Origin: an uncultured bacterium | Lineage (GTDB): Bacteria > Patescibacteriota > Minisyncoccia > Phycocordibacterales > CAIZLB01 | Assembly: GCA_903936565.1 (NCBI GenBank) | Contig: CAIZVZ010000004.1 | Span: 1 to 62,017, forward strand | Reading direction: 5' to 3' | DNA: 62,017 nucleotides | The notes under the pieces: model-generated | The model's database searches: none | What the model was told of the DNA's origin: nothing | The model's input: only the letters and a program-made list of their open reading frames with translations | Shown: piece by piece, positions 1-62,017 of the stretch | How the letters are laid out: each line of letters opens with the position of its first letter | How positions within the stretch are numbered: position 1 is the stretch's first letter | Translations under genes and position numbers: made by a program

Positions 1-483
1 TACATCTCCCCCATCACCTCCGTTACCGGAGCGTATTGATTCTCCAGTGGTGTTGCTGTTACCTGATGTGTTTACACCGATGGTGAAATTACTGATTGTT
101 AGATTAGCAATTATCAAGTTGGTATATCCATTCATTCCTTCATCTAGTGATCCTTCTGGACCTCCTACTCTTGCACGAGCATCAATTGCAATGGAACCAT
201 TGCTTGTTCCATTTCCTGTGATTGTATGACCATTACCATTGATTGTGACGTTATCAGATGATACAGAGAAACAAGTGGATGCTCCACTTGTTGTTAGATC
301 GTTCATTAGGATGTATTCACCTGATATTCCTAACTCACCACAGGTGGTTATCTCTCCTGGGGTGAGCATGGCGGCCTCTGAGGTGTGAGGGGAAAGGAAG
401 GAGAAAGTTAGAGAGAAGAAGAATATTCCGAGCAATAAAATATCTCTTTTTTTGTATATTTTATTGAGTAATATCTTTCTCAT
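1..483 (-). CDS. Secreted parallel beta-helix repeat protein, N-terminal part (partial, runs off left edge)
   Basis: Not in the ORF track. Reverse-strand ATG at 483-481, and I translated 161 codons to position 1 with no stop. The N-terminus MRKILLNKIYKKRDILLLGIFFFSLTFSFLSPHTSEA looks like a signal peptide. It is followed by Gly/Asn/Thr-rich segments (NVTINGNGHTITGNGTSNGSIAID, NLTISNFTIG, SGNGGDGGDV) typical of right-handed beta-helix repeats. Confidence 0.6.
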   Translation of the reverse strand, partial: MRKILLNKIYKKRDILLLGIFFFSLTFSFLSPHTSEAAMLTPGEITTCGELGISGEYILMNDLTTSGASTCFSVSSDNVTINGNGHTITGNGTSNGSIAIDARARVGGPEGSLDEGMNGYTNLIIANLTISNFTIGVNTSGNSNTTGESIRSGNGGDGGDV

Positions 484-586
484 ATATTAGTACAAAAATC
501 GCTCGTGTGAATAGAGGATTTATGTATATATAATACTATTTTTGGGGTTGGTTTGTAAGGGAAAGGTGGATGTAAGCTGGGGATAA

Positions 587-2929
587 CTACTTAGCTATTT
601 CCTGTGCCACATCAAAGGCGATTGAGAGTAATTTTGAGTACCCTCCAGAGTCCATCGTGACTCCATAAATTACACCCGCACGTGACATTGTCTCACGATT
701 ATGGGTAATTAAAATTAACTGAGAATGTTCTGAAAGTGCCTCGATCATATCTCCATATTTTCGAGAATTTGCTTCATCAAGCGCAGCGTCAGTTTCATCC
801 AAGATGATAAATGGAGGCGGATTAACTTGTGACATTGCAAAAAGAAGCGCAATGGAGGTAAGGGCACGCTCACCACCAGAGAGCATCATCAATCCCTTTG
901 TGCGTTTATGAGGCAAAGCGACGTTAATATCAATTCCCTCTTCAACTTCTGGTTCTTCATCATCTTCTCCTGACATTTCAGATAGCTCATCGTCCATTTC
1001 CCCTGTCTTTTTTCGCTTTTTCTTTACTTCCCTTACAAGTTCAAGCGCCGCTGAACCCCCACCAAACATCAACATAAAGAATCTGTTAAATTCGTGATTA
1101 ATTTTATTTATTCCATCTTTAAATAGCTGATTTAATTTATCATCAAGCTCTTTTATGATTATATTCAAAGACTCCACAGACTTAACCAAATCCTCCAACT
1201 CTTTTGCAAGGAAAGCGTCCCTCTCCTCTGCTTCCCTGTATTCTTGCATAATTTCACTTCCCCCAGCTCCACCAGCTTCTTCCAATCTTATTTTTATCTT
1301 TTCAACAGCGCGTCGTCTTTCTATTTGAACATGTCTATTCTCCAGCGCTGCATCCATTGGTAACGCGAAGTCTTCATAAGAAACAGCCATTCTACCAATC
1401 GAAGCGATAGCTTCCTGAATATCTCTATTATAATCCTCTTGCTCAACCTTTATGCGAGATTCACGTAGTTTTACAGCCTCAATTTGAGTATGTAATTCAT
1501 TTTGTCGAGACATCAAAACAAGCACAGCCTTTTCGCTTTCAACATTCTTGTCTTTTTCTTTATCAATACTCTCTTTAATCTTTGAATATTTTTCGGCTTG
1601 AACTGATTCAATTTCTGCAAAACTTGATAGTCGAGATTCAAAATCAGAAATAGTTTCTGTGATTTTCACAATTTCCACCTCTTCGTTTTCAATATTTAAT
1701 GACTCTGTATTTTTATGATGCTCCAAAAATTCTGTAAAGCTTTTTTTGATTTCTGAAAGCGCATCTTTGACATCCTCTAGATTATTGGCGCTAACCGCCT
1801 CCATGGCAATAGTAATTTTTGATTCAACCCCCTTACTCAAACTCTCCACCTCTCTTAGATAAATTTGCTTTGTATTTGACTCACTAGCGTCGCGCATTTT
1901 CTTTTCAATTGCGCGCTTCAAGTATGAGACCTCTCCTTCCAGTCTTCCAATCTCGCGCATACAAGAGTCCTTATCAGCTCTGGTCTTGCGCATTTCTTGA
2001 TCCAATTCCAACAACTCCGATGTCTTAGAACTTTCTCTGTTTTGCTTTTCAACTTGATCCAAAATTTCTCTGTGCTTTGCCAAATCACTTCTCAAATCCT
2101 CAAGCTCTACCGTTGGCTCTTTTAAATCTCTTTCAATTTGTTCCTTTTCTTTCTTTAGATATTCAGTTTCGTATGCAAAATATTCTTTATATTTAAGGGC
2201 CAGTTCTTCACGTAAGGCCACAGCCCTTTCAACTTTTTCTACTTGTTTTTTGAGAAATCTAATATGAGGTGCAATTTCACGACGAAGAGACTCCACTTCT
2301 CTCATGTGAACGGAAGTTTTTTCTAAACGCTTTTGGCTTTCCTCTTTTTTATATTGATAAATCTTGAGACCAAGCGCATCCTCAATCATTTCTTTTCGCT
2401 CACGAGGAAGTGATGAAAGCAATCTATCCGCCTCCCCTTGAGAAATAATATGATGCCCCGATGATCCAATATTTGCATTAGCCAAAAGCTCCACAATATC
2501 CTTAAGACGAACTTGTGTTCCATTCAAATAATATTCATTGACGCCATCTCTATGAACAATACGTTCAATTGAAACTTCATCGAAATCTATATTAAACAGC
2601 CTACCTTCATTTCCAGATCCACCTGTCTCATGGTTATCACTTGAACCATGTCTCTTTCCAGAGTTTGGTAGATTATTAAAAACTAATTTAACTGACGCCC
2701 GATTTGCACGAGGAACATCCTTTCCTCCATTGAAAATCATATCCTCCCCCTTTTTTCCACGCATAGACTTGATGGATTGCTCTCCCAAAACAAACTTAAA
2801 GGCTTCAGCCGCGTTTGATTTTCCAGAACCATTAGGACCAACGATTGATGCAATTGGAGTATTAAAAACAAGCACCGCCTTCTTGGCAAAAGATTTGAAC
2901 CCGTTAATTTCAAGAGATTTTAAGTGCAT
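587..2929 (-). CDS. smc: SMC-like chromosome segregation ATPase, short form with no recognisable hinge
   Basis: N-terminus MHLKSLEINGFKSF with Walker A GPNGSGKSN. Long Glu/Lys/Leu coiled-coil middle. LEEAGG..IMQEYREAEERDAFL matches the SMC C-terminal coiled-coil exit. Signature LSGGERALT and Walker B FIILDETDAALD are present. Only 780 aa. Confidence 0.8.
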   Translation of the reverse strand: MHLKSLEINGFKSFAKKAVLVFNTPIASIVGPNGSGKSNAAEAFKFVLGEQSIKSMRGKKGEDMIFNGGKDVPRANRASVKLVFNNLPNSGKRHGSSDNHETGGSGNEGRLFNIDFDEVSIERIVHRDGVNEYYLNGTQVRLKDIVELLANANIGSSGHHIISQGEADRLLSSLPRERKEMIEDALGLKIYQYKKEESQKRLEKTSVHMREVESLRREIAPHIRFLKKQVEKVERAVALREELALKYKEYFAYETEYLKKEKEQIERDLKEPTVELEDLRSDLAKHREILDQVEKQNRESSKTSELLELDQEMRKTRADKDSCMREIGRLEGEVSYLKRAIEKKMRDASESNTKQIYLREVESLSKGVESKITIAMEAVSANNLEDVKDALSEIKKSFTEFLEHHKNTESLNIENEEVEIVKITETISDFESRLSSFAEIESVQAEKYSKIKESIDKEKDKNVESEKAVLVLMSRQNELHTQIEAVKLRESRIKVEQEDYNRDIQEAIASIGRMAVSYEDFALPMDAALENRHVQIERRRAVEKIKIRLEEAGGAGGSEIMQEYREAEERDAFLAKELEDLVKSVESLNIIIKELDDKLNQLFKDGINKINHEFNRFFMLMFGGGSAALELVREVKKKRKKTGEMDDELSEMSGEDDEEPEVEEGIDINVALPHKRTKGLMMLSGGERALTSIALLFAMSQVNPPPFIILDETDAALDEANSRKYGDMIEALSEHSQLILITHNRETMSRAGVIYGVTMDSGGYSKLLSIAFDVAQEIAK

Positions 2930-2948
2930 TGTTTGGTGGTTTAAATAA

Positions 2949-4007
2949 TTAGTTTACTTTCTCAAGGTGTAATTGAACAACAAAGTCTTGTGGAAGAACT
3001 TGAGTTGCTGAACCAGCAACACCCTCTATTTGTTGTAAATTAGACAAACATTTCTGAATATCTTCTTTACTATCCTTGCATTTATATACAAGATTTACAA
3101 TATCGTAACCAAAGGCCGCTCCAAGACTTGGTTCCTTTCCAAATTTACTTTTATATTTTGCTTTAAAATCCAAAGCCCTATCGGGTAATGAAAAACCGTA
3201 CGCTGTAGTATAAAATGACATACCCTCCAATTGCTTTTGAGTATCTTTATCGGCCAATACGACAGAAGATTCAACAACTGGAATACCTATTTTTAATTGA
3301 TAAGCAGCCTTAACAATTGCAACAGCCTCACCCGGAGTAGAGTCAACGAACACAAGCACATCGGCACCTGAGTCTTTAATCTTAGTCATAAAAGTATTGT
3401 AGTCTTTTTCAGCAGGTAAAAATGATTCTGAATAAACTATTTTTTTACCATATTTATCACTATATTCCTGAATCTTATCCTTTACAGAATTACCTAATTC
3501 ATCATTTCGATATAGCAATGCAATTTTTGTACTCTTTAGCACAGGAGATATTGGATCAGTAAATGTTGGACCTGAATAATTAGCAGGATCGGTATAATAT
3601 CTTGTTGTATAGTCATTCACAATTGAATCATGTTTAGCAGCAACGAGTGACACCAGCAATGGCTCCTTTCTCTCTAAGGCAATTTTCGATAATGGAACAG
3701 ATACAATAGACAATGCGGAGACGGTAAGATTAACATTTTTATTTTGAAGAGAATTATATGCAGAAATTCCATCGACAGCTGTAGATTTACTATCCTCATA
3801 CAAAACTTTTAGATCTGGCTTTTCCTCAAGGGCCAATTGCATTCCGTTCTTCATTGTCTCGCCCCAAATAGCAGCTGGACCAGTCATTGGAAGTATCGCT
3901 CCAACTGTGAATTCACCGTTCTTTGTAGACTGCGTTTTTGTAATCACGAGCAGTATTATAGCTACAACAAGAACAATGGCCCAGATTATTTTCTTTTTCA
4001 TATACAA
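2949..4007 (-). CDS. Type-1 periplasmic binding protein, LivJ-like ABC substrate-binding protein
   Basis: N-terminal membrane anchor or signal (KKKIIWAIVLVVAIILLV), then FTVGAILPMTGPAAIWGETMKNGMQLALEE, the typical start of Leu/Ile/Val-binding-protein-family receptors. Confidence 0.65.
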   Translation of the reverse strand: MYMKKKIIWAIVLVVAIILLVITKTQSTKNGEFTVGAILPMTGPAAIWGETMKNGMQLALEEKPDLKVLYEDSKSTAVDGISAYNSLQNKNVNLTVSALSIVSVPLSKIALERKEPLLVSLVAAKHDSIVNDYTTRYYTDPANYSGPTFTDPISPVLKSTKIALLYRNDELGNSVKDKIQEYSDKYGKKIVYSESFLPAEKDYNTFMTKIKDSGADVLVFVDSTPGEAVAIVKAAYQLKIGIPVVESSVVLADKDTQKQLEGMSFYTTAYGFSLPDRALDFKAKYKSKFGKEPSLGAAFGYDIVNLVYKCKDSKEDIQKCLSNLQQIEGVAGSATQVLPQDFVVQLHLEKVN

Positions 4008-4219
4008 TTAATATTAATCTAAATAAAGACTCAAGCTTATATAATATAACATATTATATGGGAAATTAGTATAACTTAATAAGGCTAGATAAGTTATTCT
4101 ACAACGGCTCTCACTACACATTTGAGAAACCCTACCCACCTCACCACTCCATAAAGTCTTCAGCAATTCTGTATACAATCTTCATAGAAGCATTAACTCG
4201 TTTTGTTATATTTACCACC

Positions 4220-4717
4220 ATGATAATTCAAGAAAGTAAAATAAATATGTATATAGACGGCAACAATCTTCATCGAGCAGCAAAAGAGCTTGGTTTTGAA
4301 ATTGACTACAGAAAATTTAGAGGGTGGCTTGGACAAAAGTACAATATAAAAATAGCATATCTATTTATCGGTTTTATGAATGATAGACTAAGTTTTTACG
4401 AATATCTTGAAAGATGTGGATTTTGTTTGATATTTAAACAAACCTTAATTTATAGAGGGGTAGTAAAGGGTAATTGCGATGCGGAATTGATATTAAAAAT
4501 TATTTCAGATTTTTATACAAAGTCCTACGATAAGTGTTATTTAGTAAGTGGCGACGGTGATTTCAGCTGTGTTGTAGAATTTTTAAGAGACAACAATGTA
4601 TTTATGGCCATAATTTCGCCAGATAGTAATAAATGTTCTATTTTTCTTAGAGATAAAAATGTTGAAATAGTATTTTTAAATAATCATTATCACAAATTTT
4701 CCAAAAGGATAGTTTAA
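4220..4717 (+). CDS. NYN-domain (LabA-like) protein
   Basis: YIDGNNLHRAAKELGFEIDYRKFRGWL near the N-terminus and VSGDGDFSCVVEFL later match the NYN/LabA ribonuclease-like fold pattern. Confidence 0.6.
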   Translation: MIIQESKINMYIDGNNLHRAAKELGFEIDYRKFRGWLGQKYNIKIAYLFIGFMNDRLSFYEYLERCGFCLIFKQTLIYRGVVKGNCDAELILKIISDFYTKSYDKCYLVSGDGDFSCVVEFLRDNNVFMAIISPDSNKCSIFLRDKNVEIVFLNNHYHKFSKRIV

Positions 4718-4734
4718 AAAGGAAAAGGCCCCCG

Positions 4735-4752
4735 ATGCAGACGCATCTGCAT
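4735..4752. terminator. Hairpin between convergent genes (weak terminator candidate)
   Basis: ATGCAGA-cgca-TCTGCAT gives a 7-bp perfect stem between the NYN gene (+) and rnc (-). There is no clear U tract. Confidence 0.3.
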
Positions 4753-4822
4753 AAGGGTCCCTTTCATCGTGTGAGTATATTATATAAAAACCAGATTTTT
4801 TGTCAAGCAAAATTTACCTAAT

Positions 4823-5524
4823 TTACCACCCCTTAATTTCAAGCGCCTTCTCCGCTGCCATTTGCTCCGCCTCTTGTTTTGACTTACCCTCACCTTCTGT
4901 AATCTCCTCTTCACCAACTGTTACTGAAACTGTGAAAATTTTATTATGGTCAGGTCCAACCTCTTTCACCAACTTATACGATGGAGTAAATCCCGCTTTC
5001 TCTTGTGCCATTTCTTGGAACCTACTCTTTGCATCAATAAACTTCTTATTCTCAATAATCTCATCGATCTGATCAAACAATTGCTTTGCAATAAATCCCC
5101 CAGCCACCTCGTAGCCTTGATCTAGATAAATCGCCCCCACAACAGATTCAAATGTGTTTGCTAGAATATATTGTCTTGCCCTTCCAACATCTCTTGACTC
5201 CCCCTTTGAAAGCAACAAAAATGCATTCATACCAACTTTCTCGGCTGCTGTCGCTAGTGTTTCTGCCTTAACAAGAGCGGAACGAAGCGCTGTTAATTCC
5301 CCCTCATTCTTTCCTGGAAATTTCTTATACAAAAAGTCTGTAACAACTAGCTCCAAGACCGCATCACCCAAGAATTCCAATCTTTCATTATGCTCCAATT
5401 TTAGACTTCTATTCTCATTCAAATAAGACCTGTGAGTAAAGGCCTTCTTAATTAAATCTTTATCGATAAAAGATATTCCTATCGATGTTTCAAATTCTTC
5501 AAAATTTATACTATTACTATTCAT
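4823..5524 (-). CDS. rnc: Ribonuclease III
   Basis: RNase III signature ERLEFLGDAVLELVVTDFLY, plus a C-terminal dsRBD-like segment (GPDHNKIFTVSVTVGEE..GEGKSKQEAEQMAAEKAL). Confidence 0.9.
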   Translation of the reverse strand: MNSNSINFEEFETSIGISFIDKDLIKKAFTHRSYLNENRSLKLEHNERLEFLGDAVLELVVTDFLYKKFPGKNEGELTALRSALVKAETLATAAEKVGMNAFLLLSKGESRDVGRARQYILANTFESVVGAIYLDQGYEVAGGFIAKQLFDQIDEIIENKKFIDAKSRFQEMAQEKAGFTPSYKLVKEVGPDHNKIFTVSVTVGEEEITEGEGKSKQEAEQMAAEKALEIKGW

Positions 5525-5528
5525 TTTA

Positions 5529-6488
5529 TTAGTTTAATACTTCCTCTGTAACCTCAGTCTTTTCAGCCGTTGTTGCGCTGGACTTAGCCTTCTTACCTGA
5601 CAACTTGCCAAGCGCCTTAACAATTATCGGCATAATGTCATTATAAAAATTTAATGTTAGAATTTCTTTAACATTAAACCACTGAACATTATCAAGTCCG
5701 CCCTTTCCTTCTTCAAGCTTGAGTGGTTTATATTCCGCTTCGGCTAGAAAATAAATCACCTGCTTTCTAATTTTACCCTCTTCTGGATGCGATGCAATAT
5801 ATTCATTGCTTGCCAACTCATCTTTAATTTCAACCGGCACGCCAATTTCTTGTTCAATCTTTTCAGCTGCCGCAACCTTAACATCCTTTGTCATATCAAT
5901 TCCACCTTTTGATAGTGTCCAGTGTCCAAAGACATCGTGAACTAGAGCAAGATAAATTTCTCCTTCATGTTTTGAATAGACAACTCCACCGGCCAAAGTT
6001 TTTATTGGCATTTCTTCATACGGAATATCCTTGTTTTTCTTAGGAGTTCTTACCTCATCTTTTCCAGGCTCCCCTAATTCTTTATAAACCGCACCAAGAA
6101 CACCGTTCACAAACTTTCCTGAAGTCTCTCCACCAAAACTTTTTGCAAGCTCAATTGATTCATTGATTGCAACTTTGGCTGGCACTTCTTTTCTGTCAGC
6201 AAAAATTAACTCATATAGTCCAAGTCTCAGAACATTTCTATCGACATTGGCAATTTTGTCTATTGGCCACTCCGGCGCAGCTTTCCCGATAATCATATCT
6301 AGGTCTGCCTTCTTTTTTACTACACCGTCTGCCAATTTTTTTGCAAAAGAAAAGTCGCTCATACCAGGAGCGAACTCTTCCGCATTTCTAACTACTATAT
6401 CACCAATCAAATTGTTATCTACCTCCCTAAAGTCCCACTCAAAGAGTGATTGTAGGACTACTGATCTTAAGAGATGTCTGTTTGCCAT
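5529..6488 (-). CDS. nusB: NusB antitermination factor fused to a C-terminal Nudix-fold domain
   Basis: The N-terminal ~140 aa match NusB (RNVLRLGLYELIF...AINESIELAKSFGGETSGKFVNGVLG). The C-terminal ~150 aa (AGGVVYSKHEGEIYLALV..WTLSKGGIDMTKDVKVAAAEKIEQEIGV) look like a Nudix fold with a degenerate Nudix box. The stop is 4 nt upstream of the rnc start. Confidence 0.75.
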   Translation of the reverse strand: MANRHLLRSVVLQSLFEWDFREVDNNLIGDIVVRNAEEFAPGMSDFSFAKKLADGVVKKKADLDMIIGKAAPEWPIDKIANVDRNVLRLGLYELIFADRKEVPAKVAINESIELAKSFGGETSGKFVNGVLGAVYKELGEPGKDEVRTPKKNKDIPYEEMPIKTLAGGVVYSKHEGEIYLALVHDVFGHWTLSKGGIDMTKDVKVAAAEKIEQEIGVPVEIKDELASNEYIASHPEEGKIRKQVIYFLAEAEYKPLKLEEGKGGLDNVQWFNVKEILTLNFYNDIMPIIVKALGKLSGKKAKSSATTAEKTEVTEEVLN

Positions 6489-6542
6489 ACTGTTTTATAT
6501 TTTGATGAAAGTGCTAAATGTGCTGTTCCGTGACCTTGATAA

Positions 6543-6809
6543 TTATTTCTTTGCTGTAACCTTTTTAACTTTTGCTGCCTTTGGTTTTGACTTTGAAGCT
6601 GCCTTTTTCTCCTTTTTTGTCTTCTTTGGAGCCTTTACCTTCTTTGCTAAAACGTCAATTCCCTTATATTTACCGCAACCAGAACAAGCTCTGTGCTTTT
6701 GCTTTAGAGCTCCGCAATCCTTACAAAGAGTAGCATCCACTGCTGTTAGAGCGTGGTGACTTCTTCTGTTTCCGGTGTGACCGGATGTGTGTCTCATGTG
6801 ATTTACCAT
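6543..6809 (-). CDS. rpmF: 50S ribosomal protein L32 with a Lys-rich C-terminal tail
   Basis: [15 protein letters not shown] plus the zinc-ribbon cysteines CKDCG...CSGCG fit L32. The tail is [33 protein letters not shown]. Confidence 0.8.
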
Positions 6810-6906
6810 ATATTGGAAATAATAGCTTATTATTGGAGTTTTTGCAAGAATTATCGACGATCAGGATAGGAATATAGACCACCCGAGAGGACACCCAAAC
6901 GACTAG

Positions 6907-7878
6907 CTAATACCAAATCGTCCTAGTCCTATGATATGGCTTTTCAATGACTATATTTTGGCACCTGAACCATAGTATTCTATGGACCAAAGCATCGTTT
7001 ATTTCTGGTATAATTTTCTTTAATTTTAGCGCTATTTCATGCTCCGCTTTTAGTGTGAATGCTCTAATCTCTATTTCCTCATCGCTCCCCGCAGGTATTT
7101 CAATCTTATTATCAACCAGATCAGCCAAATCATCAGTGTACTCTATTATACCCAGACTTCTTAAAATCTGTGGGGCTCTATAATCCGCCAATCCAGTCAA
7201 CCCTTCCTTGCCATGCATCTCATACGGAATCGTTCCACTTTTTGATAATTGAAACAGATATGAAGCAGTTATTTGTACTCTTTTATATAGGTGCACAGTA
7301 TGACCATGAAAATCTTCTGAATCATCAAAAACCGAAGGAAGATCGTTTACCAGGTTTTCCACAATTTTATTTACGTCCCCACCAGCATTCAAGATTACAT
7401 TACTAAATAAACCAGAATACTTTGTAATAATCATGGATCCTAAGTCTCTAAGCATCACAACCCTCTCTTTTAGAAAAGGTATCTCAGGTGTGCCCCTAAA
7501 AATATTTTCAAGATCTTTCTCTGTAATTGAAGATAAATATTCTGCATTCAAAAGATTGTAACACTCAATTATTCCACGTTTAATTGATCTAATTAAGGCT
7601 TCGCTACCATCATAATTTTTATCATCAACAACAATAGTCCATTTAGGATCACCCCAAAAACAAAATTGCATCGTTCCAATTATCATGGAATAGGCAATGT
7701 GTTCTTCCGGACCCATATCACTCGATAGAGATTTATCGCCCTTGATATCTGAATTATTCAATTCTTCTGGTTCTACATCTTCGATAAAACTGTCGATTGC
7801 ATCTGTATTTAATTTTACAAACTTTGCCTGTTTAATAACTGGTTCAATCGAATCTAATATTTTATCGCTTATAAACAT
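6907..7878 (-). CDS. Queuosine salvage protein family (DUF2419 / QNG1-like)
   Basis: Several blocks are collinear with my recollection of human QNG1/C9orf64. These are FCFWGD (FSFW), LYKRVQI (FYKRAQI), LADYRAPQILR (FADYRLPQVL), EEIEIRA (EVEIRG) and a C-terminal YHRTRTIWY (FHRIRCIYY). Confidence 0.7.
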   Translation of the reverse strand: MFISDKILDSIEPVIKQAKFVKLNTDAIDSFIEDVEPEELNNSDIKGDKSLSSDMGPEEHIAYSMIIGTMQFCFWGDPKWTIVVDDKNYDGSEALIRSIKRGIIECYNLLNAEYLSSITEKDLENIFRGTPEIPFLKERVVMLRDLGSMIITKYSGLFSNVILNAGGDVNKIVENLVNDLPSVFDDSEDFHGHTVHLYKRVQITASYLFQLSKSGTIPYEMHGKEGLTGLADYRAPQILRSLGIIEYTDDLADLVDNKIEIPAGSDEEIEIRAFTLKAEHEIALKLKKIIPEINDALVHRILWFRCQNIVIEKPYHRTRTIWY

Positions 7879-7883
7879 ATTAT

Positions 7884-8405
7884 TTATATATTACTTGTTT
7901 TGTCATAACCCAATTCTTTTGCTCGCCCTACTGACTTCTCTAAGAAATATATCCAATGATCATAATCCTTGTTTTCATTGTGCAACTTCCATTTTGAAAT
8001 TATCTCGTCTGCTGTAACCCACACGAGGGTAAATTTTTCATGAGGCTCAAGCTTCGTATCGATTGTGTTCTTACTTTTCAATATAACAAGGAAGCATGTT
8101 GCTCTACCTACCCTATTAACGTTTTTTAAAATATTATGAAAGTGTGTTTCCGCCTCAGCAATCTTTTCTACATATAAGTAGTCATCCAAGCCACTTTCTT
8201 CAACCACTTCTCTTAGAACTCCCTCTTGAATATCTTCGCCAGTATCAACTCCTCCAGAAAATAATCTATATTTACCTTTCTGTATTTGATCGCCCACAGC
8301 ATATCTTTGACTTTCTGGGTCGAACACAACAGCGCAACCTCCGTCACGCCTTTCTTCATTTTCTCTTTTAATTCCAAATTCAGGGATATCTATTGAAGGG
8401 TTCAT
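7884..8405 (-). CDS. Nudix hydrolase
   Basis: Intact Nudix box GGVDTGEDIQEGVLREVVEESGL (G-x5-E-x7-REVxEESG). The stop is 5 nt upstream of the QNG1-like start. Confidence 0.8.
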   Translation of the reverse strand: MNPSIDIPEFGIKRENEERRDGGCAVVFDPESQRYAVGDQIQKGKYRLFSGGVDTGEDIQEGVLREVVEESGLDDYLYVEKIAEAETHFHNILKNVNRVGRATCFLVILKSKNTIDTKLEPHEKFTLVWVTADEIISKWKLHNENKDYDHWIYFLEKSVGRAKELGYDKTSNI

Positions 8406-8468
8406 GGTTTAAATATGTTATGTATTAATGATTAGTATGTTAGCACATATTTATAATTTAATGGGAGC

Positions 8469-9503
8469 TTATTTACTATCACCATTAGTCTCCAAAAAAA
8501 TAACCCTGATTATGTCGTCTATCGGCATTTCGTCGATTAAAATATCATCTATCATTAAATCTGAAGAGATGATTTCTGAAGCTATTCTTTTGACCGATTC
8601 TCTTCCGACCCTAATGGACGCCCTAATACCTTGATAATCTTCAATTACACCAAACCTCTCCAGGTCTTCCCGCCTAATTGGCTCAATAGATGTAATCCTG
8701 ATTATCTTGTCTGTTGCATATGTTGAGATTAGGTGCGCCAATTTTCCATCGTAAATTATTTTTCCAAAATTGATGATAATAACCCTATCGCACAACTCTT
8801 TGATATCATCCATGTAGTGGGATGTAAGAATTATAGTTGTTTTCTTTAGATGATTATATTTTTTAATAAAATCTCTGACATTCTTCTGTGCAACGACATC
8901 AAGACCAATTGTTGGTTCATCCAAAAACAACACTTTTGGACCATGCAGTAGCGATGCTACCAATTCGCATTTCATGCGTTGCCCCAGAGATAGTTTTTTA
9001 ACCTGAACATCTAATACATCTTCAATTCCTAGTAGTTTCGTGAGTTCCTCTATAATTGATTTAAAATCTTCATCACTGATTTCACTAAATGCCTTAAACA
9101 GCGTGAAGTTATCCATTGGAGTTATCAAACGAGCCAGCTGATCCTTTTGACCCATTACAATTCCAAACTTTTTCTTAAAGTCTTTTTGTCTTTTCTGCGG
9201 ATTATACCCAAGCACACTCACTTGACCAGCGCTTGGGTATAAAATACCTGACAGCATTTTTAACGTTGTTGTCTTACCAGCCCCATTCGGACCAAGGAAG
9301 CCAACTATTTCACCCTCTTCTATTTTAAATGAAATATTATCAACCGCATCCTTGTATGACTTTTTGCGATAAAACAAAGATTTAATTGTACCAAAAAGTC
9401 CCGCCTGTTTACGGTAGAATTCAAATCTTTTTGATAAATTTTTTACATCAATTATGCTCATTTTTTTATTTATATTTATTTTTTTACGAACCACTTGCTT
9501 CAT
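8469..9503 (-). CDS. ABC transporter ATP-binding protein (ABC-2 type)
   Basis: Walker A GPNGAGKTTTLKMLSG, signature LSLGQRMK and Walker B LFLDEPTIGLD. The start is more likely the internal MSIIDVKNLSKRF (ATG at 9461), which would remove the overlap with the upstream permease. Confidence 0.85.
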   Translation of the reverse strand: MKQVVRKKININKKMSIIDVKNLSKRFEFYRKQAGLFGTIKSLFYRKKSYKDAVDNISFKIEEGEIVGFLGPNGAGKTTTLKMLSGILYPSAGQVSVLGYNPQKRQKDFKKKFGIVMGQKDQLARLITPMDNFTLFKAFSEISDEDFKSIIEELTKLLGIEDVLDVQVKKLSLGQRMKCELVASLLHGPKVLFLDEPTIGLDVVAQKNVRDFIKKYNHLKKTTIILTSHYMDDIKELCDRVIIINFGKIIYDGKLAHLISTYATDKIIRITSIEPIRREDLERFGVIEDYQGIRASIRVGRESVKRIASEIISSDLMIDDILIDEMPIDDIIRVIFLETNGDSK

Positions 9504-10317
9504 ATTTTTTCAGACCTTTTTTCCAAACCATGTGCAAAATACCAGATAAAATAATTATCCAAATTACCTGAACACCGAGACCAATTAAGCCATCATGTAC
9601 ACTAATCTTTTTAAGGTAAAGTTGCGCGGGAAAATAGAATGAATATGCAAATGGTAAATATATACTCGCGGTCGCCAGGGTCATTGGTAAAAGGCTTAGT
9701 GGGAAATAGCCTCCCGAGAAAAATCTTTTAATTCTATCGATAGTCACCTGCAATGCTTCAGTTTCATCTGTCCAGAATGCAATTGTTCCGATCAAAAAAC
9801 CGATAAGCAATTCAATCACGAAGGCAAGGAAAATCATTGTAATAATCAATAATAAATAAATCACGTTACCATTAAAAATAAACTTATCCAAGAAAAATAA
9901 TATTACGACAGTCTGAGTTAATAAGGACAAAGCCGTGGACATAAAAGTTCGGCCAAATTCATTAAAGAATATATACTTTATATAAGGTATAGGTCTAACC
10001 AGAAACATAGATAGCCGTCCCTCAACAATATCTCGGGATACGTAAGCGGGCAGAAAGTTTCTGACGGCAAGAGAGCATAGGTTACCGATAAGGACGTATG
10101 TAATCATTTCATTCAATGTAAAACCCTTTATCACACCCGCACCACCAGAATATATTGCTGTCCACATCAGTATTAAGACCAAAAGCTCCACTATTTCTCC
10201 AGCTCGATACATAATTAAAGTAAAACGATAATTAAGGTTTCTTAGCCATGCGGTTTTTATAATAACGATACCCTGCTTGATATGTTTTAGCATAATATAG
10301 AACCATACTACCACCAA
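9484..10317 (-). CDS. ABC-2 family transporter permease
   Basis: Multi-pass hydrophobic protein immediately upstream of the ATPase on the same strand. No catalytic motifs. An alternative start is MLKHIKQG at 10293. Confidence 0.6.
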   Translation of the reverse strand: MVVVWFYIMLKHIKQGIVIIKTAWLRNLNYRFTLIMYRAGEIVELLVLILMWTAIYSGGAGVIKGFTLNEMITYVLIGNLCSLAVRNFLPAYVSRDIVEGRLSMFLVRPIPYIKYIFFNEFGRTFMSTALSLLTQTVVILFFLDKFIFNGNVIYLLLIITMIFLAFVIELLIGFLIGTIAFWTDETEALQVTIDRIKRFFSGGYFPLSLLPMTLATASIYLPFAYSFYFPAQLYLKKISVHDGLIGLGVQVIWIIILSGILHMVWKKGLKKYEASGS

Positions 10318-10356
10318 CGTTCGAGGCTGTCATTATCACCTTTATTGCTTTAATAA

Positions 10357-11106
10357 TTAAATTAATTCCATTAATTTGCGACAAAAAGTCCTCCTGTGCT
10401 CAATTGATAATCCATATTTCTTAATAGCCTCGATATGTTTCTTTGTTCCATAACCTTTGTGTATTTCAAAGCCATATGGAGCCAACTCCTTATTTTTACT
10501 AGCCAACTTACTCATGTGCGAATCCCTGTGCACCTTCGCCAAAATTGAAGCACATGAAATTACAGCAAATTTTGCGTCACCCTTAGTGTGAGTTTCTTGA
10601 TTCTTAAATTGTGGCGGAGCTTTCAATCCCCCGTCCAACAGTACATGAATTTGGTCTTCTAAAATTTTCTCACCTGATACGTGTAAGGATTTTATAAATT
10701 CTTTTAAAAGACTTTCTATTAATTTATGAATGCAAACACTAATTCCAAACTTATCTATATCTTTTGCACTTCTACTTTTTATAAAAAATTTATATTTATC
10801 CTTCCTGAGCACAAAGGCAATTTCTTCCCTCTTTTTTTCTGCTAATTGTTTAGAATCATTCAATTTTAAATTTGGATATTTTTTAGAAAAACTTTTTCTA
10901 AATTCTGAGTCGTACATCTGAACACCAAATGCACAAACGGTAACAGGGCCAGCGAGAGGTCCTCGCCCAACCTCGTCAATTCCAATAAGCCACAGTGGTG
11001 ATGTGGAAAACTTTCCTCTGTTATGTCCACTAGCCATAACAGCACCCTTTTCTAACACTTTTTTCAACACTTTTTTGGACTTTCTGATACTTTGGTTTTT
11101 CTTCAT
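10357..11106 (-). CDS. rnhB: Ribonuclease HII
   Basis: IGIDEVGRGPLAGPVTVCA catalytic block, ASILAKVHRD and GYGTKKH. The start is uncertain; M24 (MASGHNRG) at 11037 is an alternative. Confidence 0.85.
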   Translation of the reverse strand: MKKNQSIRKSKKVLKKVLEKGAVMASGHNRGKFSTSPLWLIGIDEVGRGPLAGPVTVCAFGVQMYDSEFRKSFSKKYPNLKLNDSKQLAEKKREEIAFVLRKDKYKFFIKSRSAKDIDKFGISVCIHKLIESLLKEFIKSLHVSGEKILEDQIHVLLDGGLKAPPQFKNQETHTKGDAKFAVISCASILAKVHRDSHMSKLASKNKELAPYGFEIHKGYGTKKHIEAIKKYGLSIEHRRTFCRKLMELI

Positions 11107-11213
11107 AAAAGCTTATACTACATATGTTACCCTATCCATTTAAAAACAAAAGCGCCCTACCAAAAAGGCGAAGGTTTAAACCTTTGTCCCGACCGACGCA
11201 AAAAAACAAAAAC

Positions 11214-14200
11214 ATGGCTGACGCAAAAATCGAAATAACAACAGAGGTAGACACAACACCAAAGCACCCATTCATTCATCTTCATAATCACTCCCACTTC
11301 AGTCTTCTTCAGGCAGTACCTAAAGTAAAAGATCTAATCAAAGCGGCTGTTGCAAATAACATGCCTGCTGTTGCGCTCACGGATGCTGGAAACATGTACG
11401 GCGTTATTGAGTTTTTCAAAAAATGTAAAGACGCCAACATCAAGCCAATTATTGGTGTGGACTTCTTCGTTGCAGCAAGGACAAGACATGACAAAGAACC
11501 AAGAATCGACAACCGTAGAAGTCGCCTAGTACTTCTTGCAAAAGATCAAGAGGGTTACAAGAGCCTAATTAGACTAGTTACCGCCGCCAACTTCGAGGGT
11601 TTCTACTACAAACCCCGCATCGACCGCGAGCTAATTGAGAAACACAAAGAAGGACTCCTTTGTATAATGCCATCCTTCAGCGGTGAACTCCCCCAAGCAC
11701 TCGTTGGACACAACAGTGAACACGCAAAAGAAACCGCGGATTTTTATAAGAAAAACTTTGGTGAGGATTTCTATGTTGAAATAACTCATCACGAAGAAAT
11801 CGAAGGTCACGAAGAGAAGATGCGCCAACTTATTGAATTCGCAAGAGCTGAAAATATTCCTCTTGTTGCAGCACATGATACTTATTATATAAAAAAAGAA
11901 GACAGCAAGACTCGTGATATCTTGATGAAAATTGCCGATCAGTTTGGCGAAAGAAACAGAGATGATGATGCAGACTTCTCTTTCATTAATCAGGAAGAAG
12001 CGGATGTACTTTTCAAAAATGAACCGGACGCAATAGAGAATTGTAAAGTTATAATGGATAAATGTAATCTAGAAATTACTCTGGGAAAATGGCTTTTCCC
12101 TGAGTATGTTGTGGAATCTGGAAGAACAGCAGATGATGAGCTTAGATTCCTAACGTACGCAGGAGTTGAGAGAAGAAAACTAGAAATGACCGATGAGGCA
12201 AAAGAGAGAATTGAATTTGAACTATCCGTCATTAAGACAAAAGGATATTCTGCATACTTCTTGGTGGTGGCAGACCTCCTTCGATATGCTCATAACAATG
12301 GAATTCTAACAAACATTAGAGGTTCAGTTGCGGGTTCTATTACAACGTATTTAACAGGAATTACAAACGTGAATCCACTTGAATACAAATTGCCGTTTGA
12401 AAGATTCCTAAACCCAGAGCGTCCTTCTGCGCCAGATATCGATATGGACTTTGCCGATAACCGTAGGGATCAGATGATTGGATACACGCGTGAGAAATAC
12501 GGCGCTGATAAAGTTGCACAGATTGGAACTTTTGGAACTATGATGGCCAGAGGTGCGGTTAAAGACGTCGCTCGTGCACTTGGATACCCATACACACTGG
12601 GAGACAAGATTTCCAAATTAATTCCAATGGGACAGCAGGGATTTGCCATGACAATTGAGCGCGCCATGCTTGAGACTCCAGAGCTTGCAGAATTATACAA
12701 GAATGATTCTGAAGTTAGAACAATCATTGACATGGCCCAAAAGATAGAAGGAAACGCTCGTCACATTTCTGTTCACGCCGCCGGAGTTGTGGTTTCCCCT
12801 ATTACTCTGACTGACGTTGTTCCACTACAGCTTGACCCAAAAGGAGGTGATAGAATTATTACACAATACGACATGCGTTCTGTTGATGAAAACAACGCAG
12901 GTCTTATGAAGTTCGACTTCCTTGGAATCAAAAACCTCTCACAGTTGGCAGACGCTATTATCTTGGCGGAAAAAATCGAAGGGATAAAAGTTGATCTTGA
13001 TAATATTCCACTTAATGATCAAAAGGCATTCGACATGCTTGCGCGCGGGGAAACAAACGGACTATTCCAATTAAACGGATCTGGAATGACGAGATTTTTG
13101 AAGGAACTGAAGCCGACGTCAATTCACGACATCAACGCCATGGTTGCCTTATATCGTCCGGGACCGATGGAAACAATTCCTGAATATATTAGAAGAAAAA
13201 ATGATCCTCGTCTTACAAAATACGAAGACCCTAGAATGGAGAAATATTTGAAGGAATCATTCGGACTGATTGTGTATCAAGATGACCTCCTATTCTCTGC
13301 AATTGAGCTCGCCGGATATTCTTGGCTTGAAGCGGATAAATTTAGAAAAGCCGTTGGAAAGAAAAACAGAGAGGAAATGGCCAATCAGAGAATTAAATTA
13401 ACTGAAGGTATTATCAAGCGTGGTCAGACAAAAGCATTTGCTGATAAATTATGGAAGCTCTTTGAACCTTTCCAGGCTTATGGATTCAACAAAGCTCACG
13501 CCGCGAGTTATGGACGCCTCGCCTATCAGACCGCTTATATGAAGGCGAACTTCCCCGCAATTTACATGGCCGCAATTCTAACAGGTGCGCACGGGGACGT
13601 TGATGAAATCGCATCATTCGTCGCTGAGTGTAAAAGAATGAATATTCCAACTCTTCCACCAGACGTGAATGAGAGCTTTGGAAACTTCACTGTTATTAAA
13701 GGAAGTGGAATGGATGCGAACGGCGAACAAGTTCCAGATTCAATCCGATTTGGTCTGTATAGTATTAAAAACTTTGGTGAAGGAATTGCTAACGTCATTA
13801 TTGAAGAGAGAAAGAAGGGTGGAAAATTTAAAACTCTTGAAGATTTTCTAAATAGAATTAAGGATAAAAATTTAAATAAAAAGTCCATGGAGGCACTTGT
13901 TAAGTCCGGTGCGATGGATGTCTTTGGTGATCGTGGAGTAATGATTGCAAACATGCAAGATCTATTGGAATATAATAAAGAACAACAAAACCGATCTGAA
14001 AATCAAGAGTCACTATTCTCCATGTTTGAAGCGGAGGTTAAAGAAACTCAAGGAAATAAAATTGGCGGTTACGGACCACATCTTAAACTTCAGGAATTAG
14101 GCCACGCAACACAAACTGAAAAGCTGGCATGGGAAAAGGAACTTCTAGGATTATATCTTTCTGGCCACCCACTTGATAAATACAAAGCAATTTTGGAGAA

Positions 14201-14708
14201 GCGTGAAGTAAATATTGCAAAGGTATTAGAGATTATTGCAGAGGAAGAAGAAAAAGAGCGACTAAAGAAAGAAGCCCTGAGCGCACAAGAGCAATTGGAT
14301 GCAATGATGAGCGATGCATTCAAGGCCGAGAAAGCAGAAAAAGAAAGATTAGCAGAAGAAAAAGCAAAGAAATCCCAAAGTGCAAATAAAGGAAGTGGTT
14401 GGAGTGGCAACAAACAACCATACGATAAAAATAAAAAGAAGTTTGACGATGAAGGCACTCCAGTCATCATCGCCGGAATAATTGAAGAAGCAAAAGAGAT
14501 TGCCACAAAGAAAGATCCGACAATTAAGATGATGTTCCTTAGACTCGCAGATTTCTCTGGAACAATTGAAGCGGTGGTATTCCCAAAGACATATGAGTTA
14601 CTCAAGAACAGCCTGAAACAAGAAAAATGCGTAATCGTAAAAGGAAAAACTTCCAACAGAAATGGAACGCCTTCTATTATTATAGATACGGTGAAGGAGT
14701 TGAATTAG
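11214..14708 (+). CDS. dnaE: DNA polymerase III alpha subunit
   Basis: PHP domain FIHLHNHSHFSLLQA, palm and finger blocks (PDIDMDF, KFDFLG, ALYRPGP, GFNKAHAASY) and a C-terminal OB region. The track ORF opens at 11124, but the ATG at 11214 (MADAKIE) fits the divergent intergenic region better. Confidence 0.9.
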   Translation: MADAKIEITTEVDTTPKHPFIHLHNHSHFSLLQAVPKVKDLIKAAVANNMPAVALTDAGNMYGVIEFFKKCKDANIKPIIGVDFFVAARTRHDKEPRIDNRRSRLVLLAKDQEGYKSLIRLVTAANFEGFYYKPRIDRELIEKHKEGLLCIMPSFSGELPQALVGHNSEHAKETADFYKKNFGEDFYVEITHHEEIEGHEEKMRQLIEFARAENIPLVAAHDTYYIKKEDSKTRDILMKIADQFGERNRDDDADFSFINQEEADVLFKNEPDAIENCKVIMDKCNLEITLGKWLFPEYVVESGRTADDELRFLTYAGVERRKLEMTDEAKERIEFELSVIKTKGYSAYFLVVADLLRYAHNNGILTNIRGSVAGSITTYLTGITNVNPLEYKLPFERFLNPERPSAPDIDMDFADNRRDQMIGYTREKYGADKVAQIGTFGTMMARGAVKDVARALGYPYTLGDKISKLIPMGQQGFAMTIERAMLETPELAELYKNDSEVRTIIDMAQKIEGNARHISVHAAGVVVSPITLTDVVPLQLDPKGGDRIITQYDMRSVDENNAGLMKFDFLGIKNLSQLADAIILAEKIEGIKVDLDNIPLNDQKAFDMLARGETNGLFQLNGSGMTRFLKELKPTSIHDINAMVALYRPGPMETIPEYIRRKNDPRLTKYEDPRMEKYLKESFGLIVYQDDLLFSAIELAGYSWLEADKFRKAVGKKNREEMANQRIKLTEGIIKRGQTKAFADKLWKLFEPFQAYGFNKAHAASYGRLAYQTAYMKANFPAIYMAAILTGAHGDVDEIASFVAECKRMNIPTLPPDVNESFGNFTVIKGSGMDANGEQVPDSIRFGLYSIKNFGEGIANVIIEERKKGGKFKTLEDFLNRIKDKNLNKKSMEALVKSGAMDVFGDRGVMIANMQDLLEYNKEQQNRSENQESLFSMFEAEVKETQGNKIGGYGPHLKLQELGHATQTEKLAWEKELLGLYLSGHPLDKYKAILEKREVNIAKVLEIIAEEEEKERLKKEALSAQEQLDAMMSDAFKAEKAEKERLAEEKAKKSQSANKGSGWSGNKQPYDKNKKKFDDEGTPVIIAGIIEEAKEIATKKDPTIKMMFLRLADFSGTIEAVVFPKTYELLKNSLKQEKCVIVKGKTSNRNGTPSIIIDTVKELN

Positions 14709-14711
14709 ACT

Positions 14712-15812
14712 TTATCTTACCTCAACAAATTTACCGTCCTTTACTTGGTTAAAATAAAAAGCTCTCTCTGTTTGTCCACCAGCCTTATAAAGTACATTCC
14801 CAAGAACGCCTGAAAAATCACTCTTTCCGTAGAAATAATTTTCTATACACCTAGCATCCCCATTACATTTCTTGTTTGACTCATCGAGGAGGCTTATTCC
14901 ATCGTATATGAAATATGACGTTACAAATGGATCTTTGCCGAATGCATTTTTATATTCTGTTGCAAATTTAGCTTGGACATCAGTTTTTGAATCTGATATT
15001 ACCCATGGAACATAAACTCCTTCTGCTGACTTACCTGCGTTATCAATAAGTGACTGATCTCTACCTGAATAAACAATAATCCTAGGACCCCTATATCCAA
15101 CCTGATCTAATCTCTTCAAAACAGCCGCCATTGATGGATTATTGTTATGAATGTAAATACCATCAGGTTTACTTTGCATAATCTTTAGGACAGCTGATTC
15201 AACGTTCAAGTCATTGATTTCTATTTTTTCTACTACGGTTGATCCACCAAGATTAGCAAAATCCTTAGGAATAGAATCACCTAAGACTTTACCAAAAGTA
15301 TTATTTCCAAGAATGAGTCCTAGTTTTTTTAGACCCAGCTGTTTTGATGCAAAGTTTGAAACAGTAGAAGCCTCCGACTCAAGTCTGTATGATAAATTTA
15401 TTATTGGAAATTCAGACTCGTACAAGTCTGGACCAGAAAGTCCTGCTACAAACGCAAGATCACTATTTTTATCGAGAATGGGGGTCATGGCCTTAAGATC
15501 ATTATCACATGCGACAATAAACAAATGCATTGACGGATTTAATGCTTTAAGTGATTGAGTTCCACTTACTGCATCTTTAGTGTTACATTTTGTATCTTGA
15601 TATATAAAATCAAAATCATTTGCAATTCCTTTTTTTTGCGCAAGTTCTATCCCATTCTTTGCTGTCTCTCCCCACCAAGCAAAGTCTCCAGACAATGGCA
15701 GCAAAACTCCCACCTTTATTTTGGAACCCCCTTCTTTTTTACCTTCTCCCATATAGACACTTGCAATAATAACAACCACAACTAAAACTGCTATCCAAAT
15801 GTATTTTTTCAT
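14712..15812 (-). CDS. Type-1 periplasmic binding protein, LivJ-like (second paralogue)
   Basis: N-terminal anchor KKYIWIAVLVVVVIIASV, then IKVGVLLPLSGDFAWWGETAKNGIELAQKK. The architecture is the same as 2949..4007. Confidence 0.6.
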   Translation of the reverse strand: MKKYIWIAVLVVVVIIASVYMGEGKKEGGSKIKVGVLLPLSGDFAWWGETAKNGIELAQKKGIANDFDFIYQDTKCNTKDAVSGTQSLKALNPSMHLFIVACDNDLKAMTPILDKNSDLAFVAGLSGPDLYESEFPIINLSYRLESEASTVSNFASKQLGLKKLGLILGNNTFGKVLGDSIPKDFANLGGSTVVEKIEINDLNVESAVLKIMQSKPDGIYIHNNNPSMAAVLKRLDQVGYRGPRIIVYSGRDQSLIDNAGKSAEGVYVPWVISDSKTDVQAKFATEYKNAFGKDPFVTSYFIYDGISLLDESNKKCNGDARCIENYFYGKSDFSGVLGNVLYKAGGQTERAFYFNQVKDGKFVEVR

Positions 15813-15861
15813 AAGGATATTAAATCATATTCATTAAAATAGGCAACTTACATTTATATAG

Positions 15862-17319
15862 TTACTTCTCCAAATTCAACGTCTCATCCACCCTTATTTG
15901 CTTCACAAATTCTGGAACGTGAGAAACAAGAATCATCGCTCCCTCATACTTATCCAACGCCTCCGCAATCACAGGAAGGTGTCTGAAGTTAATGTGATTT
16001 GTTGGCTCGTCCAATATTAAAAGTCCCGGCTCTTGAATTACAAGTCTTGCAAAAGCAACCAACCCTTTCTGTCCCTCAGATAACGCTTCAATCTTTGTCT
16101 TCATTATTTCACTCGTTATTAAAAATCCAGCAGCAATAGAGCGAAGTGTCTCTTCATGCTTTTTCTCCATCACCCCCATTAAAGATTCATAAACCGTATC
16201 CTCAAAATTCAAAGTAGAGAAATCTTGTCTGTAATATCCAACTCTAATCCCCGGAGCGATCACTGCATCTGGGTTTTTTGTTGAGGCAAGTGATTCAAGT
16301 AGCGTGCTCTTCCCTATTCCATTTGGACCAACTAAGAGTAAGTGAGTTTTTCTCTTCAATGAAATATTAGCTTTTCTCTCAACCGCTTTGTGAGTTTTTG
16401 AATTAAAAGTTTTAAAGGCATTAATATGTAAAATCTCTCCAACGATATTTGGTTGCGATGGAATTATAAAAGGTCTGATAGTTTTATCCTCTCTTCTAAT
16501 ATCAACCTTCTCTTCCTCAAGCTCTTCTGCTCTATCGCGCATACGCTTTGCAACAAGACGCATTTGACCTCCTTTATTTGCAAAGAAGTTTGCCTTATCC
16601 TTATTCTCCTGAATCTCCTTAGCAAGCATCGCATTCTTTCTATTTTCCTTTTCAATTCTCGCCTTAATTTCTTTCAGCAAGCTGAAATAGTCGCCAACAT
16701 ATTGTTCAACTTTTCTTGTAAAAATATCTAGGTACAAAACACCATCGGTAAATGAGTTTAAAAAATCAGCATCGTGAGAAATTACAATGACCGTCTTTTT
16801 ATAATTAACAATGAAATCTGTAAGATGTGCAATTCCCTCTTTATCTAAATTGTTTGTCGGCTCATCCAATAGCAAAATATCTGGATCTTGAATTAAAGCG
16901 GAGGCAAGCAAGAGTCTGGCTTGCTGTCCACCAGAAAATGACCCAACGATTCTATCATGTGGAGCATGAAGATTAACGACATCAAGTATTGCATCAATCT
17001 TAGGATCTATATCGTAGACCTTTTTGTCAAAACATTTTTCGAAAAATTGAAGCACTGTTAATTTCAAATCTGGCTTTGGAATAACCTGCTTGGCGATGGC
17101 GATTGTCAGCCCGTGACCGATATGAACATCACCTGACTCTGTAGTAAATTCCCCCGTAATTAGCTTAAAGATTGTACTTTTACCTGCGCCGTTTTGACCC
17201 ATGAAGGTAATCTTAGATCCACGAGCAACAGAAAAACAAGCCTCTTCAAGGATAGGCTTGTTGTATCCGTAATCGAAAGATACATTATCAAATCTAATTA
17301 TAGTTTCATTTTGAGCCAT
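15862..17319 (-). CDS. ABC-F family ATPase (two fused ABC domains, no membrane domain)
   Basis: Two Walker A sites (GQNGAGKST, GPNGIGKST), two signatures (FSGGQQARL, LSEGQKGLV) and two Walker B sites (LLLDEPTNNLD, LILDEPTNHIN), separated by a charged linker. Confidence 0.85.
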   Translation of the reverse strand: MAQNETIIRFDNVSFDYGYNKPILEEACFSVARGSKITFMGQNGAGKSTIFKLITGEFTTESGDVHIGHGLTIAIAKQVIPKPDLKLTVLQFFEKCFDKKVYDIDPKIDAILDVVNLHAPHDRIVGSFSGGQQARLLLASALIQDPDILLLDEPTNNLDKEGIAHLTDFIVNYKKTVIVISHDADFLNSFTDGVLYLDIFTRKVEQYVGDYFSLLKEIKARIEKENRKNAMLAKEIQENKDKANFFANKGGQMRLVAKRMRDRAEELEEEKVDIRREDKTIRPFIIPSQPNIVGEILHINAFKTFNSKTHKAVERKANISLKRKTHLLLVGPNGIGKSTLLESLASTKNPDAVIAPGIRVGYYRQDFSTLNFEDTVYESLMGVMEKKHEETLRSIAAGFLITSEIMKTKIEALSEGQKGLVAFARLVIQEPGLLILDEPTNHINFRHLPVIAEALDKYEGAMILVSHVPEFVKQIRVDETLNLEK

Positions 17320-17502
17320 ATAATACTTGCCGGAGCCAATTTGTTGCAGTGCTTAGGGTGTACCCGTAGCGACAGTTCTATAGCATACCCTATAAATGGG
17401 GATTTACAAAGCTTTATTTTTGTGGAGGTATATTTAGTCCAAGGGGGCATTCTTTCTTAACTACCTTCCAATTCCCCTAAAATACTGCTATTCTGTATCA
17501 AT

Positions 17503-19302
17503 ATGAAAGATATAAATGATGTTCAAAATGGCGCAGTAAATAGCGCGGACAATGATTCAATTGAGGCAGTTAGACACTCCCTCTCTCACCTTCTAGCGGC
17601 AGCAACGCTAGAGTTATATCCAACTACCAAAGTTACCCTTGGTCCAGCAATTGAAAATGGTTTCTACTATGACATGGATTTTGAGACACCACTCAAAGAT
17701 GAGGACCTACAGCCAATAGAAGACAAGATGCGTGCCATTCTTCCAACATGGAAAGGAGAATTTACACACAAAGATGTTACCCCAGAAGAAGCACGAGAGT
17801 TTTTCAAAGGAAATCCTTTCAAATTAGAACTCATCGAAGAGATTGCAAATAAAGGCGAGCAAATCACTCTCTACACTTCGGGTAAATTCACCGACCTATG
17901 CCGAGGAGGTCACGCAAAGGATCTTTCAACCATTGATCCTCTATCGTTCAAATTAAATAAAGTAGCTGGCGCATACTGGAGAGGAGATGAAAAAAATAAA
18001 ATGCTTACTCGTGTTTACGGATTCGCATTTTCATCAAAAGATGAACTTGATAATTTCCTACATTTACAGGAAGAAGCGAAGAAACGTGACCACAGAAAGC
18101 TTGGAAAAGAACTGAAATTATTCACCCTATCTGACCTTGTTGGATCCGGCCTTCCCCTATTCCAGCCAAAAGGAATGACAATTAGAAAGATGCTTGAAGA
18201 ATATCTGTGGGAGCTTCACAAGAATGAGGGGTATGATAGAGTTTGGACTCCCCACCTTGCAAAGGCAGAATTATATGAAGTATCAGGACACGGAGCACAC
18301 TACCTTGCGGACATGTTTGCTGTGCATGGTGGTACAAGTAAGGAGGATTTTTATGTTAAGCCGATGAATTGTCCTCATCACATGCAGTTATTTGCCGACA
18401 ATCAATTCTCATATCGCGACATGCCAATTAGATACTTTGAGCCCGCAACAGTTTACCGTGATGAAAAGACAGGACAATTGGGTGGACTAACACGTGTTCG
18501 CTCTATTACACAAGACGACGGCCACCTATTCTGTAGAGCAAGCCAAATTCAACAAGAAGTTAAAACAATCGTTGGAATAATCAAAAAGTTTTATACAACA
18601 ATGGGCATGATTGATGGGTACAAGGTTCGTTTATCCTTGCGAGGTGAGACTGACAGAGAAAATTATCTTGGTGGAGATGAAATTTGGGATACTGCAGAAG
18701 GAGCACTTAGAAAAGTTTGTGAGGAGGAATCACTTCCATTCTTTGAAGGGTTGGGGGAAGCTGCTTTCTACGGACCAAAATTAGACTTTATGTTTAGAGA
18801 CGCAATTGGCCGCGAATGGCAACTAGCCACAATTCAATGCGACTTCAATATGCCAAAGAGATTCGAGCTAAGCTTCATTAATGAGAAGGGTGAAAAAGAA
18901 ATACCAGTTGTAATTCACAGAGCAATCGCTGGATCTCTTGAACGCTTCATGGGAGTTATGATTGAACACTTTGCTGGAGCATTTCCTGTGTGGCTATCCC
19001 CTGTTCAAGTTAAGATTGTTCCAATTGGTGAGAGACAATTTGATTATGCAAGAGAGGTTTATACAGCGCTCAAAAAGGCAGACATCCGTGTTGAACTTGA
19101 TGAATCAAATGAAAGCCTTGGAAAGAAAATAAGAAACGCAAAGACAGAGAAAATTCCATATACGCTTGTTATTGGTGATAAAGAAATCGAAGCCAAAGCC
19201 GTGACTGTTGAAGGAAGAAACGATGCTAAACTTGGACAAATGAGCGTAGAAGAATTTACAGAAAAGATGAAGCAAGAAATTTCAGACCGAACAATGAACT
19301 AA
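17503..19302 (+). CDS. thrS: Threonyl-tRNA synthetase (no N-terminal TGS domain)
   Basis: RDHRKLGKELKLF, class II core blocks (NCPHHMQLF, YRDE..G.L.GLTRVR, QDDGHLF) and a C-terminal anticodon-binding domain. At 599 aa it starts directly in the editing-type domain. Confidence 0.9.
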   Translation: MKDINDVQNGAVNSADNDSIEAVRHSLSHLLAAATLELYPTTKVTLGPAIENGFYYDMDFETPLKDEDLQPIEDKMRAILPTWKGEFTHKDVTPEEAREFFKGNPFKLELIEEIANKGEQITLYTSGKFTDLCRGGHAKDLSTIDPLSFKLNKVAGAYWRGDEKNKMLTRVYGFAFSSKDELDNFLHLQEEAKKRDHRKLGKELKLFTLSDLVGSGLPLFQPKGMTIRKMLEEYLWELHKNEGYDRVWTPHLAKAELYEVSGHGAHYLADMFAVHGGTSKEDFYVKPMNCPHHMQLFADNQFSYRDMPIRYFEPATVYRDEKTGQLGGLTRVRSITQDDGHLFCRASQIQQEVKTIVGIIKKFYTTMGMIDGYKVRLSLRGETDRENYLGGDEIWDTAEGALRKVCEEESLPFFEGLGEAAFYGPKLDFMFRDAIGREWQLATIQCDFNMPKRFELSFINEKGEKEIPVVIHRAIAGSLERFMGVMIEHFAGAFPVWLSPVQVKIVPIGERQFDYAREVYTALKKADIRVELDESNESLGKKIRNAKTEKIPYTLVIGDKEIEAKAVTVEGRNDAKLGQMSVEEFTEKMKQEISDRTMN

Positions 19303-19452
19303 AGGCGGATACAGTCACTAATGTAGAGAAAAAGATATTATTTAAAAACACAAAACCCCGACACACAGTGCATCAGGGTGGAAGATTTTCTCGCTCACGG
19401 CGACAGATTTTTCTTACCTTAACTTTTTTTGAGTGTCGCCTCCCAGCTGGCG

Positions 19453-19974
19453 TTAAGTCGCAGTCGTGACTGGCGGCACAGCAAAGGCGAAACCATCAGT
19501 CAGAGGACGTAACCAACTTTTCGGATTTGCGTCGAAGATAGCCAACCGAGGTGGACCATCATGATGACGGCCAGCAGCGAGCAACCTAGGCGGAAGGCCG
19601 ACCAACTTACTCATGCCGATGATCCATTTCACCCCCATCTGCAACAAGTCCGCTTCCGCAAGTCTCATGAGGATGAGACAAATACACTCAGCGCTAAGTG
19701 ACTTCAAATTGTTCGTCCCAGCCCAGGCCCAGATTTCTTCGATCGGAATCTCCTGACGAGGATCATCGAGAAACAGAGCTTCTGGTATGACAACTTCAGT
19801 GATAACACCGTTCGTTTCGACGAAGAAATCCGAAGTAAGAAACTCCCTTGAGGCACGGGTTGTAGAAATACCCTTATTTCGGAGGCGTTTAATCCAAACA
19901 TGCCCCTTCGTACCATCACTGGTTACCTGGAATCTGTAGTAGGTGATTCCGGCCCTTTCAATCTTATCTATCAT
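19453..19974 (-). CDS. Hypothetical protein in a GC-rich island
   Basis: 173-aa ORF with no motif I recognise. An uninterrupted ORF of this length in ~50% G+C sequence is unlikely by chance. The composition differs clearly from the neighbours. Confidence 0.5.
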   Translation of the reverse strand: MIDKIERAGITYYRFQVTSDGTKGHVWIKRLRNKGISTTRASREFLTSDFFVETNGVITEVVIPEALFLDDPRQEIPIEEIWAWAGTNNLKSLSAECICLILMRLAEADLLQMGVKWIIGMSKLVGLPPRLLAAGRHHDGPPRLAIFDANPKSWLRPLTDGFAFAVPPVTTAT

Positions 19975-20171
19975 TATCGTAATTTCTGGTTTCAGTTAAT
20001 AAGCCACTTCCCTCCCTTGGAGTAAAGTACCAGACCATAGGTGATGGTCATAGTCAGAAAACACCTATCTTTAAGTATCTTTTGACTATTACCAACTTGC
20101 CTATTACAATTTATTTAAGGAACTTTATTAACCGCACTATACTACACGATAAGACCACACGTCAATAGACG

Positions 20172-20210
20172 CAAAAACACCCCGCGACCTGCGAGGTGTT
20201 TTTGTTTTTG
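20172..20210. terminator. Bidirectional intrinsic terminator
   Basis: Hairpin CACCCCGC-gacct-GCGAGGTG (20178-20198, one mismatch), flanked by AAAAA on the left and TTTTTGTTTTTG on the right. It lies directly downstream of the minus-strand gene ending at 20242. Confidence 0.6.
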
Positions 20211-20241
20211 TGAATATCTTTACAATCTTACTCTTTGTAGA

Positions 20242-21522
20242 TTACAGAATCCCCTTTCTTTTTAGATTTTCTTGTTTAAAATCCTCAATTCTACTTCTGT
20301 TAGCTAGAGCAAGCTTTGCTTTTTTCTTTTCTATAATCATAAATCCAACAAAGGCTGACCATAGAACTAGACCCAGAATATACAGAGCCACCTTTAGGTT
20401 AAAACTAATTCCCGTTGCAGGAACTTCGTTTAGGTAGATTCCAGAAATTGGAGTACCTCCACTTATTGATGCTCCAATAATGTTTGCATTACATACAGCT
20501 GTTACGGTTTGACCCGCTGAAGAGTAAACTGTTACAGTCGCAGATTTTGTTCCCGGTATCGTATATCTTTGTTGAATCTGATATGCGTTACCATAGCTCA
20601 ATCCATCTGTTCCTGTCCAAGAATATGTATATGTACCGTTTCCACCAGTTGGGTATGCAGTCCATACAACATTGTCACCCACGTTTGCTGTTTGAGGCTG
20701 AGCAACACAAGTTGCAGTTAAGTTACCGTAATTGTAATTGTAATTATAATTGTAGTTATAATTTGAATTTACATAGGCATTACATGTTCTTGTAACAGTT
20801 TGACTACCAGATGTAACAGTTAATGAAACCGTTTTTGATCCAATACTTGTAAATCTACCTGTTATAACTTGAGAAGAGCCGGAGATACCATCTGAACCTG
20901 ACCAGTAATATGAGTATGACCCTGTTCCACCCGAAGCACTTCCTGATAATGTAACGGTATCATTTATATAAATGTTACTTGGACTTATCACACAAGAAGC
21001 GTTCAATGTATTGTATGTTGGTGTTTGAGGTGTTGTAGGAACGTATACGATTCTAGGTGATGGTGTATAAGTATATCCACTATAAGAACAAGTTGAACAT
21101 CCTAGATACGAAGAGTCATAGTATGAAGATCCTCCACTGTAACAAGATGAACACCCTGAAGTACATGTGGAACAATAGTCATACGCTGTTGAACCTGAGT
21201 AGTTTGGGTAATATGCTATTGAATCAGAGTAGTTTGGGTAACTATATGATGAGTCTGAATAGTTCGGGTAACTATATGATGAGTCGGAATAGTTCGGGTA
21301 ACTATATGATGAGTCGGAATAGTTCGGGTAACTATATGATGAGTCTGAATAGTTTGGGTAACTATATGATGAGTCTGAATAGTTTGGGTAACTATATGAT
21401 GAGTCGGAATAGTTCGGGTAATACTCCTGTGCTTTTACACCACTTGGCATAACGACAAAAACGGTCAGTGCCAGTACTGTTGCAAAAAGGGTGTATTTAG
21501 TTAGGTTTTTCATCTTTAACAT
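20242..21522 (-). CDS. Secreted repeat protein: YPNYSDSSYS tandem repeats, two PKD/Ig-like domains, C-terminal VPATG plus membrane anchor
   Basis: The likely start is MLKMKNLTKYTLFATVLALTVFVVMPSGVKA (signal peptide) at 21522; the track ORF opens at 21582. Two PKD-like modules are present (GGTGSYSYYWSGSDG..., GGNGTYTYSWTGTDG...). The C-terminus is VPATG, a hydrophobic helix, then KKKAK. Confidence 0.7.
   Translation of the reverse strand: MLKMKNLTKYTLFATVLALTVFVVMPSGVKAQEYYPNYSDSSYSYPNYSDSSYSYPNYSDSSYSYPNYSDSSYSYPNYSDSSYSYPNYSDSSYSYPNYSDSIAYYPNYSGSTAYDYCSTCTSGCSSCYSGGSSYYDSSYLGCSTCSYSGYTYTPSPRIVYVPTTPQTPTYNTLNASCVISPSNIYINDTVTLSGSASGGTGSYSYYWSGSDGISGSSQVITGRFTSIGSKTVSLTVTSGSQTVTRTCNAYVNSNYNYNYNYNYNYGNLTATCVAQPQTANVGDNVVWTAYPTGGNGTYTYSWTGTDGLSYGNAYQIQQRYTIPGTKSATVTVYSSAGQTVTAVCNANIIGASISGGTPISGIYLNEVPATGISFNLKVALYILGLVLWSAFVGFMIIEKKKAKLALANRSRIEDFKQENLKRKGIL
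21181..21420 (-). repeat. 30-bp in-frame tandem repeat, about 8 units (6 near-identical plus 2 diverged)
   Basis: Units such as actatatgatgagtc(t/g)gaatagtt(t/c)gggta are repeated head to tail and encode YPNYSDSSYS x6, followed by YPNYSDSIAY and YPNYSGSTAY. Confidence 0.9.
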
Positions 21523-21646
21523 AGTGCTAGTATTATATATTATAAAGACATTAATGTCAATAGATGACTGTTCAGCCAGCACTTTTCCTTGTCTAATAAT
21601 ACAGCCCTGGCAGCCCCCGTCCTTTATAATAGCCCTATAAACATCC

Positions 21647-22318
21647 CTACTTATTTTTCACCGCTTTAACCACGTATCTATCCCCTATTTCACTCAATCG
21701 ATCACAAGTAGAAAGAGTCAAAGTTGGGGTCGCAGCAGAGAAATCTATCCAAGTCTCACTTTTCTTAACATCTTTACCATCTACAACTGTATATGTGTAA
21801 GTTTTACCCGCCATAGAGTAGATTTTTATTTGATCGCCCTCCTTTAAATTCTTAAGGTTATTAAAGACCTTATACGCTTGATTTTGCACAATTTTTAAAC
21901 CAGTAGAGTGGCCAAAAATAAACATATTTCCAGACGTTATTGTTCCGGATCCTGGATATCTAACCGGTGCCTTTGTTAATTCATTATCCAGAAAAGTAAG
22001 GCTAGTTGAATCAGGATTAACAATCTTAAAATCAATACCCACCTTTTCAATTACAATCCTTGCCGGCAAATCTTCTATAGAAATTTCGCTAGTTTTAAGA
22101 CTGATTTTCACGTTTTCCTTGGTAAAATCGACACCAAATAGACTGGTATTTGACTGACTTTCTAGGCTGATACCAGCGCCTGGACCAGTAGTGGTATCTG
22201 CAATTTCTTTAGGAATAAAGCCTAAAACGGAAAAAATCGACAATGTTACAAAGAAGGTCAGACCAAAACCCACAATAAACAAAAAGTCGTTGCGTTTTAT
22301 AAGCTGTTTGAAATTCAT
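21647..22318 (-). CDS. Sortase-family transpeptidase
   Basis: N-terminal membrane anchor, a candidate catalytic His in MFIFGHSTG, Cys in LTLSTCD (TLxTC motif), and a downstream Arg (DRYVVKAV). Confidence 0.7.
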   Translation of the reverse strand: MNFKQLIKRNDFLFIVGFGLTFFVTLSIFSVLGFIPKEIADTTTGPGAGISLESQSNTSLFGVDFTKENVKISLKTSEISIEDLPARIVIEKVGIDFKIVNPDSTSLTFLDNELTKAPVRYPGSGTITSGNMFIFGHSTGLKIVQNQAYKVFNNLKNLKEGDQIKIYSMAGKTYTYTVVDGKDVKKSETWIDFSAATPTLTLSTCDRLSEIGDRYVVKAVKNK

Positions 22319-22383
22319 AAGGACATTATATACTAGTTTTGTATCATTGACAATATTATATTATATGATATAATCTAATAACT

Positions 22384-23922
22384 ATGGAAAAAGCAACATC
22401 TATATTAAAAACATCTACAAAAGCCATTATTATAGCCGTAATTATTTTAGTGCTAATATTTTTGAGCTTTCTTATGGTCAGTCTTGTACCAAGAATCTTA
22501 TCATCAATGGCCAACACTACCGTTTCAATATCATCAGCCTTCTTCCCTTCTGGTAACAAGACTGCAACAAATACAGCAACAAGCAGTGGAATATCTCTAA
22601 ACGGTCCCGATACAACATCAACAAACGCAGGAACATCTTCAAGCTCAAATGACTCATCAAAGGGAGATTTCCTATCGAACTTCTTCGGGCCAAGAAAAAA
22701 CAACAACACTGATCAGTCAGTGAATTTTAGTGTTGCAACCTCAACAAGACAAAACACAAACAATAATAACAACTCTGGTTCAAGTAATTCATACCGTCAA
22801 CCAAGTAATAATTATTCAGCCAACACAGGAACACCAGACTTGTCTGTACAGATATTATCAGTTGGAACAAAAACCAATGGTGTGTTTGTAGCGACAAATA
22901 ATTTTACAACAGACAGTACTGTAGTTGTTAATTTCCAAATAACAAACCAAGGAACTGCGGCGTCTGGTGCATGGGCTATGAGAGTCGACTCCCCTTCTTC
23001 AAATGCAATGGATAAGATTAAGACACTAACAGCAAGATCATTACCAGCCGGGGCTGCCGTGACTGGTCAAGTTGTATTTAACACTCCTGCAGTAGGAACA
23101 AATCAACAAATCACAATCTCTATAGATCCAAACAACACAATACATGAGAGCAACAAAACTAATAATCAAATTAGTTCAACCATAAACATAACTCAAGCTA
23201 ACAATTATTATAACTACAATAATAATTACAATACTTGTGTAAATGGTTACATGAACGGTGTTTACACTGGATGTACTAACAACAACAATTACAATAACTG
23301 TGTTAATGGATACATTAACGGAGTTTATACAGGATGTAACAACAATAACTACAATTACAACAACTGCGTGAACGGCTACGTAAACGGAGTCTATACTGGA
23401 TGTACCAACAATTATAATTATAATAACTGTATAAATGGTTACATGAACGGTGTTTACACTGGATGTAATAATTATTATGGGACAACTCAACCTAACCTAA
23501 ATGTAACCCTAATTGCACTTGGAAAATCTGATCTCTATAATCAATTTACTCAAACTACGTACCTAAGAACAGTAGATAAGGTGGCAATTAAATTTACCAT
23601 TACAAATAATTCTTCTGTATCTACACCAAGCTGGACCTGGAAAGCAAACCTAGTTGGACCAACTCCATATTACACAGGTACTTACTACAATAGTTATAAC
23701 GCTAATGGTTATACATACAATAGTGACGGTTCAAGAACATATATTGCACCGATCGTAGAAAATGGACTAGCCCCAGGAGAAACAAGAACTTACACCGCTA
23801 CCTTTGACGGTCTGACATATGGAACAAACTCTATGACAATCATTGTCGATTCAGCAAACAGTATTACAGAAAGCAACGAAGGTGATAATAGTATTAGTCA
23901 GTCATTCTTTGTGAGCTACTAA
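22384..23922 (+). CDS. Membrane-anchored surface protein with two CARDB-like domains and a Cys-containing repeat block
   Basis: N-terminal TM helix, an Asn/Ser/Thr-rich linker and two CARDB-like modules (PDLSVQILSVG...FQITNQGTAASGAW...IDPNNTIHESNKTNNQ, and PNLNVTLIALG...GETRTYTATF...VDSANSITESNEGDN). Five C[VI]NGYxNGVYTGC repeats lie between them. Confidence 0.6.
   Translation: MEKATSILKTSTKAIIIAVIILVLIFLSFLMVSLVPRILSSMANTTVSISSAFFPSGNKTATNTATSSGISLNGPDTTSTNAGTSSSSNDSSKGDFLSNFFGPRKNNNTDQSVNFSVATSTRQNTNNNNNSGSSNSYRQPSNNYSANTGTPDLSVQILSVGTKTNGVFVATNNFTTDSTVVVNFQITNQGTAASGAWAMRVDSPSSNAMDKIKTLTARSLPAGAAVTGQVVFNTPAVGTNQQITISIDPNNTIHESNKTNNQISSTINITQANNYYNYNNNYNTCVNGYMNGVYTGCTNNNNYNNCVNGYINGVYTGCNNNNYNYNNCVNGYVNGVYTGCTNNYNYNNCINGYMNGVYTGCNNYYGTTQPNLNVTLIALGKSDLYNQFTQTTYLRTVDKVAIKFTITNNSSVSTPSWTWKANLVGPTPYYTGTYYNSYNANGYTYNSDGSRTYIAPIVENGLAPGETRTYTATFDGLTYGTNSMTIIVDSANSITESNEGDNSISQSFFVSY
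23200..23478 (+). repeat. In-frame tandem repeat of ~60-66 bp, 5 copies
   Basis: Encodes NNYN(T/N)C(V/I)NGY(M/I/V)NGVYTGC(T/N)NN five times within the CARDB-domain protein. Confidence 0.8.
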
Positions 23923-23952
23923 TTGTAGACCAAGTGCGGTAATAAGATAATA

Positions 23953-23986
23953 AAAATACACCAAGACAATGGTGTATTTTTATTTA
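23953..23986 (+). terminator. Intrinsic terminator
   Basis: AAAATACACC-aagacaat-GGTGTATTTT followed by TATTT, about 30 nt after the stop at 23922. Confidence 0.65.
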
Positions 23987-24034
23987 CAAAACACAATCAT
24001 TTACAATACATAAGTAAAGTAATACTATTACCCT

Positions 24035-24775
24035 ATGAAAAATAATACTACACCAAGTAATGTTGCCGAGTGGCAAAAGTTCTTACATGAAATGTATGGC
24101 GACAATAATGCTGTGTATTATCAAAGCATATTGCAATTAATTGCCATGTTATCGTTGACCGTAAAAAAACTAGCAGATTCCATACGAAAAGGAAAAAATG
24201 AAGAAACCCCCAAAAGAATTGCCAATTGCATTTCGAAAACTTTTGCAATAGCAAACCGTTTTCAAGGAATGGACATGGCAAGCTTTTTAGCAATTAAATA
24301 CCCCATCGACGGTTGTGCATATTGTGGAGAAAAGCCGTGTAAGTGCGAGGAAAACCGATCTGAACACATTCCATCCGCAAAAACCGAATCACAATTAGGT
24401 TGGAACTTCAAAAACTGGCAAGTACACTTAGATGATGTCTACGGACCAAAGAATCGTTCCGCCGGAATTGATTACATAATCTTAAGACTTTTTCAAGAGC
24501 TTTCAGAACTTCTAGCAATCGCAACTGAAGTTGATTACATATCCAGACCCGCCACAGTAATCAAACAAGAGTACGGAAAAGAATTAGCGGATGTTTTTGC
24601 ATGGCTATTTGCTATTGCCAATGTGTTCGAAATTAACATAGATCACGCCACATTATCTATATACTCAAACGGCTGTCCCACATGTGGCAAAAAGAAATGT
24701 GAATGTACTAAATTTTTCATCACCGACGGTCAAATTAGTCATATAACAAATGCAAACTCCTTACCCAATCATTAG
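24035..24775 (+). CDS. Tandem MazG-like (all-alpha NTP pyrophosphohydrolase-like) protein with two Cys clusters
   Basis: The second half carries MazG-type acidic helices (FQELSELLAIATE, GKELADVFAWLFAIANVF). The first half is a similar helical module without the acidic residues. Each half ends in GC(A/P)xCGxK(P/K)CxC. Confidence 0.45.
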   Translation: MKNNTTPSNVAEWQKFLHEMYGDNNAVYYQSILQLIAMLSLTVKKLADSIRKGKNEETPKRIANCISKTFAIANRFQGMDMASFLAIKYPIDGCAYCGEKPCKCEENRSEHIPSAKTESQLGWNFKNWQVHLDDVYGPKNRSAGIDYIILRLFQELSELLAIATEVDYISRPATVIKQEYGKELADVFAWLFAIANVFEINIDHATLSIYSNGCPTCGKKKCECTKFFITDGQISHITNANSLPNH

Positions 24776-24798
24776 AATAATAATCAATTATGTCTTAT

Positions 24799-24831
24799 AA
24801 AAATCCACCCTTTGCATGAGTGGATTTTTAT
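24799..24831. terminator. Bidirectional intrinsic terminator
   Basis: AAAAATCCAC-cctttgcatga-GTGGATTTTTATTT between convergent genes (MazG-like on +, gyrB on -). Confidence 0.65.
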
Positions 24832-24854
24832 TTGTATTGAATTTATTTACAATG

Positions 24855-27005
24855 CTACGCATCAATATTAGCCATCTTTGCATTTGTTTGAATGAATGTC
24901 TTTCTTGCAGGAACGTCGTTACCCATCAAGATTTCAATTGTATTACTTGCCTCGTCTGAATCCTCAATTGTAACTCTCTTCAAAACTCTCTTATGAATAT
25001 CCATAGTAGTCTCTCCAAGCTCTTCTGCATTCATTTCTCCGAGACCCTTATATCTTTGGATATGAGGTTTCGTTTTCGATTTTTCACCGCCTTTCTTCCC
25101 CTTAGCTCCCTTCCCCTCTTTACCCTCCTCTACTCCTTCACCTCCATCTGCCTCTGCACCACCTTCCATCTCTTCATCATCATTTGAAATAGAGTCTGAT
25201 GTTATTTCAACTTCATTAACATCAAATCCTTCCTTTGTCATGTAATTATTCAATTCCTCTTGAGCGTAGAAATAATGAATCTCCTTTCCTCTCTTAACTT
25301 TATATAGTGGTGGTTGAGCAATGTAAATATATCCACCTTCAATCAAAGGTCTGAAATATCTATAGAACAAAGTTAGAATAAGAGTTCTAATGTGTGCACC
25401 GTCAACGTCGGCATCAGTTGCGATGATGATTTTATGATATCGAAGTTTTGAGATATCAAACGTATCGCCAATTCCACCACCGATTGCAATAACTAGGTTA
25501 CGAACTTGCTCTGATGCCAATAGCTTATCAAGACGAGCTCTTTCAATGTTTAGAATCTTTCCACGAAGTGGAAGGACGGCCTGAGTCCTACGATCACGTC
25601 CCATCTTAGCTGTTCCGCCAGCAGAGTCTCCCTCTACAATGAAGATTTCAGATTCCTCTGCCTTCTTGCTTTGACAGTCCGCAAGCTTTCCAGGAAGTGT
25701 CATGCCTTCAAGCGCACCCTTCCTTAGAACAGAATCCTTTGCCGCTTTAGCAGCCTTTCTTGAACGAAGGGCCAGAATTCCCTTTTGTACGATTAGCTTT
25801 GCATCATCAGGATTTTCCTCCAAGAATGAAGAGAAAGTTTCAGAGAATGCGGAAGACGTTGCACCCTGCGCCTCCATCGATCCAAGCTTTGACTTTGTCT
25901 GACCTTCAAATTGAATCTCTTGCATCTTAACGGACACAACGGCAACAAGACCTTCAGCTAAGTCATCTCCGGTCAATGAATCATCTCCGTCTTTAATTAA
26001 ATTATTTTTCTTTGCGTACGTATTTATTGTACGAGTTAGCGCAGTTTTAAATCCCGCAACATGAGTTCCACCTTCTGAGTTGAAGATATTATTTGCATAA
26101 GCGACGATCTTTGAATCAATGTCATCGATATATTGAAGTGCCACTTCAACTTGAACATTACCAACTTCCTTTTCTGCGTAGAAAATATTCTTGTGAACTG
26201 TCTTTTGAGTGTGATTATAAAACGCAACAAGAGAGCGAAGTCCTCCTTCAAAATAGAAGGACATTGAAGGAACATTTAGCTTTTGATCTTTAATGAAGAA
26301 TGCATCTTCCAAAATTCTATCCATTTCTTTTACAGAAAAACCGCGTGCATCCACCACATTAATTTCTAGCTTCTTAACTAGATATGCTTGTTGACGAAGA
26401 CGGCTTACAACCTTTGCCCAATCGAAATCAATTCCCTCTTTAAATATTTCTACATCTGGTTTGAATTTTACAATTGTTCCATGATCTTTTGTGGTGCCAA
26501 TCTTTTTTACTGCAGCACGACGCTTACCTTGATCATAGGCCTGCATGTGAATTCCACCATCTTGGTGAACCATAACCTCAGTATGAAGCGACAACGCGTT
26601 AACAACGGATGCTCCCACACCATGCAAACCTCCAGAATATTTGTAGGCATCATTATCAAACTTTCCTCCGGCGTGAAGAACGGTCATGATAGTCTCAAGT
26701 GCAGAGACTTTTGTCTTTGGGTGAATTCCAACTGGAATTCCATTTCCATTATCCACGACTCTTACATATCCATCTGGCAAAAGTGCAACCTCAATTCGAC
26801 TACATCTTCCGGCCATAGCCTCATCTCTTGAGTTATCAAAAATTTCCCAGATTAAATGGTGCAAACCTTCAGGGCCGGTTGTTCCGATATACATTCCAGG
26901 GCGCTTTCTTACTGGTTCCAATCCTTCTAGGACTTGAATATTCGATGCATCATAGACATCTGATTTCTTTGTTTTCTTTTCTGCCTTTTCTTCTGCTTTT
27001 GCCAT
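24855..27005 (-). CDS. gyrB: DNA gyrase subunit B
   Basis: YDASNIQVLEGLEPVRKRPGMYIG, GLHHLIWEIFDNSRDEA, GGLHGVGASVVNALS, Toprim EIFIVEGDSAGG and PLRGKILNIE, and a C-terminal QRYKGLGEM. A charged low-complexity insertion lies before QRYKGLGEM. Confidence 0.95.
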   Translation of the reverse strand: MAKAEEKAEKKTKKSDVYDASNIQVLEGLEPVRKRPGMYIGTTGPEGLHHLIWEIFDNSRDEAMAGRCSRIEVALLPDGYVRVVDNGNGIPVGIHPKTKVSALETIMTVLHAGGKFDNDAYKYSGGLHGVGASVVNALSLHTEVMVHQDGGIHMQAYDQGKRRAAVKKIGTTKDHGTIVKFKPDVEIFKEGIDFDWAKVVSRLRQQAYLVKKLEINVVDARGFSVKEMDRILEDAFFIKDQKLNVPSMSFYFEGGLRSLVAFYNHTQKTVHKNIFYAEKEVGNVQVEVALQYIDDIDSKIVAYANNIFNSEGGTHVAGFKTALTRTINTYAKKNNLIKDGDDSLTGDDLAEGLVAVVSVKMQEIQFEGQTKSKLGSMEAQGATSSAFSETFSSFLEENPDDAKLIVQKGILALRSRKAAKAAKDSVLRKGALEGMTLPGKLADCQSKKAEESEIFIVEGDSAGGTAKMGRDRRTQAVLPLRGKILNIERARLDKLLASEQVRNLVIAIGGGIGDTFDISKLRYHKIIIATDADVDGAHIRTLILTLFYRYFRPLIEGGYIYIAQPPLYKVKRGKEIHYFYAQEELNNYMTKEGFDVNEVEITSDSISNDDEEMEGGAEADGGEGVEEGKEGKGAKGKKGGEKSKTKPHIQRYKGLGEMNAEELGETTMDIHKRVLKRVTIEDSDEASNTIEILMGNDVPARKTFIQTNAKMANIDA

Positions 27006-27071
27006 GTAAAAATGTGGTTATTTATCCGTAATAATGGCTTAATTATAGCAAAAAATGGCATTTAACGCTTA

Positions 27072-27099
27072 TTGCCAAATGCCTTATTTGTGATATAGT
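27072..27099 (+). promoter_or_regulatory. Sigma-70-like promoter candidate for the GC-rich ORF
   Basis: TTGCCA (27072-27077), a 16-nt spacer, then TATAGT (27094-27099), about 120 nt upstream of the ATG at 27220. Confidence 0.35.
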
Positions 27100-27219
27100 T
27101 TTGGAACCTGCAACCAGTCCCGCCGCCCACGATGGGCGAAGGGATTACACAACAAAACACACTGCAATCAATTTGAGAGAGCGGTGCAGGTACCGTTCTT
27201 TCGCAACTAGAATACAAGT

Positions 27220-27663
27220 ATGTTAGATCTAAATTATATGAGTGACCTATTGGCCGCCGTGGCAAGAGCTGGAATTACGGCTGCTGAAATCGAACACGAG
27301 CACGATTCCATTCCAGTAGATGGCGACATTGATTTATTTGCTGCCGCACTGGTTGGCCAGGGCTTTGCTTGTCACGCGGTTCAGCGGGGAAAAAATGCCT
27401 TCCTGAGCCGAAAGGGAGACTCACAGATTGAACCCACCACCCCAGACGTTCCCAAACATCAGGGGTGGAGAGTGAAAACTGAAGTCGGATTCGCGAATCT
27501 TCGTACGTCCTTCATATTTGATACGAGTTTTAGACAACTGAAGGAGCATAACGTTATCCCGTGTGTTGACAACATGATGATGGCTATTATGTTCCAGCAC
27601 ATCACTTCTGAGATGTGCGTGCAGTTCGTGTGGCGCGAGAATAACGTCTTCCCACCTCAGTAA
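27220..27663 (+). CDS. Hypothetical protein in a GC-rich island
   Basis: 147-aa ORF in visibly G+C-richer sequence, with a promoter-like site upstream and a terminator downstream. I recognise no motif. Confidence 0.5.
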   Translation: MLDLNYMSDLLAAVARAGITAAEIEHEHDSIPVDGDIDLFAAALVGQGFACHAVQRGKNAFLSRKGDSQIEPTTPDVPKHQGWRVKTEVGFANLRTSFIFDTSFRQLKEHNVIPCVDNMMMAIMFQHITSEMCVQFVWRENNVFPPQ

Positions 27664-27689
27664 TAGCAGTTCAGCCTAACCAAAAACCC

Positions 27690-27730
27690 CACCCCGTAGT
27701 GACAGACGGCGTGGGGTGCTTTTTTTATTT
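27690..27730. terminator. Bidirectional intrinsic terminator
   Basis: CACCCC(G)...(T)GGGGTG stem (27690-27718), followed by a T run on the + strand and preceded by AAAAA. It lies between the convergent genes 27220..27663 (+) and pheT (-). Confidence 0.6.
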
Positions 27731-27764
27731 ATTAATTTAGTCGTGCCAGCCAACACCAATTGCC

Positions 27765-29807
27765 CTACCTCACCTCCCACCCCTCCATACCATTCATCTC
27801 CGTAGTGATATTTTGCATAACTTGAGTCACTTCATCATCGGTAAGAGTTCTATCGTCTGATTGGAATACTAGTCTTAATGCATAAGAAGTTTTAACAGGC
27901 TCGCCTTCTTTATTTTTTGTATAGACATCAAACAACCTGACACTATTTAGCAAATCTGTTCCATGCTTTGTAATTATAGATTTCACGGCCTCCGCTTGAG
28001 TTGCCTCACCAGGAACGAATACTGATATATCTCTGACCATGAATGGATATTGAGAATACTTTTTATATTTAATTAGCTTTGGAGTTTCAAAATAGATATC
28101 ACTTTTTGAATCAGGTAGTACCTCAATTATTTTTTGAAGCTCTATCTCACAAACGTTTCCAACAACACTCACTCCGCCTGTCCCAATATTTGCTTCAGTA
28201 AATTTTACAGATGATTTTAGTATATTCAAATCAAGTGAAGTTCCGGCAAAATATTCGCTGTCCAAAATTTGATTGAAAATCTTCTCCGCCTCCAATTCAA
28301 AATTATATCCCTTAACTTTCTTTGCATTTGCAATTCCAAAAGCCAAAGATGATCTCTCTACCTTACCACCAAAGATTGTGCCCACTTCATATATTTTTAC
28401 GGCATCAAGCCCAAGCAAATCTACATATCGGAGATTATGCTCTAGATTTTTAATCAATCCTTCACCGATAGTATTCCTCATGAATCCCCTTTCAATGTTT
28501 AATGGATTTAAAATTTCTACATCACCGCTTTCTTTTAATGAATGAGTGTAAACTTCAGAAAATCCAGCACTTTGAAAAAGCTTGCGCAATGCGTTCATAT
28601 AATAAAAGTTCTTAAGAACTGGGCGATTATCCTCCTTTGGCAATTCCACCGGCACAAGATTCATGTAGTTTAGAATTCGTCCAACTTCATCAACTATGTC
28701 ATATCCAATTTCTAAATCTAATCTGTATTCTGGAACATGAATAGTTATATTATCATCTGAGATAGCCTCAGCTTTAATATCGCATCTTCCGAGAATCTCA
28801 ATTATTTTCTCAGCACTAATCCCCCCCTTAAGTCCTATTGCATCATTAATGAATTTAACTGAAACATCAAATTGCCTTACTTCTGGCTTACCTAGATAAA
28901 TATCAGTAATATTTCCAAATTTTGCAGATGGAAATATTGTTGCTATAAATTCAGAAATCGCATTCATTGCAAGTTGCGTTCTTTCAGGAGTTACCTTGTT
29001 CTCATATCTCTTTGACGATTCATTTTTTATTCCAACTTTTTGAGAAGTTTTTCTGACTGACACACTATCAAAATTTGCTGATTCAATAATAATTCTCTTT
29101 GTCTCAGCTGTGACTTCAGCCTTCTTTCCACCCTTAACTCCCGCAATTGCAAGAGCATCTTTTTCATCGGCAATAACTAAAATATCAGATGAGAGTGTAA
29201 CTTCAGTTCCATCAAGTAACACTATAACTTCTCCTTCTTTTGCATACCTAACATTAATACCGCCTTCAACTTTATCAGCATCAAAAGCGTGAAGTGGTTG
29301 GCCAGTTTCCAGCATTATATAGTTAGTCAAATCAACCAAAACATTAATTGATCTTTGACCCAATGCCTCTAATTGAGTTTTGAGCCATAGAGGTGACGCC
29401 ATCGCTTCCACTCCCTCAACTCTTCTTGCCATATATCTTGGACAAACAAATCTATTTTTCTCTTCACCAACCTTATCTTCCACTACATTTACATCAACAG
29501 TAAGACCACTATCAATCTGTGATGCAATTTTTTCTGGATCATAAACCGGAAGAGTAGCTGGAATATTCAAAAGCGCCCCTAACTCTTGTGCAACATATCT
29601 ATGTGAATAACAATAATGTGCGCGGTCAGGTAAAACTTTTATGTCATATACTGTATCACTCACCTTCTCCGTTCCAGTGACAACATTCTCAACTCCTTCA
29701 ACTTCAAAAATACCCATTGTGAAGGTGTTCTCTATCGTCTTTGAATCAGGCAAACTTTGCGCGCCGTCCTTAAAGTATTTCTTTAACCAATTTTGTGAGA
29801 TAAGCAT
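27765..29807 (-). CDS. pheT: Phenylalanyl-tRNA synthetase beta subunit
   Basis: MLISQNWLKKYF start, B3/4- and B5-like blocks (QRSINVLVDLTNYIMLETGQPLHAFD), a C-terminal anticodon-binding-like domain, and a position directly downstream of pheS. Confidence 0.85.
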   Translation of the reverse strand: MLISQNWLKKYFKDGAQSLPDSKTIENTFTMGIFEVEGVENVVTGTEKVSDTVYDIKVLPDRAHYCYSHRYVAQELGALLNIPATLPVYDPEKIASQIDSGLTVDVNVVEDKVGEEKNRFVCPRYMARRVEGVEAMASPLWLKTQLEALGQRSINVLVDLTNYIMLETGQPLHAFDADKVEGGINVRYAKEGEVIVLLDGTEVTLSSDILVIADEKDALAIAGVKGGKKAEVTAETKRIIIESANFDSVSVRKTSQKVGIKNESSKRYENKVTPERTQLAMNAISEFIATIFPSAKFGNITDIYLGKPEVRQFDVSVKFINDAIGLKGGISAEKIIEILGRCDIKAEAISDDNITIHVPEYRLDLEIGYDIVDEVGRILNYMNLVPVELPKEDNRPVLKNFYYMNALRKLFQSAGFSEVYTHSLKESGDVEILNPLNIERGFMRNTIGEGLIKNLEHNLRYVDLLGLDAVKIYEVGTIFGGKVERSSLAFGIANAKKVKGYNFELEAEKIFNQILDSEYFAGTSLDLNILKSSVKFTEANIGTGGVSVVGNVCEIELQKIIEVLPDSKSDIYFETPKLIKYKKYSQYPFMVRDISVFVPGEATQAEAVKSIITKHGTDLLNSVRLFDVYTKNKEGEPVKTSYALRLVFQSDDRTLTDDEVTQVMQNITTEMNGMEGWEVR

Positions 29808-29867
29808 TTTAGTATTTTTATTTTTATATATTTCTGTTTAAATTTTTCGATGACATAAATTTATTAA

Positions 29868-30623
29868 TTAAAACTGATTAACAAATCTTAAATCCCCAGA
29901 ATACATATTTCTAATATCGTCGATTCCATATTTAAGCATAACCATTCTATCCAAGCCCATTCCAAAGGCAAAACCAGACCACTCCTTTGGATCAATTCCT
30001 CCCGCACTCATTACTTCAGGTCTAACCAATCCCGCTCCACATACCTCCAACCATCTATCTTTCCATCTAATATCAATTTCAAACCCAGGCTCAACAAAGG
30101 GAAAATATGACGGACGAAAACGCATTTCTGTTCCCTCGCCAAAGAATTTTTTTACAAAAGACTCAAGAACAAATTTTAGATTTGCAACAGAAACATTTTT
30201 ATCAATATACATTCCTTCAACCTGAAAGAACTCAGCTTCATGTGTTGCATCGGTTGATTCATTTCTAAAAACTTTTCCTGGAGCAATGATTCTAAAGGGC
30301 GGCTGATGGGATTGCATGAATCTAATTTGAATTGTTGACGTGTGAGTACGAGGAAGCATTCGCTCGCCCTGAGGCCCCGCATCTTTCAACCAAAAAGTAT
30401 CCTGCATATCACGAGAAGTGTGATCTTTTGGAAAGTTAAGAGCATCAAAACAATTAAACTCTGTTTCAATTTCTGGACCTTCTGCTACTTGAAATCCAAT
30501 TTCAGCAAAGATCTTGTTAATCTCATTCATTATTTGTGTTATAGGGTGAAGGTGGCCACTATCAACCCTTGCCCCGTCCGCCATTGTATTTGCATCTGTC
30601 ATAGTTTTCTTAGTATATATCAT
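29868..30623 (-). CDS. pheS: Phenylalanyl-tRNA synthetase alpha subunit (catalytic core only)
   Basis: HPITQIMNEI, class II motifs (FDALNFPKDHTSRDMQDTFW, LPRTHTSTIQIR, RIIAPGKVFRNE, FHQ-type FFQVEG, GAGLVRPEV, GFAFGMGLDRMVML). Only 251 aa. Confidence 0.9.
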   Translation of the reverse strand: MIYTKKTMTDANTMADGARVDSGHLHPITQIMNEINKIFAEIGFQVAEGPEIETEFNCFDALNFPKDHTSRDMQDTFWLKDAGPQGERMLPRTHTSTIQIRFMQSHQPPFRIIAPGKVFRNESTDATHEAEFFQVEGMYIDKNVSVANLKFVLESFVKKFFGEGTEMRFRPSYFPFVEPGFEIDIRWKDRWLEVCGAGLVRPEVMSAGGIDPKEWSGFAFGMGLDRMVMLKYGIDDIRNMYSGDLRFVNQF

Positions 30624-30723
30624 ATTGAAAAAAACGTTAAATCAGCTATACTGTATAGAACAAAAGATGGCAAAAGCCAAACCTTTTGATTAAGGCTGGT
30701 TTTAGCCCCCAAACCCCATATTT

Positions 30724-31986
30724 ATGCAATACATTGTTGGACTTTTCAATTACAGCTCACTTTTTCTTATTGTCTTCTTTAGCGTTTTCTTGATGGTGAC
30801 ATTAATTGAAAACAGAAAGAAAATCAAAGGAGAAACAGCACTTCGGAGCCATAATGATACAGAAGCCGAGAACACAGACTATCCATCTGTGACTATTCTT
30901 GTTCCAGTTTTTAATGAACAGAATACAGTAGACAAAACAATTCAATCACTACTAAAATTAAATTACCCTGAAGATAAACTGAAGATAATGATTGTCGACG
31001 ACGGCTCAAAGGACAACACCTGGGAAATCGTCAAAAAATACAACAATCATCCACAAATTCTTTTACACCAAAAGGAAAACGGTGGAAAATATACTGCGCT
31101 AAATTATGGTATTGCAAACTGCTCAACAGAGATGATTGGCTGTTTGGATGCTGACTCAGAAGTTGATGCTGACGCCCTACTTCACATCATTCCCTATTTT
31201 AAAGATAGAGATGTGGGGGCGGTTACTCCATCTTTAAAAATACAAAATCCTGATAACATATTAGGTCTTATGCAAAGCGCTGAATATAACATGGGAGTAT
31301 TCACTAGAAAGATTCTGGGTTTCCTTGATGCACAATACGTAACCCCTGGACCATTCTCAATATTTAGAAAAGCAGTATTTTCCAAAGTCGGAAATTACAA
31401 ACACGCACACAACACAGAGGACTTGGAAATGGCGCTTCGCCTACAAGAAAATCATTTCAAAATTGTTAATGCTCACAAGGCAGTTGTCTATACAGTTGGG
31501 CCAAGGACACTATATAGACTATACAAACAAAGAGTTAGATGGACTGGAGGCTTTATTCAGAACGCTATAGATTACAGAAGGATGATTCTAAATCCAAAGT
31601 ATGGAAATCTTGGAATGCTAATATTACCAGTTGCAATGTATTCCATTATTGTAACAATCTTTTTCCTAAGTTTCACACTTATTAAAACAATATTTAATAT
31701 AATTGATACGTACAAGAAGATAAGTGTAATTGGATGGAGCTTTAATTTTAATGCATTCAGTTTCGATTGGTGGTTGTACAATATCCAAGCTCCAATGTTT
31801 ATTGGATTAATTACACTTTCGCTTGTAATCTTTTCTATCTGGTATGGTAAAAAACTTACTGGAGTAAATGACAGAAAAATGATTGATATCGTTTATTTTA
31901 TCACCCTATATTCTATAATCTCCCCGTTATGGCTCATTACATCCGTCTATAATACACTAAGAAGAAAAGATGCATCTTGGCGATAA
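30724..31986 (+). CDS. Processive family-2 glycosyltransferase (cellulose/PNAG-synthase-like)
   Basis: VTILVPVFNE, IVDDGSKDNT, LDADS, a TED-like NTEDLEMALRL and the QRVRWTGG (QxxRW) motif, flanked by TM helices. Confidence 0.8.
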   Translation: MQYIVGLFNYSSLFLIVFFSVFLMVTLIENRKKIKGETALRSHNDTEAENTDYPSVTILVPVFNEQNTVDKTIQSLLKLNYPEDKLKIMIVDDGSKDNTWEIVKKYNNHPQILLHQKENGGKYTALNYGIANCSTEMIGCLDADSEVDADALLHIIPYFKDRDVGAVTPSLKIQNPDNILGLMQSAEYNMGVFTRKILGFLDAQYVTPGPFSIFRKAVFSKVGNYKHAHNTEDLEMALRLQENHFKIVNAHKAVVYTVGPRTLYRLYKQRVRWTGGFIQNAIDYRRMILNPKYGNLGMLILPVAMYSIIVTIFFLSFTLIKTIFNIIDTYKKISVIGWSFNFNAFSFDWWLYNIQAPMFIGLITLSLVIFSIWYGKKLTGVNDRKMIDIVYFITLYSIISPLWLITSVYNTLRRKDASWR

Positions 31987-32028
31987 TTTTAGTATAATAT
32001 CAAAAAACAAGACAAAAACACCATATAT

Positions 32029-32790
32029 ATGAACGAAAAACCAATAAGAAACCCGATTGACTGGAAAACCTATATCATTTCATTCTTTATTACAGCCCTG
32101 ATATTTGCCTCAGCTTTCGCTGTAAACAACCTATTAAGTTCGAAAAAGGAAGCTGATATTAAAGGTGTTAAAGACCAAATTGCCCTTGATATATTGTCCT
32201 CAGAGACCCAATTTGACCTTCTGGGAGAGGTTTCTTGCAAAAACGTAGATGGAACCATATTGTCCCAAGAGATCAATTCATTGGCTACAAAGCTCTCATA
32301 TATGGAGTCCAACAAGCAAAGCGCTGGAAGCCCAGAATTGACCTACCTTAAAAAGTACTATTCCCTACTTCAAATCAAGGATTACATACTAATGCAAAGA
32401 CTTGCCGTTAAGTGCCAATTTAAGCCAATTTCTATTTTATATTTCTATGGTAACGAAGATGTTTGTCCACAATGTGTAAATATGGGTTTTGTCTTAACGA
32501 AGCTAAGGGAGTCATATCCAGAAGTTAGAATTTATTCTTTCGATACAAACCTACAACTCTCCGCCCTTAATACTCTAAGGGATGTTAATAAAATTTCAGA
32601 AACTAAATTGCCAGCAGTTATCGTTGATGATCAAACAATCACAGGCTTTAGAACTTATGACGATTTGAAAAAGCTAATACCAGAACTTAAGGCCATTGAT
32701 AAAAAACGTGCAGATGACGAAAAGGCAAACAAAACAAAAGCAACAAGCACCAGCACGAGTTCAAAGTCTATTCTCTCCAAGATAATCTAG
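32029..32790 (+). CDS. Membrane-anchored protein with a thioredoxin-like CPQC motif
   Basis: N-terminal TM helix (YIISFFITALIFASAFAV), then ILYFYGNEDVCPQCVNMGFVL, which resembles a thioredoxin-fold CxxC site. Lys/Ser/Thr-rich tail. Confidence 0.35.
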   Translation: MNEKPIRNPIDWKTYIISFFITALIFASAFAVNNLLSSKKEADIKGVKDQIALDILSSETQFDLLGEVSCKNVDGTILSQEINSLATKLSYMESNKQSAGSPELTYLKKYYSLLQIKDYILMQRLAVKCQFKPISILYFYGNEDVCPQCVNMGFVLTKLRESYPEVRIYSFDTNLQLSALNTLRDVNKISETKLPAVIVDDQTITGFRTYDDLKKLIPELKAIDKKRADDEKANKTKATSTSTSSKSILSKII

Positions 32791-32826
32791 TTAGAGCGGT
32801 AATAGGTCCAAGTAAGATACGCCAAG

Positions 32827-32874
32827 GGCGATTTAGTCGGCGATTTAGCAAAATCACTCTCCGGGTGATATAAT
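32827..32874 (+). promoter_or_regulatory. Tandem GGCGATTTAG motif plus -10-like TATAAT upstream of a surface-protein gene
   Basis: GGCGATTTAG at 32827-32836 and at 32839-32848 (12-bp spacing), then CAAAATC. TATAAT lies at 32869-32874, 7 nt before the ATG at 32882. A related motif pair occurs at 41682-41735. Confidence 0.35.
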
Positions 32875-32881
32875 TTATTAC

Positions 32882-34048
32882 ATGAATATAAATGTTTCTA
32901 AAAAAAGCTACTTTACCGCGATTGCTTTTTTGATTGTAATTTTATACGGCGCACCTTTCGTAAAAGCAAATGCCACAACCAACCTGGAGGCATACAACAG
33001 TCTCAATTTTGAAACAAGAAACTTTGTAGGTAGATTAGATCAACTACCTCAAAACTTTACTTTCAATAAGAATCTTAAGAAAGGAACTCCAGTAACACCC
33101 GATGTTCAAAATCTAAAGTGGATTCTTAATTCAGACACAAGAACAGCTTTAACTGACAATCCAAATATGACCCTAACTGAGCTTACATCTGCATATGGCC
33201 CCCTAACAGAATCCGCAGTAAAAAGATTCCAAACGGTTTACAAATCTGAAATTCTTGATCCACAAGGCATAAAAAGCGCAACAGGAATAGTAGGTAAAGG
33301 AACTCGTCAAAAACTAAATTGGTTACTTAGTCACTCCAGAGTTTTTTATACAGAAGCAAACAATGCGTTAGCAAATAGCGCTAATAATTACAACAATAGT
33401 AACTACAGTAATTCCAACTACGCCAACAACAATTATTCAACTAATTTTATAGACTTTTCTAATATAGAAAACTTTATAAATAATTCCGGCTTTGTGCAGA
33501 CATATGCAACTACCACCGGTAGCTATTCTACAAACGGAACAACATCAACAAGTACTGGAACCGCTTTGTATACTTCAGCACAAATCACAACAAACGGTAC
33601 AACAAATACAGGAAGTTCAATAAGTAGTAGCGATGACTCATCATCTGGCGGACTAGGAATTCTTGCAATAGTCGGTGGTGCAGCACTGCTTGGTAGCGCA
33701 GCAGGCAATGCAGGAGGAACAGCAGCAAGTAATGCAAGCCAAGCTGCACTTGGGCAATTTGGAGGAAAAATTACAATGAACATGGTTTGCCCATGTAGCG
33801 CAAACTATATGATCACACTAAATGACTTGAGCACCAAGATGCCATTAAGTATAATGTTTCAACCAGGTGTTTCCAGCTTAAAGATGAACTACAATCCAAC
33901 TATAGGAGAGAGTGTCTTAGGAGGCTATATAAGAGGTGCAGCGACGTGTATGGTCTACGTCGGAACAGGTTGTTCATCTTATGGAAATCCAAGTGGTACA
34001 ATAGATACAATGAGAGGTGTTGGAACAACACTGACACCAGCTAAGTAG
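32882..34048 (+). CDS. Secreted protein with a peptidoglycan-binding-like segment, an Asn-rich linker and a Cys-containing C-terminal domain
   Basis: Signal/anchor YFTAIAFLIVILYGAPFVKANA. GPLTESAVKRFQTVY...GIVGKGTRQKLNWLL resembles PG_binding_1. NYNNSNYSNSNYANNNY is low complexity. I do not recognise the C-terminal ~110 aa. Confidence 0.4.
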   Translation: MNINVSKKSYFTAIAFLIVILYGAPFVKANATTNLEAYNSLNFETRNFVGRLDQLPQNFTFNKNLKKGTPVTPDVQNLKWILNSDTRTALTDNPNMTLTELTSAYGPLTESAVKRFQTVYKSEILDPQGIKSATGIVGKGTRQKLNWLLSHSRVFYTEANNALANSANNYNNSNYSNSNYANNNYSTNFIDFSNIENFINNSGFVQTYATTTGSYSTNGTTSTSTGTALYTSAQITTNGTTNTGSSISSSDDSSSGGLGILAIVGGAALLGSAAGNAGGTAASNASQAALGQFGGKITMNMVCPCSANYMITLNDLSTKMPLSIMFQPGVSSLKMNYNPTIGESVLGGYIRGAATCMVYVGTGCSSYGNPSGTIDTMRGVGTTLTPAK

Positions 34049-34059
34049 CATAATCAATC

Positions 34060-34086
34060 GGGTTTAAACAACCCATCCTTTTTTTC
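34060..34086 (+). terminator. Weak intrinsic terminator
   Basis: GGGTT-taaac-AACCC followed by atccTTTTTTTC, just after the stop at 34048. Confidence 0.35.
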
Positions 34087-34118
34087 TCTTTTGCCCAAAA
34101 CAGCAAGATATTGCCCAT

Positions 34119-37100
34119 TTATTTTCCCCCAAAGAAATTCCACAATTTTATAATTGGTGATAGCTTTTTTGGTTCACCAGTTCCCGTCCTTGTACCCATG
34201 TTACTCGCAGGGGTGGAGGTCGTGACTGTGTATCTATTGGCGTTAGACTTACCATTAGTGTCAATAACACCAGCGTCACCCGTCACACCCGTAACATCCT
34301 CAACGACCTTATTAACTACTCTCACCTCCAAAATTAGTGTTCCAACTTTTAGCGTATACAAGCCAAGCGCCCTAGGTGTCATTACATTTAACTTAATAAT
34401 ACCATCCTTATTTTTAACAAATTTAACATATTCATTGTTGAAAGTGGCAGTGACCTCCTTATCTTTATTTTTTAAATTTACATATATATAAGATTCTGGC
34501 TCAACACTAATTATCTGATATGCATTTCCCTTTTTATCAATAGATAGCTTTGTCTTTTTCTCTAGTCCATCAACTGATATAAACATCAGTGTTGTTGGCT
34601 GAGGCACCTTTTCTTTTGCCAATTCATGTAAGGTTGGCGTCTCAATTGGACTTTCCTTCATCATATATAGATCATATCCATTTATTATTCCCGCCTTATT
34701 TAATTCTTTATTAATTGAAGGTACTAATTTAGAGATATTGACCAGTGATTTTGGTAATGAATTATCAAACAATACATCAACTTTATTGAATAATTTCAAT
34801 TTTGGTAATGAACTGAACCCTGTAACAGGTTGTAGATCTAGCATATTAACAAGAGGATTTACAAGTTTTGAAACGCCAAAGTTTTTTCCAATATCCCCAA
34901 GACCTACCTTTGGAAGATTTGATAGATTAAGCTTGTTTAAGCTGTTATTCATATTTAAGAATTTTGTATCAACACTACCCCCACTATTGCCTCGATTTGT
35001 ATTATTAGGATTATTGTTACCAGAAACAGCAGGAGGAATAATTATAGGACGATTTACAACAACAGGTGGAGAGATTATACTTCCGCTTGAGTGTTCACTG
35101 CTTGGGCACGTTCTGTTGTTACCCTCTCCCACTACAGATGTTGCACTGTAATTATTTGAATTTGTAATGTTAATTATTCCAGAATCTCCTCCATTGCCAC
35201 AATCTGTGGAGTTCCCACCATTTGCGGTTACAATTGTGTCAGTAACAGTACCGTCTGAATTATAGATGATAACTACTCCTCCATTTCCGCCATTCCCTGT
35301 TCCGTTTGCTCCATTTGCAAATATTCTTCCAGTTGTGGATGTTGCAACAGTAGTTGTTCCTCCAGATTGGCCGTTCTGTGATCCACTTACAACCACATCA
35401 CTTGTTGTTGCATTTTGTATTGTAAGAGTGGCACCATTTGATGTTGTTGTTCCTGTGATGGTGATGTTTTTAAGAGTTATATTATGTCCCCCTCCTTCAA
35501 ATCCTCCGATGGAAAAACCAACTCCTTCTGCTATTGATGAGGAAGCTGTTGTTTGTGCATTACCAAAGAGTGATGTGTCAACTGTTGCTGTACAAGTTTC
35601 TGATGTTGAAGACGCTAGGTAGTAGTATGGACGGGTCACTTCATCCAACAGATCAGATCCGCAAGCTGTCCAGACTGGGGTGGCGTTGTCATAATTAAAT
35701 ACAATAGACCTCTCACTCAAATTACCTTTCACATCCACTGCTTTAACATAAAGAGTATGTTCTCCCCCACCTGGTCTTGGAATATCTCTGCCGCCCAGAG
35801 CGCAATTTAGAGGCTGATAATTTTCAGCATCTATTTTATATTCACAACTTGATGTTCCCGTACCCCAATCAATTGAAGGCGCCCATTTTATAGTGCTCGT
35901 TCCTACAAGTGGTGAAGAAATGGAAATCTGCGGAATAACAGGTCCTCCAGCAATGTTTGCTCCGAAGATGAAAAATCCATTACTGAATGCTTTGAAAATA
36001 TTTGTAGCCAAATTATAAATGGCATTTGAAATATTAACGACAACACCCCTAGCAATTATAATCCAATCAGAGTGACCGCCGTCTGTGGTAAAGTTACGGG
36101 TTGTAGTTGCATCAGCATTATACTCTCTTGTTGTAGAGCCATTTATTGTTCCTGTATTTTGTGAAATATCATCGTGAAAAGTTACATTTCCATTAACCAT
36201 CCCATTGTTATAACTGTAATCGTAAAAATCAAAAACTCCACCTACCGCAACAGAAGACGTACTGTCACGGTTAAAGCTACTGTCATAGAAGTTTACCGCC
36301 CAACCTGATGCAACAGAGATTGTGCCACCATTGTTTGAACTACTATCGTGAAAATTTAGAATTCCGCCTGAAGCAACATTTATTCTTCCAGTATTAACAC
36401 CACTACCATAAAAATCAATTGTACCACCAGAGAGAATGGAAATAGCTCCGCTGTTATAGCTAGTATCGTAAAACTTCATTGTACTACTAGATGCAACTGT
36501 GGTTGTACCATTGCTGTAACTACTATCATGGAATACAAGGTGGGTTATTGAAATATTATCAGCCAAACCTTTGACAGAACCGGTAACTGTTCCATAAGAC
36601 ATAACACCAGAGAGGCTTATAGTTCCACTCGTTGCATAAGCAAATCTAGCAGCTCCATTTATAATGCCCTTGTTGTAACTTGAATCATTGAAGTCTGCCA
36701 CAAACCCTGTAGTAATATCCATTACCCCATTAAAAATACTGTTATTATTGAATTCAACATTGCCGGCTGTTACATTAAAGTAATTAGAAACACTACTACT
36801 TCCATAGACATTCAAAATCCCTCCTGTTTGATAAAGTGCTCCAGTTCCAAGACTTGAAGAATTACTTAAATTTAGTGAACCAGCATTAAGTGTTGTTCTA
36901 CCAGAATATGTATTAACCCCATTAAGTGAAAGTCCACCGGCGCCACCCTTAGTTAAACCATATGATCCGCCAATTACACCTCCCGCTGTCAAAGTCTTAT
37001 TTACTCCATTAACCGTTACCGTTGTTGTTGCACTAAGTGTAATTGCACCTGTTCCTAAATTAAGATTATTTGTTCCGCCAAAAGTAAAGTTTCCATTCCA

Positions 37101-38303
37101 ATTTTGTAAATTATTTGTAGAAAGCGCAACTGCCCCGCCAGATGTATTATCTATTAATCCCCCGTTTATTATAAGAGTACTTGTACCAACAGCTCCTGCA
37201 TTATTAATATTCAAGATTCCTCCGTTCAAAACAATTCCTCCAGAAATACTATTTACACCAGCCAAAGTCAAAGTACCAGAACTCACTGTGGTTGTACCAG
37301 ACATTGTAATTGTAGAACTTGTCGCTTCTGTAATTGTACCTGTGTAACCAGAATTTATTTTAAGATTTTTAACATTTACATTTGTATCAATAACGGCCGA
37401 GCTTGTGGCACCAGTATCAAATATAGCGGTATCATCCACACCGGGTACACCAACACCATCTGATCCGCCAGTTGTAGCTGACCAATTAGCACTATTACCC
37501 CAGCTTCCCCCATTGGTCCCAACCCAATAATAATTATTTGATGTATAACTTAAACTTACATTATTCAGTATTGGAGTGTTAATCCCATCGGAAGATATGA
37601 GAGTTGTTTTGTAGTAAAGAGAACCACTCCACAAAAGGCCCGCAAGATTTATACTGTTTGTTCCAGCGGACAAAGTATTAAAATCATTTAAGACACCTGA
37701 GGAACTATACCAAGAATTTCCATCTTGGCTAAACTGAATTTGAACACTTGTATTTGGTGGAAGAGATGAAATTGTATATCCAAAACTATTGATAGAAGCT
37801 ACGCCATCGGCGGGTAAAAAATTAGTTGATGATAATGTTCCACTAGATGAATATGTAAAAAATGTTCCTTCAAAAGAAGTGAAGGCTACACTCACGGAGT
37901 TTAAAACAGGAGTATCTGTTCCATCTGTAACAAATATTACTCTATAGAAAAAGTAGGCTTTTTTCCATCCCATATTAGACAGATCTATTGTATTTGTTCC
38001 AACAGAAAGATTATCCCATGAATCCACCACGCCAGTAGAGCTGTACCACGATACATTATCATAGCTAAATTGCATTTTTAAACTAGTACCCTCGGGAATT
38101 GCCGTGGCATTATACGTCACACTGTTTATCATTGATGTTCCCTCAACCGGCAGAAAGTTGGTGGATGTAATCATACCTCCGTCCATATATGAGCCCGTAG
38201 AAAAAGTATGAAGGGGTACCAGAGAGACAGAAAAAATAGCAACTATTGCAGATATTATAAAAATATATCTAGCTATTTTTTTTGTAAATAAGTATCCAAT
38301 CAT
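34119..38303 (-). CDS. Giant surface protein (1394 aa) with a duplicated N-terminal domain, autotransporter-associated beta-strand (PATR-like) repeats and a beta-helix region
   Basis: N-terminal anchor. Two ~140-aa copies of TSTNFLP..G..INS..Y....P..TS...QFS.D..SWYSS.GV......LS.GTN.I.L. PATR-like runs (SGTLTLAGVNSISGGIVLNGGILNINNAG..., GGLSLNGVNTYSGRTTLNAGSLNLSN). GNGGNGG/GNGGDSG segments resemble the partial ORF at 1..483. Confidence 0.65.
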   Translation of the reverse strand: MIGYLFTKKIARYIFIISAIVAIFSVSLVPLHTFSTGSYMDGGMITSTNFLPVEGTSMINSVTYNATAIPEGTSLKMQFSYDNVSWYSSTGVVDSWDNLSVGTNTIDLSNMGWKKAYFFYRVIFVTDGTDTPVLNSVSVAFTSFEGTFFTYSSSGTLSSTNFLPADGVASINSFGYTISSLPPNTSVQIQFSQDGNSWYSSSGVLNDFNTLSAGTNSINLAGLLWSGSLYYKTTLISSDGINTPILNNVSLSYTSNNYYWVGTNGGSWGNSANWSATTGGSDGVGVPGVDDTAIFDTGATSSAVIDTNVNVKNLKINSGYTGTITEATSSTITMSGTTTVSSGTLTLAGVNSISGGIVLNGGILNINNAGAVGTSTLIINGGLIDNTSGGAVALSTNNLQNWNGNFTFGGTNNLNLGTGAITLSATTTVTVNGVNKTLTAGGVIGGSYGLTKGGAGGLSLNGVNTYSGRTTLNAGSLNLSNSSSLGTGALYQTGGILNVYGSSSVSNYFNVTAGNVEFNNNSIFNGVMDITTGFVADFNDSSYNKGIINGAARFAYATSGTISLSGVMSYGTVTGSVKGLADNISITHLVFHDSSYSNGTTTVASSSTMKFYDTSYNSGAISILSGGTIDFYGSGVNTGRINVASGGILNFHDSSSNNGGTISVASGWAVNFYDSSFNRDSTSSVAVGGVFDFYDYSYNNGMVNGNVTFHDDISQNTGTINGSTTREYNADATTTRNFTTDGGHSDWIIIARGVVVNISNAIYNLATNIFKAFSNGFFIFGANIAGGPVIPQISISSPLVGTSTIKWAPSIDWGTGTSSCEYKIDAENYQPLNCALGGRDIPRPGGGEHTLYVKAVDVKGNLSERSIVFNYDNATPVWTACGSDLLDEVTRPYYYLASSTSETCTATVDTSLFGNAQTTASSSIAEGVGFSIGGFEGGGHNITLKNITITGTTTSNGATLTIQNATTSDVVVSGSQNGQSGGTTTVATSTTGRIFANGANGTGNGGNGGVVIIYNSDGTVTDTIVTANGGNSTDCGNGGDSGIINITNSNNYSATSVVGEGNNRTCPSSEHSSGSIISPPVVVNRPIIIPPAVSGNNNPNNTNRGNSGGSVDTKFLNMNNSLNKLNLSNLPKVGLGDIGKNFGVSKLVNPLVNMLDLQPVTGFSSLPKLKLFNKVDVLFDNSLPKSLVNISKLVPSINKELNKAGIINGYDLYMMKESPIETPTLHELAKEKVPQPTTLMFISVDGLEKKTKLSIDKKGNAYQIISVEPESYIYVNLKNKDKEVTATFNNEYVKFVKNKDGIIKLNVMTPRALGLYTLKVGTLILEVRVVNKVVEDVTGVTGDAGVIDTNGKSNANRYTVTTSTPASNMGTRTGTGEPKKLSPIIKLWNFFGGK

Positions 38304-38404
38304 GATATCTTTTAATTACTCAATAATAACATTTTTTATTAATAAATGCTCTTAAATTTTTTACCCTAGGATGTGGACAAGTTTTAAGTCAACATTTGGT
38401 TTAT

Positions 38405-39652
38405 TTAATGGAAAGGTGATATATTTACCCTCTTTAATCCAACCTTAGTAAACCCCTCATTGATATTAATAATTTCCTTAAACTTTGGATCTAAATACCC
38501 TAAAATCATCTTTTTGCGAAGCTTATAGGTATTAAAATGACCCATCATACCTAGATATGAATTTACACAAGCTACCGCCCTCCTATTATTCTTACCAACA
38601 GTCTCAACGGTCCCAACAACCTCTACCTCACCTTTCTTCAAAACACCATTAAATTCTTGAATCTTTTTATAAAAACTAGTCTTTGTTTTGTTTCTAATAT
38701 AAAGACGATACGGTTTTATAAAAGCTCCCAAAAACAATACTCCGTTGTTGATATGTTGAAGATATATCTTTTTTGGATGCAAATCAAGCAAAAGTTTGTC
38801 TTTTAAATATTGTCTTATAGTAGGAATTATGGATTTTAAATACTCTTTATCTTTATGAACAATTACCATATCATCTACATATCGCCCGTAATACTTGCAG
38901 CCAAGCTCATATTTTACAAAATGATCAAAATCATCCAGATAGACGTTCCCAAACAACTGGGAAGTTAGGTTTCCGATAGGTAAACCCGTGTCTAATTTTG
39001 CACCAAATAGACTTTTAGATTTTGGTAGTCCCTGCCAGTTTTCTTTGCTTCCCTTCACGACACAATGTTTTGTTGGGTCATGGAATATTGTTTGGCTAAT
39101 AAGATTCAGCAGCCAAACAGTATCAAACACATAACCTGCCTTAACCTTAACTTCACCATTTACATCTTTTGACTTATTCATTTTTTCTTCAATCTTTTTA
39201 TATAAAATATTTTTATCAATAGACATAAAATACCCCTTGATATCTAATTTTAATACATAACAATCTGATTTGTAATTTTGTGAACAAGAACGAATAAAAT
39301 GATCTAGTCTCTTAATTCCGCACAACGTCCCCTTTCCTTTTCTACAGCTATAACTATCATCAATAAAGGAAGAATCAAATATTGGATTTATGTAATTAAA
39401 AATTAAATGATGAATAATTCTATCTCTAAAGTCAGCGGCAAAAATTTCTCTTTTTAGTGGTTTGAAAGATATGAAGCAGGAGCTTTTGCTAATTACGTAT
39501 GACCCGCTGGTAATTTCTCTACCAAGTTCCAATAATCTTTTTTCATATTCTATCTCAAATTTTAACTGACTCGATGTTCCACGTTTGTTTTTCCTAGCGA
39601 AATAATATGCATCAAACAAATCATGTAAAATCTTTCTGTTGTTAGCCTGCAT
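38405..39652 (-). CDS. DGR-type reverse transcriptase
   Basis: RT motifs are DIKGYFMSID, LPIGNLTSQLFGNVYL (the I/LGxxxSQ form characteristic of DGR RTs), YGRYVDDMVIV (YxDD) and LHPKKIYL. It lies 122 nt downstream of the TR. Confidence 0.9.
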   Translation of the reverse strand: MQANNRKILHDLFDAYYFARKNKRGTSSQLKFEIEYEKRLLELGREITSGSYVISKSSCFISFKPLKREIFAADFRDRIIHHLIFNYINPIFDSSFIDDSYSCRKGKGTLCGIKRLDHFIRSCSQNYKSDCYVLKLDIKGYFMSIDKNILYKKIEEKMNKSKDVNGEVKVKAGYVFDTVWLLNLISQTIFHDPTKHCVVKGSKENWQGLPKSKSLFGAKLDTGLPIGNLTSQLFGNVYLDDFDHFVKYELGCKYYGRYVDDMVIVHKDKEYLKSIIPTIRQYLKDKLLLDLHPKKIYLQHINNGVLFLGAFIKPYRLYIRNKTKTSFYKKIQEFNGVLKKGEVEVVGTVETVGKNNRRAVACVNSYLGMMGHFNTYKLRKKMILGYLDPKFKEIININEGFTKVGLKRVNISPFH

Positions 39653-39774
39653 TAACAGAATTATAACAAAGATGACTCAATGAACAAGCGGCGCTAACAA
39701 TGTGATGATGATGAAATTATTATAATCCCAAATGAAATACCCCAAGTATTTCTTGAGGTATTTCACTATCCAGC

Positions 39775-39962
39775 CCTTGAGGCAACGCACAGAAAAGCCG
39801 TAGGCCTTGGTGTTCAAGTTCCGGTTGACACCAGCGTTGCCAGAGTTCAGGTTGTGGTTCCAGGCTGTAGTACCACTTGCAACAGATGACCAAAAGTTCG
39901 TGTTCGTCCCCAGATTGTTGAAAGAGCCATCGGTATTGCGGTAGCCTGAAAGGAAACCCCTA
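39775..39962 (-). repeat. DGR template repeat (TR)
   Basis: Identical to 41806-41993 at 180 of 188 positions (constant offset 2031). In the target frame it reads ...FNNLGTNTNFWSS...AWNHNLNSGNAGVNRNLNTKAYGFSVRCLK, which is rich in AAC codons. Confidence 0.9.
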
Positions 39963-40203
39963 ACGCAAGAATAATCATTGATTTCCTTCTGTTAGCCTAA
40001 CGGAAAACAAAAGTTTATATAATTTCCATAAATTATCATATATTCCTCAAAACTAAATACATTGATATGCAAAAGACTTGAGAAGATTATTGGGCTGATT
40101 AAGGCACGCCTATCTTTGCCGTAACAAAAGATAGTTCTGGCCGATATTCCGATATTTGCAAAAAACAACATAGAAAAAACATATCTACGTTTCTATCTTA
40201 TTT

Positions 40204-40545
40204 CTAACCACTTGTTTTTTGCCAAGCGTATAACTGCAAAGAAACTTCTTCAATTCTTTCATTAAGAGATATAAATTTATTCAAACCAATTTGTTTAAGA
40301 TCCTTAATTAATCTAAGATATAAACGCACCACCTCTAAATGATCTATCGCTGATTCCAGTAATTTATATTTTGACAAACTATTGTTTGCTCTATAAATAT
40401 CTGCAATCATCCATGATATCTCCCTCTTCAGGTCTTCTCCAATGGTATACTTGTATTCACGTTTAAAGTTTTTAGTAAAAATAAATACATCCAACAGAAA
40501 ATCATAACTTGCCTTATATACAGGAAGATTACTGTGGATAGTCAT
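40204..40545 (-). CDS. avd: Avd-like four-helix-bundle protein (DGR accessory variability determinant)
   Basis: 113 aa. LPVYKASYDFLLDVFIFTKNFKREYKYTIGEDLKREISWMIADIYRAN fits the Avd / 23S-rRNA-IVS four-helix-bundle family pattern. It sits between the target and the TR. Confidence 0.8.
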   Translation of the reverse strand: MTIHSNLPVYKASYDFLLDVFIFTKNFKREYKYTIGEDLKREISWMIADIYRANNSLSKYKLLESAIDHLEVVRLYLRLIKDLKQIGLNKFISLNERIEEVSLQLYAWQKTSG

Positions 40546-41596
40546 GGTCTATTTGTTGATTATAATTATTTTTCTTTTTAGAGTCTAGAATATTTTGTAC
40601 CTTACGATCAAAATCAGAAATATAATTTTTATCTTGTTCAACCTGATATTTTTCATATTCCCCCAACACTAAGGTCTCAGCCACAGCATGACTAACCTTA
40701 CCTAAATCACTCAAAATGTCACGGTCGTTTAATTTTAAAAACTCACCAAGCTTACTCTCCCAATCCAACATAAACATAGCCTTTTTGTGCTTAGCCTGTG
40801 ATTCAGCAAAAATCAAATATTGCTCCACTATATTATTTAGACCAGCAAGTTCTTCTTCGTTTAAATAATTTTTAGCTACCAACATATCCGTTTTGCGTAT
40901 GACACCCTGTGGACCATTTTTCCAATTGGTGAGGCCTAAATTTAGCTTACTACTACCCACACGACTAGTAATTATTTCAGCAGCCGTTTGACCTGAAATA
41001 GCAAAGTGTAACTTATTTTGTACGGTGGCAAAAAAATGTTGAGCTTCAATACTATTTTTATCATAATCTACACTACACTGTGCATAAATATCTGTGATTT
41101 TTTGATAAAATCTACGCTCACTGCTGCGAATATCCGCAACACGGGCTAACTGCTCTTCAAAATAATCTTGACCAAAGGTGTAGTTTGGAGTTTTTAACCT
41201 TTCATCGTCCATTGTAAATCCCTTAATAATATATTCTTTTAGTCGTTCTGTCGCCCAGATACGAAATTGGGTAGCATTAGAAGAATTAACACGATATCCC
41301 ACGGAAATAATTGCATCTAAATTATAATGTTTCGTCTTGTATTTTTTACCATCACTGGCAGTTACCGAGAATTCCTCGGTAACTGATTTTTCTTGTAATT
41401 CATTGCTCTCAAAGATATTTTTAAGGTGTAAAGAGACATTATCGGTTGAACAATTAAAAAGTGACGCAATAAGCTTTTGTGTAAGCCAAATATTTTCATT
41501 GTGTAAAAATATCTCTACTTTTACCTTGCCATTTGGTGTAGTATAGAGTAAAAATTCTGTGAAGCTATTCTGTTTTATAATTTGATTATTTTTCAT
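40529..41596 (-). CDS. RhuM-family protein
   Basis: FLLYTTPNGKVKVEIFLHNENIWLTQKLIASLF...HYNLDAIISVGYRVNSSNATQFRIWATERLKEYIIKGFTMDDERLK matches the RhuM family pattern as I recall it. Its 3' end overlaps the avd start by 17 nt. Confidence 0.7.
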   Translation of the reverse strand: MKNNQIIKQNSFTEFLLYTTPNGKVKVEIFLHNENIWLTQKLIASLFNCSTDNVSLHLKNIFESNELQEKSVTEEFSVTASDGKKYKTKHYNLDAIISVGYRVNSSNATQFRIWATERLKEYIIKGFTMDDERLKTPNYTFGQDYFEEQLARVADIRSSERRFYQKITDIYAQCSVDYDKNSIEAQHFFATVQNKLHFAISGQTAAEIITSRVGSSKLNLGLTNWKNGPQGVIRKTDMLVAKNYLNEEELAGLNNIVEQYLIFAESQAKHKKAMFMLDWESKLGEFLKLNDRDILSDLGKVSHAVAETLVLGEYEKYQVEQDKNYISDFDRKVQNILDSKKKNNYNQQIDHDYPQ

Positions 41597-41681
41597 GATA
41601 TTTTGGCCGTTCTATTGCTTTCATACTTTCCTTACCCCCATTTTGAACTATCAACTTTTGGTTTACAGTTCATTAATTTTG

Positions 41682-41758
41682 GGCGATTCAGCAGGCGATT
41701 CAGCAGAATTGCCTGCTGGGCGATTTTACAAAATCGAGCCTACTAGGCGCTCCGCGCC
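41682..41758 (-). other. Structured non-coding 3' flank of the DGR target gene
   Basis: Tandem GGCGATTCAG at 41682-41691 and 41694-41703. An 8-bp stem CAGCAGGC/GCCTGCTG (41689-41696 with 41711-41718). Palindrome CGATTTT-ac-AAAATCG (41721-41736). GC hairpin GGCGC-tcc-GCGCC (41746-41758). Confidence 0.6.
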
Positions 41759-41762
41759 CGAA

Positions 41763-41795
41763 GCAAATAGGGCAAATCCCGCAAATGGGGCAAAT
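41763..41795 (-). repeat. Four phased GCAAAT (coding-strand ATTTGC) hexamers at 9-bp spacing
   Basis: GCAAAT at 41763, 41772, 41781 and 41790, separated by agg, ccc and ggg. They end 5 nt from the target stop codon (41801-41803). Confidence 0.85.
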
Positions 41796-41800
41796 GAGCA

Positions 41801-44299
41801 TTAATCCTTGAGGCAACGCACAGAAAAGCCGTAGGCCTTGGTGCTCAAGTTCCGGTTGACACCAGCGTTGCCAGAGTACAGGTAGTGGTACCAGGCTGTC
41901 GTACCACTTGCAACAGATGACCAAAAGTGCGTGTCCGTCCCCAGATTGTAGAAAGAGCCATCGGTATTGCGGTAGCCTGAAAGGAAACCCCTATATGAGC
42001 CGGACATGTTTCTCATGGTTGTTCCTTCATTTGTTCCTCTCCAGCCAGTGGTAGTTGTATCATATGGGAAATCAGTGACGCAAGATCCTGATGTACAGGT
42101 GGTGCGCTCTAGTGTTGTGAATTCATCATGGGTGGGAACATGCCATCCTGTTGGACAGATTCCCTTGGCACCCGGAGTTGTTCCTCCACACATTACCTGA
42201 GTCCATTGATATAATCCTCCGCCACTTATACAGTTATTTGTATCGTTAGCATAGCAATATTTTTGAATGGATGCGGCGGTTGCACAACTTGTTCCTTGAG
42301 TTGTGGCACCTGTTACCATTGTTCCAACGTTTAGGTTCTGTTGCATCCAACATTGAGAACCAATTAGAACAGTTGTGTAGGTTTTTCCATCTCTTGTATC
42401 CAGTAGCGCTGAACCACACGCCCAAGATGATGAGGCAGCAAGAGTAATTTGCCCTGTTGCTGTATCTATCACTACATTATTAGAAGATGCAATTCTACTT
42501 GTGGCGTGGAAGGTGTCAGTTATTGTTATTGGTGTTGGGTCAACAATGTAATCAATATCAACCGAGCCTGTGGTCTTTAGATCAAAAGTATTGGTGGAAT
42601 GATGGAGGTTCATGAGAAGAACCTTATACATCTTTTCAGCATTAATACTCCCGAAGGTGACAACTGGTTGTTCACTTGGGGTGCCGTCGTAGACGGGGTA
42701 TACATCTATTCTTGCAGACGTTACTGTTGATGATGTTCCCTGCACTCCAGCTCGTGTTGGACGAGCATAGATAGTATTATCATTCTTGTTTGTCAAGAAT
42801 TTTTCAAATGTTACCCTCACTGTGTGGCCATCTGCAATTGTTGCCCAAGTATTATCTTGATCTTTTACAAGATCATAGATGTCTCCTGTAATTTCTCCAT
42901 TCTCATCTAGTTCCAATGCTTTTGTTATGAAAATGATTTCAAATGTTTGTGTGGAGAGATGAGGGACTGTCCACTCTACATAATCAAGCTTTCCGTCACC
43001 ATCCAAATCATATGCATGGAATTGCATGTCTTGACCGTTATTATTTAACCACTTGATTTTAATCTTGTTTTCTTGTCCAACTTTGTATATTGGAGGGATG
43101 TTGGTGAAGGCAAGAACATTTTGTGTATGAGGTTGGCCGTCTGCTTCTCCGGCAGAGTCAGAAACCGTAACAATCTTTCCAGTGTCTGTTACAGCTTCAG
43201 CGAGAGTTGGTGCTGGGGTCTGGTATTCCACTATCACGTCCGTGGTTTTAGAGGTGGGTTTTGTGGTGGATATTTTGGTTGAGGTGGAAAGATTTGTGGA
43301 GGATGTAGCTGTGGTGTTAATGATGTTTGTTCCGCCATCACCTACTTGGATATCTCCACTGGTGGAAGTGGATAATGTTGATTCTGTGTTGGCAGACGAG
43401 GTTTCTGTTGTTGAAGTACCTGTTCCTGTTCCTACTCCACCATTTTCACTTGTTTTGCCTGCAGTATTTTGTGATGTTTCTGTTGTGGATCCTTGTTCGT
43501 TTGTTGTGTTGTCCGTTGTTGCAGGATCTGTTTGGGTTTGTGCAGTAGATTTTGTTTGTGCTTCAACTTCTGCTTGTGGCAATACATCCACTACTGTAAC
43601 TTCGGGTTGTGGTGGTGTTGGGAGCACCACCGTTTCTTCAACGGCTGTTGCAACAGAAGCCATGGAGCTACCTAATTTTGAAAAAGCCCTACTTACATAA
43701 GCAACAAACCGAGAGAAGAAGTTTCTTTGTGAATATACTTGTTGTAACTTTATATTTTTCTGTATCTTCAGTGACTCTGCCAAAGCAAGGGATTCTTTGG
43801 ATATTGCGTTTTGTCTTGATAATTCCTTGAGTTTTTGTCTGTCTGTTTTGGTTAATGTGGAAGCTGGTGATGTAGATAATAGGGATTGTGTAGAAGATGT
43901 GAAAGAAGATGTTGTTATTTTCTTATCCACCCCGACTCTAACAACGGGTTGTACCTTAACTTCTCCTGCTGACTTTGGTATTTCAATCAAGTGTTGCCCA
44001 GCGGAGATGGTAGAGGCGCTAATTAAGGTTGTCCATTTAATAGGTTGGCCTGGGACAGAGGGGGCCTGTGTAGCAACAGACCCCTTCACAACAGATACCT
44101 TACCTTTCTCCGCTTGATGACGAGTGGAAGATGAGGAGAGGTATGTGGTGGTTTTGATTAATGCTAAAACAATGAAGATGATTACGAATGATAAAATAAT
44201 CCCGAGAACAAATGCTACTTTTGGTTTTCTCAATAACCCATTTAACGATTCTTTTTTCTTTTGTTCATCTTGCTCAAAAACACTATTCATAATATTCAT
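41801..44299 (-). CDS. DGR target protein: membrane-anchored surface protein with a C-terminal FISUMP/C-type-lectin-fold variable domain
   Basis: N-terminal TM helix (VAFVLGIILSFVIIFIVLALI), a Ser/Thr-rich stalk and a DLDGDGKLDYVEW Ca-binding-like loop. The C-terminus (DGKTYTTVLIGSQCWMQQNL...CPTGWHVPTHDEFTTLE...GYRNTDGSF...GFSVRCLKD) fits the Fibrobacter-succinogenes-major-paralogous (TIGR02145-like) lectin fold. The VR covers the last 63 codons. Confidence 0.85.
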   Translation of the reverse strand: MNIMNSVFEQDEQKKKESLNGLLRKPKVAFVLGIILSFVIIFIVLALIKTTTYLSSSSTRHQAEKGKVSVVKGSVATQAPSVPGQPIKWTTLISASTISAGQHLIEIPKSAGEVKVQPVVRVGVDKKITTSSFTSSTQSLLSTSPASTLTKTDRQKLKELSRQNAISKESLALAESLKIQKNIKLQQVYSQRNFFSRFVAYVSRAFSKLGSSMASVATAVEETVVLPTPPQPEVTVVDVLPQAEVEAQTKSTAQTQTDPATTDNTTNEQGSTTETSQNTAGKTSENGGVGTGTGTSTTETSSANTESTLSTSTSGDIQVGDGGTNIINTTATSSTNLSTSTKISTTKPTSKTTDVIVEYQTPAPTLAEAVTDTGKIVTVSDSAGEADGQPHTQNVLAFTNIPPIYKVGQENKIKIKWLNNNGQDMQFHAYDLDGDGKLDYVEWTVPHLSTQTFEIIFITKALELDENGEITGDIYDLVKDQDNTWATIADGHTVRVTFEKFLTNKNDNTIYARPTRAGVQGTSSTVTSARIDVYPVYDGTPSEQPVVTFGSINAEKMYKVLLMNLHHSTNTFDLKTTGSVDIDYIVDPTPITITDTFHATSRIASSNNVVIDTATGQITLAASSSWACGSALLDTRDGKTYTTVLIGSQCWMQQNLNVGTMVTGATTQGTSCATAASIQKYCYANDTNNCISGGGLYQWTQVMCGGTTPGAKGICPTGWHVPTHDEFTTLERTTCTSGSCVTDFPYDTTTTGWRGTNEGTTMRNMSGSYRGFLSGYRNTDGSFYNLGTDTHFWSSVASGTTAWYHYLYSGNAGVNRNLSTKAYGFSVRCLKD
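41806..41993 (-). repeat. DGR variable repeat (VR)
   Basis: Copy of the TR with 8 mismatches, at 41844, 41878, 41884, 41890, 41900, 41929, 41935 and 41950. Seven of them correspond to a coding-strand A in the TR. Confidence 0.9.
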
Positions 44300-44358
44300 G
44301 ACATATATTTTAACATGAAAATATAATCTGCGGTATTAAATGTTAAAAAGTTATCCAC

Positions 44359-44401
44359 AAAAAAACATCCAATCTCCTTATATGAGAGTTGGATGCTTTT
44401 T
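44359..44401 (-). terminator. Intrinsic terminator downstream of tRNA-Thr
   Basis: On the minus strand: GCATCCAACTCTC-atataa-GGAGATTGGATG (one bulge) followed by TTTTTTTGTGG. It separates the tRNA from the DGR target start. Confidence 0.65.
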
Positions 44402-44407
44402 AACGAA

Positions 44408-44483
44408 TGGAGCCGCTTCCCAGATTCGAACTGGGGACCTACTGTTTACAAAACAGTTGCTCTACCAACTGAGCTAAAGCGGC
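44408..44483 (-). tRNA. tRNA-Thr (anticodon UGU), CCA encoded
   Basis: The reverse complement GCCGCTTTAGCTCAGTTGGTAGAGCAACTGTTTTGTAAACAGTAGGTCCCCAGTTCGAATCTGGGAAGCGGCTCCA folds as a cloverleaf. It has a 7-bp acceptor stem, D arm GCTC/GAGC, anticodon stem ACTGT/ACAGT with loop TT-TGT-AA, and T arm CCCAG-TTCGAAT-CTGGG. Confidence 0.9.
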
Positions 44484-44575
44484 AAATATTAAGCTTTCAA
44501 TTAACCTAATTTGTGGCTACAAGCAAGCTTTTGCCGTTAATTAAGTATCAACAATATAGCATACCGCCTAAATAA

Positions 44576-44959
44576 TTACAAATTATTTTTGTGGTCCTCA
44601 ATCTTCTTCAAGAAGAATGAAACTGACCCCCTATTTCTAGCCACTTGCTTTCCCCTTATCATATCCCCAAGCTTGGAAAACCTTTTTTCTAGCTTGTTTG
44701 CCAACCTTATAAAGAGTAACTCCAAAACCTTGGCGGTCTTATGAAAGAAATCAGCTAGAGACTCTCTTTTAATATGCACAACGTTGTGTCTAACTAAATG
44801 ATATCTCCTAAGTATATGCCAATCCCATTCAGGTTTACTGAATTTGATATGGCATTTTTTACCAGAGTTTTCTAACATCTTTGTAATCACCATGGCGAGC
44901 ATGATTAAAAGAGAAAGACCACAAATTGTATATAAGAAAAACATATGTTTATCTACCAA
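44576..44959 (-). CDS. Hypothetical small membrane protein
   Basis: One N-terminal TM helix (FFLYTICGLSLLIMLAMVI) and a basic C-terminal part. It overlaps the tsf stop by 11 nt, which suggests co-transcription. Confidence 0.4.
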   Translation of the reverse strand: MVDKHMFFLYTICGLSLLIMLAMVITKMLENSGKKCHIKFSKPEWDWHILRRYHLVRHNVVHIKRESLADFFHKTAKVLELLFIRLANKLEKRFSKLGDMIRGKQVARNRGSVSFFLKKIEDHKNNL

Positions 44960-45542
44960 CGTTGAAACGAGAGAATCTTGAAACCTCTATTCTCTCTCCA
45001 AATTTTTGCACAAAGCCATCAATCAACTGTCTTATTGTAAGATCTTGATTCTTAATGAATGGTTGATCTAGCAATACTCTTTCCTTGAAGTAAGCATCTA
45101 ATTTACCTTGCAGAATCTTCTCCTTAAGCTCTTCTGGCTTACCAACAACCTCTTCTGCAAAGATTTCCTTTGCCTTTGCTTTGTCTGCCTCAACAATTTC
45201 ATCCATTGTTCTAAACTCAGGATTTGTTGCAGATATTTGCATAGCAATATCATGTGCCAACTTAACAAACTCTTCATTCTTGGCAACAAAGTCTGTCTCA
45301 CAAGCAAGCTCAACCATTGAGCCAATAAGACCATTTGAGTGAATATAAGCAGACACGATTCCAGCACCAAGAGATCTGTCAGACTTCTTAGCTGAAATTT
45401 CGGCACCCTTCTTTCTTAGTAGTATCAAAGCCTTCTCCTTGTCTCCTCCGGCGTCTTCTAGGGCCTTACGGCATTGCATAACAGAGATTCCTGTCTCGTC
45501 TCTTAGTTCCTTAACTTGGTCAAGTGATATTTGTGTAGACAT
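44949..45542 (-). CDS. tsf: Elongation factor Ts (short form)
   Basis: UBA-like N-terminus VKELRDETGISVMQCRKALEDAGGDKEKALILLRKKG and the core block GSMVELACETDFVAKNEEF. It lies downstream of rpsB. Confidence 0.9.
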   Translation of the reverse strand: MSTQISLDQVKELRDETGISVMQCRKALEDAGGDKEKALILLRKKGAEISAKKSDRSLGAGIVSAYIHSNGLIGSMVELACETDFVAKNEEFVKLAHDIAMQISATNPEFRTMDEIVEADKAKAKEIFAEEVVGKPEELKEKILQGKLDAYFKERVLLDQPFIKNQDLTIRQLIDGFVQKFGERIEVSRFSRFNVGR

Positions 45543-45601
45543 AACGTATATTTTATCAAATTACTTATAATAAGCCAATGGGTTATTCACAGGGGGTAAA
45601 T

Positions 45602-46408
45602 CTATCTTACTGATGTGTGGGGAGCTGTTGATTGAGAAGTTGAAGCGTAAGTAGGAGCGGAAGCTGGAGCCGCAACTGGTGCAACTACTGACTTCTTGCC
45701 TTCTGTATAAGCTTCAGCAATCTTTCTTGCGAAGAATTCTATACTTGCAACTGATGAATCATTTGCAGGTATTGGATAGTTTATAATTGAAACATCACAG
45801 TCAGATCCAGCCAAAGCTATAACTGGAATCTTTTTCTCACGAGCTTCAGCTACAGCAATGTGCTCCTTCTTAGGATCTATTACAAATAGAGCTGCTGGCA
45901 TATTGTTCATAGATACGATACCAGAATATAGGAAATTGAGTCTATCAATTTGTCTATCGATCATCAGTCTCTCACGCTTTGTGTACTTTGAAAGCTCCCC
46001 CTTCTCTCTTTTGTGAGTAAGGTCAAGTAGCTTCTCAACACGCTTCTTTATAGACTCAAAGTTTGTAAGAGTTCCTCCTACCCAACGAGATGCAACATAA
46101 GGAAGATTTGCGCTGTCGGCAACCTTCTTAACAATCTCCTTAGCTTCACTCTTTCCACCAACAAACACGATTTGCTTGCCAGTTCCTGCGACTTTAGTAA
46201 CAAATTCTATAGCCTTCTCAAGTGCCATTTCTGTCTTTTCTAGGTCGAAGATCTCTACACGGTTCTTAACTCCAAAAATAAAGGGTTTAACGCTTGGATG
46301 ACGTCTTGTTTTTGTAAAACCATAATGAGCGCCTGCTTTAAACATGGCGTCAATTACCGGGCTTTTTTTATCTGCATGTGATGACATATGTGGAGATGAG
46401 TCTATCAT
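45602..46408 (-). CDS. rpsB: 30S ribosomal protein S2
   Basis: AGAHYGFTKTRRHPSVKPFIFGVKNRVEIFDLEKT and RWVGGTLTNF fit S2, in the canonical rpsB-tsf arrangement. Confidence 0.9.
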   Translation of the reverse strand: MIDSSPHMSSHADKKSPVIDAMFKAGAHYGFTKTRRHPSVKPFIFGVKNRVEIFDLEKTEMALEKAIEFVTKVAGTGKQIVFVGGKSEAKEIVKKVADSANLPYVASRWVGGTLTNFESIKKRVEKLLDLTHKREKGELSKYTKRERLMIDRQIDRLNFLYSGIVSMNNMPAALFVIDPKKEHIAVAEAREKKIPVIALAGSDCDVSIINYPIPANDSSVASIEFFARKIAEAYTEGKKSVVAPVAAPASAPTYASTSQSTAPHTSVR

Positions 46409-46457
46409 AAGGGGTGGATATTGGCAATACGCCTCACCACGAGGGCATATGTAATAC

Positions 46458-46847
46458 CTACCCGATACTTATCTGTCCTAGAGTCTTCGCGAGTTTGGTC
46501 CTTAAATCAACAATAGACTCATATTCCACAATCACGGTGTCTGGAATACCTTGTGCCAATTTACTAACATACTGACCTCTTTCAAGCAAAAGTATTCTTT
46601 TTAAACCCAAATGATATGAAAGACCTATTTCAATACCTACCCCATGGCTTCTTTCCGAGACTTCCGCTATTACAATTTGGCTATTTTTCAACTCATTATA
46701 ATCCCGATTGAAAATTTCTTCTGGAGTTCCTCCTATTTGAAAAACGAATGGCTCCATTCCGACTTCCTCAACGACTGATTTTATTTCCGGTAAAATGTTC
46801 AATCTATTATCTGTGTGACTAACTGGGCACGTTATATAAACTTTCAT
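46458..46847 (-). CDS. Nucleoside 2-deoxyribosyltransferase-like protein
   Basis: MKVYITCPVS... and IVIAEVSERSHGVGIEIGLSYHLGLKRILLL resemble the Rossmann-like nucleoside deoxyribosyltransferase family pattern (acidic residue in the GxxxExG block). Confidence 0.45.
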   Translation of the reverse strand: MKVYITCPVSHTDNRLNILPEIKSVVEEVGMEPFVFQIGGTPEEIFNRDYNELKNSQIVIAEVSERSHGVGIEIGLSYHLGLKRILLLERGQYVSKLAQGIPDTVIVEYESIVDLRTKLAKTLGQISIG

Positions 46848-46924
46848 GATTGTATTATAGTTTAGTAAAAAACTTTTGACCAGAAAACAAATTTACATCG
46901 AAGATTCTTTATTAGAAACTTAAA

Positions 46925-47920
46925 TTATTCCTCCCCATCAAACGCCTCATCATTGGAAGCTAGAGACTTACCATTTTCCACAAAGTCCTGTAGAGCTTGG
47001 AAAATAGGGCCCAAATTACCTAGAAATACTGATTCAATGTTATGCCATGATTGCTTGATTCTGTGGTCTGTAATTCTATCTTGGAGAATATTGTATGTCC
47101 TTATCTTCTCAGACCTATCCCCTGTTCCAACCTGATCCTTTCTGTCTTTTGAGAACTTTTTAGCATCCTCTTCTTCTTTTAATTGAGCAAGCTTTGAGGT
47201 TAAAATTTGCATCGCCATTTCACGGTTCTTAAGCTGACTTCTTTCACTTGTACACCTAACATCAATTCCCGTTGGCTTGTGAATTAGTCTAACGGCCGTC
47301 TCCACTTTGTTCACGTTTTGCCCCCCTGCCCCACCTGAACGAGAAAACTCCATTTCAATTTCTGATGGGTTGATTTCAAATTTAACTTTTTTGCGGATTG
47401 GCAATATAGCAACAGTCACTGTCGAAGTGTGAATTCTTCCAGACTTCTCAGTCGCAGGAACACGCTGTACTCTGTGTACCCCCATTTCAAATCTTAAGTA
47501 TTTGTATATTTCCCTACCTTTAAACTCAATACTGGCAAACTTATAGCCCCCTGATTCACTTTTGCTAACATCAATCTCTCTCCAAGTCCAACCCTGTGAA
47601 TCGGCATATTTCTCGTACATCACAGCTAATTGCTCTGCAAATAGTGATGACTCCTCACCGCCCGCTCCGGGTCTAATTTCCAAGATAACCTCTGAAGGAA
47701 AATCCTCCTCTTCTTCATCGGCCTTCAGTATTTCTGCGACCCTATCCTCTATCCCCTTGATTTGTTCATTTAAAGTAGCAAGCTCATCCTTGGCCATTTC
47801 CATCATTTCAGGATCTGTTGACATTTCCTCAATATCTTTCTTTTGCACCAAAAGACGCTCGTATTCATATGCGAGAAAGCTTGTTTTAAAATTTTGTTTT
47901 AATTCGTCTAAATTTTCCAT
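46925..47920 (-). CDS. prfA: Peptide chain release factor 1
   Basis: GGQ motif [18 protein letters not shown] and the RF1-type tripeptide context [17 protein letters not shown] (PxT rather than SPF). Confidence 0.85.
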
Positions 47921-48008
47921 GTTGTTTATATTATCTATATCTTACTTATATCTTATCAGGCAAACAAAAAAGCCGCCAATTAATTGAGCGACCTTTTTGT
48001 TAAATACG

Positions 48009-48260
48009 CTATTTCTTTGAAGCCTTTGCAGGAGCCTTCTTTGCTGCAGCTGCAGCTACTCCACTTGCTTGTCTTGCCTTGAATTTCTCAACACGTCCAG
48101 CAGCATCTAGAATCTTTTCATTACCAGTATAAAATGGGTGGCATTGTGAACAGATTTCTATACTAACAGCGTCTTTTGTTGAACCAATAGCAAAAACAGC
48201 TCCACAAGAACATGTGAATTTAGTGTCTGTATTGTATTTAGGGTGTATATCAGCTTTCAT
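48009..48260 (-). CDS. rpmE: 50S ribosomal protein L31
   Basis: MKADIHPKY..., CSCG...[10 protein letters not shown] zinc motif, and an Ala/Lys-rich tail. Confidence 0.9.
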
Positions 48261-48345
48261 AGGGGCAATATTAACCTAAAAGGCTAAAAAAGGCAAATTT
48301 ATAGCAATAGCACCAGTTTTTGGTTCAAAACACAGATTAAACAAG

Positions 48346-49761
48346 CTAATTAGCGCCCAGTAAATCAATATTACTTTGCATTGTTGTAACACGCCCCATA
48401 ACCTGATTTCCATAGAATGTGTTACTTCCACTACATGACTTTCCAGAATAGTACCTACAGGCTGCATTTCTCTCAGCTGAATACCCTCCTGCCCCAGCAC
48501 CAAGATCGGATAAGTAAACAGCGGTCGCCATAAGAGCATCTTGAGGATTCCATGGATCTACATAACTCTTGCCGACATTTGTTGCAACCCTACTCCTGTT
48601 TAGCATCCAAGTAGAAGGTATGAATTGTGAAGGGCCCATCGCTCCCCCGTAACCTATATTACCAATCGGACAGGAAACCAATGTTTTATAAGGATCCCTA
48701 CCGGTCTCTTTCATTATTTGTAAGAATGGTTGAACATCTCTTGAAAGCTTCATAAGGTTGGAAACAGGAGTACCTGATGTTTTTTTAACACCCGCACCGG
48801 TAGTAGAATCACTTAAATAACAAGTTCCAACATTTGACCCCATATTACTCTCTTGCTGAATAATAGCCAAAACAAAAGCCGCTCTAACCCCAGTCTTAGC
48901 TGAGGCTGCTTTAGCGTAAGTCACGGCATCACCGAACTTGATTGAAGGTGTGTCACGAAGCGCAAAGAGTGCATTTCTAATTTCATTTGCTCTTTTGGTC
49001 TTGTTACTAATATCATTTTTATAACTCTGTTGTTCACTTTTATTTAGACTTAATAATCTTTTTTTATCAGCTTCAAGCTTTTTAATCTTAGCTTGCTCTT
49101 GCTCTACATTAATCTTTGCATCCACCTCTTGGTCGCGTTTTTCACCCAATTGCTCTTTAACTTTTTCATTACTCTTTTTGGCACCCTTAACATTATCCAA
49201 ATGTATATTTAAAGATTGTTTTATAGAGCTAAAATTGTCAAAATCGATAAAAAATTCTGAAATGTTCTTATTACTTAGAAAAGATTCCGCTATAGACAAA
49301 TCATCCAACTCTTTTGTTCGCTGAATTATCTGAGCCATAGATTCTTGCCCTGCATTAATTTTCTCACCTAACGCTGTAATTGTGTTTGTCTTAACTACGA
49401 TATCTTTTCCAAGATTTTTGATAGAGATCTCATGCGCTCTAATTTTTAATTGTGCCTGCTTAATTTGGGCATCAAGAATCGCAATATCACGGGCGATAGA
49501 AGTACCCTCTTTTTGTTTATTGTCCAATATCGCCTGCTGATCCTTAATTGCCTGTTCAATACTCGCAAGCTCAGCTCGTAGTGTTGCCTGTTGGTCTGCA
49601 GTTAAAACTGACTGAGAAAAAGAAACCTGAGGGACAATAAAAAAAACACCAGCCAACACAATAGGCATTAACAACAATAATACAATTTTATTGAATTTTA
49701 GATTGCTGAATGAACATAAAGTTAAAGCCGTCGACTTTTCAGATTCTTTGGAAAACAACAT
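48346..49761 (-). CDS. Secreted coiled-coil protein with a C-terminal lytic transglycosylase (SLT_2/MltB-like) domain
   Basis: TM/signal region, about 230 aa of coiled coil, then AFVLAIIQQESNMG (candidate catalytic Glu) and GGAMGPSQFIPSTW. Confidence 0.55.
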   Translation of the reverse strand: MLFSKESEKSTALTLCSFSNLKFNKIVLLLLMPIVLAGVFFIVPQVSFSQSVLTADQQATLRAELASIEQAIKDQQAILDNKQKEGTSIARDIAILDAQIKQAQLKIRAHEISIKNLGKDIVVKTNTITALGEKINAGQESMAQIIQRTKELDDLSIAESFLSNKNISEFFIDFDNFSSIKQSLNIHLDNVKGAKKSNEKVKEQLGEKRDQEVDAKINVEQEQAKIKKLEADKKRLLSLNKSEQQSYKNDISNKTKRANEIRNALFALRDTPSIKFGDAVTYAKAASAKTGVRAAFVLAIIQQESNMGSNVGTCYLSDSTTGAGVKKTSGTPVSNLMKLSRDVQPFLQIMKETGRDPYKTLVSCPIGNIGYGGAMGPSQFIPSTWMLNRSRVATNVGKSYVDPWNPQDALMATAVYLSDLGAGAGGYSAERNAACRYYSGKSCSGSNTFYGNQVMGRVTTMQSNIDLLGAN

Positions 49762-49824
49762 ATATATTCATTATAACCGCTTCACCCAAAAACTCCAACT
49801 ACTTTTGCGCCACATTTTCGTGCC

Positions 49825-49865
49825 ACAAAAAAACAACCCGACCTTAAGCGGGTTGTTTTTTATTT
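49825..49865. terminator. Bidirectional intrinsic terminator
   Basis: AACAACCCG-accttaag-CGGGTTGTT (49832-49857), flanked by AAAAAAA and TTTTTTATTT, downstream of rplY on the minus strand. Confidence 0.7.
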
Positions 49866-49922
49866 GAGTGTTAAGCGATAATTATTACAGATTATTTTAC
49901 CACCACGGAACACAAGTTTAGA

Positions 49923-50549
49923 TTATTCAGCATCAGCTTCCTCATCCTTCTTTCCTTTCTTGTCTGTTACCTCAATTGCTGACATATCGATTTCTGTTGG
50001 AGCTTCTTCAACCTCCTCCTTTGCCTCTGCGACAAGCGCAATAACTTCATCAGCATCAGTCTTAAGAACAACTCCAGCTGGAAGTTTAATATCGCCCGCG
50101 TGGATTTGTGAGTCGAAGTCCACAAGAGAAGAGATATCTACTTCAATACTATGAGGTAGATCCTTAGGCATTGCCTCAATTTCAACTTCATGAAGAACCT
50201 TAACAAGGTTACCTCCCAAAGTCTTAACCGCCTCAGATACACCGACGAATTCAAGAGGGATAGCAATTTCAACCTTCTTGCCTTTTTCAAGTACATAGAA
50301 GTCAACATGTCTAACCTTACCTCTTACAGGCTCTCTATCTATTTCATGGATAAGAGTATCGTGTTCTACTCCTTCATATGAAAGAGTAACAACCGTTGAT
50401 TCTCCAGCCTCCTTCCAAACCTTTAATAATTCAATCTCATTAACCCAGATTGGTGTAGATTCTGCCTTTGGACCATAAAATACTGCAGGGATTTTAGCAT
50501 CCGCCACAGTTTTACCGCCTTCACGCTTTTCTGTAATAAGCTTTAACAT
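49923..50549 (-). CDS. rplY: 50S ribosomal protein L25 (Ctc form)
   Basis: MLKLITEKREGGKTVADAKIPAVFYGPKAE... and RHVDFY fit L25. An acidic C-terminal extension is present. The start is taken at the ATG at 50549; the track ORF opens upstream at 50621. Confidence 0.8.
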   Translation of the reverse strand: MLKLITEKREGGKTVADAKIPAVFYGPKAESTPIWVNEIELLKVWKEAGESTVVTLSYEGVEHDTLIHEIDREPVRGKVRHVDFYVLEKGKKVEIAIPLEFVGVSEAVKTLGGNLVKVLHEVEIEAMPKDLPHSIEVDISSLVDFDSQIHAGDIKLPAGVVLKTDADEVIALVAEAKEEVEEAPTEIDMSAIEVTDKKGKKDEEADAE

Positions 50550-50673
50550 AGTGGAGCTATTATATATATTTTTGACGAATTTGCAATACTTAGGCGATAT
50601 TTTGAGGTAAAACCATACCAAATAGCCAGATTATCCAATTGAAATTTTAATAATCAAAGAAACTAAGGAGACA

Positions 50674-50710
50674 GTAATACCCCTAAGAAGTTCTTTCTTA
50701 GGGGTATTAC
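50674..50710. other. 16-bp perfect inverted repeat (hairpin without a U tract)
   Basis: GTAATACCCCTAAGAA-gttct-TTCTTAGGGGTATTAC, about 50 nt downstream of the minus-strand gene ending at 50760. Confidence 0.6.
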
Positions 50711-50759
50711 ACCATAGTCAGTTGGCACAATTACGACAACTGGTCAGAGATAAAGATGA

Positions 50760-52598
50760 TTACTTCACCTTGATAACCTCTTTTGTCTGTGCGCCAACTA
50801 CTCCTGTTGCAGGAATTCCATTATCTTGTTGGAACTTAATAACGGCTTGTTTTGTTTTTTCTCCAAAGTAGTTTGATTCGTTACCTGGTGATCCAGCCTC
50901 ACCAGGAGTCTCATTTACTACATATCCTTTTGTATTCAGATATTTTTGTAGAGCTGCGACACCACTTTGTACTGACCCCTTCTGTAGATTAAGAGCTGAT
51001 TTAATAGCTGAGTAAATCGCTGAAGGTGATGAGAACATTGAAGTAGATGGTGAGACAAGATCGAAGTTTGCATTTGCTGTTTGATTTTTGGTCATTGGCA
51101 ATGTACATGTCAACGCTCTTCCACTACATACGTCACTATCATTCCATCCCGCAAATTTAGCCTTCGTAGAATCAGTAACTGAAACAGTAACCGTTGCAGA
51201 AGATCCCGCAGGATATGAAGTTTTACCTAGTGGTGTAACTACTCCATAAGAAGCAGCTGCTCCTGATTTTGTTACGACCAAGTCATAGGTTCCGGTAGTA
51301 ACTGGTGTTATGGGTGGTGTTACAGGAGGTGTTGTAGGTGGAGTTACGGGTGGTGTTACGGGTGGTGTTGCTGTACCTGAGTTTGTTGCTGGACTAAATC
51401 GGGCGTAGATTATTGTGTCAACATCTAAAGCAAAACTACAGGTCGAACCCTGGTTGTTACACTTTCCACCTGAGTAGTAGCCATCGATTCCATTATTACT
51501 CCATCCTGAAAAAATATAACCTGGAGCTGGTACAGCCGTCATAGTTACGAGAGATCCAATAGGTAGTTGTCCGGAAGGTGTTCCCGTAACACTTCCCACA
51601 CTTGAATTAACAGTTGGGATTCCCATGGAATAGTTAAGATTCAAATCCTTAAATACAACAATTTTATTAAAACCAAGTGTTGAATTAGCAGATACGTTTA
51701 CAGCCTTGAAAACAGCCTCTGTACCCATATTGCCATTAAGGATAAATGTACATGTTGGATTTCCACCGGAACATGGTCCAGATCCAAACCAAGTAAGGAA
51801 CATTGATCCCTGAGCTGGAGTTGCGGTCAAGGTAATACGTGTACCAGCTGGATACGTTCCGGTCACAACGCTGTTGGATCCATAGGTTTTTACAGCACTT
51901 TGTGTTCCACTAATGGATCCACTGGATTCACCCTGTTCTCCTGGAGCGTTATTTAGGTAAGTTGTAAATGTATACATTGTACCTGTTGCGACAACTGTGG
52001 TTGTAGCAGTCGTAGGTGTAACAGGAACACTTAAATCAAATACCGCATTAGCCACTTGATCCTCAGTTATAACAAAAGAGTACCTCGTACTTTTTCCAGA
52101 AGCCCTTCCGTTATTCCAACCTGAGAACTTTGAATTTCCAATTGGTGTAGCTTCCAAAACAACATTGGAACCCTCATTATAAAGTCCTGCCCCAGTCACA
52201 TTTCCGAAACCATTTCCCGAAGTTGAAGTTACAAGTCTGTATTTTGCTCCGGTAAGTGGTGTAAGAGCACCAAGACACTCCACTGTAGCCATTGGTCTAG
52301 TTATTGGACCAAAATACCCGTTAGATGGAGACACACCTCTTGCAACTTGGTATGAGGCAAGCGCAGTCCTTAGTGTCGATCCAAAGATATCACCAGCAGG
52401 TGAAGTCAAAAAACCCGTCCTTGTTAAAAATTTTTGAAGATTTACTAAATCATTAGTTGCAGGATCATTAACAGACCCAACTGTTAAATCTCTATTAAAA
52501 GTACATTCAGCCTGTGAAGCTGCGCTCACCTGCGATAAATTCACAAAACCAAATGTAAAAATAGCAAGCATGATAAATAGGTAACGATATGTTTTCAT
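50760..52598 (-). CDS. Secreted protein with N- and C-terminal peptidoglycan-binding domains and InlB-B-repeat-like modules
   Basis: Signal peptide. PG_binding_1-like segments lie at both ends (LVNLQKFLTRTGFL...FGSTLRTALASYQ; VAALQKYLNTKGYV...FGEKTKQAVIKFQQDNGIPATG). Repeated Y..GS.VTLTATP..G..F.GW modules and a PPVTPPVTPPTTPPVTPPITP linker are present. Confidence 0.6.
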   Translation of the reverse strand: MKTYRYLFIMLAIFTFGFVNLSQVSAASQAECTFNRDLTVGSVNDPATNDLVNLQKFLTRTGFLTSPAGDIFGSTLRTALASYQVARGVSPSNGYFGPITRPMATVECLGALTPLTGAKYRLVTSTSGNGFGNVTGAGLYNEGSNVVLEATPIGNSKFSGWNNGRASGKSTRYSFVITEDQVANAVFDLSVPVTPTTATTTVVATGTMYTFTTYLNNAPGEQGESSGSISGTQSAVKTYGSNSVVTGTYPAGTRITLTATPAQGSMFLTWFGSGPCSGGNPTCTFILNGNMGTEAVFKAVNVSANSTLGFNKIVVFKDLNLNYSMGIPTVNSSVGSVTGTPSGQLPIGSLVTMTAVPAPGYIFSGWSNNGIDGYYSGGKCNNQGSTCSFALDVDTIIYARFSPATNSGTATPPVTPPVTPPTTPPVTPPITPVTTGTYDLVVTKSGAAASYGVVTPLGKTSYPAGSSATVTVSVTDSTKAKFAGWNDSDVCSGRALTCTLPMTKNQTANANFDLVSPSTSMFSSPSAIYSAIKSALNLQKGSVQSGVAALQKYLNTKGYVVNETPGEAGSPGNESNYFGEKTKQAVIKFQQDNGIPATGVVGAQTKEVIKVK

Positions 52599-52706
52599 AA
52601 GAAAAAATAATTATTTTAATAAGCTAGTAATACGATGTTATTATAACCTTTTGATATCCAATAAGCTAAATTGTTATACACAGATAATTTATGATAAAAT
52701 CAGAGT

Positions 52707-53903
52707 GTGAAAAATAACGAAGATGACCGAACTACAACTTGTTCAAATGATAATATCAAAAAACCATATATCAGTGTTATTTTACCATGTCTCAACGAAG
52801 AAAAAGGTATATCAATGTGCATAGAATCCATAAATAAAGTTGCAAATAGTGCGAATTTAGATATAGAAATAATTGTAGTAGACAATGGATCGACAGACTC
52901 TTCAGTAGAAATAGTTCAAAATCTCTCAATAAAATTTCCAAATATTATCCTAGAAAAAGAGCCGATTAAAGGATATGGATCCGCATACCTACATGGTCTT
53001 GCTAAAGCAGCGGGTAAATATATTTTTATGGCCGACGCAGATAACACTTACGACTTTGAAGATATTCCTAAGTTTATCGAAAAACTAAAACAAGGAAATG
53101 ACCTAGTGGTCGGCAATAGATTTAGCGGAATGATGGAGGCTAACTCCATGACCTTCTTGCACAGATGGATTGGCAACCCAATTCTATCAACTCTCGTTAG
53201 ATTATTTTTCAAAATCAAAATTCACGATATTCACTGCGGAGCAAGAGCGATTTCAAAAGAAGCATATTCAAAACTAACACTTTACACACTGGGTATGGAG
53301 TTTGCATCAGAGATGATAATTAAAGCTGCTAAAGCAAAATTAAAAATTGTAGAAATTCCAATTAAATACAGATTGCGAATTGGTGAGTCCAAATTAGAAA
53401 CTTTTTCTGATGGATGGCGCCACCTTAGATTTATACTACTATATTCCCCTCTTGTAATATTTTTAATTCCTGGATTACTATTGTTTTTATTTGGAATAAT
53501 TTCAATGCTAATACTTTTTATGGGGAATTTTTCCCTATTTGGAATCACACTGTATTTTCACCCCATGTTTCTGTCTTCTCTGTGCATAATATTAGGATAT
53601 GAACTAATTTTCTTTACAGGTTTTTCAAGAATTTATGCAGTAACACATCTTGGCGACACTGATAAAATAATTGAGAAATTATTCAAATTATTAACACTAG
53701 AGAAAGCTATTGCACTTGGTAGTATAATCGCTGTTGCATCAATCGCAGTATTTGTAGCAATCTTTGTACAATGGATAGGCAGTAATTTGGGCGGTTTTGA
53801 TCAGACAAAAAATATGATAGTTGCACTAACCCTCGCTGTCGTTGGAATACAAACAATTATGGGATCGTTCATGTTAAGCATCTTAGGTATTAAAGAAAAA
53901 TAA
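52707..53903 (+). CDS. Family-2 glycosyltransferase with a C-terminal membrane domain (polyprenyl-phosphate sugar transferase-like)
   Basis: ISVILPCLNEE, VVDNGSTDSS, MADADNTYD, then four or more TM helices. Confidence 0.75.
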   Translation: MKNNEDDRTTTCSNDNIKKPYISVILPCLNEEKGISMCIESINKVANSANLDIEIIVVDNGSTDSSVEIVQNLSIKFPNIILEKEPIKGYGSAYLHGLAKAAGKYIFMADADNTYDFEDIPKFIEKLKQGNDLVVGNRFSGMMEANSMTFLHRWIGNPILSTLVRLFFKIKIHDIHCGARAISKEAYSKLTLYTLGMEFASEMIIKAAKAKLKIVEIPIKYRLRIGESKLETFSDGWRHLRFILLYSPLVIFLIPGLLLFLFGIISMLILFMGNFSLFGITLYFHPMFLSSLCIILGYELIFFTGFSRIYAVTHLGDTDKIIEKLFKLLTLEKAIALGSIIAVASIAVFVAIFVQWIGSNLGGFDQTKNMIVALTLAVVGIQTIMGSFMLSILGIKEK

Positions 53904-53926
53904 TTCAATAAATTAAATTTTATAGT

Positions 53927-55045
53927 ATGAAAATCGCAATATTTCACAATTATTTAGACAACATAGGAGGCGCAGAACTGGTTGCCCTCACTCTAGCTCG
54001 CGAATTTAATGCTGATGTATATACAACCAATATAGATACAAATTATATAATTAAAATGGGATTTGAGGATGTAATTCCAAGAATCAAGTCACTAGGCACA
54101 ATTCCCAAAAAGGCCCCTTTTAAACACCAGTTTGCATTTTGGAAATTTAGAAAGCTAAATCTAGGTAATCAATATGATTTTTATATTGTCGCAGGAGACT
54201 GGGCGATGTCTGGAGTAGTTAATAACAAACCAAACATGTGGTATGCACATGGCCCAACAAATGAATTGTGGGAATGGAAAGAATATATTAAAAAAACAAT
54301 GCTAACATCGTGGCAGAGGCCGATCTTTGATGTATGGGTTTTTATTAATAGGATATTTTCAAGAAGATATATAAAGCACGTCAACGTACTGGTTTGTAAT
54401 TCAAGAAATTCGCAAGGTAGAATAAAAAGATACTATCAAAAGGACGCGTCGATAATTAATCCCCCTATCGACACAACAAAATATAGCAACAATGGTGATG
54501 GAGGATACTGGCTATCGGTAAACAGATTTATTCCTGCCAAGAGAATAGAAATACAAGTAGAGGCCTTTAAGGGTGACGCAAGGAAGCTGATTATTGTTGG
54601 GAGCTATGAAAAAGGAGCTGATCAATTTGAGGGATACAAAGGAAAAATAGAAAGCCTTATGAAATCTCACAAATCAAATATCGAAATAATTCACTGGGCA
54701 ACAGATACTGAACTTAAGAAATTATATTCCGAATGCAAGGGCTTTATTACAACGTCAATGGATGAAGACTTCGGGATGACAGTAGTCGAAGCGATGGCGT
54801 CCGGCAAACCAGTAATTGCACCAAATGAGGGCGGCTACAAAGAAAGCATTTTAGATAATGAAAACGGTATATTAATTGAAGATATAAACGGCGACAAATT
54901 GCGTGATGCAATAAACATTATTGAAAGTAATTTGGAAAATGATAAAGATAGGTATGTACAAACAAATCAAAATAGAGCCAAAAAATTTGACACCTCAACC
55001 TTTATCTCACAAATTAAGACAAAGATTGATTATATTAGTAAGTAA
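53927..55045 (+). CDS. Family-4 glycosyltransferase
   Basis: GGAELVALTLA near the N-terminus and the GT-B C-terminal block EDFGMTVVEAMASGKPVIAPNEGG. Confidence 0.75.
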   Translation: MKIAIFHNYLDNIGGAELVALTLAREFNADVYTTNIDTNYIIKMGFEDVIPRIKSLGTIPKKAPFKHQFAFWKFRKLNLGNQYDFYIVAGDWAMSGVVNNKPNMWYAHGPTNELWEWKEYIKKTMLTSWQRPIFDVWVFINRIFSRRYIKHVNVLVCNSRNSQGRIKRYYQKDASIINPPIDTTKYSNNGDGGYWLSVNRFIPAKRIEIQVEAFKGDARKLIIVGSYEKGADQFEGYKGKIESLMKSHKSNIEIIHWATDTELKKLYSECKGFITTSMDEDFGMTVVEAMASGKPVIAPNEGGYKESILDNENGILIEDINGDKLRDAINIIESNLENDKDRYVQTNQNRAKKFDTSTFISQIKTKIDYISK

Positions 55046-55085
55046 TATACTGATCACAAAATAGAACCGCCGGACTTCGCCACCA

Positions 55086-55883
55086 TCAATCGAAGTTAAT
55101 TATTTTTCTATCCTCTCCGAATAATATTGGCCACCAAACCTCCAGCATCCACGCTGATATATAATTCATACAGGCGCACGGTTGAGGGTGTTGTTTAAAT
55201 ATATAACACTGCGTTCGATTGTTTTCCGCTTCAACTAATTTATTTAGAAGAAATTCATATTCTCTTAAGGAATGCTTTAATATTTTTTCTCTCGACACGA
55301 TAAATTGAGCTCCCCAAGGAAATTCGCCAGCGGGACGTTTAATACCAAAGTATTTAAAAGTAGATTTTTCAATTATGTCTATATAAATATCGGTTTCACC
55401 TCTATAATACTCTGCATTTCTCCCGAGAGGATAATAATCTTGTCCTTTGAATTTATTTAACCTATTGCCTAGTAAAATTGAATGAGGAAAAGGCTCCCCC
55501 TGCAAGAACGCTACATATTTTGGAAGTGCATTATAATTATCAACAATGTATGTTAAATATGTATGCGCCTCCCTTCCTACGTTCGGTAATTTTTTGTATT
55601 TAATATCACTAGAAATAGTATCGTCCCCACCCTTGCTGTATACCACATACCCATAAGACAATTTTTTAACCCAATTAACATCTTCTTTATATCTTGCGAT
55701 AACAAAAAAAAGATCGTAATTCTTTCTAAATAGAAATGAATTGTGGACGTAAAAAATAAATCTGGATAATTCATCTACAGCAAAGTCGTAAAGTGTATCC
55801 TTAAAGAATATAATTGGTCCAAAAATATAACTTCCCTTCCCCCTTTTACTCTCTATGTATTTTCTTAATTTTGCAAATCTCAT
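55086..55883 (-). CDS. DUF3431-like protein (uncharacterised, glycan-cluster associated)
   Basis: FFVIARYKEDVNWV and LPNVGREAHTYLTYIVDNYNALPKYVAFLQGEP resemble the DUF3431 family pattern, which I know mainly from eukaryotes. The gene ends with TGA. Confidence 0.4.
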   Translation of the reverse strand: MRFAKLRKYIESKRGKGSYIFGPIIFFKDTLYDFAVDELSRFIFYVHNSFLFRKNYDLFFVIARYKEDVNWVKKLSYGYVVYSKGGDDTISSDIKYKKLPNVGREAHTYLTYIVDNYNALPKYVAFLQGEPFPHSILLGNRLNKFKGQDYYPLGRNAEYYRGETDIYIDIIEKSTFKYFGIKRPAGEFPWGAQFIVSREKILKHSLREYEFLLNKLVEAENNRTQCYIFKQHPQPCACMNYISAWMLEVWWPILFGEDRKIINFD

Positions 55884-55896
55884 AATTTATTTTAAA

Positions 55897-56814
55897 TTAA
55901 AATTTCTTTCGTAAATATTTAATAGGCGCAACTATGTATCTAATAAACATACTATTATCTATTATCGGATAAAGGGCACTGACCTTAATCCACGTCTCTG
56001 GAATCAAATCCTTTTCATGTTTAAAAAAGTTTGGCCTCCAAAGACACTCCTTAGGAAAGACTACTGTCTTTCCATGATTTTGATTAAGATAACCTGCCCA
56101 CCAGCTAAAAGTTGAAGCTGAGCATACTATATCATGACAACGACTCATTAAATAAAAGTCTTCCCAGTCTGTATTTCCTTCTATAAAAATTAAATTGTCG
56201 AATTTTGCAAAGTATTTTTTTGCTAGATCAATATCATCAGAAAAGACGACGATGGTCCTATTGATATTTTTTTTGCCGTTCAACACCCCTCCTTTGGCTA
56301 TTGAGTTTAATTTACTGATTAATTTTAATGCTCGATGATAATATTTTTTTCTTGGTACATAAAATAACTTTTTAATTAATTCATCATGAAATTTATCTCC
56401 CAACCTCAAATGTATGGCTATCGTATTGCTGAAATCAATATCCCTATATTTTTCCCTAACAGAAGAAAACTTTTCTTCATTAAATCTATACCATTGCCTA
56501 ACTGCAACTTTATTAAAACACTTTTCACTTTCAAAAGAACCGCTTATGTTTGTATTGTCATTTATTAAAACAGGCTTTCTTCTAAAACTCACACCGGGAC
56601 CCTCTGCATAAAAGTTTTTAATCTCATTTTTTGTTTTTATCAAATCATACTCTCTTAATTCCTGATCGCATAAATCAAAAATCTCATCCCCTATCCATTT
56701 TGGACAATAAAATTCTGTACCCAACTTCTCAGCTTGAGTCCTCAAAAAGGCATATTGGAAAAGTTGATTTCCTAATCTAACTCCTTCTTTTCCTAAATTA
56801 ATATATGACAACAT
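55897..56814 (-). CDS. Family-11 glycosyltransferase (alpha-1,2-fucosyltransferase-like)
   Basis: GRLGNQLFQYAF-type N-terminus (VRLGNQLFQYAFL), IAIHLRLGD (HxRRGD-type motif) and SASTFSWWAGYLN. Confidence 0.7.
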   Translation of the reverse strand: MLSYINLGKEGVRLGNQLFQYAFLRTQAEKLGTEFYCPKWIGDEIFDLCDQELREYDLIKTKNEIKNFYAEGPGVSFRRKPVLINDNTNISGSFESEKCFNKVAVRQWYRFNEEKFSSVREKYRDIDFSNTIAIHLRLGDKFHDELIKKLFYVPRKKYYHRALKLISKLNSIAKGGVLNGKKNINRTIVVFSDDIDLAKKYFAKFDNLIFIEGNTDWEDFYLMSRCHDIVCSASTFSWWAGYLNQNHGKTVVFPKECLWRPNFFKHEKDLIPETWIKVSALYPIIDNSMFIRYIVAPIKYLRKKF

Positions 56815-56815
56815 T

Positions 56816-58627
56816 TTATTTAACTTTACTGAATTTATACAAAACCAACCCCTCAGAACTTTCTCCCACCTCTATAAAATTAGGGCAGTAAAATCTTTTG
56901 GAATAAGCGTAACTTATATTATGATCGATTGATACTATATCTTTTTCTTCACACTTAGTATTTGCAAACCAATCATAATTTAAAACAAAGACACCAACAG
57001 TAGAAGGTTTTGAGGTCATCGGATAATTACCTGTTGCAGCAGACAAAACAAGACCCTTCCATGGTGGAGAGATGAATGTCTTTTTTGTAAAGCTGGAAAA
57101 AAGAGTGAGATCATCTTCTGTCAAAAAACCGCTGGCGGTCGGAGCTGGGCGAAGCATTACCCCTTCTGGGTCATTATTTGAATGTAGCATGAGATCTTTC
57201 CAGGAATCATTTTGAGTATAAGTAAATGACAATTGTATTGCCACCAAAATACACATCGCTGTTAAAATGTTTTTAAGCTTTTCATTAATAAATCTTTTAA
57301 CAAGATAATTCAAGGAAAAACCAAAAAATATTAAAATTAAAAATGAAGTTATAGTTACAACCCTTGGATAATCTATAATCAAAACACGATATGCGCGAAC
57401 ATAGCACAACCAAAAAACCAACCCCGTAAACAGCGGTAATAATATGAAGTAAAGTCGTTTTCGAATTGCCAAAAATATACCAAATAGAGCAAATGGCATT
57501 ACAAAAATTGGTAAGACAAACCAAATTGGAAAAGATAAATAACCTCCAACTAGATTTGTTCTGAAAAAATAGAAACGCAGAGTATCTAAGATTGCAAGTG
57601 GATTTATGCTATTGAAAACCAGAGACCCAACAATAACAAGCGCTAGAATAGATAATAAAATAATATGGACTATAGCCTTAACTTTTGCGCCATCATTTTT
57701 TATAATTAACGCAATCCAAATCGGTACAACAAAAACAATAAACGCGGGGTACAGACATAAAGTAAACAAACTAGAGATAGCAAAAAGTTTATTGTTTCCT
57801 TTGGCAAATCCGATCAAACTAATCAAATAAAACGGTAGCGCAAAAGTCATCGGAATTAAAAACCAAATTCCTGGCAAATTTCCACCGTTAGTTATATAAG
57901 GAATTATTAAGACAGAAAGCGCAGATACCCTCTTGTCCACCCCAAGTGAAATAAGTAAGGCAAAAAAGGAGATACAAGTCAGTAGCCCAACAAGCAAGTT
58001 TACAAATTCAAAATCATTCAAAGGGTTAAGACCAAAGAACAAGAAGATATCAGATAAAAATGAGAAGTATGGAACAAGAGGATTTTTAAAACTTTGACTC
58101 TCAAGTAACGGGTTTACCACAGGCAAAGAATGACTACCGATAGTGTAATTAACAAATGCAACGCCCACCCATTCATCAGAAAAATATGGATATGGATATA
58201 AACTGTTTTCCACATTAGATGGTCCAACATGAGAATTTACAACACCCGTAAAATTATAGTGAACTGATGCTAAATTTAGTAAGATAACAGCAAAAGCAAT
58301 GGTAATTAGTAAATTTTGTTTACTTATTATTTTCTTACCAGACATCATAGCTTTCCGTAGCAGATGTGCGTATCCAACGCGTGTGTGATGGTGGTTATTT
58401 TTTATTTTTAAATAAACAAAAACTCCAACTCCTAAACTTATTAGTGAATATATAGTCAAAATTATCCAATACTCAAAAAGGTGTAGTGATTGTGTGGTTA
58501 GCGCAATCAACATGTGTACAAAAAAACTCATCGTCAAAATAGAGAAAAAACCTATCACCTTATCTTTAAATAAAAAAAGTGATGTAAACGGAATTGTAAA
58601 AATTATTATTCCCAAAAAAGTTATCAT
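56816..58627 (-). CDS. Large polytopic membrane protein (possible GT-C-type glycosyltransferase or polymerase)
   Basis: More than 12 hydrophobic helices followed by a soluble C-terminal ~140 aa. It directly precedes the GT11 gene with a 1-nt gap. The functional call rests on context only. Confidence 0.35.
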   Translation of the reverse strand: MITFLGIIIFTIPFTSLFLFKDKVIGFFSILTMSFFVHMLIALTTQSLHLFEYWIILTIYSLISLGVGVFVYLKIKNNHHHTRVGYAHLLRKAMMSGKKIISKQNLLITIAFAVILLNLASVHYNFTGVVNSHVGPSNVENSLYPYPYFSDEWVGVAFVNYTIGSHSLPVVNPLLESQSFKNPLVPYFSFLSDIFLFFGLNPLNDFEFVNLLVGLLTCISFFALLISLGVDKRVSALSVLIIPYITNGGNLPGIWFLIPMTFALPFYLISLIGFAKGNNKLFAISSLFTLCLYPAFIVFVVPIWIALIIKNDGAKVKAIVHIILLSILALVIVGSLVFNSINPLAILDTLRFYFFRTNLVGGYLSFPIWFVLPIFVMPFALFGIFLAIRKRLYFILLPLFTGLVFWLCYVRAYRVLIIDYPRVVTITSFLILIFFGFSLNYLVKRFINEKLKNILTAMCILVAIQLSFTYTQNDSWKDLMLHSNNDPEGVMLRPAPTASGFLTEDDLTLFSSFTKKTFISPPWKGLVLSAATGNYPMTSKPSTVGVFVLNYDWFANTKCEEKDIVSIDHNISYAYSKRFYCPNFIEVGESSEGLVLYKFSKVK

Positions 58628-58663
58628 TAGAAAATTTTGTTTTAAATAATCAACAATATCATT

Positions 58664-59515
58664 CTATAGACCATTCATTATCCTAAGCTTCTTCTCCACC
58701 ACCTCTGCCACTGCGTCCTCAGCAGTTTTTAGATACTTATATGGAGCCACCTCATCTTTATGTTCTTCAAGTGACTTAATCAATGCATCCTTATAAGCTA
58801 CGCGAAGCTCTGTGTTGTAGTGAACAATACTAATTCCCGCAAGGACCGCAAGATGCAATTCTTCATCGGTAATTCCAGATGCACCATGTAGAACAAGAGG
58901 AACACTGCTGGCTTGTCTGATTTCTTTTATCCTCTCAATATTAAGCGCGGGATTACCTCCTTTTATTATACCGTGAACATTACCAACGGCCGGCGCAAGC
59001 AAATCAACTCCAGTTTTGTCAACAAAATCTTTTGCTTCAATTGGCTGAGTTAATGAATTCGGATCAATGCTTACCCCTTCAGGTAGTGCGTCTAATACTT
59101 TTGATGACTGCCCAATGTAGCCCAACTCTCCTTCAACCAGAACCCCCTTACTTTTTGCATATTCCACAACCTTCTTGGTTGTTTCAATACTTTCCTCCTT
59201 ACCTTTTGATGCGTAATCAATTATTACAGCATCATACCCTGCATCAATAACTTCAACTGATCGTTCATAAGAATAAGTATGATCCGCATTTAGAAAAATT
59301 TCCACACCATCCTTACGAGCAGATTCCACAAGGGAAACTACGTTCTTAACCCCAACAAAGTCCCTCTCCCCTTCCGAAACTCCAATAATTACTGGAACAT
59401 TTAATTTTTTAGCGGTTTTAACAATCGCATTAAAGGCCTCCAAGTTCGAGATATTAAAATGTCCAACAGCCTTACCTTCTGAGGTAGCTTTATTTATTAC
59501 ATCGATTAATTTCAT
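58664..59515 (-). CDS. fba: Class II fructose-bisphosphate aldolase family protein
   Basis: AVGHFNISNLEAFNAIVKTAKKLNVPVIIGVSEG, LNADHT, GELGYIG, LAPAVGNVHG and LVLHGASG. Confidence 0.8.
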   Translation of the reverse strand: MKLIDVINKATSEGKAVGHFNISNLEAFNAIVKTAKKLNVPVIIGVSEGERDFVGVKNVVSLVESARKDGVEIFLNADHTYSYERSVEVIDAGYDAVIIDYASKGKEESIETTKKVVEYAKSKGVLVEGELGYIGQSSKVLDALPEGVSIDPNSLTQPIEAKDFVDKTGVDLLAPAVGNVHGIIKGGNPALNIERIKEIRQASSVPLVLHGASGITDEELHLAVLAGISIVHYNTELRVAYKDALIKSLEEHKDEVAPYKYLKTAEDAVAEVVEKKLRIMNGL

Positions 59516-59635
59516 GAATATATAATAGCATATTTAGTGAGAAAATCTCATTCAGATTAATATTTGTAAAATAAAATAAAATAGATATGTTATAATATTT
59601 ATATAAACAAATCGTTTTCAATAAACAAAATCAAC

Positions 59636-60739
59636 ATGTCCTCAATCTTCAAAAAGATCTTTAATAGCGAATATGACATAATTACAATTGGCGACATTGC
59701 GGTTGACGCCTTTATCAGACTTGGACACGACAAAGGTGAGGATAACAATAGTAGGCACATCTCGCCAGAGCAAAATAAAGTCCGAGAATCTATCAACCCA
59801 ATCACAGGACACCGTGAATTGGGATTAGCATTTGGGGAAAAAATACCTTATGAATCCTCTCTGGAGGTTTTTGCTGTCGGAAACAGCGGCAATGTAGCGG
59901 TTGCGTGCGCTCGACTCGGAATGAAAACAGCAATAATAAGTAATATTGGAGATGATTTATATGGACAAAAATCAATTGAGAAATTCAAAAATGAGAAGGT
60001 TGATGCGGAGTTCGTAAAAATAAACAATGGAAGAAAAACGAATTACCATTATATTCTCTGGTACAAGGACGATAGAACAATTTTGACTAAACATGAAGAA
60101 TATACCTATTCCCTACCACCAGTTCTAAATACCAAATGGTTATATCTAAGTTCACTTAGTGAACACTCTGTAGAATTTCATAAAGAAATTGAAGAATATT
60201 TAGATACAAATAAAGATGTAAAACTAATTTTTCAACCCGGGACATTTCAATTGAAGATGGGTCGTGATGCTCTGCGTAACATTTATGCAAAAAGCGAATT
60301 GTTTTTCTGTAATCTAGAAGAAGCGGAGAATATTTTGGGTCTTGAAATCGTTAAAGCAAGTTCAAGCACACAGGAACGTTCGCAGAATATAAAAAGATTA
60401 TTATTAGAGCTCTGTGCACTAGGTATTAAATTACCAGTCATAACAGATGGACCATCCGGCGCATATGTTCTAAAGGAAGGTGAAATTTACAGAATGCCAA
60501 TTTACAATGACACCGGAAAGCCGGTAGAGCGAAACGGTGCAGGTGACGCATTCTCCGCCACCTTCTCTGCTTGCTATATGCGTGGAATGAAAATTGAAGA
60601 CTGCCTAAAATGGGCATCAATCAATGGAATGAATGTGTGCCAACATATCGGATCACATGAAGGATTGCTAAGAGCGGGTGAAATTGAAGTTTTTTTAAGC
60701 CGTGCACCAAAGGGCTGGGGGTTAGAAAAATTAATCTAA
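59636..60739 (+). CDS. PfkB-family carbohydrate kinase
   Basis: Ribokinase-like fold, with GGNSGN-type VGNSGNVAVA near the N-terminus and the C-terminal NGAGDAFSATF signature. Confidence 0.75.
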   Translation: MSSIFKKIFNSEYDIITIGDIAVDAFIRLGHDKGEDNNSRHISPEQNKVRESINPITGHRELGLAFGEKIPYESSLEVFAVGNSGNVAVACARLGMKTAIISNIGDDLYGQKSIEKFKNEKVDAEFVKINNGRKTNYHYILWYKDDRTILTKHEEYTYSLPPVLNTKWLYLSSLSEHSVEFHKEIEEYLDTNKDVKLIFQPGTFQLKMGRDALRNIYAKSELFFCNLEEAENILGLEIVKASSSTQERSQNIKRLLLELCALGIKLPVITDGPSGAYVLKEGEIYRMPIYNDTGKPVERNGAGDAFSATFSACYMRGMKIEDCLKWASINGMNVCQHIGSHEGLLRAGEIEVFLSRAPKGWGLEKLI

Positions 60740-60779
60740 AATTGTTGTAACACGGAAATCACCAAACAAAATTAAGCAT

Positions 60780-60804
60780 AAAAAAACGCGGGGTTAATCC
60801 CGCG
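60780..60804 (-). terminator. Intrinsic terminator oriented for the minus strand
   Basis: On the minus strand: CGCGGG-attaac-CCCGCG followed by TTTTTTT. On the plus strand the hairpin is not followed by a T run. Confidence 0.65.
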
Positions 60805-61057
60805 GGGTGGCTTTGCGTTTGCAAAACAGATGAGAGAGGATAAGGCCATTCAAGACTAACCCTGTTATGTCGACTAGGTGCGACACGAAAAAGTTTACCT
60901 AAGTGTTTTTTGTGCAATTTCGCCCCAAACATGCCAGCCAGACATGTCTGAAAGCTAATTACTCACAATAAGTTACTATCCGTGTCGCACCCTTCCTCGC
61001 CGATGATCAGTCCCGACCAGACGTGACGAGTCAACGTCACTGGGCATATGGTCCAGC
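60781..61057 (-). ncRNA. Candidate structured non-coding RNA (family unassigned)
   Basis: About 280-nt ORF-free, visibly G+C-richer interval bracketed by a promoter-like site and a minus-strand terminator. Long-range 11-bp helix GGTGCGACACG/CGTGTCGCACC (60877-60887 with 60981-60991). Hairpins at 61023-61040, 60939-60950 and 60812-60825. Confidence 0.4.
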
Positions 61058-61063
61058 GGTAAT

Positions 61064-61091
61064 ATAATACCACGTGATGATAATAAGTCAA
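61064..61091 (-). promoter_or_regulatory. Sigma-70-like promoter candidate for the ncRNA locus
   Basis: On the minus strand: TTGACT (61091-61086), a 16-nt spacer, then TATTAT (61069-61064). Confidence 0.35.
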
Positions 61092-61148
61092 TATAAGAAA
61101 CAAATAAAATCAATACATTTTATGCTATAATGACCTAACATTTTGAAA

Positions 61149-62017
61149 ATGAAGAAGGTTTTAATAATAAATACAACTCTCAACAAAGGTGGGGCGGCAA
61201 GAGTCGCTCGTGATATATTTGAAAATTTAAATTCAGATTTTGATATTTATTTTGCTTATGGACGAAACGCCCAGGGAGATGTATCGAGAACATTTCATTT
61301 TGGAAACAAAATTGAAATGTTCATTCATATATTTTTGGTTAGATTTTTGGGTCTCGAAGGTTGTGGCAGCTATTTTTCAACAAAAAAACTGATTAATTTT
61401 ATCAAGAGGGAAAATTTTGATCTAGTTAATTTGCACAATTTACACGGATATTACCTAAACTTCTTCACACTTTTGAATTTTCTAAGTAAGTCCAACATAC
61501 CAGTAGTCTATTCCCTTCACGACGAGTGGCCTATTACATGGATGCCAGCACATAGCTTGGGATGCAATCATTGCAAAACCGGCTTAGGTAAATGTACTAA
61601 TGCCTATGGTTATCCAAAAAGTTATTTCCCCTTTTTCCAAAGATACATGTTAACAAAGAAGAAGACGGCTTTTTTGAGTCAGTCCAATATGACCACCGTC
61701 TGCCCTTCTGTTTGGCTTGAATCCAATATAAAAAAAACATTTTTAGGGAAGTTTAAAAGCGTTGTTATTTCAAATGGTATTGATACTGAATTATTTAAAC
61801 CTGTGGCAGATAAACTAACCTTGAAAATCAAACATGATATACCGGAAGATAAAACAGTGATACTTTTTTCTGCGTCAAATTTGGATGACAAAAGCAAGGG
61901 AGTTGATTTTATTATAAAGGCAGCTAAGTTATTAAAAAATAAAGATTATATTTTTTTGGGACTTGGGGATGGTAAGATACAAGGAATAGAAAATATCAAA
62001 ACGACTGGATATATATA
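61149..62017 (+). CDS. Family-4 glycosyltransferase, N-terminal part (partial, runs off right edge)
   Basis: Not in the ORF track. From the ATG at 61149 I translated an open frame to the window end. MKKVLIINTTLNKGGAARVARDI..., NLHNLHGYYLNFFTLLNFL...PVVYSLHDEW and CNHCKTGLGKC fit the GT4 subgroup that has a Cys cluster after the first Rossmann half. Confidence 0.65.
   Translation, partial: MKKVLIINTTLNKGGAARVARDIFENLNSDFDIYFAYGRNAQGDVSRTFHFGNKIEMFIHIFLVRFLGLEGCGSYFSTKKLINFIKRENFDLVNLHNLHGYYLNFFTLLNFLSKSNIPVVYSLHDEWPITWMPAHSLGCNHCKTGLGKCTNAYGYPKSYFPFFQRYMLTKKKTAFLSQSNMTTVCPSVWLESNIKKTFLGKFKSVVISNGIDTELFKPVADKLTLKIKHDIPEDKTVILFSASNLDDKSKGVDFIIKAAKLLKNKDYIFLGLGDGKIQGIENIKTTGYI

Follow-up and report, generated by a model that had tools for sequence, protein, structure and literature searches.

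The locus raises the question of whether the parts of a diversity-generating retroelement (DGR) that can be recognized in it form a complete system, to which lineage such a system would belong, and whether it continues to diversify its target gene. The DNA analysed, hereafter the window, is a stretch of 62,017 nucleotides from an uncultured bacterium, for which a complete DGR on a single strand had been predicted. Each component was confirmed by independent tools, and all parts of the cassette lie on the minus strand, where the original prediction had placed them (Table 1). With a probability of about 0.88, the region is a chromosomal, structurally intact DGR of the Patescibacteria/Legionella-type lineage, with a Paceibacteria-like CPR host from stratified freshwater lakes. 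It is likewise very probable that avd-TR-RT is the core of the cassette and that the VR is of the CLec2/DUF1566-FISUMP type. Such a DGR could diversify the tip of a lectin-like protein on the surface of this tiny CPR lake bacterium.

Table 1. Features of the cassette and its immediate surroundings, in window coordinates.
Feature	Position	Strand	Basis
DGR RT, 415 aa	38405..39652	-	ORF; RVT_1 E 3.9e-15
TR-RT spacer, 122 nt, holding the post-TR stem-loop	39653..39774	-	read from sequence
13-bp stem-loop, 9 nt after TR	39732..39766	-	MFE folds
TR, noncoding	39775..39962	-	188-nt repeat with VR
Conserved structured RNA domain directly 5' of TR	39967..40144	-	covariation, folds, CM
avd accessory gene, 113 aa, pI 9.1	40204..40545	-	Pfam bAvd, PHROG
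RhuM ORF, 355 aa	40529..41596	-	PF13310 E 2.9e-103
Lineage-specific insertion with RhuM	40598..41745	-	alignment with relatives
GC hairpin GGCGC-GGA-GCGCC downstream of VR	41746..41758	-	sequence comparison
Four tandem 9-nt repeats directly after stop codon	41763..41796	-	repeat search
Target gene, 832 aa	41801..44299	-	ORF; Pfam, NCBIfam, AF2, Foldseek
VR, final 62 codons of target gene	41806..41993	-	188-nt repeat with TR
Adenine-free 22-nt 3' end of VR, CGGCTTTTCTGTGCGTTGCCTC, IMH-like	41810..41831	-	read from sequence
Terminator-like hairpin and U-run after tRNA-Thr	44359..44401	-	RNA fold
tRNA-Thr	44408..44483	-	tRNA call

TR, VR and the target gene

The largest repeat of the region is a 188-nt direct repeat with 96% identity, the TR being located 2 kb downstream of the VR; a search across the 62-kb window for a third TR-like copy yielded none. 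TR and VR differ at eight positions, seven of which are adenines in the TR (P = 2.4e-4 for at least 7/8 mismatches at A, given 44 A in 188 nt). All seven fall in AAC codons, with the outcomes N>Y, D, H, Y, Y, Y and S, and the eighth mismatch is a synonymous T>G change (ACT>ACG) that is not at an adenine. Read in the frame of the VR, the 44 adenines of the TR are distributed such that it contains 10 AAC and 2 AAT codons. The 22-nt adenine-free segment at the 3' end of the VR recurs unchanged in the TR (39779-39800); judged from its sequence, it probably represents an IMH-like invariant homing segment with a putative role in homing.

Near its N-terminus, the target protein exhibits a hydrophobic anchor, as indicated by sequence composition (residues 28-48). 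Further on, Ser and Thr make up 40% of residues 230-360, which form a linker, and residues 632-832 at the C-terminus constitute a FISUMP/Fib_succ_major domain (Pfam PF09603, E 1.1e-26; TIGR02145, E 1.7e-34). The claim that the VR adopts a lectin fold was supported: the AF2 model of residues 601-832 has a pLDDT of 91.4, and its best Foldseek match in the PDB is the DUF1566 C-terminal domain of Legionella Lcl (8q4e, prob 0.99), which the authors of that structure call C-type-lectin-like. The target is a membrane-anchored surface protein with a FISUMP/DUF1566-type, C-type-lectin-like end.

Reverse transcriptase and avd

Both motifs predicted for the RT were located, IGNLTSQ at residues 226-232 and YVDD at residues 258-261; in a motif table, DGR references exhibit [IL]GxxTSQ, whereas group II and Cas1-RT sequences exhibit QGxxxSP. 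The best PDB match is the 328-aa RT 8ub7 (E 4e-33), which we take to be Bordetella bRT, as compared with 2e-9 for a group II RT. The RT is, moreover, 45.6% identical (E 1e-100) to the RT of a Legionella pneumophila plasmid DGR, whose own cassette consists of a DUF1566-type target, a four-helix-bundle protein and the RT, and all phage matches are from DGR-bearing phages. Homologues with 55-85% identity number in the thousands, many of them named Paceibacterota or Patescibacteria. In a neighbour-joining (NJ) tree with group II intron and Cas1-fused RTs as outgroups, the RT is located inside a CPR clade with Legionella as sister (177/200 bootstraps), and it groups with DGR RTs and not with these outgroups, as had been proposed, monophyly of the DGR RTs being recovered in only 112 of 200 bootstraps of this crude tree.

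The accessory gene likewise turned out to be Avd-like, as predicted, matching Pfam bAvd above the curated cutoff (E 4.7e-13) and the PHROG family 'Avd protein of DGR' (E 9e-17), with a further match to NCBIfam DivGenRetAVD below that model's cutoff (E 8.7e-12). The length of the TR-RT spacer ranges from -14 to 133 nt across relatives.

One might argue instead that the 3' end of a gene was simply duplicated and that the RT is of the group II intron, retron or DRT/Abi kind, since NCBIfam models for group II, Drt3a, Drt2 and retrons are matched in part, below threshold, and PADLOC yields partial matches of DRT type. These matches, however, are far under the cutoffs and cover palm motifs only, and the best structural match is the presumed bRT. 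Such a reading has next to no chance of being correct, being effectively refuted by the SQ (not SP) motif of the RT, the adjoining avd, the adenine-specific TR/VR mismatches, a pattern common to the whole RT clade, and the lack of any Rfam match to an intron RNA or a retron RNA.

Structured RNA and other cis elements

The RNA domain directly 5' of the TR comprises (i) a P1/P2 hairpin domain, with 95.6% of cells paired and compensatory changes in 10 of 13 pairs (reached by 0/500 shuffles), and (ii) a long-range helix P6 (AATAATC/GATTATT; 97.6% paired, with UA<->CG covariation) enclosing hairpins P3-P5, of which P3 has three covarying pairs. Its topology recurs in 12 of 14 independent MFE folds, and a CM of the domain gives an 83-bit hit; an Rfam search with the domain gave no match. 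On the other side of the TR, a stem-loop with a stem of 12-16 bp is found in the same place, with different sequences, in the window and in related cassettes (L025, L022, L005, L002, L026 and L034), at the position of the Avd-binding stem-loop of BPP-1 (Handa et al. preprint 10.1101/2023.10.23.563531).

The tandem repeats (units CATTTGCC C / CATTTGCG G / GATTTGCC C / TATTTGC) are located beside the VR and not the TR. Across 11 cassettes, the 50 nt following the VR show a 34-fold enrichment of TT[TC]G[AC]C, a motif that is absent after 11/11 TRs. The GC hairpin has a counterpart in L025 (GGGCGC-GAA-GCGCCC), and BPP-1 carries the hairpin GCGGGGCC-GAAA-GGCCCCGC at the same relative position after its VR. 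The cis elements, which the original prediction had considered unusual, are typical of the whole RT clade. The covarying RNA domain of ~180 nt and the tandem repeats of 8-9 nt, both family-wide, are the more interesting side results, and we found no description in the literature of such a domain 5' of a TR or of such repeats after a VR.

The terminator-like hairpin between the cassette and the upstream genes folds stably (dG -21.6 kcal/mol, z -4.3, 0/200 shuffles as stable) and was not called by a simple terminator scan. This hairpin suggests that the cassette may constitute an independent transcription unit.

The RhuM insertion

The gene between VR and avd is a full-length match to the RhuM family (PF13310, E 2.9e-103) and to PADLOC candidate PDC-S05 (E 1.3e-139), with a 17-nt overlap between its stop and the start of avd. 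RhuM proteins are widespread, reside mostly within restriction-modification/defence loci and have been proposed to be toxins (PMC3710099); here, however, the gene separates a DGR target from avd. One could envisage RhuM as a novel accessory that takes part in DGR function, for example by regulating or coupling with Avd, since the gene is inside the cassette on the same strand, the overlap suggests translational coupling, the arrangement is kept in L149 at 81% nucleotide identity, and in L026 this slot holds a Bro-N gene with an overlap of the same type. Yet RhuM is missing from most relatives and from the closest one (L025, RT 85% identical), which has 96 nt in place of the insertion stretch, and in L149 (RT 74% identical) it is split into 198 + 117 aa while avd and RT remain intact. 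The overlap itself arises because the last codons of the RhuM ORF read into the ancestral avd leader. Both the family's usual home and the PDC-S05 match speak against such a role as well, which we regard as improbable. Bro-N occupies the slot of RhuM in L026/L027, and both cargo genes match candidate phage-defence families.

RhuM is thus in all likelihood a passenger, a candidate toxin/defence gene inserted between VR and avd and dispensable for the DGR. The predicted non-canonical gene order holds insofar as an extra RhuM gene is present; the insertion leaves the DGR architecture unchanged (B1). A 65-nt MITE-like element flanks the RhuM slot.

Host and genomic context

GyrB homologues (67-75% identity) are named Paceibacterota, Taylorbacteria, Parcubacteria or Patescibacteria, and the housekeeping genes thus point to a host from the Paceibacteria/Parcubacteria. 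Together with the names of the RT homologues (Paceibacterota, Parcubacteria, Patescibacteria), this agrees with the CPR-like genome that had been proposed. The genes flanking the cassette in the window include rpsB, tsf, prfA, pheST, gyrB, dnaE and smc.

It is conceivable that the cassette resides in a prophage or some other mobile element and is not part of the bacterial chromosome: phages commonly carry DGRs, genes for RhuM and Bro-N are often located on phages or islands, and a MITE-like element is located beside the slot. However, the cassette is embedded between rpsB, tsf and tRNA-Thr on one flank and a large surface protein, a glycosyltransferase and pheST on the other, and the downstream gene for a 1394-aa surface protein is syntenic in L025, L022, L026, L027 and L149. 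Furthermore, integrase and phage structural genes are absent nearby, composition shows no break, and the matches to viral contigs are gut-phage RTs with merely 26-36% identity. The mobile-element reading is thus very improbable, and the chromosomal one is retained in what follows.

Possible ongoing diversification of the target gene

At least 14 contigs, from about 9 lake assemblies, carry one and the same VR and target protein, counts that refer to consensus assemblies, in which minor alleles are hidden, and to samples mostly from one lake study. In these assemblies, this copy gives no direct indication of continuing diversification. The target's 90%-identity cluster comprises only 5 sequences, and 7 of 44 TR adenines are substituted, as compared with 9-24 adenine-specific TR/VR mismatches in each of 15 related cassettes. 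These observations, along with the single non-adenine mismatch, which points to a degree of drift after the most recent homing, would fit a cassette that is intact but dormant or domesticated, with a VR fixed by selection and a DGR firing rarely or never. On the other hand, the ORFs are full-length, the catalytic YVDD is preserved, as is the SQ of motif 4, the RNA structures flanking the TR are conserved, and the uniformity of the VR is that of consensus sequences. Several contigs end less than about 150 nt from the VR, a possible effect of heterogeneity in the VR, and a related cassette is visibly diversifying, judging from the comparison of L002 with L032, in which 25 of the 26 differences in 5818 nt are inside the VR. 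Dormancy is thus an unlikely reading, albeit one to be taken seriously. The sole variant contig (L133) has a VR that agrees with the TR at all but one of the 8 mismatch sites, and may be a MEGAHIT assembly chimera through the TR.

Proposed mechanism

From the homology to the DGRs of Bordetella phage and Legionella, we infer that transcription, cDNA synthesis and homing proceed in this organism as they do there, and that the cis elements have corresponding roles. An RT-Avd complex would bind a transcript that runs from the structured RNA domain through the TR and includes the stem-loop behind it, and the RT would then copy the TR to cDNA, misincorporating opposite template adenines. The VR, at the end of the target gene, would be replaced by the cDNA, and homing could be directed by the homologous, adenine-free 3' segment together with the VR-specific flanks, that is, the tandem 9-nt repeats and the GC hairpin. 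As a result, up to 12 AAY codons could be recoded, presumably on the ligand-binding face of the membrane-anchored C-type-lectin-like surface protein.

Comparison with known DGRs

The Legionella pneumophila DGR, which is plasmid- or ICE-borne and the exemplar of target category 'd'/CLec2 VR (Wu et al. 2018, PMC5758913), shares with the present cassette the target-avd-TR-RT order, a target ending in a DUF1566/Fib_succ_major-type VR, and an RT that, apart from the identity and sister position given above, has the same IGNLTSQ and YVDD motifs. Even the model of the 5' RNA domain matches exactly between avd and TR, although this similarity is marginal (20 bits, E 0.02). In contrast, the Legionella system is plasmid-borne in a gammaproteobacterial host, as compared with a chromosomal CPR locus here, lacks RhuM cargo, and diversifies the lipoprotein LdtA (Wu et al. 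2018, PMC5758913) instead of an N-terminally anchored, Ser/Thr-rich target of 832 aa.

The mechanistic prototype, Bordetella phage BPP-1 (mtd-avd-TR-brt), has the same component set and order, adenine-specific mismatches, a GC hairpin after the VR, a stem-loop directly after the TR (its Avd-binding stem-loop, which the one found here resembles) and a similar TR-RT spacer (144 nt versus 122 nt). Its RT, however, shares only about 28% identity and has 87 residues fewer, its VR is of the Mtd-type CLec class and comprises 134 nt versus 188 nt, its avd-TR gap is 0 nt, in contrast to a gap of 241 nt with a covarying RNA domain here, and the tandem 8-9-nt repeats after the VR are missing.

A Patescibacteria-restricted DGR clade from aquatic biomes has been described previously (clade 2; Roux et al. 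2021, PMC8144416), and the present cassette resembles it in its CPR host, its aquatic biome and its being cellular rather than viral. FISUMP targets, often fused to pilin/anchor domains, are likewise shared with this clade and the CPR DGRs of Wu et al. (2018, PMC5758913). Architecture B3, TR-(avd)-RT, is found in 90% of the CPR set of Wu et al. (2018, PMC5758913), whereas the cassette here has the common target-avd-TR-RT order (their B1), avd and TR sharing one strand, and differs further by the RhuM gene sandwiched within it. The DGR is thus real, but an ordinary representative of a family known to be abundant in CPR bacteria.

Cassette architecture and the adenine-specific repeat pair

The ORF list and the repeat analysis place every part of the diversity-generating retroelement (DGR) on the minus strand at the positions originally predicted for it, with a single target and a total span of 5.9 kb (Table). 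The biggest repeat in the region is a direct repeat of 188 nt, the two copies of which are 96% identical: its promoter-distal, noncoding copy constitutes the template repeat (TR), and the other, the variable repeat (VR), comprises codons 770–831 of the 832-codon target gene, that is, its 3' end. On the coding strand TR and VR differ at eight positions, seven of which are adenines in TR (the chance of at least seven of eight mismatches falling at A, given 44 A in 188 nt, is 2.4e-4), and in the VR frame all seven fall within AAC codons (N>Y, D, H, Y, Y, Y and S). The eighth is a synonymous T>G. The 12 AAY codons would in principle allow ~1e23 protein variants. No other TR-like copy or second VR was found elsewhere in the window, and two further ORFs (39720-39893 and 41700-41924) were rejected as genes, being other reading frames of TR and VR. 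The terminator-like hairpin predicted after the tRNA-Thr gene was missed by a simple terminator scan and recovered by direct folding (dG -21.6 kcal/mol, z -4.3, followed by U7).

The RT gene is followed directly by a gene for a repetitive 1394-aa surface protein with weak PATR repeats, which is syntenic in the related contigs L025, L022, L026/L027, L001 and L149 and located upstream of the target in L005. This protein was ruled out as a DGR target, as it is devoid of TR-like sequence.

Features of the cassette, its surroundings and related contigs (coordinates refer to the window unless a contig handle is given)
Feature	Coordinates	Strand	Remark
tRNA-Thr gene	44483..44408	minus	upstream of all four cassette ORFs
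Terminator-like hairpin	44401..44359		direct folding
Target gene	44299..41801	minus	832 aa; ORF list
VR	41806-41993	minus	repeat analysis
Tandem repeats after target stop codon	41763-41796	minus	four 9-nt units
Slot between VR and avd	40598-41745	minus	
65-nt element	41680-41744	minus	left edge of RhuM insertion
RhuM gene	41596..40529	minus	355 aa; ORF list
avd	40545..40204	minus	113 aa; ORF list
5' RNA domain	39967-40144	minus	~180 nt; immediately 5' of TR
5' RNA domain in others	L025:7551-7728, L022:4594-4766, L005:9553-9712, L002:9553-9726, L141:3613-3665		
TR	39775-39962	minus	repeat analysis
RT gene	39652..38405	minus	415 aa; ORF list
Surface protein gene	34119-38303	minus	1394 aa
Variant cassette	L033:6963-11177		
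P1/P2 match	L040:1206-1269		downstream of RT
RhuM in slot	L149:400-1485		broken into 198 + 117 aa
Bro-N gene in slot	L026:354-1229		291 aa
Inverted copy of 65-nt element	L149:2061-2125		between 5' RNA domain and TR
VRs compared	L002:8940-9128, L032:3811-3999		
VR of contig L133	L133:2442-2629		ERZ27313532 k141_673394

Identity of the reverse transcriptase, the accessory protein and the target

A hallmark of DGR RTs is the sequence [I/L/V]GxxxSQ in motif 4, which distinguishes them from group II and related RTs with QGxxxSP. The window RT, which matches RVT_1, exhibits IGNLTSQ (residues 226-232), the DGR form that had been predicted; [IL]GxxTSQ is present in five of six DGR reference RTs and QGxxxSP in the group II and Cas1-fused references. 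The closest solved structure is 8ub7, a 328-residue RT (E 4e-33), followed by group II RTs (2e-9), and 8ub7 is presumed to be the Bordetella bRT because its length equals that of BPP-1 Brt and it carries the same IGSLTSQ motif. Every phage match of the RT comes from a phage that carries a DGR (BPP-1, VHML, crAss-like phages, hankyphage and ANMV-1), a search of viral contigs returned only distant gut-phage DGR RTs (26-36% identity), and the top plasmid match is a cassette of Legionella pneumophila (45.6% identity, E 1e-100). A crude neighbor-joining tree, from which retron RTs were left out, places the window RT with DGR RTs and not with group II or Cas1-RTs: it is nested among CPR RTs, the clade of which has Legionella as its sister (177/200 bootstraps), and the separation of all DGR RTs from the outgroups receives only 112/200 bootstraps.

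The accessory variability determinant (Avd) is a small, basic four-helix-bundle protein encoded next to TR and RT. The product of the predicted Avd-like gene (pI 9.1) passes the Pfam bAvd cutoff (50 bits; cutoff 40) and matches the PHROG family 'Avd protein of DGR' (E 9e-17); its score against NCBIfam DivGenRetAVD (45 bits) is under the cutoff of 80, and a sequence search of solved structures gave chance matches only and no solved Avd.

Typically, the VR of a DGR belongs to a domain of C-type-lectin fold, which is tolerant of variation. In the target protein a hydrophobic anchor at the N-terminus is followed by a linker rich in Ser/Thr and, at the C-terminus, by a FISUMP/Fib_succ_major domain, and a search of solved structures with its sequence yielded chance matches only. 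The AF2 model of its last 232 residues (pLDDT 91.4) has as best Foldseek match in the PDB the C-terminal DUF1566 domain of Legionella Lcl (prob 0.99, TM 0.47), which was found to be C-type-lectin-like by its authors (PMC11162425); weaker matches are (i) snake-venom and human C-type lectins and (ii) viral FISUMP/DUF1566 proteins. Domain and modelled fold thus argue for the lectin-fold VR that had been proposed for the end of a surface target gene. VRs of the DUF1566/Fib_succ_major type are known as 'CLec2' (target category d), for which a Legionella DGR is the exemplar (Wu et al. 2018, PMC5758913).

Host and related cassettes

Since the window carries housekeeping genes (smc, dnaE, thrS, gyrB, pheST, prfA, rpsB, tsf and rpmE), the cassette is chromosomal. 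The GyrB homologues that bear names (67-75% identity) are all labelled Paceibacterota, Taylorbacteria, Parcubacteria, Minisyncoccia or Patescibacteria, and the named homologues of RT and target follow the same CPR pattern; the CPR-like host originally proposed is therefore supported by the named homologues. Identical proteins occur on contigs of stratified-lake metagenomes (BUCK21-1_SAMEA68729xx, ERZ273134xx).

The order target-avd-TR-RT recurs in about 20 related cassettes with RTs of 49-85% identity, and their TR/VR pairs each exhibit 9-24 adenine-specific mismatches. A variant order is seen in contig L033, where the 5' RNA domain described below is followed by TR, avd and RT and the target lies downstream on the opposite strand. 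That DGRs are common in CPR bacteria is well documented (Roux et al. 2021; Wu et al. 2018): a Patescibacteria-restricted DGR clade of aquatic biomes is known (Roux et al. 2021, PMC8144416), and descriptions exist of the target class, of the architectures and also of sandwiched genes (Wu et al. 2018, PMC5758913). The cassette is one more well-resolved member of this very common family.

RhuM as probable cargo in an insertion-prone slot

The RhuM protein matches PF13310 over profile positions 1-249 of 252 (E 2.9e-103) and the PADLOC candidate PDC-S05 (E 1.3e-139), and RhuM has been proposed as a toxin embedded in defence loci (Anantharaman et al., PMC3710099). Depending on the relative, the slot between VR and avd holds an intact RhuM gene, a decayed one, a Bro-N gene or nothing: the closest relative, L025 (RT 85% identical), has 96 nt in place of window 41745..40598 and no RhuM, L149 (RT 74% identical) carries a broken RhuM, L026 and L027 carry instead a Bro-N gene whose product matches PADLOC PDC-S13 (E 4e-105), and most remaining relatives have a VR-avd gap of just 50-220 nt. 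RhuM is outside the conserved DGR architecture, and its absence, decay and replacement in relatives, together with the defence-family matches, lead us to regard it as a passenger that entered a slot prone to insertions. The extra gene behind the predicted non-canonical order is hence real, but a change in DGR architecture is not indicated. Homology of RhuM and the L026 Bro-N protein was considered and rejected, and the two types of cargo are treated as unrelated because their comparison showed no significant similarity (E 0.24). For each of them the stop codon overlaps the start of avd (RhuM in the window and L149, Bro-N in L026), the 17-nt RhuM/avd overlap arising because the RhuM ORF, at its end, continues across the ancestral leader of avd.

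A 65-nt element with many short hairpins borders the RhuM insertion on its left, and a second, inverted copy is present in L149. In appearance the element is similar to a MITE or to the termini of a small mobile unit.

A conserved RNA domain upstream of the template repeat

The gap between avd and TR, which is 0 nt in BPP-1, measures 241 nt in the window and 162-319 nt in relatives. It accommodates a 5' RNA domain composed of a P1/P2 hairpin and a long-range helix (AATAATC/GATTATT) which ends 3-10 nt before TR and closes a three-hairpin junction. Among 14 sequences P1 and P2 are 95.6% paired with compensatory changes in 10 of 13 pairs, a score reached by none of 500 shuffles (slid controls pair 42-52%); the long-range helix is 97.6% paired and shows UA<->CG covariation in five sequences; and P3 has three covarying pairs. 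P4 and P5 were not counted in the covariation, as MAFFT misaligns them, and are based on the independent MFE folds, 12 of 14 of which display the same topology of the domain. Since the folding energy is unremarkable (z -1.8; equalled by 8 of 200 shuffles), the case for this structure rests on covariation. A covariance model of P1/P2 matches every CPR relative (66-83 bits) as well as two sequences outside model building (L003, 49 bits; L040, 29 bits), and in the Legionella cassette a weak match (20 bits, E 0.02) is found precisely in the avd-TR interval. In L033 the domain precedes TR although avd comes after TR, and it hence travels with TR. In the distantly related L040, whose RT is 35% identical, the P1/P2 match is located downstream of the RT, which suggests the order RT-RNA-TR there. 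An ORF of 59 aa between avd and TR (39992-40171) was dismissed as spurious, because it lacks a Pfam match and overlaps the RNA domain.

At the gathering threshold Rfam identifies only tRNA in the whole window, and at a permissive threshold only chance matches (E >= 0.59) in 39500-40300. The DGR papers that could be searched make no mention of the domain, and the one conservation analysis of DGR RNA that we found reached 40 nt upstream of TR (Handa et al., preprint 10.1101/2023.10.23.563531); the strongly covarying domain of the present lineage is located 10-190 nt upstream of TR. On the other side of TR, a 13-bp stem-loop begins 9 nt past its end, and in six relatives a stem-loop of different sequence occupies the same position. 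A stem-loop just downstream of TR has been described as an RT-Avd-binding RNA element (Handa et al., preprint 10.1101/2023.10.23.563531), and the stem-loop of the window, in which Avd binding is putative, is similar to the Avd-binding stem-loop of BPP-1.

Candidate signals at the 3' end of the variable repeat

In DGRs the 3' end of VR is expected to carry target-site determinants, namely an IMH and, downstream, a hairpin or cruciform. The VR ends with 22 adenine-free nucleotides identical in TR, and no IMH/IMH* pair as in BPP-1 is evident. A GC hairpin is present 43 nt beyond the target stop codon, and only some relatives possess one. The target stop codon is followed by four 9-nt tandem repeats, and such tandem 8-9-nt repeats (yATTTGmC) are the conserved VR-specific feature among relatives, being found within the first 50 nt past VR in L025, L022, L005, L002, L028, L031, L034, L036 and L026. 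Counted over 11 cassettes, the motif TT[TC]G[AC]C, picked after inspection, is 34-fold enriched in the 50 nt past VR, and it is absent after TR in all 11. Judged from this distribution, the repeats may be a VR-specific recognition signal. The cis elements called unusual in the original prediction are typical of the whole RT clade; both the RNA domain and the VR-flanking repeats are family-wide.

Variable repeat diversity

The exact 832-aa target protein is encoded on at least 14 contigs, and the VR is the same in every one of these with DNA sequence (L024, L134-L138), the same-strain alleles having been drawn from exact-protein look-ups. The same strain was absent from the metagenomes and genomes scanned with the RT (best matches 85% and 75% identity). 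The 90%-identity cluster of the target has five members only: two start-codon variants, two with single substitutions outside VR (one per length form), and a fifth, P0004 of contig L133, which differs at exactly six AAC-derived codons. At seven of the eight sites where TR and VR differ, the T/G site among them, the L133 VR equals TR; only at the 3'-most one does it retain the VR-specific base. This pattern fits TR-to-VR conversion without mutagenesis and equally a MEGAHIT path through TR; together with the identical VRs, it thus leaves diversification today in the window's population unproven from assembled contigs.

For a related cassette, labelled Saccharibacteria and recovered in two assemblies (L002 and L032), 25 of the 26 differences in 5818 nt fall within VR. 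We conclude that this DGR lineage diversifies in nature, as seen directly in this related cassette.

Contig L139 (ERZ27313541 k141_167474), aligned with window 41155-45329, is 100% identical over the whole target gene, and its 53 differences are bunched in tsf/orf127 at one end and in RhuM at the other, which suggests either a second strain of ~5% divergence or a mosaic assembly.

Implications and comparison with known retroelements

The cassette supports the view that tiny, probably host-attached CPR cells diversify lectin-like surface adhesins. With its single target, many close relatives and repeated sampling in one lake dataset, it also provides a clean reference cassette, for which the repeated sampling of the strain makes read-level activity tests feasible. 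The comparative by-products, namely the 5' RNA and the VR repeats, could matter more to DGR specialists: RNA domain, VR-flanking repeats and cargo slot are family-wide features that may hitherto have gone undescribed.

The data ground the part identities, the adenine-specific pattern, the conserved RNA structures and the family-level VR variation. By analogy with the Bordetella and Legionella paradigms, RT-Avd would bind a transcript holding the 5' domain, TR and the stem-loop and would make adenine-mutagenised cDNA, which would then replace VR by means of the adenine-free 22-nt 3' homology and the VR-specific flanking signals. It is tempting to speculate, with a probability of about 40%, that DGRs of the Patescibacteria/Legionella type use cis determinants not described so far (the 5' RNA and the post-VR repeats), and that the slot repeatedly receives candidate anti-phage genes, which become fused translationally to the avd leader.

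The L. pneumophila plasmid cassette, with genes for a DUF1566 protein, a four-helix-bundle protein and an RT, offers a likeness outside the CPR bacteria. In cassettes with a TR-RT spacer as short as 10-20 nt, the 5' RNA domain could serve as the main RT/Avd scaffold. The VR-specific tandem repeats suggest a target-recognition signal unlike that of the BPP-1 paradigm: marking the recipient VR and not the donor TR, they could substitute for the IMH/cruciform signal of BPP-1-type retroelements.

What the first reader, a model, noticed from the sequence alone, without database searches (positions are those of the whole stretch)
41806..41993. TR/VR mismatches are adenine-specific and confined to AAC codons
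TR 39775-39962 and VR 41806-41993 align without gaps at a constant offset of 2031, with 8 differences. Seven are plus-strand T in the TR, which is A on the coding strand. The TR/VR positions are 39813/41844, 39847/41878, 39853/41884, 39859/41890, 39898/41929, 39904/41935 and 39919/41950. In the target frame each hits the first or second base of a TR AAC codon. The changes are AAC to AGC (Ser), TAC (Tyr, four times), CAC (His) and GAC (Asp). The TR frame reads FNNLGTNTNFWSS..AWNHNLNSG..NLNTK and the VR reads FYNLGTDTHFWSS..AWYHYLYSG..NLSTK. This is the textbook signature of mutagenic retrohoming. The last ~38 nt of the homology (41806-41843) are invariant despite containing adenines, as expected for an IMH-like 3' region.
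Basis: seen in the sequence. Interest (0 to 1): 0.85.

Follow-up and report, generated by a model that had tools for sequence, protein, structure and literature searches.

The report
Ordinary diversity-generating retroelement in Patescibacteria
The repeat pair is the template and variable region of a diversity-generating retroelement, a known reverse-transcriptase system that rewrites adenine-templated codons in the tip of a bacterial surface protein; it is real, complete and of a well-described kind.

Summary
TR 39775-39962 and VR 41806-41993 align without gaps and differ at 8 sites. Seven are TR adenines on the coding (-) strand, and all seven lie in in-frame AAC codons. The eighth is a silent T>G.

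The surroundings form a complete diversity-generating retroelement (DGR) on the - strand:
- a membrane-anchored target protein with a C-terminal FISUMP/Fib_succ_major domain that ends in the VR;
- avd;
- TR;
- a 122-nt spacer with a 14-bp hairpin;
- a reverse transcriptase (RT) with the DGR-specific IGNLTSQ motif.

In 16 related lineages, 296 of 319 TR/VR mismatches are at TR adenines. Near-identical contig pairs differ almost only inside the VR (25 of 26 and 3 of 3 mismatches), so the family is active in nature. In the window's own lineage the VR is the same on at least 11 contigs, with one ambiguous TR-like variant.

This is a new member of the known Patescibacteria (CPR) DGR clade, so interest is low. 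The IMH remark cannot be shown from the window alone.

Extras worth a note:
- a RhuM/PDC-S05 gene inserted between the target gene and avd;
- VR-specific tandem 8-9-nt repeats just downstream of every VR in the family;
- allele differences with an unexpected 5' polarity.

The parts
41801..44299 (-). Target gene, 832 aa. It has an N-terminal hydrophobic anchor (residues 30-48) and a C-terminal FISUMP/Fib_succ_major domain (residues ~632-832) whose last 63 codons are the VR.
   Evidence: ORF. Pfam PF09603 E 1.1e-26. NCBIfam TIGR02145 E 1.7e-34. Hydrophobic segment. Conserved cysteines.
41806..41993 (-). Variable region (VR), 188 nt. It ends 2 nt before the stop codon.
   Evidence: 8 differences from TR, 7 of them at TR adenines in AAC codons.
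41806..41843 (-). 3' tail of the VR, identical to the TR tail (IMH = IMH*). It holds 6 unchanged As and encodes the conserved ...KAYGFSVRCLK strand.
   Evidence: Family pooling: 1 of 25 tail As changed against 94 of 245 in the body.
41763..41799 (-). Four tandem 9-mers (GCTCATTTG CCCCATTTG CGGGATTTG CCCTATTTG C) starting 7 nt after the VR. They are absent after the TR. This is a candidate VR-specific recognition element (inferred).
   Evidence: A related tandem CTATTTGA-type motif lies downstream of the VR in 15 of 16 lineages by eye; a strict pattern finds tandem copies in 9 and at least one copy in 15. It also follows all three VRs of L010.
41746..41758 (-). Short GC-rich inverted repeat GGCGC-GGA-GCGCC, 47 nt after the VR. 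This is a candidate hairpin/cruciform.
   Evidence: Conserved as GGGCGC-GAA-GCGCCC in L003. The fold is not significant on its own (z 0.1).
40529..41596 (-). Inserted RhuM-family gene (PADLOC candidate defence PDC-S05), 355 aa. Its stop codon lies 17 nt inside avd. It is lineage-specific and probably not part of the DGR mechanism.
   Evidence: Pfam PF13310 E 2.9e-103. PADLOC PDC-S05 E 1.3e-139. Absent from all relatives. Insertion boundaries.
40204..40545 (-). avd, the accessory variability determinant (113 aa, four-helix bundle).
   Evidence: Pfam bAvd 50 bits against a cut-off of 40. PHROG 'Avd protein of DGR' E 9e-17. NCBIfam DivGenRetAVD 45 bits, below its cut-off of 80.
39963..40203 (-). 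Conserved non-coding leader between avd and TR. It includes the motif TTTTCCGTTAGG at 39996-40007.
   Evidence: the sequence is conserved in WIN, L003, L026, L009, L005, L030 and L006.
39775..39962 (-). Template repeat (TR), 188 nt, 52% GC in a 37% GC window. It has 44 As and 10 in-frame AAC codons plus 2 AAT codons.
   Evidence: It differs by 3 nt from the TR of a lineage whose target protein is only 75% identical.
39653..39774 (-). Spacer between TR and RT, with a 14-bp hairpin at 39733-39765. This is the presumed RT-Avd binding and priming region of the DGR RNA (inferred).
   Evidence: z -8.3. Hairpins of unrelated sequence sit at the same place in 11 of 15 lineages.
38405..39652 (-). DGR reverse transcriptase, 415 aa, with IGNLTSQ at residues 226-232 and YVDD at residues 258-261.
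   Evidence: Pfam RVT_1. Best solved-structure match 8ub7 at E 4e-33, which I take to be Bordetella phage bRT. Motifs. PHROG RT E 8.5e-97.

Best explanation
This is a chromosomal diversity-generating retroelement (DGR) of a Patescibacteria (CPR) bacterium.

Shown:
- All components lie in one orientation: target gene with a 3' VR, avd, non-coding TR, spacer hairpin, and an RT of the DGR clade.
- TR/VR differences are specific to TR adenines.
- Relatives of this RT family diversify their VRs in nature.

Inferred from the Bordetella phage BPP-1 model:
- An avd-TR-spacer-RT transcript is made. In this lineage it probably starts upstream of the inserted RhuM gene.
- RT-Avd binds the structured spacer and primes cDNA synthesis at the TR 3' end.
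- The RT misincorporates opposite template adenines, most often at the first A of AAC.
- The cDNA replaces the VR, so up to 10 AAC and 2 AAT codons in the C-terminal FISUMP (C-type-lectin-like) domain are recoded without ever creating a stop codon. That gives about 15^10 to 15^12 possible proteins.
- The protein has an N-terminal membrane anchor, so the variable face is displayed outside the cell. It presumably binds a changing ligand such as a host cell, a particle or a phage.

The present VR allele carries only 7 substitutions and is the same on many contigs. Activity in this lineage is therefore low, or masked by selection.
For: - TR/VR pair and codon analysis. P = 2.4e-4 for the A bias and 0.002 for confinement to AAC codons.
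- RT: RVT_1 domain, IGNLTSQ and YVDD motifs, best solved-structure hit 8ub7 (taken to be bRT) at 4e-33. The SQ motif is described as diagnostic of DGR RTs in PMC3521204.
- Avd.
- Target domain: Fib_succ_major. This is a recognised DGR target class, category d / CLec2, in PMC5758913.
- Family survey: 16 lineages with 296 of 319 mismatches at TR-A. Change rates are 64% at the first A of AAC, 39% at the second A, and 24% at other As.
- Natural activity in relatives: L006 against L035 gives 5,818 nt aligned and 26 mismatches, 25 of them in the VR and 24 at TR-A. L003 against L028 gives 11,269 nt and 3 mismatches, all in the VR at TR-A.
- TR conservation: the TR differs by 3 of 188 nt between lineages whose targets are 75% identical.
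- Spacer hairpin: z -8.3, recurrent in relatives.
- Host and context: homologues are named Paceibacterota, Patescibacteria, Parcubacteria or Minisyncoccia. Housekeeping neighbours are rpsB, tsf and pheST. This matches the Patescibacteria-restricted, cell-encoded, low-activity DGR clade 2 of PMC8144416.
Against: - No read-level data were available. In the window's own lineage the same VR allele is found on at least 11 contigs.
- The only variant, L002, carries the unmutated TR state at 7 sites. It could be an assembly chimera or an RT-independent gene conversion.
- None of the 24 non-AAC As is changed, although the family average is 24%.
- The RhuM insertion replaced the sequence just upstream of avd, which might have altered expression.
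- The GC hairpin after the VR is short (5 bp) and not significant on its own.
- The C-type-lectin fold could not be confirmed because the AlphaFold2 model had a pLDDT of 40.
- One of the 8 mismatches is not at an A.
Confidence: 0.95

Rival explanations
1. It is a genuine DGR by descent, but silent or decaying in this lineage. On this reading the 7 substitutions are a fossil of past events, and the RhuM insertion uncoupled avd-TR-RT from its promoter.
For: - The same VR is found on at least 11 contigs; the RT sequence is indexed in 30 blocks of the collection.
- Only 7 of 44 As differ, against 14-24 A-site differences in the full-length TR/VR pairs of relatives.
- One silent non-A change has accumulated in the VR.
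- The avd upstream region has been replaced by the insertion.
- CPR clade 2 DGRs have lower than average activity (PMC8144416).
Against: - The RT, avd and target ORFs are intact with their catalytic motifs.
- TR and VR are still 96% identical with intact flanking elements.
- avd overlaps the RhuM stop codon, which is compatible with co-transcription and translational coupling.
- Allele L002 carries the TR-specific silent T marker, which implies a recent transfer of information from TR to VR if the contig is real.
Confidence: 0.3
2. It is not a retroelement product. On this reading a duplicated 3' gene fragment diverged by ordinary mutation or gene conversion, and the A bias is chance or selection on asparagine codons.
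For: There are only 8 differences, one of them not at an A. Allele L002 could be explained by plain TR-to-VR gene conversion.
Against: - A bias P = 2.4e-4 and AAC confinement P = 0.002.
- A DGR-type RT and Avd lie adjacent.
- The same architecture and the same bias are seen in 16 lineages, 296 of 319 mismatches.
- VR-restricted differences occur between otherwise identical contigs.
Confidence: 0.02
3. The RT belongs to another system, such as a defence-associated RT (DRT/UG), a retron or a group II intron, and only happens to lie next to the repeat.
For: There are weak partial hits to group II, Drt and UG RT models. A candidate defence gene, PDC-S05, lies next door.
Against: - All those hits are far below the family cut-offs and cover only the RT core.
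- The best solved-structure hit is 8ub7, taken to be bRT.
- The SQ motif is present.
- Rfam found no intron or retron RNA.
- RhuM is absent from all relatives that keep target-avd-TR-RT.
Confidence: 0.01

Closest known systems
Bordetella phage BPP-1 DGR (mtd-avd-TR-brt)
   Same: It has the same gene order (target, avd, TR, spacer, RT), an Avd accessory protein and an SQ-motif RT (best solved-structure match). The TR is rich in AAC codons, the VR sits at the 3' end of the target gene, the spacer after the TR is structured, and an inverted repeat lies downstream of the VR.
   Different: - This element is chromosomal in a CPR bacterium, not in a phage.
- The target carries a FISUMP domain, not Mtd.
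- IMH and IMH* are identical over the last 38 nt, whereas in BPP-1 they differ.
- The inverted repeat is only 5 bp with a GGA triloop and lies 47 nt from the VR. BPP-1-type hairpins have 7-10 bp stems, GRNA tetraloops and lie 4-34 bp away (PMC3240598).
- Tandem 9-mers lie between the VR and the hairpin.
- A RhuM gene is inserted between the target gene and avd.
Legionella pneumophila DGR (LdtA) and the 'category d' / CLec2 target class (DUF1566, DUF823, Fib_succ_major)
   Same: It is a cellular DGR that diversifies the C-terminal Fib_succ_major/DUF1566-type domain of a surface-displayed protein with conserved cysteines (PMC5758913).
   Different: LdtA is an outer-membrane lipoprotein of a diderm. 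Here the protein has an N-terminal transmembrane anchor in a Patescibacteria cell. I did not align the VR to the CLec2 logo.
CPR/Patescibacteria DGRs (the 'CPR set' of Wu et al. 2018, PMC5758913; DGR clade 2 of Roux et al. 2021, PMC8144416)
   Same: The host group is the same. These DGRs are cell-encoded, aquatic, mostly have a single target, show occasional non-A substitutions, and have low apparent activity.
   Different: Nothing essential differs. This is one more member. The nested RhuM/PDC-S05 gene and the tandem repeats after the VR were not found in the papers I could search.

Membership tests
Diversity-generating retroelement (DGR) | Reverse transcriptase of the DGR clade with the (I/V/L)GxxxSQ motif in RT domain 4 and an intact YxDD motif | tested here: met
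   IGNLTSQ at residues 226-232 and YVDD at residues 258-261. The best solved-structure match is 8ub7, taken to be Bordetella phage bRT, at E 4e-33. The motif definition comes from PMC3521204.
Diversity-generating retroelement (DGR) | A TR/VR near-repeat whose mismatches are predominantly (at least 75%) at TR adenines | tested here: met
   7 of 8 mismatches (88%) are at TR-A, P = 2.4e-4. The 75% criterion is quoted from PMC8144416.
Diversity-generating retroelement (DGR) | VR inside the 3' end of a protein-coding target gene, with TR non-coding and close to the RT | tested here: met
   The VR is the last 63 codons of the 832-aa ORF. The TR is intergenic, 122 nt upstream of the RT start.
Diversity-generating retroelement (DGR) | Accessory protein (Avd, or HRDC in other classes) | tested here: met
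   Pfam bAvd scores 50 bits against a cut-off of 40. PHROG 'Avd protein of DGR' gives E 9e-17. NCBIfam DivGenRetAVD scores 45 bits, below its cut-off of 80.
Diversity-generating retroelement (DGR) | IMH at the VR 3' end that marks the 3' limit of A mutagenesis, with a non-identical IMH* in the TR | tested here: inconclusive
   The last 38 nt are identical in TR and VR. Their 6 unchanged As are not significant alone. Pooling six family loci gives 1 of 25 tail As changed against 94 of 245 in the body. Identical IMH and IMH* are known in some DGRs (PMC5758913).
Diversity-generating retroelement (DGR) | GC-rich inverted repeat (hairpin/cruciform) downstream of the VR. This is not universal: it is found in 34% of DGRs. 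| tested here: inconclusive
   GGCGC-GGA-GCGCC lies at 41746-41758, 47 nt after the VR, and is conserved in L003. Its fold z-score is 0.1. It is shorter than the 7-10 bp stems with GRNA loops of phage DGRs.
Diversity-generating retroelement (DGR) | VR displayed on a C-type lectin (or Ig) fold | tested here: inconclusive
   The domain is Fib_succ_major/FISUMP, which is grouped with the CLec2 targets in PMC5758913. The AlphaFold2 model was unusable, with a pLDDT of 40. No solved relative was found by sequence.
Diversity-generating retroelement (DGR) | VR hypervariable among otherwise identical genomes, as evidence of activity | tested here: inconclusive
   Window lineage: one allele on at least 11 contigs, plus one TR-like variant (L002) that may be an artefact. 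Relatives meet the criterion clearly: 25 of 26 mismatches fall in the VR for L006/L035, and 3 of 3 for L003/L028.
Diversity-generating retroelement (DGR) | Adenine-mutagenised cDNA and retrohoming demonstrated experimentally | not testable with these tools
   This needs reads, RNA/cDNA data or reconstitution.
RhuM family / PADLOC candidate defence PDC-S05 (the inserted gene only) | Full-length match to the family profile | tested here: met
   Pfam PF13310 gives E 2.9e-103. PADLOC PDC-S05 gives E 1.3e-139 over residues 1-342. Function was not tested. No paper links RhuM to DGRs.

The most novel reading that the evidence does not exclude
In this Patescibacteria DGR clade the TR and VR tails are identical. 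The element that marks a VR as the recipient may therefore be the tandem 8-9-nt direct repeats that follow every VR: four copies of nnnnATTTG in the window, and two or three copies of CTATTTGA in relatives. They occur with or without a hairpin and never follow the TR. That would be a target-recognition signal of a new type. A second possibility comes from natural allele pairs in two lineages. They differ only in the 5' part of the VR and keep shared 3' substitutions. This would mean that cDNA can be incorporated partially from the far (5') side, the reverse of the BPP-1 polarity.
Probability: 0.3. Interest if true: 0.55.

Novelty: new member of a known kind. Interest (0 to 1): 0.3.

Why it matters
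As a DGR it adds nothing conceptually. Thousands are catalogued, including a Patescibacteria-specific clade with the same type of target domain.

Its practical value is as a clean, complete example from an uncultivated, host-dependent bacterium. It marks one membrane-anchored FISUMP protein as a probable adaptive binding protein. It also comes with a family of 16 lineages in which natural before-and-after VR alleles can be compared.

If the VR-specific tandem repeats prove to be the recognition signal, they would explain how DGRs with identical IMH and IMH* tell recipient from donor. They would also be useful for engineering DGR targets.

Tried and rejected
- **Second VR or remote target in the window.** I scanned for an A-tolerant TR match and for repeats. 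None was found.
- **Structure of the FISUMP domain.** An AlphaFold2 model built on 18 homologues had a pLDDT of 40 and was unusable, so I ran no fold search. Sequence and profile searches of the PDB found nothing for the target domain or Avd. I ran no further search on a deeper alignment, because the fold does not decide the verdict.
- **Rfam.** Only a tRNA was found, and no known RNA family in the TR or spacer.
- **Promoter and terminator scan of 39600-41850.** The number of hits was no higher than in shuffled sequence.
- **Tandem repeats as the avd promoter.** I rejected this as the main reading. The repeats follow all three VRs of L010, and they follow the VR of L109, whose avd-RT lies on the other strand. 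In L110 they lie 7 nt from the avd ATG.
- **RhuM as a DGR accessory gene.** I rejected this because the gene is absent from every relative and no literature links the two.
- **DNA of the third allele series (P0076).** It was not available, so those alleles could be compared only at the protein level.
- **The 38-nt invariant tail as evidence from the window alone.** I rejected this on statistics.
Full report
**1. The observation**

The two intervals are 188 nt each. Similarity ends sharply on both sides.

The coding strand is the - strand. There the VR is the last 63 codons of an 832-aa ORF (41801-44299), and the homology ends 2 nt before the stop codon.

Seven mismatches are A in the TR. All seven lie in in-frame AAC codons, six at the first base and one at the second. 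The eighth mismatch is a silent T>G (ACT>ACG at TR 39869 / VR 41900).

The TR has 44 As in 188 nt. The chance of at least 7 of 8 mismatches at A is 2.4e-4. The chance that all seven fall among the 20 As of the ten AAC codons is 0.002.

No other copy of the repeat and no A-tolerant match exists in the window. The TR is 52% GC in a 37% GC window.

**2. What surrounds it**

Read on the - strand, the locus runs in this order:
- tRNA-Thr (44483-44408);
- the target gene;
- the VR;
- four tandem 9-mers (41799-41763);
- a short GC inverted repeat (41758-41746);
- a RhuM-family gene (41596-40529);
- avd (40545-40204);
- a conserved 241-nt leader;
- the TR (39962-39775);
- a 122-nt spacer with a 14-bp hairpin (39765-39733, z -8.3);
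- the RT (39652-38405);
- a 1394-aa protein with autotransporter-type repeats.

The RT has the DGR-diagnostic IGNLTSQ motif and a YVDD motif (motif definition in PMC3521204). Its best solved-structure match is 8ub7 at E 4e-33, which I take to be the Bordetella phage DGR RT. Hits to group II intron, retron and defence RT models are all far below their cut-offs.

Avd passes the Pfam bAvd threshold and matches the PHROG 'Avd protein of DGR' family.

The target protein has an N-terminal hydrophobic anchor at residues 30-48. Its C-terminal domain is Fib_succ_major/FISUMP (Pfam E 1e-26, NCBIfam E 2e-34) with invariant cysteines. That domain class is a recognised DGR target category (category d / CLec2, exemplified by Legionella LdtA; PMC5758913).

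**3. Host and context**

Close homologues come from contigs labelled Paceibacterota, Patescibacteria, Parcubacteria or Minisyncoccia. Housekeeping genes flank the cassette: rpsB and tsf on one side, pheS and pheT on the other. It is therefore a chromosomal DGR of a CPR bacterium.

This matches the Patescibacteria-restricted, cell-encoded, aquatic DGR clade 2 of Roux et al. 2021, which has lower than average activity (PMC8144416). It also matches the 'CPR set' of Wu et al. 2018.

**4. Related loci**

Scans with the RT and look-ups of target homologues gave 16 distinct lineages with a TR/VR pair, with RT identity to the window between 49% and 85% where it was measured.
- In total, 296 of 319 TR/VR mismatches are at TR adenines.
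- The change rate is 64% at the first A of AAC, 39% at the second A and 24% at other As. This is consistent with AAC being called the most mutable context in the reconstituted BPP-1 system (PMC12875486).
- The TR of lineage L003 differs from the window TR by only 3 nt, although the target proteins are 75% identical. A conserved TR with a diverged VR is what a DGR predicts.

**5. Evidence of activity**

Two relative pairs are decisive.
- L006 and L035 align over 5,818 nt with 26 mismatches. Twenty-five are inside the 189-nt VR, 24 of those are at TR-A positions, and they are spread over the whole VR. The TRs are identical.
- L003 and L028 are identical over 11,269 nt except for three VR positions, all at TR adenines.

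In the window's own lineage the picture is quieter.
- The same target protein is found on at least 11 contigs, and the RT sequence is indexed in 30 blocks of the collection.
- L001 has the same TR and VR as the window.
- One contig from another sample (L002) is identical to the window over 2,742 nt except at 7 VR sites. At those sites it carries the TR base, including the silent T marker. It keeps the G at 41844.
- That is what an unmutagenised transfer from TR to VR over part of the VR would give. A gene conversion or an assembler chimera built at small k could give the same, and without reads I cannot decide.

**6. The IMH remark**

The last 38 nt are indeed unchanged. With 7 of 44 As changed overall, six unchanged As are expected about one time in three, and the first 43 nt are equally unchanged.

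Pooling six family loci does show protection: 1 of 25 As changed in the last 30 nt against 94 of 245 in the body. It also shows an excess of non-A differences in the tail.

In the window the TR and VR tails are identical. Wu et al. note such cases and conclude that recognition must then extend downstream.

**7. What lies downstream of the VR**

Immediately after the VR, and never after the TR, the family carries short tandem direct repeats.
- The window has GCTCATTTG CCCCATTTG CGGGATTTG CCCTATTTG.
- Most relatives have two or three copies of (C/T)TATTTGAC.
- L026 has five copies of a CTCCTTTG / CTATTTG type.

A strict pattern finds 33 copies in the 80-nt windows after the VR of the 16 lineages. 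It finds 2 after the TRs, and 2.7 are expected from the loci as a whole. I defined the motif from these same data, so the P value is inflated.

L010 has three target genes. Each VR is A-biased (24 of 25, 21 of 26 and 23 of 27 differences, the last two counts including a 3-nt indel), and each is followed within about 13 nt by tandem TATTTGAC repeats. All five occurrences of TATTTGAC in that 9.6-kb locus are at these sites, and flank similarity stops just beyond the motif.

The repeats follow the VR whatever gene comes next: avd, a Fic gene, a NYN gene or another target gene. In L109 avd-TR-RT lies on the opposite strand. I therefore prefer a VR-linked cis element to an avd promoter.

Many lineages also have an inverted repeat, either before or after the tandem repeats. 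The window's is short: GGCGC-GGA-GCGCC, conserved as GGGCGC-GAA-GCGCCC in L003. It is weaker than the 7-10 bp stems with GRNA loops described for phage DGRs (PMC3240598).

The function of the tandem repeats is inferred, not shown. I found no description of them.

**8. The spacer**

A stable hairpin lies 9 nt after the TR. Hairpins of unrelated sequence occupy the same place in 11 of 15 lineages. They are missing only where the RT gene starts within about 20 nt of the TR.

In BPP-1 the spacer folds into a structure that recruits RT-Avd and provides the priming adenosine (PMC12875486). I infer the same role here.

**9. The RhuM gene**

The 355-aa gene between the target gene and avd matches Pfam Virulence_RhuM (E 3e-103) and the PADLOC candidate defence family PDC-S05 (E 1e-139).

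It is absent from all relatives, which have only 60-220 nt at that position. Alignment with L003 shows that homology is kept through the tandem repeats and the GC hairpin, is then lost, and resumes exactly at the avd ATG. The RhuM stop codon lies 17 nt inside avd.

Other lineages carry different small genes inside or next to the cassette: Fic, NYN, GIY-YIG and AbiEii. The cassette's junctions therefore seem to collect such genes. I treat RhuM as a passenger.

**10. An unexplained point**

In two lineages the allele differences lie in the 5' part of the VR while 3' substitutions are shared.
- L002 against the window: differences at VR positions 43-115, with the shared substitution at 149.
- L003, L028 and P0072: differences at positions 26-33, with all 11 A-site substitutions from position 45 onward shared.

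The BPP-1 model fixes the 3' boundary at IMH and lets the 5' boundary vary, which predicts the opposite. Possible explanations are:
- partial incorporation of cDNA at a replication fork with loss of its 5' end;
- mismatch-repair patches;
- gene conversion;
- for L002 only, an assembly artefact.

A TT>GG (Phe>Trp) polymorphism inside the 'protected' tail of the L003 lineage is also not an adenine change.

**11. Verdict**

The finding is right, and the reading as a DGR is right. It is a standard, complete member of the known Patescibacteria DGR clade with a known target class, so novelty and interest are low. Three side observations could repay follow-up: the VR-specific tandem repeats, the allele polarity and the nested PDC-S05 gene.

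Noticed in passing
window 41763-41799 (-); also L010 1222-1250, 2676-2705 and 6508-6540; L006, L009, L026, L031, L033, L039 and L108-L111 just after their VRs: Tandem 8-9-nt direct repeats (nnnnATTTG four times in the window; CTATTTGA-type in relatives) follow the VR in 15 of 16 lineages and never follow the TR. They occur after all three VRs of a three-target DGR. They may be a VR-specific recognition element.
   Followed up: partly
window 40529-41596 (-): A RhuM-family gene that matches PADLOC candidate defence PDC-S05 (E 1e-139) is inserted between the target gene and avd. Its stop codon lies inside avd. It is absent from all relatives. Other lineages carry Fic, NYN, GIY-YIG or AbiEii genes at the cassette junctions (L109, L111, L108, L003).
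   Followed up: partly
L002 2442-2629 against window 41806-41993; L003 12255-12443 against L028 3747-3935: Natural VR alleles differ only in the 5' part of the VR and share the 3' substitutions. This is the opposite of the 3'-anchored polarity of the BPP-1 model. The L002 allele also carries the TR's silent T marker.
   Followed up: partly
L003/L028 VR index 168-169 (L003 12422-12423): A TT>GG (Phe>Trp) difference from the TR lies inside the otherwise protected 3' tail. It is polymorphic among alleles: P0002 and P0075 have Trp, P0072 and P0073 have Phe. It is not an adenine change.
   Followed up: no
window 39733-39765 (-), and the equivalent place in L003, L006, L008, L009, L010, L013, L026, L029, L037 and L038: A stable hairpin lies a few nt after the TR. 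Its sequence is unrelated between lineages. It is missing only where the RT starts directly after the TR.
   Followed up: partly
window 39996-40007 (-): The non-coding motif TTTTCCGTTAGG, about 35 nt upstream of the TR start, is conserved in at least seven lineages. Its function is unknown; it could be a promoter, a cDNA stop or an RT-binding site.
   Followed up: no
window 44408-44483 (-): tRNA-Thr(TGT) lies about 110 nt upstream of the target gene start. The cassette sits in different genomic neighbourhoods in different lineages, so it may move or lie in a variable island.
   Followed up: no
window 34119-38303 (-): A 1394-aa protein with autotransporter-type (PATR) repeats follows the RT here and in L003, L026, L005, L007 and L108. 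It lies upstream in L009. It is a conserved neighbour of the cassette but carries no VR.
   Followed up: partly
window 1-60000: GC skew of the + strand is negative over almost the whole window. The - strand is therefore probably the leading strand, and the target gene is co-directional with replication. That is the orientation reported as favourable for DGR editing in E. coli (PMC12875486). The inference is confounded by gene-strand bias.
   Followed up: no
window 21157-21451, 23211-23471 and 51295-51378: There are other tandem repeat arrays: 30 nt seven times, 63-66 nt four times and 12 nt five times. They presumably lie within repetitive proteins and were not examined.
   Followed up: no
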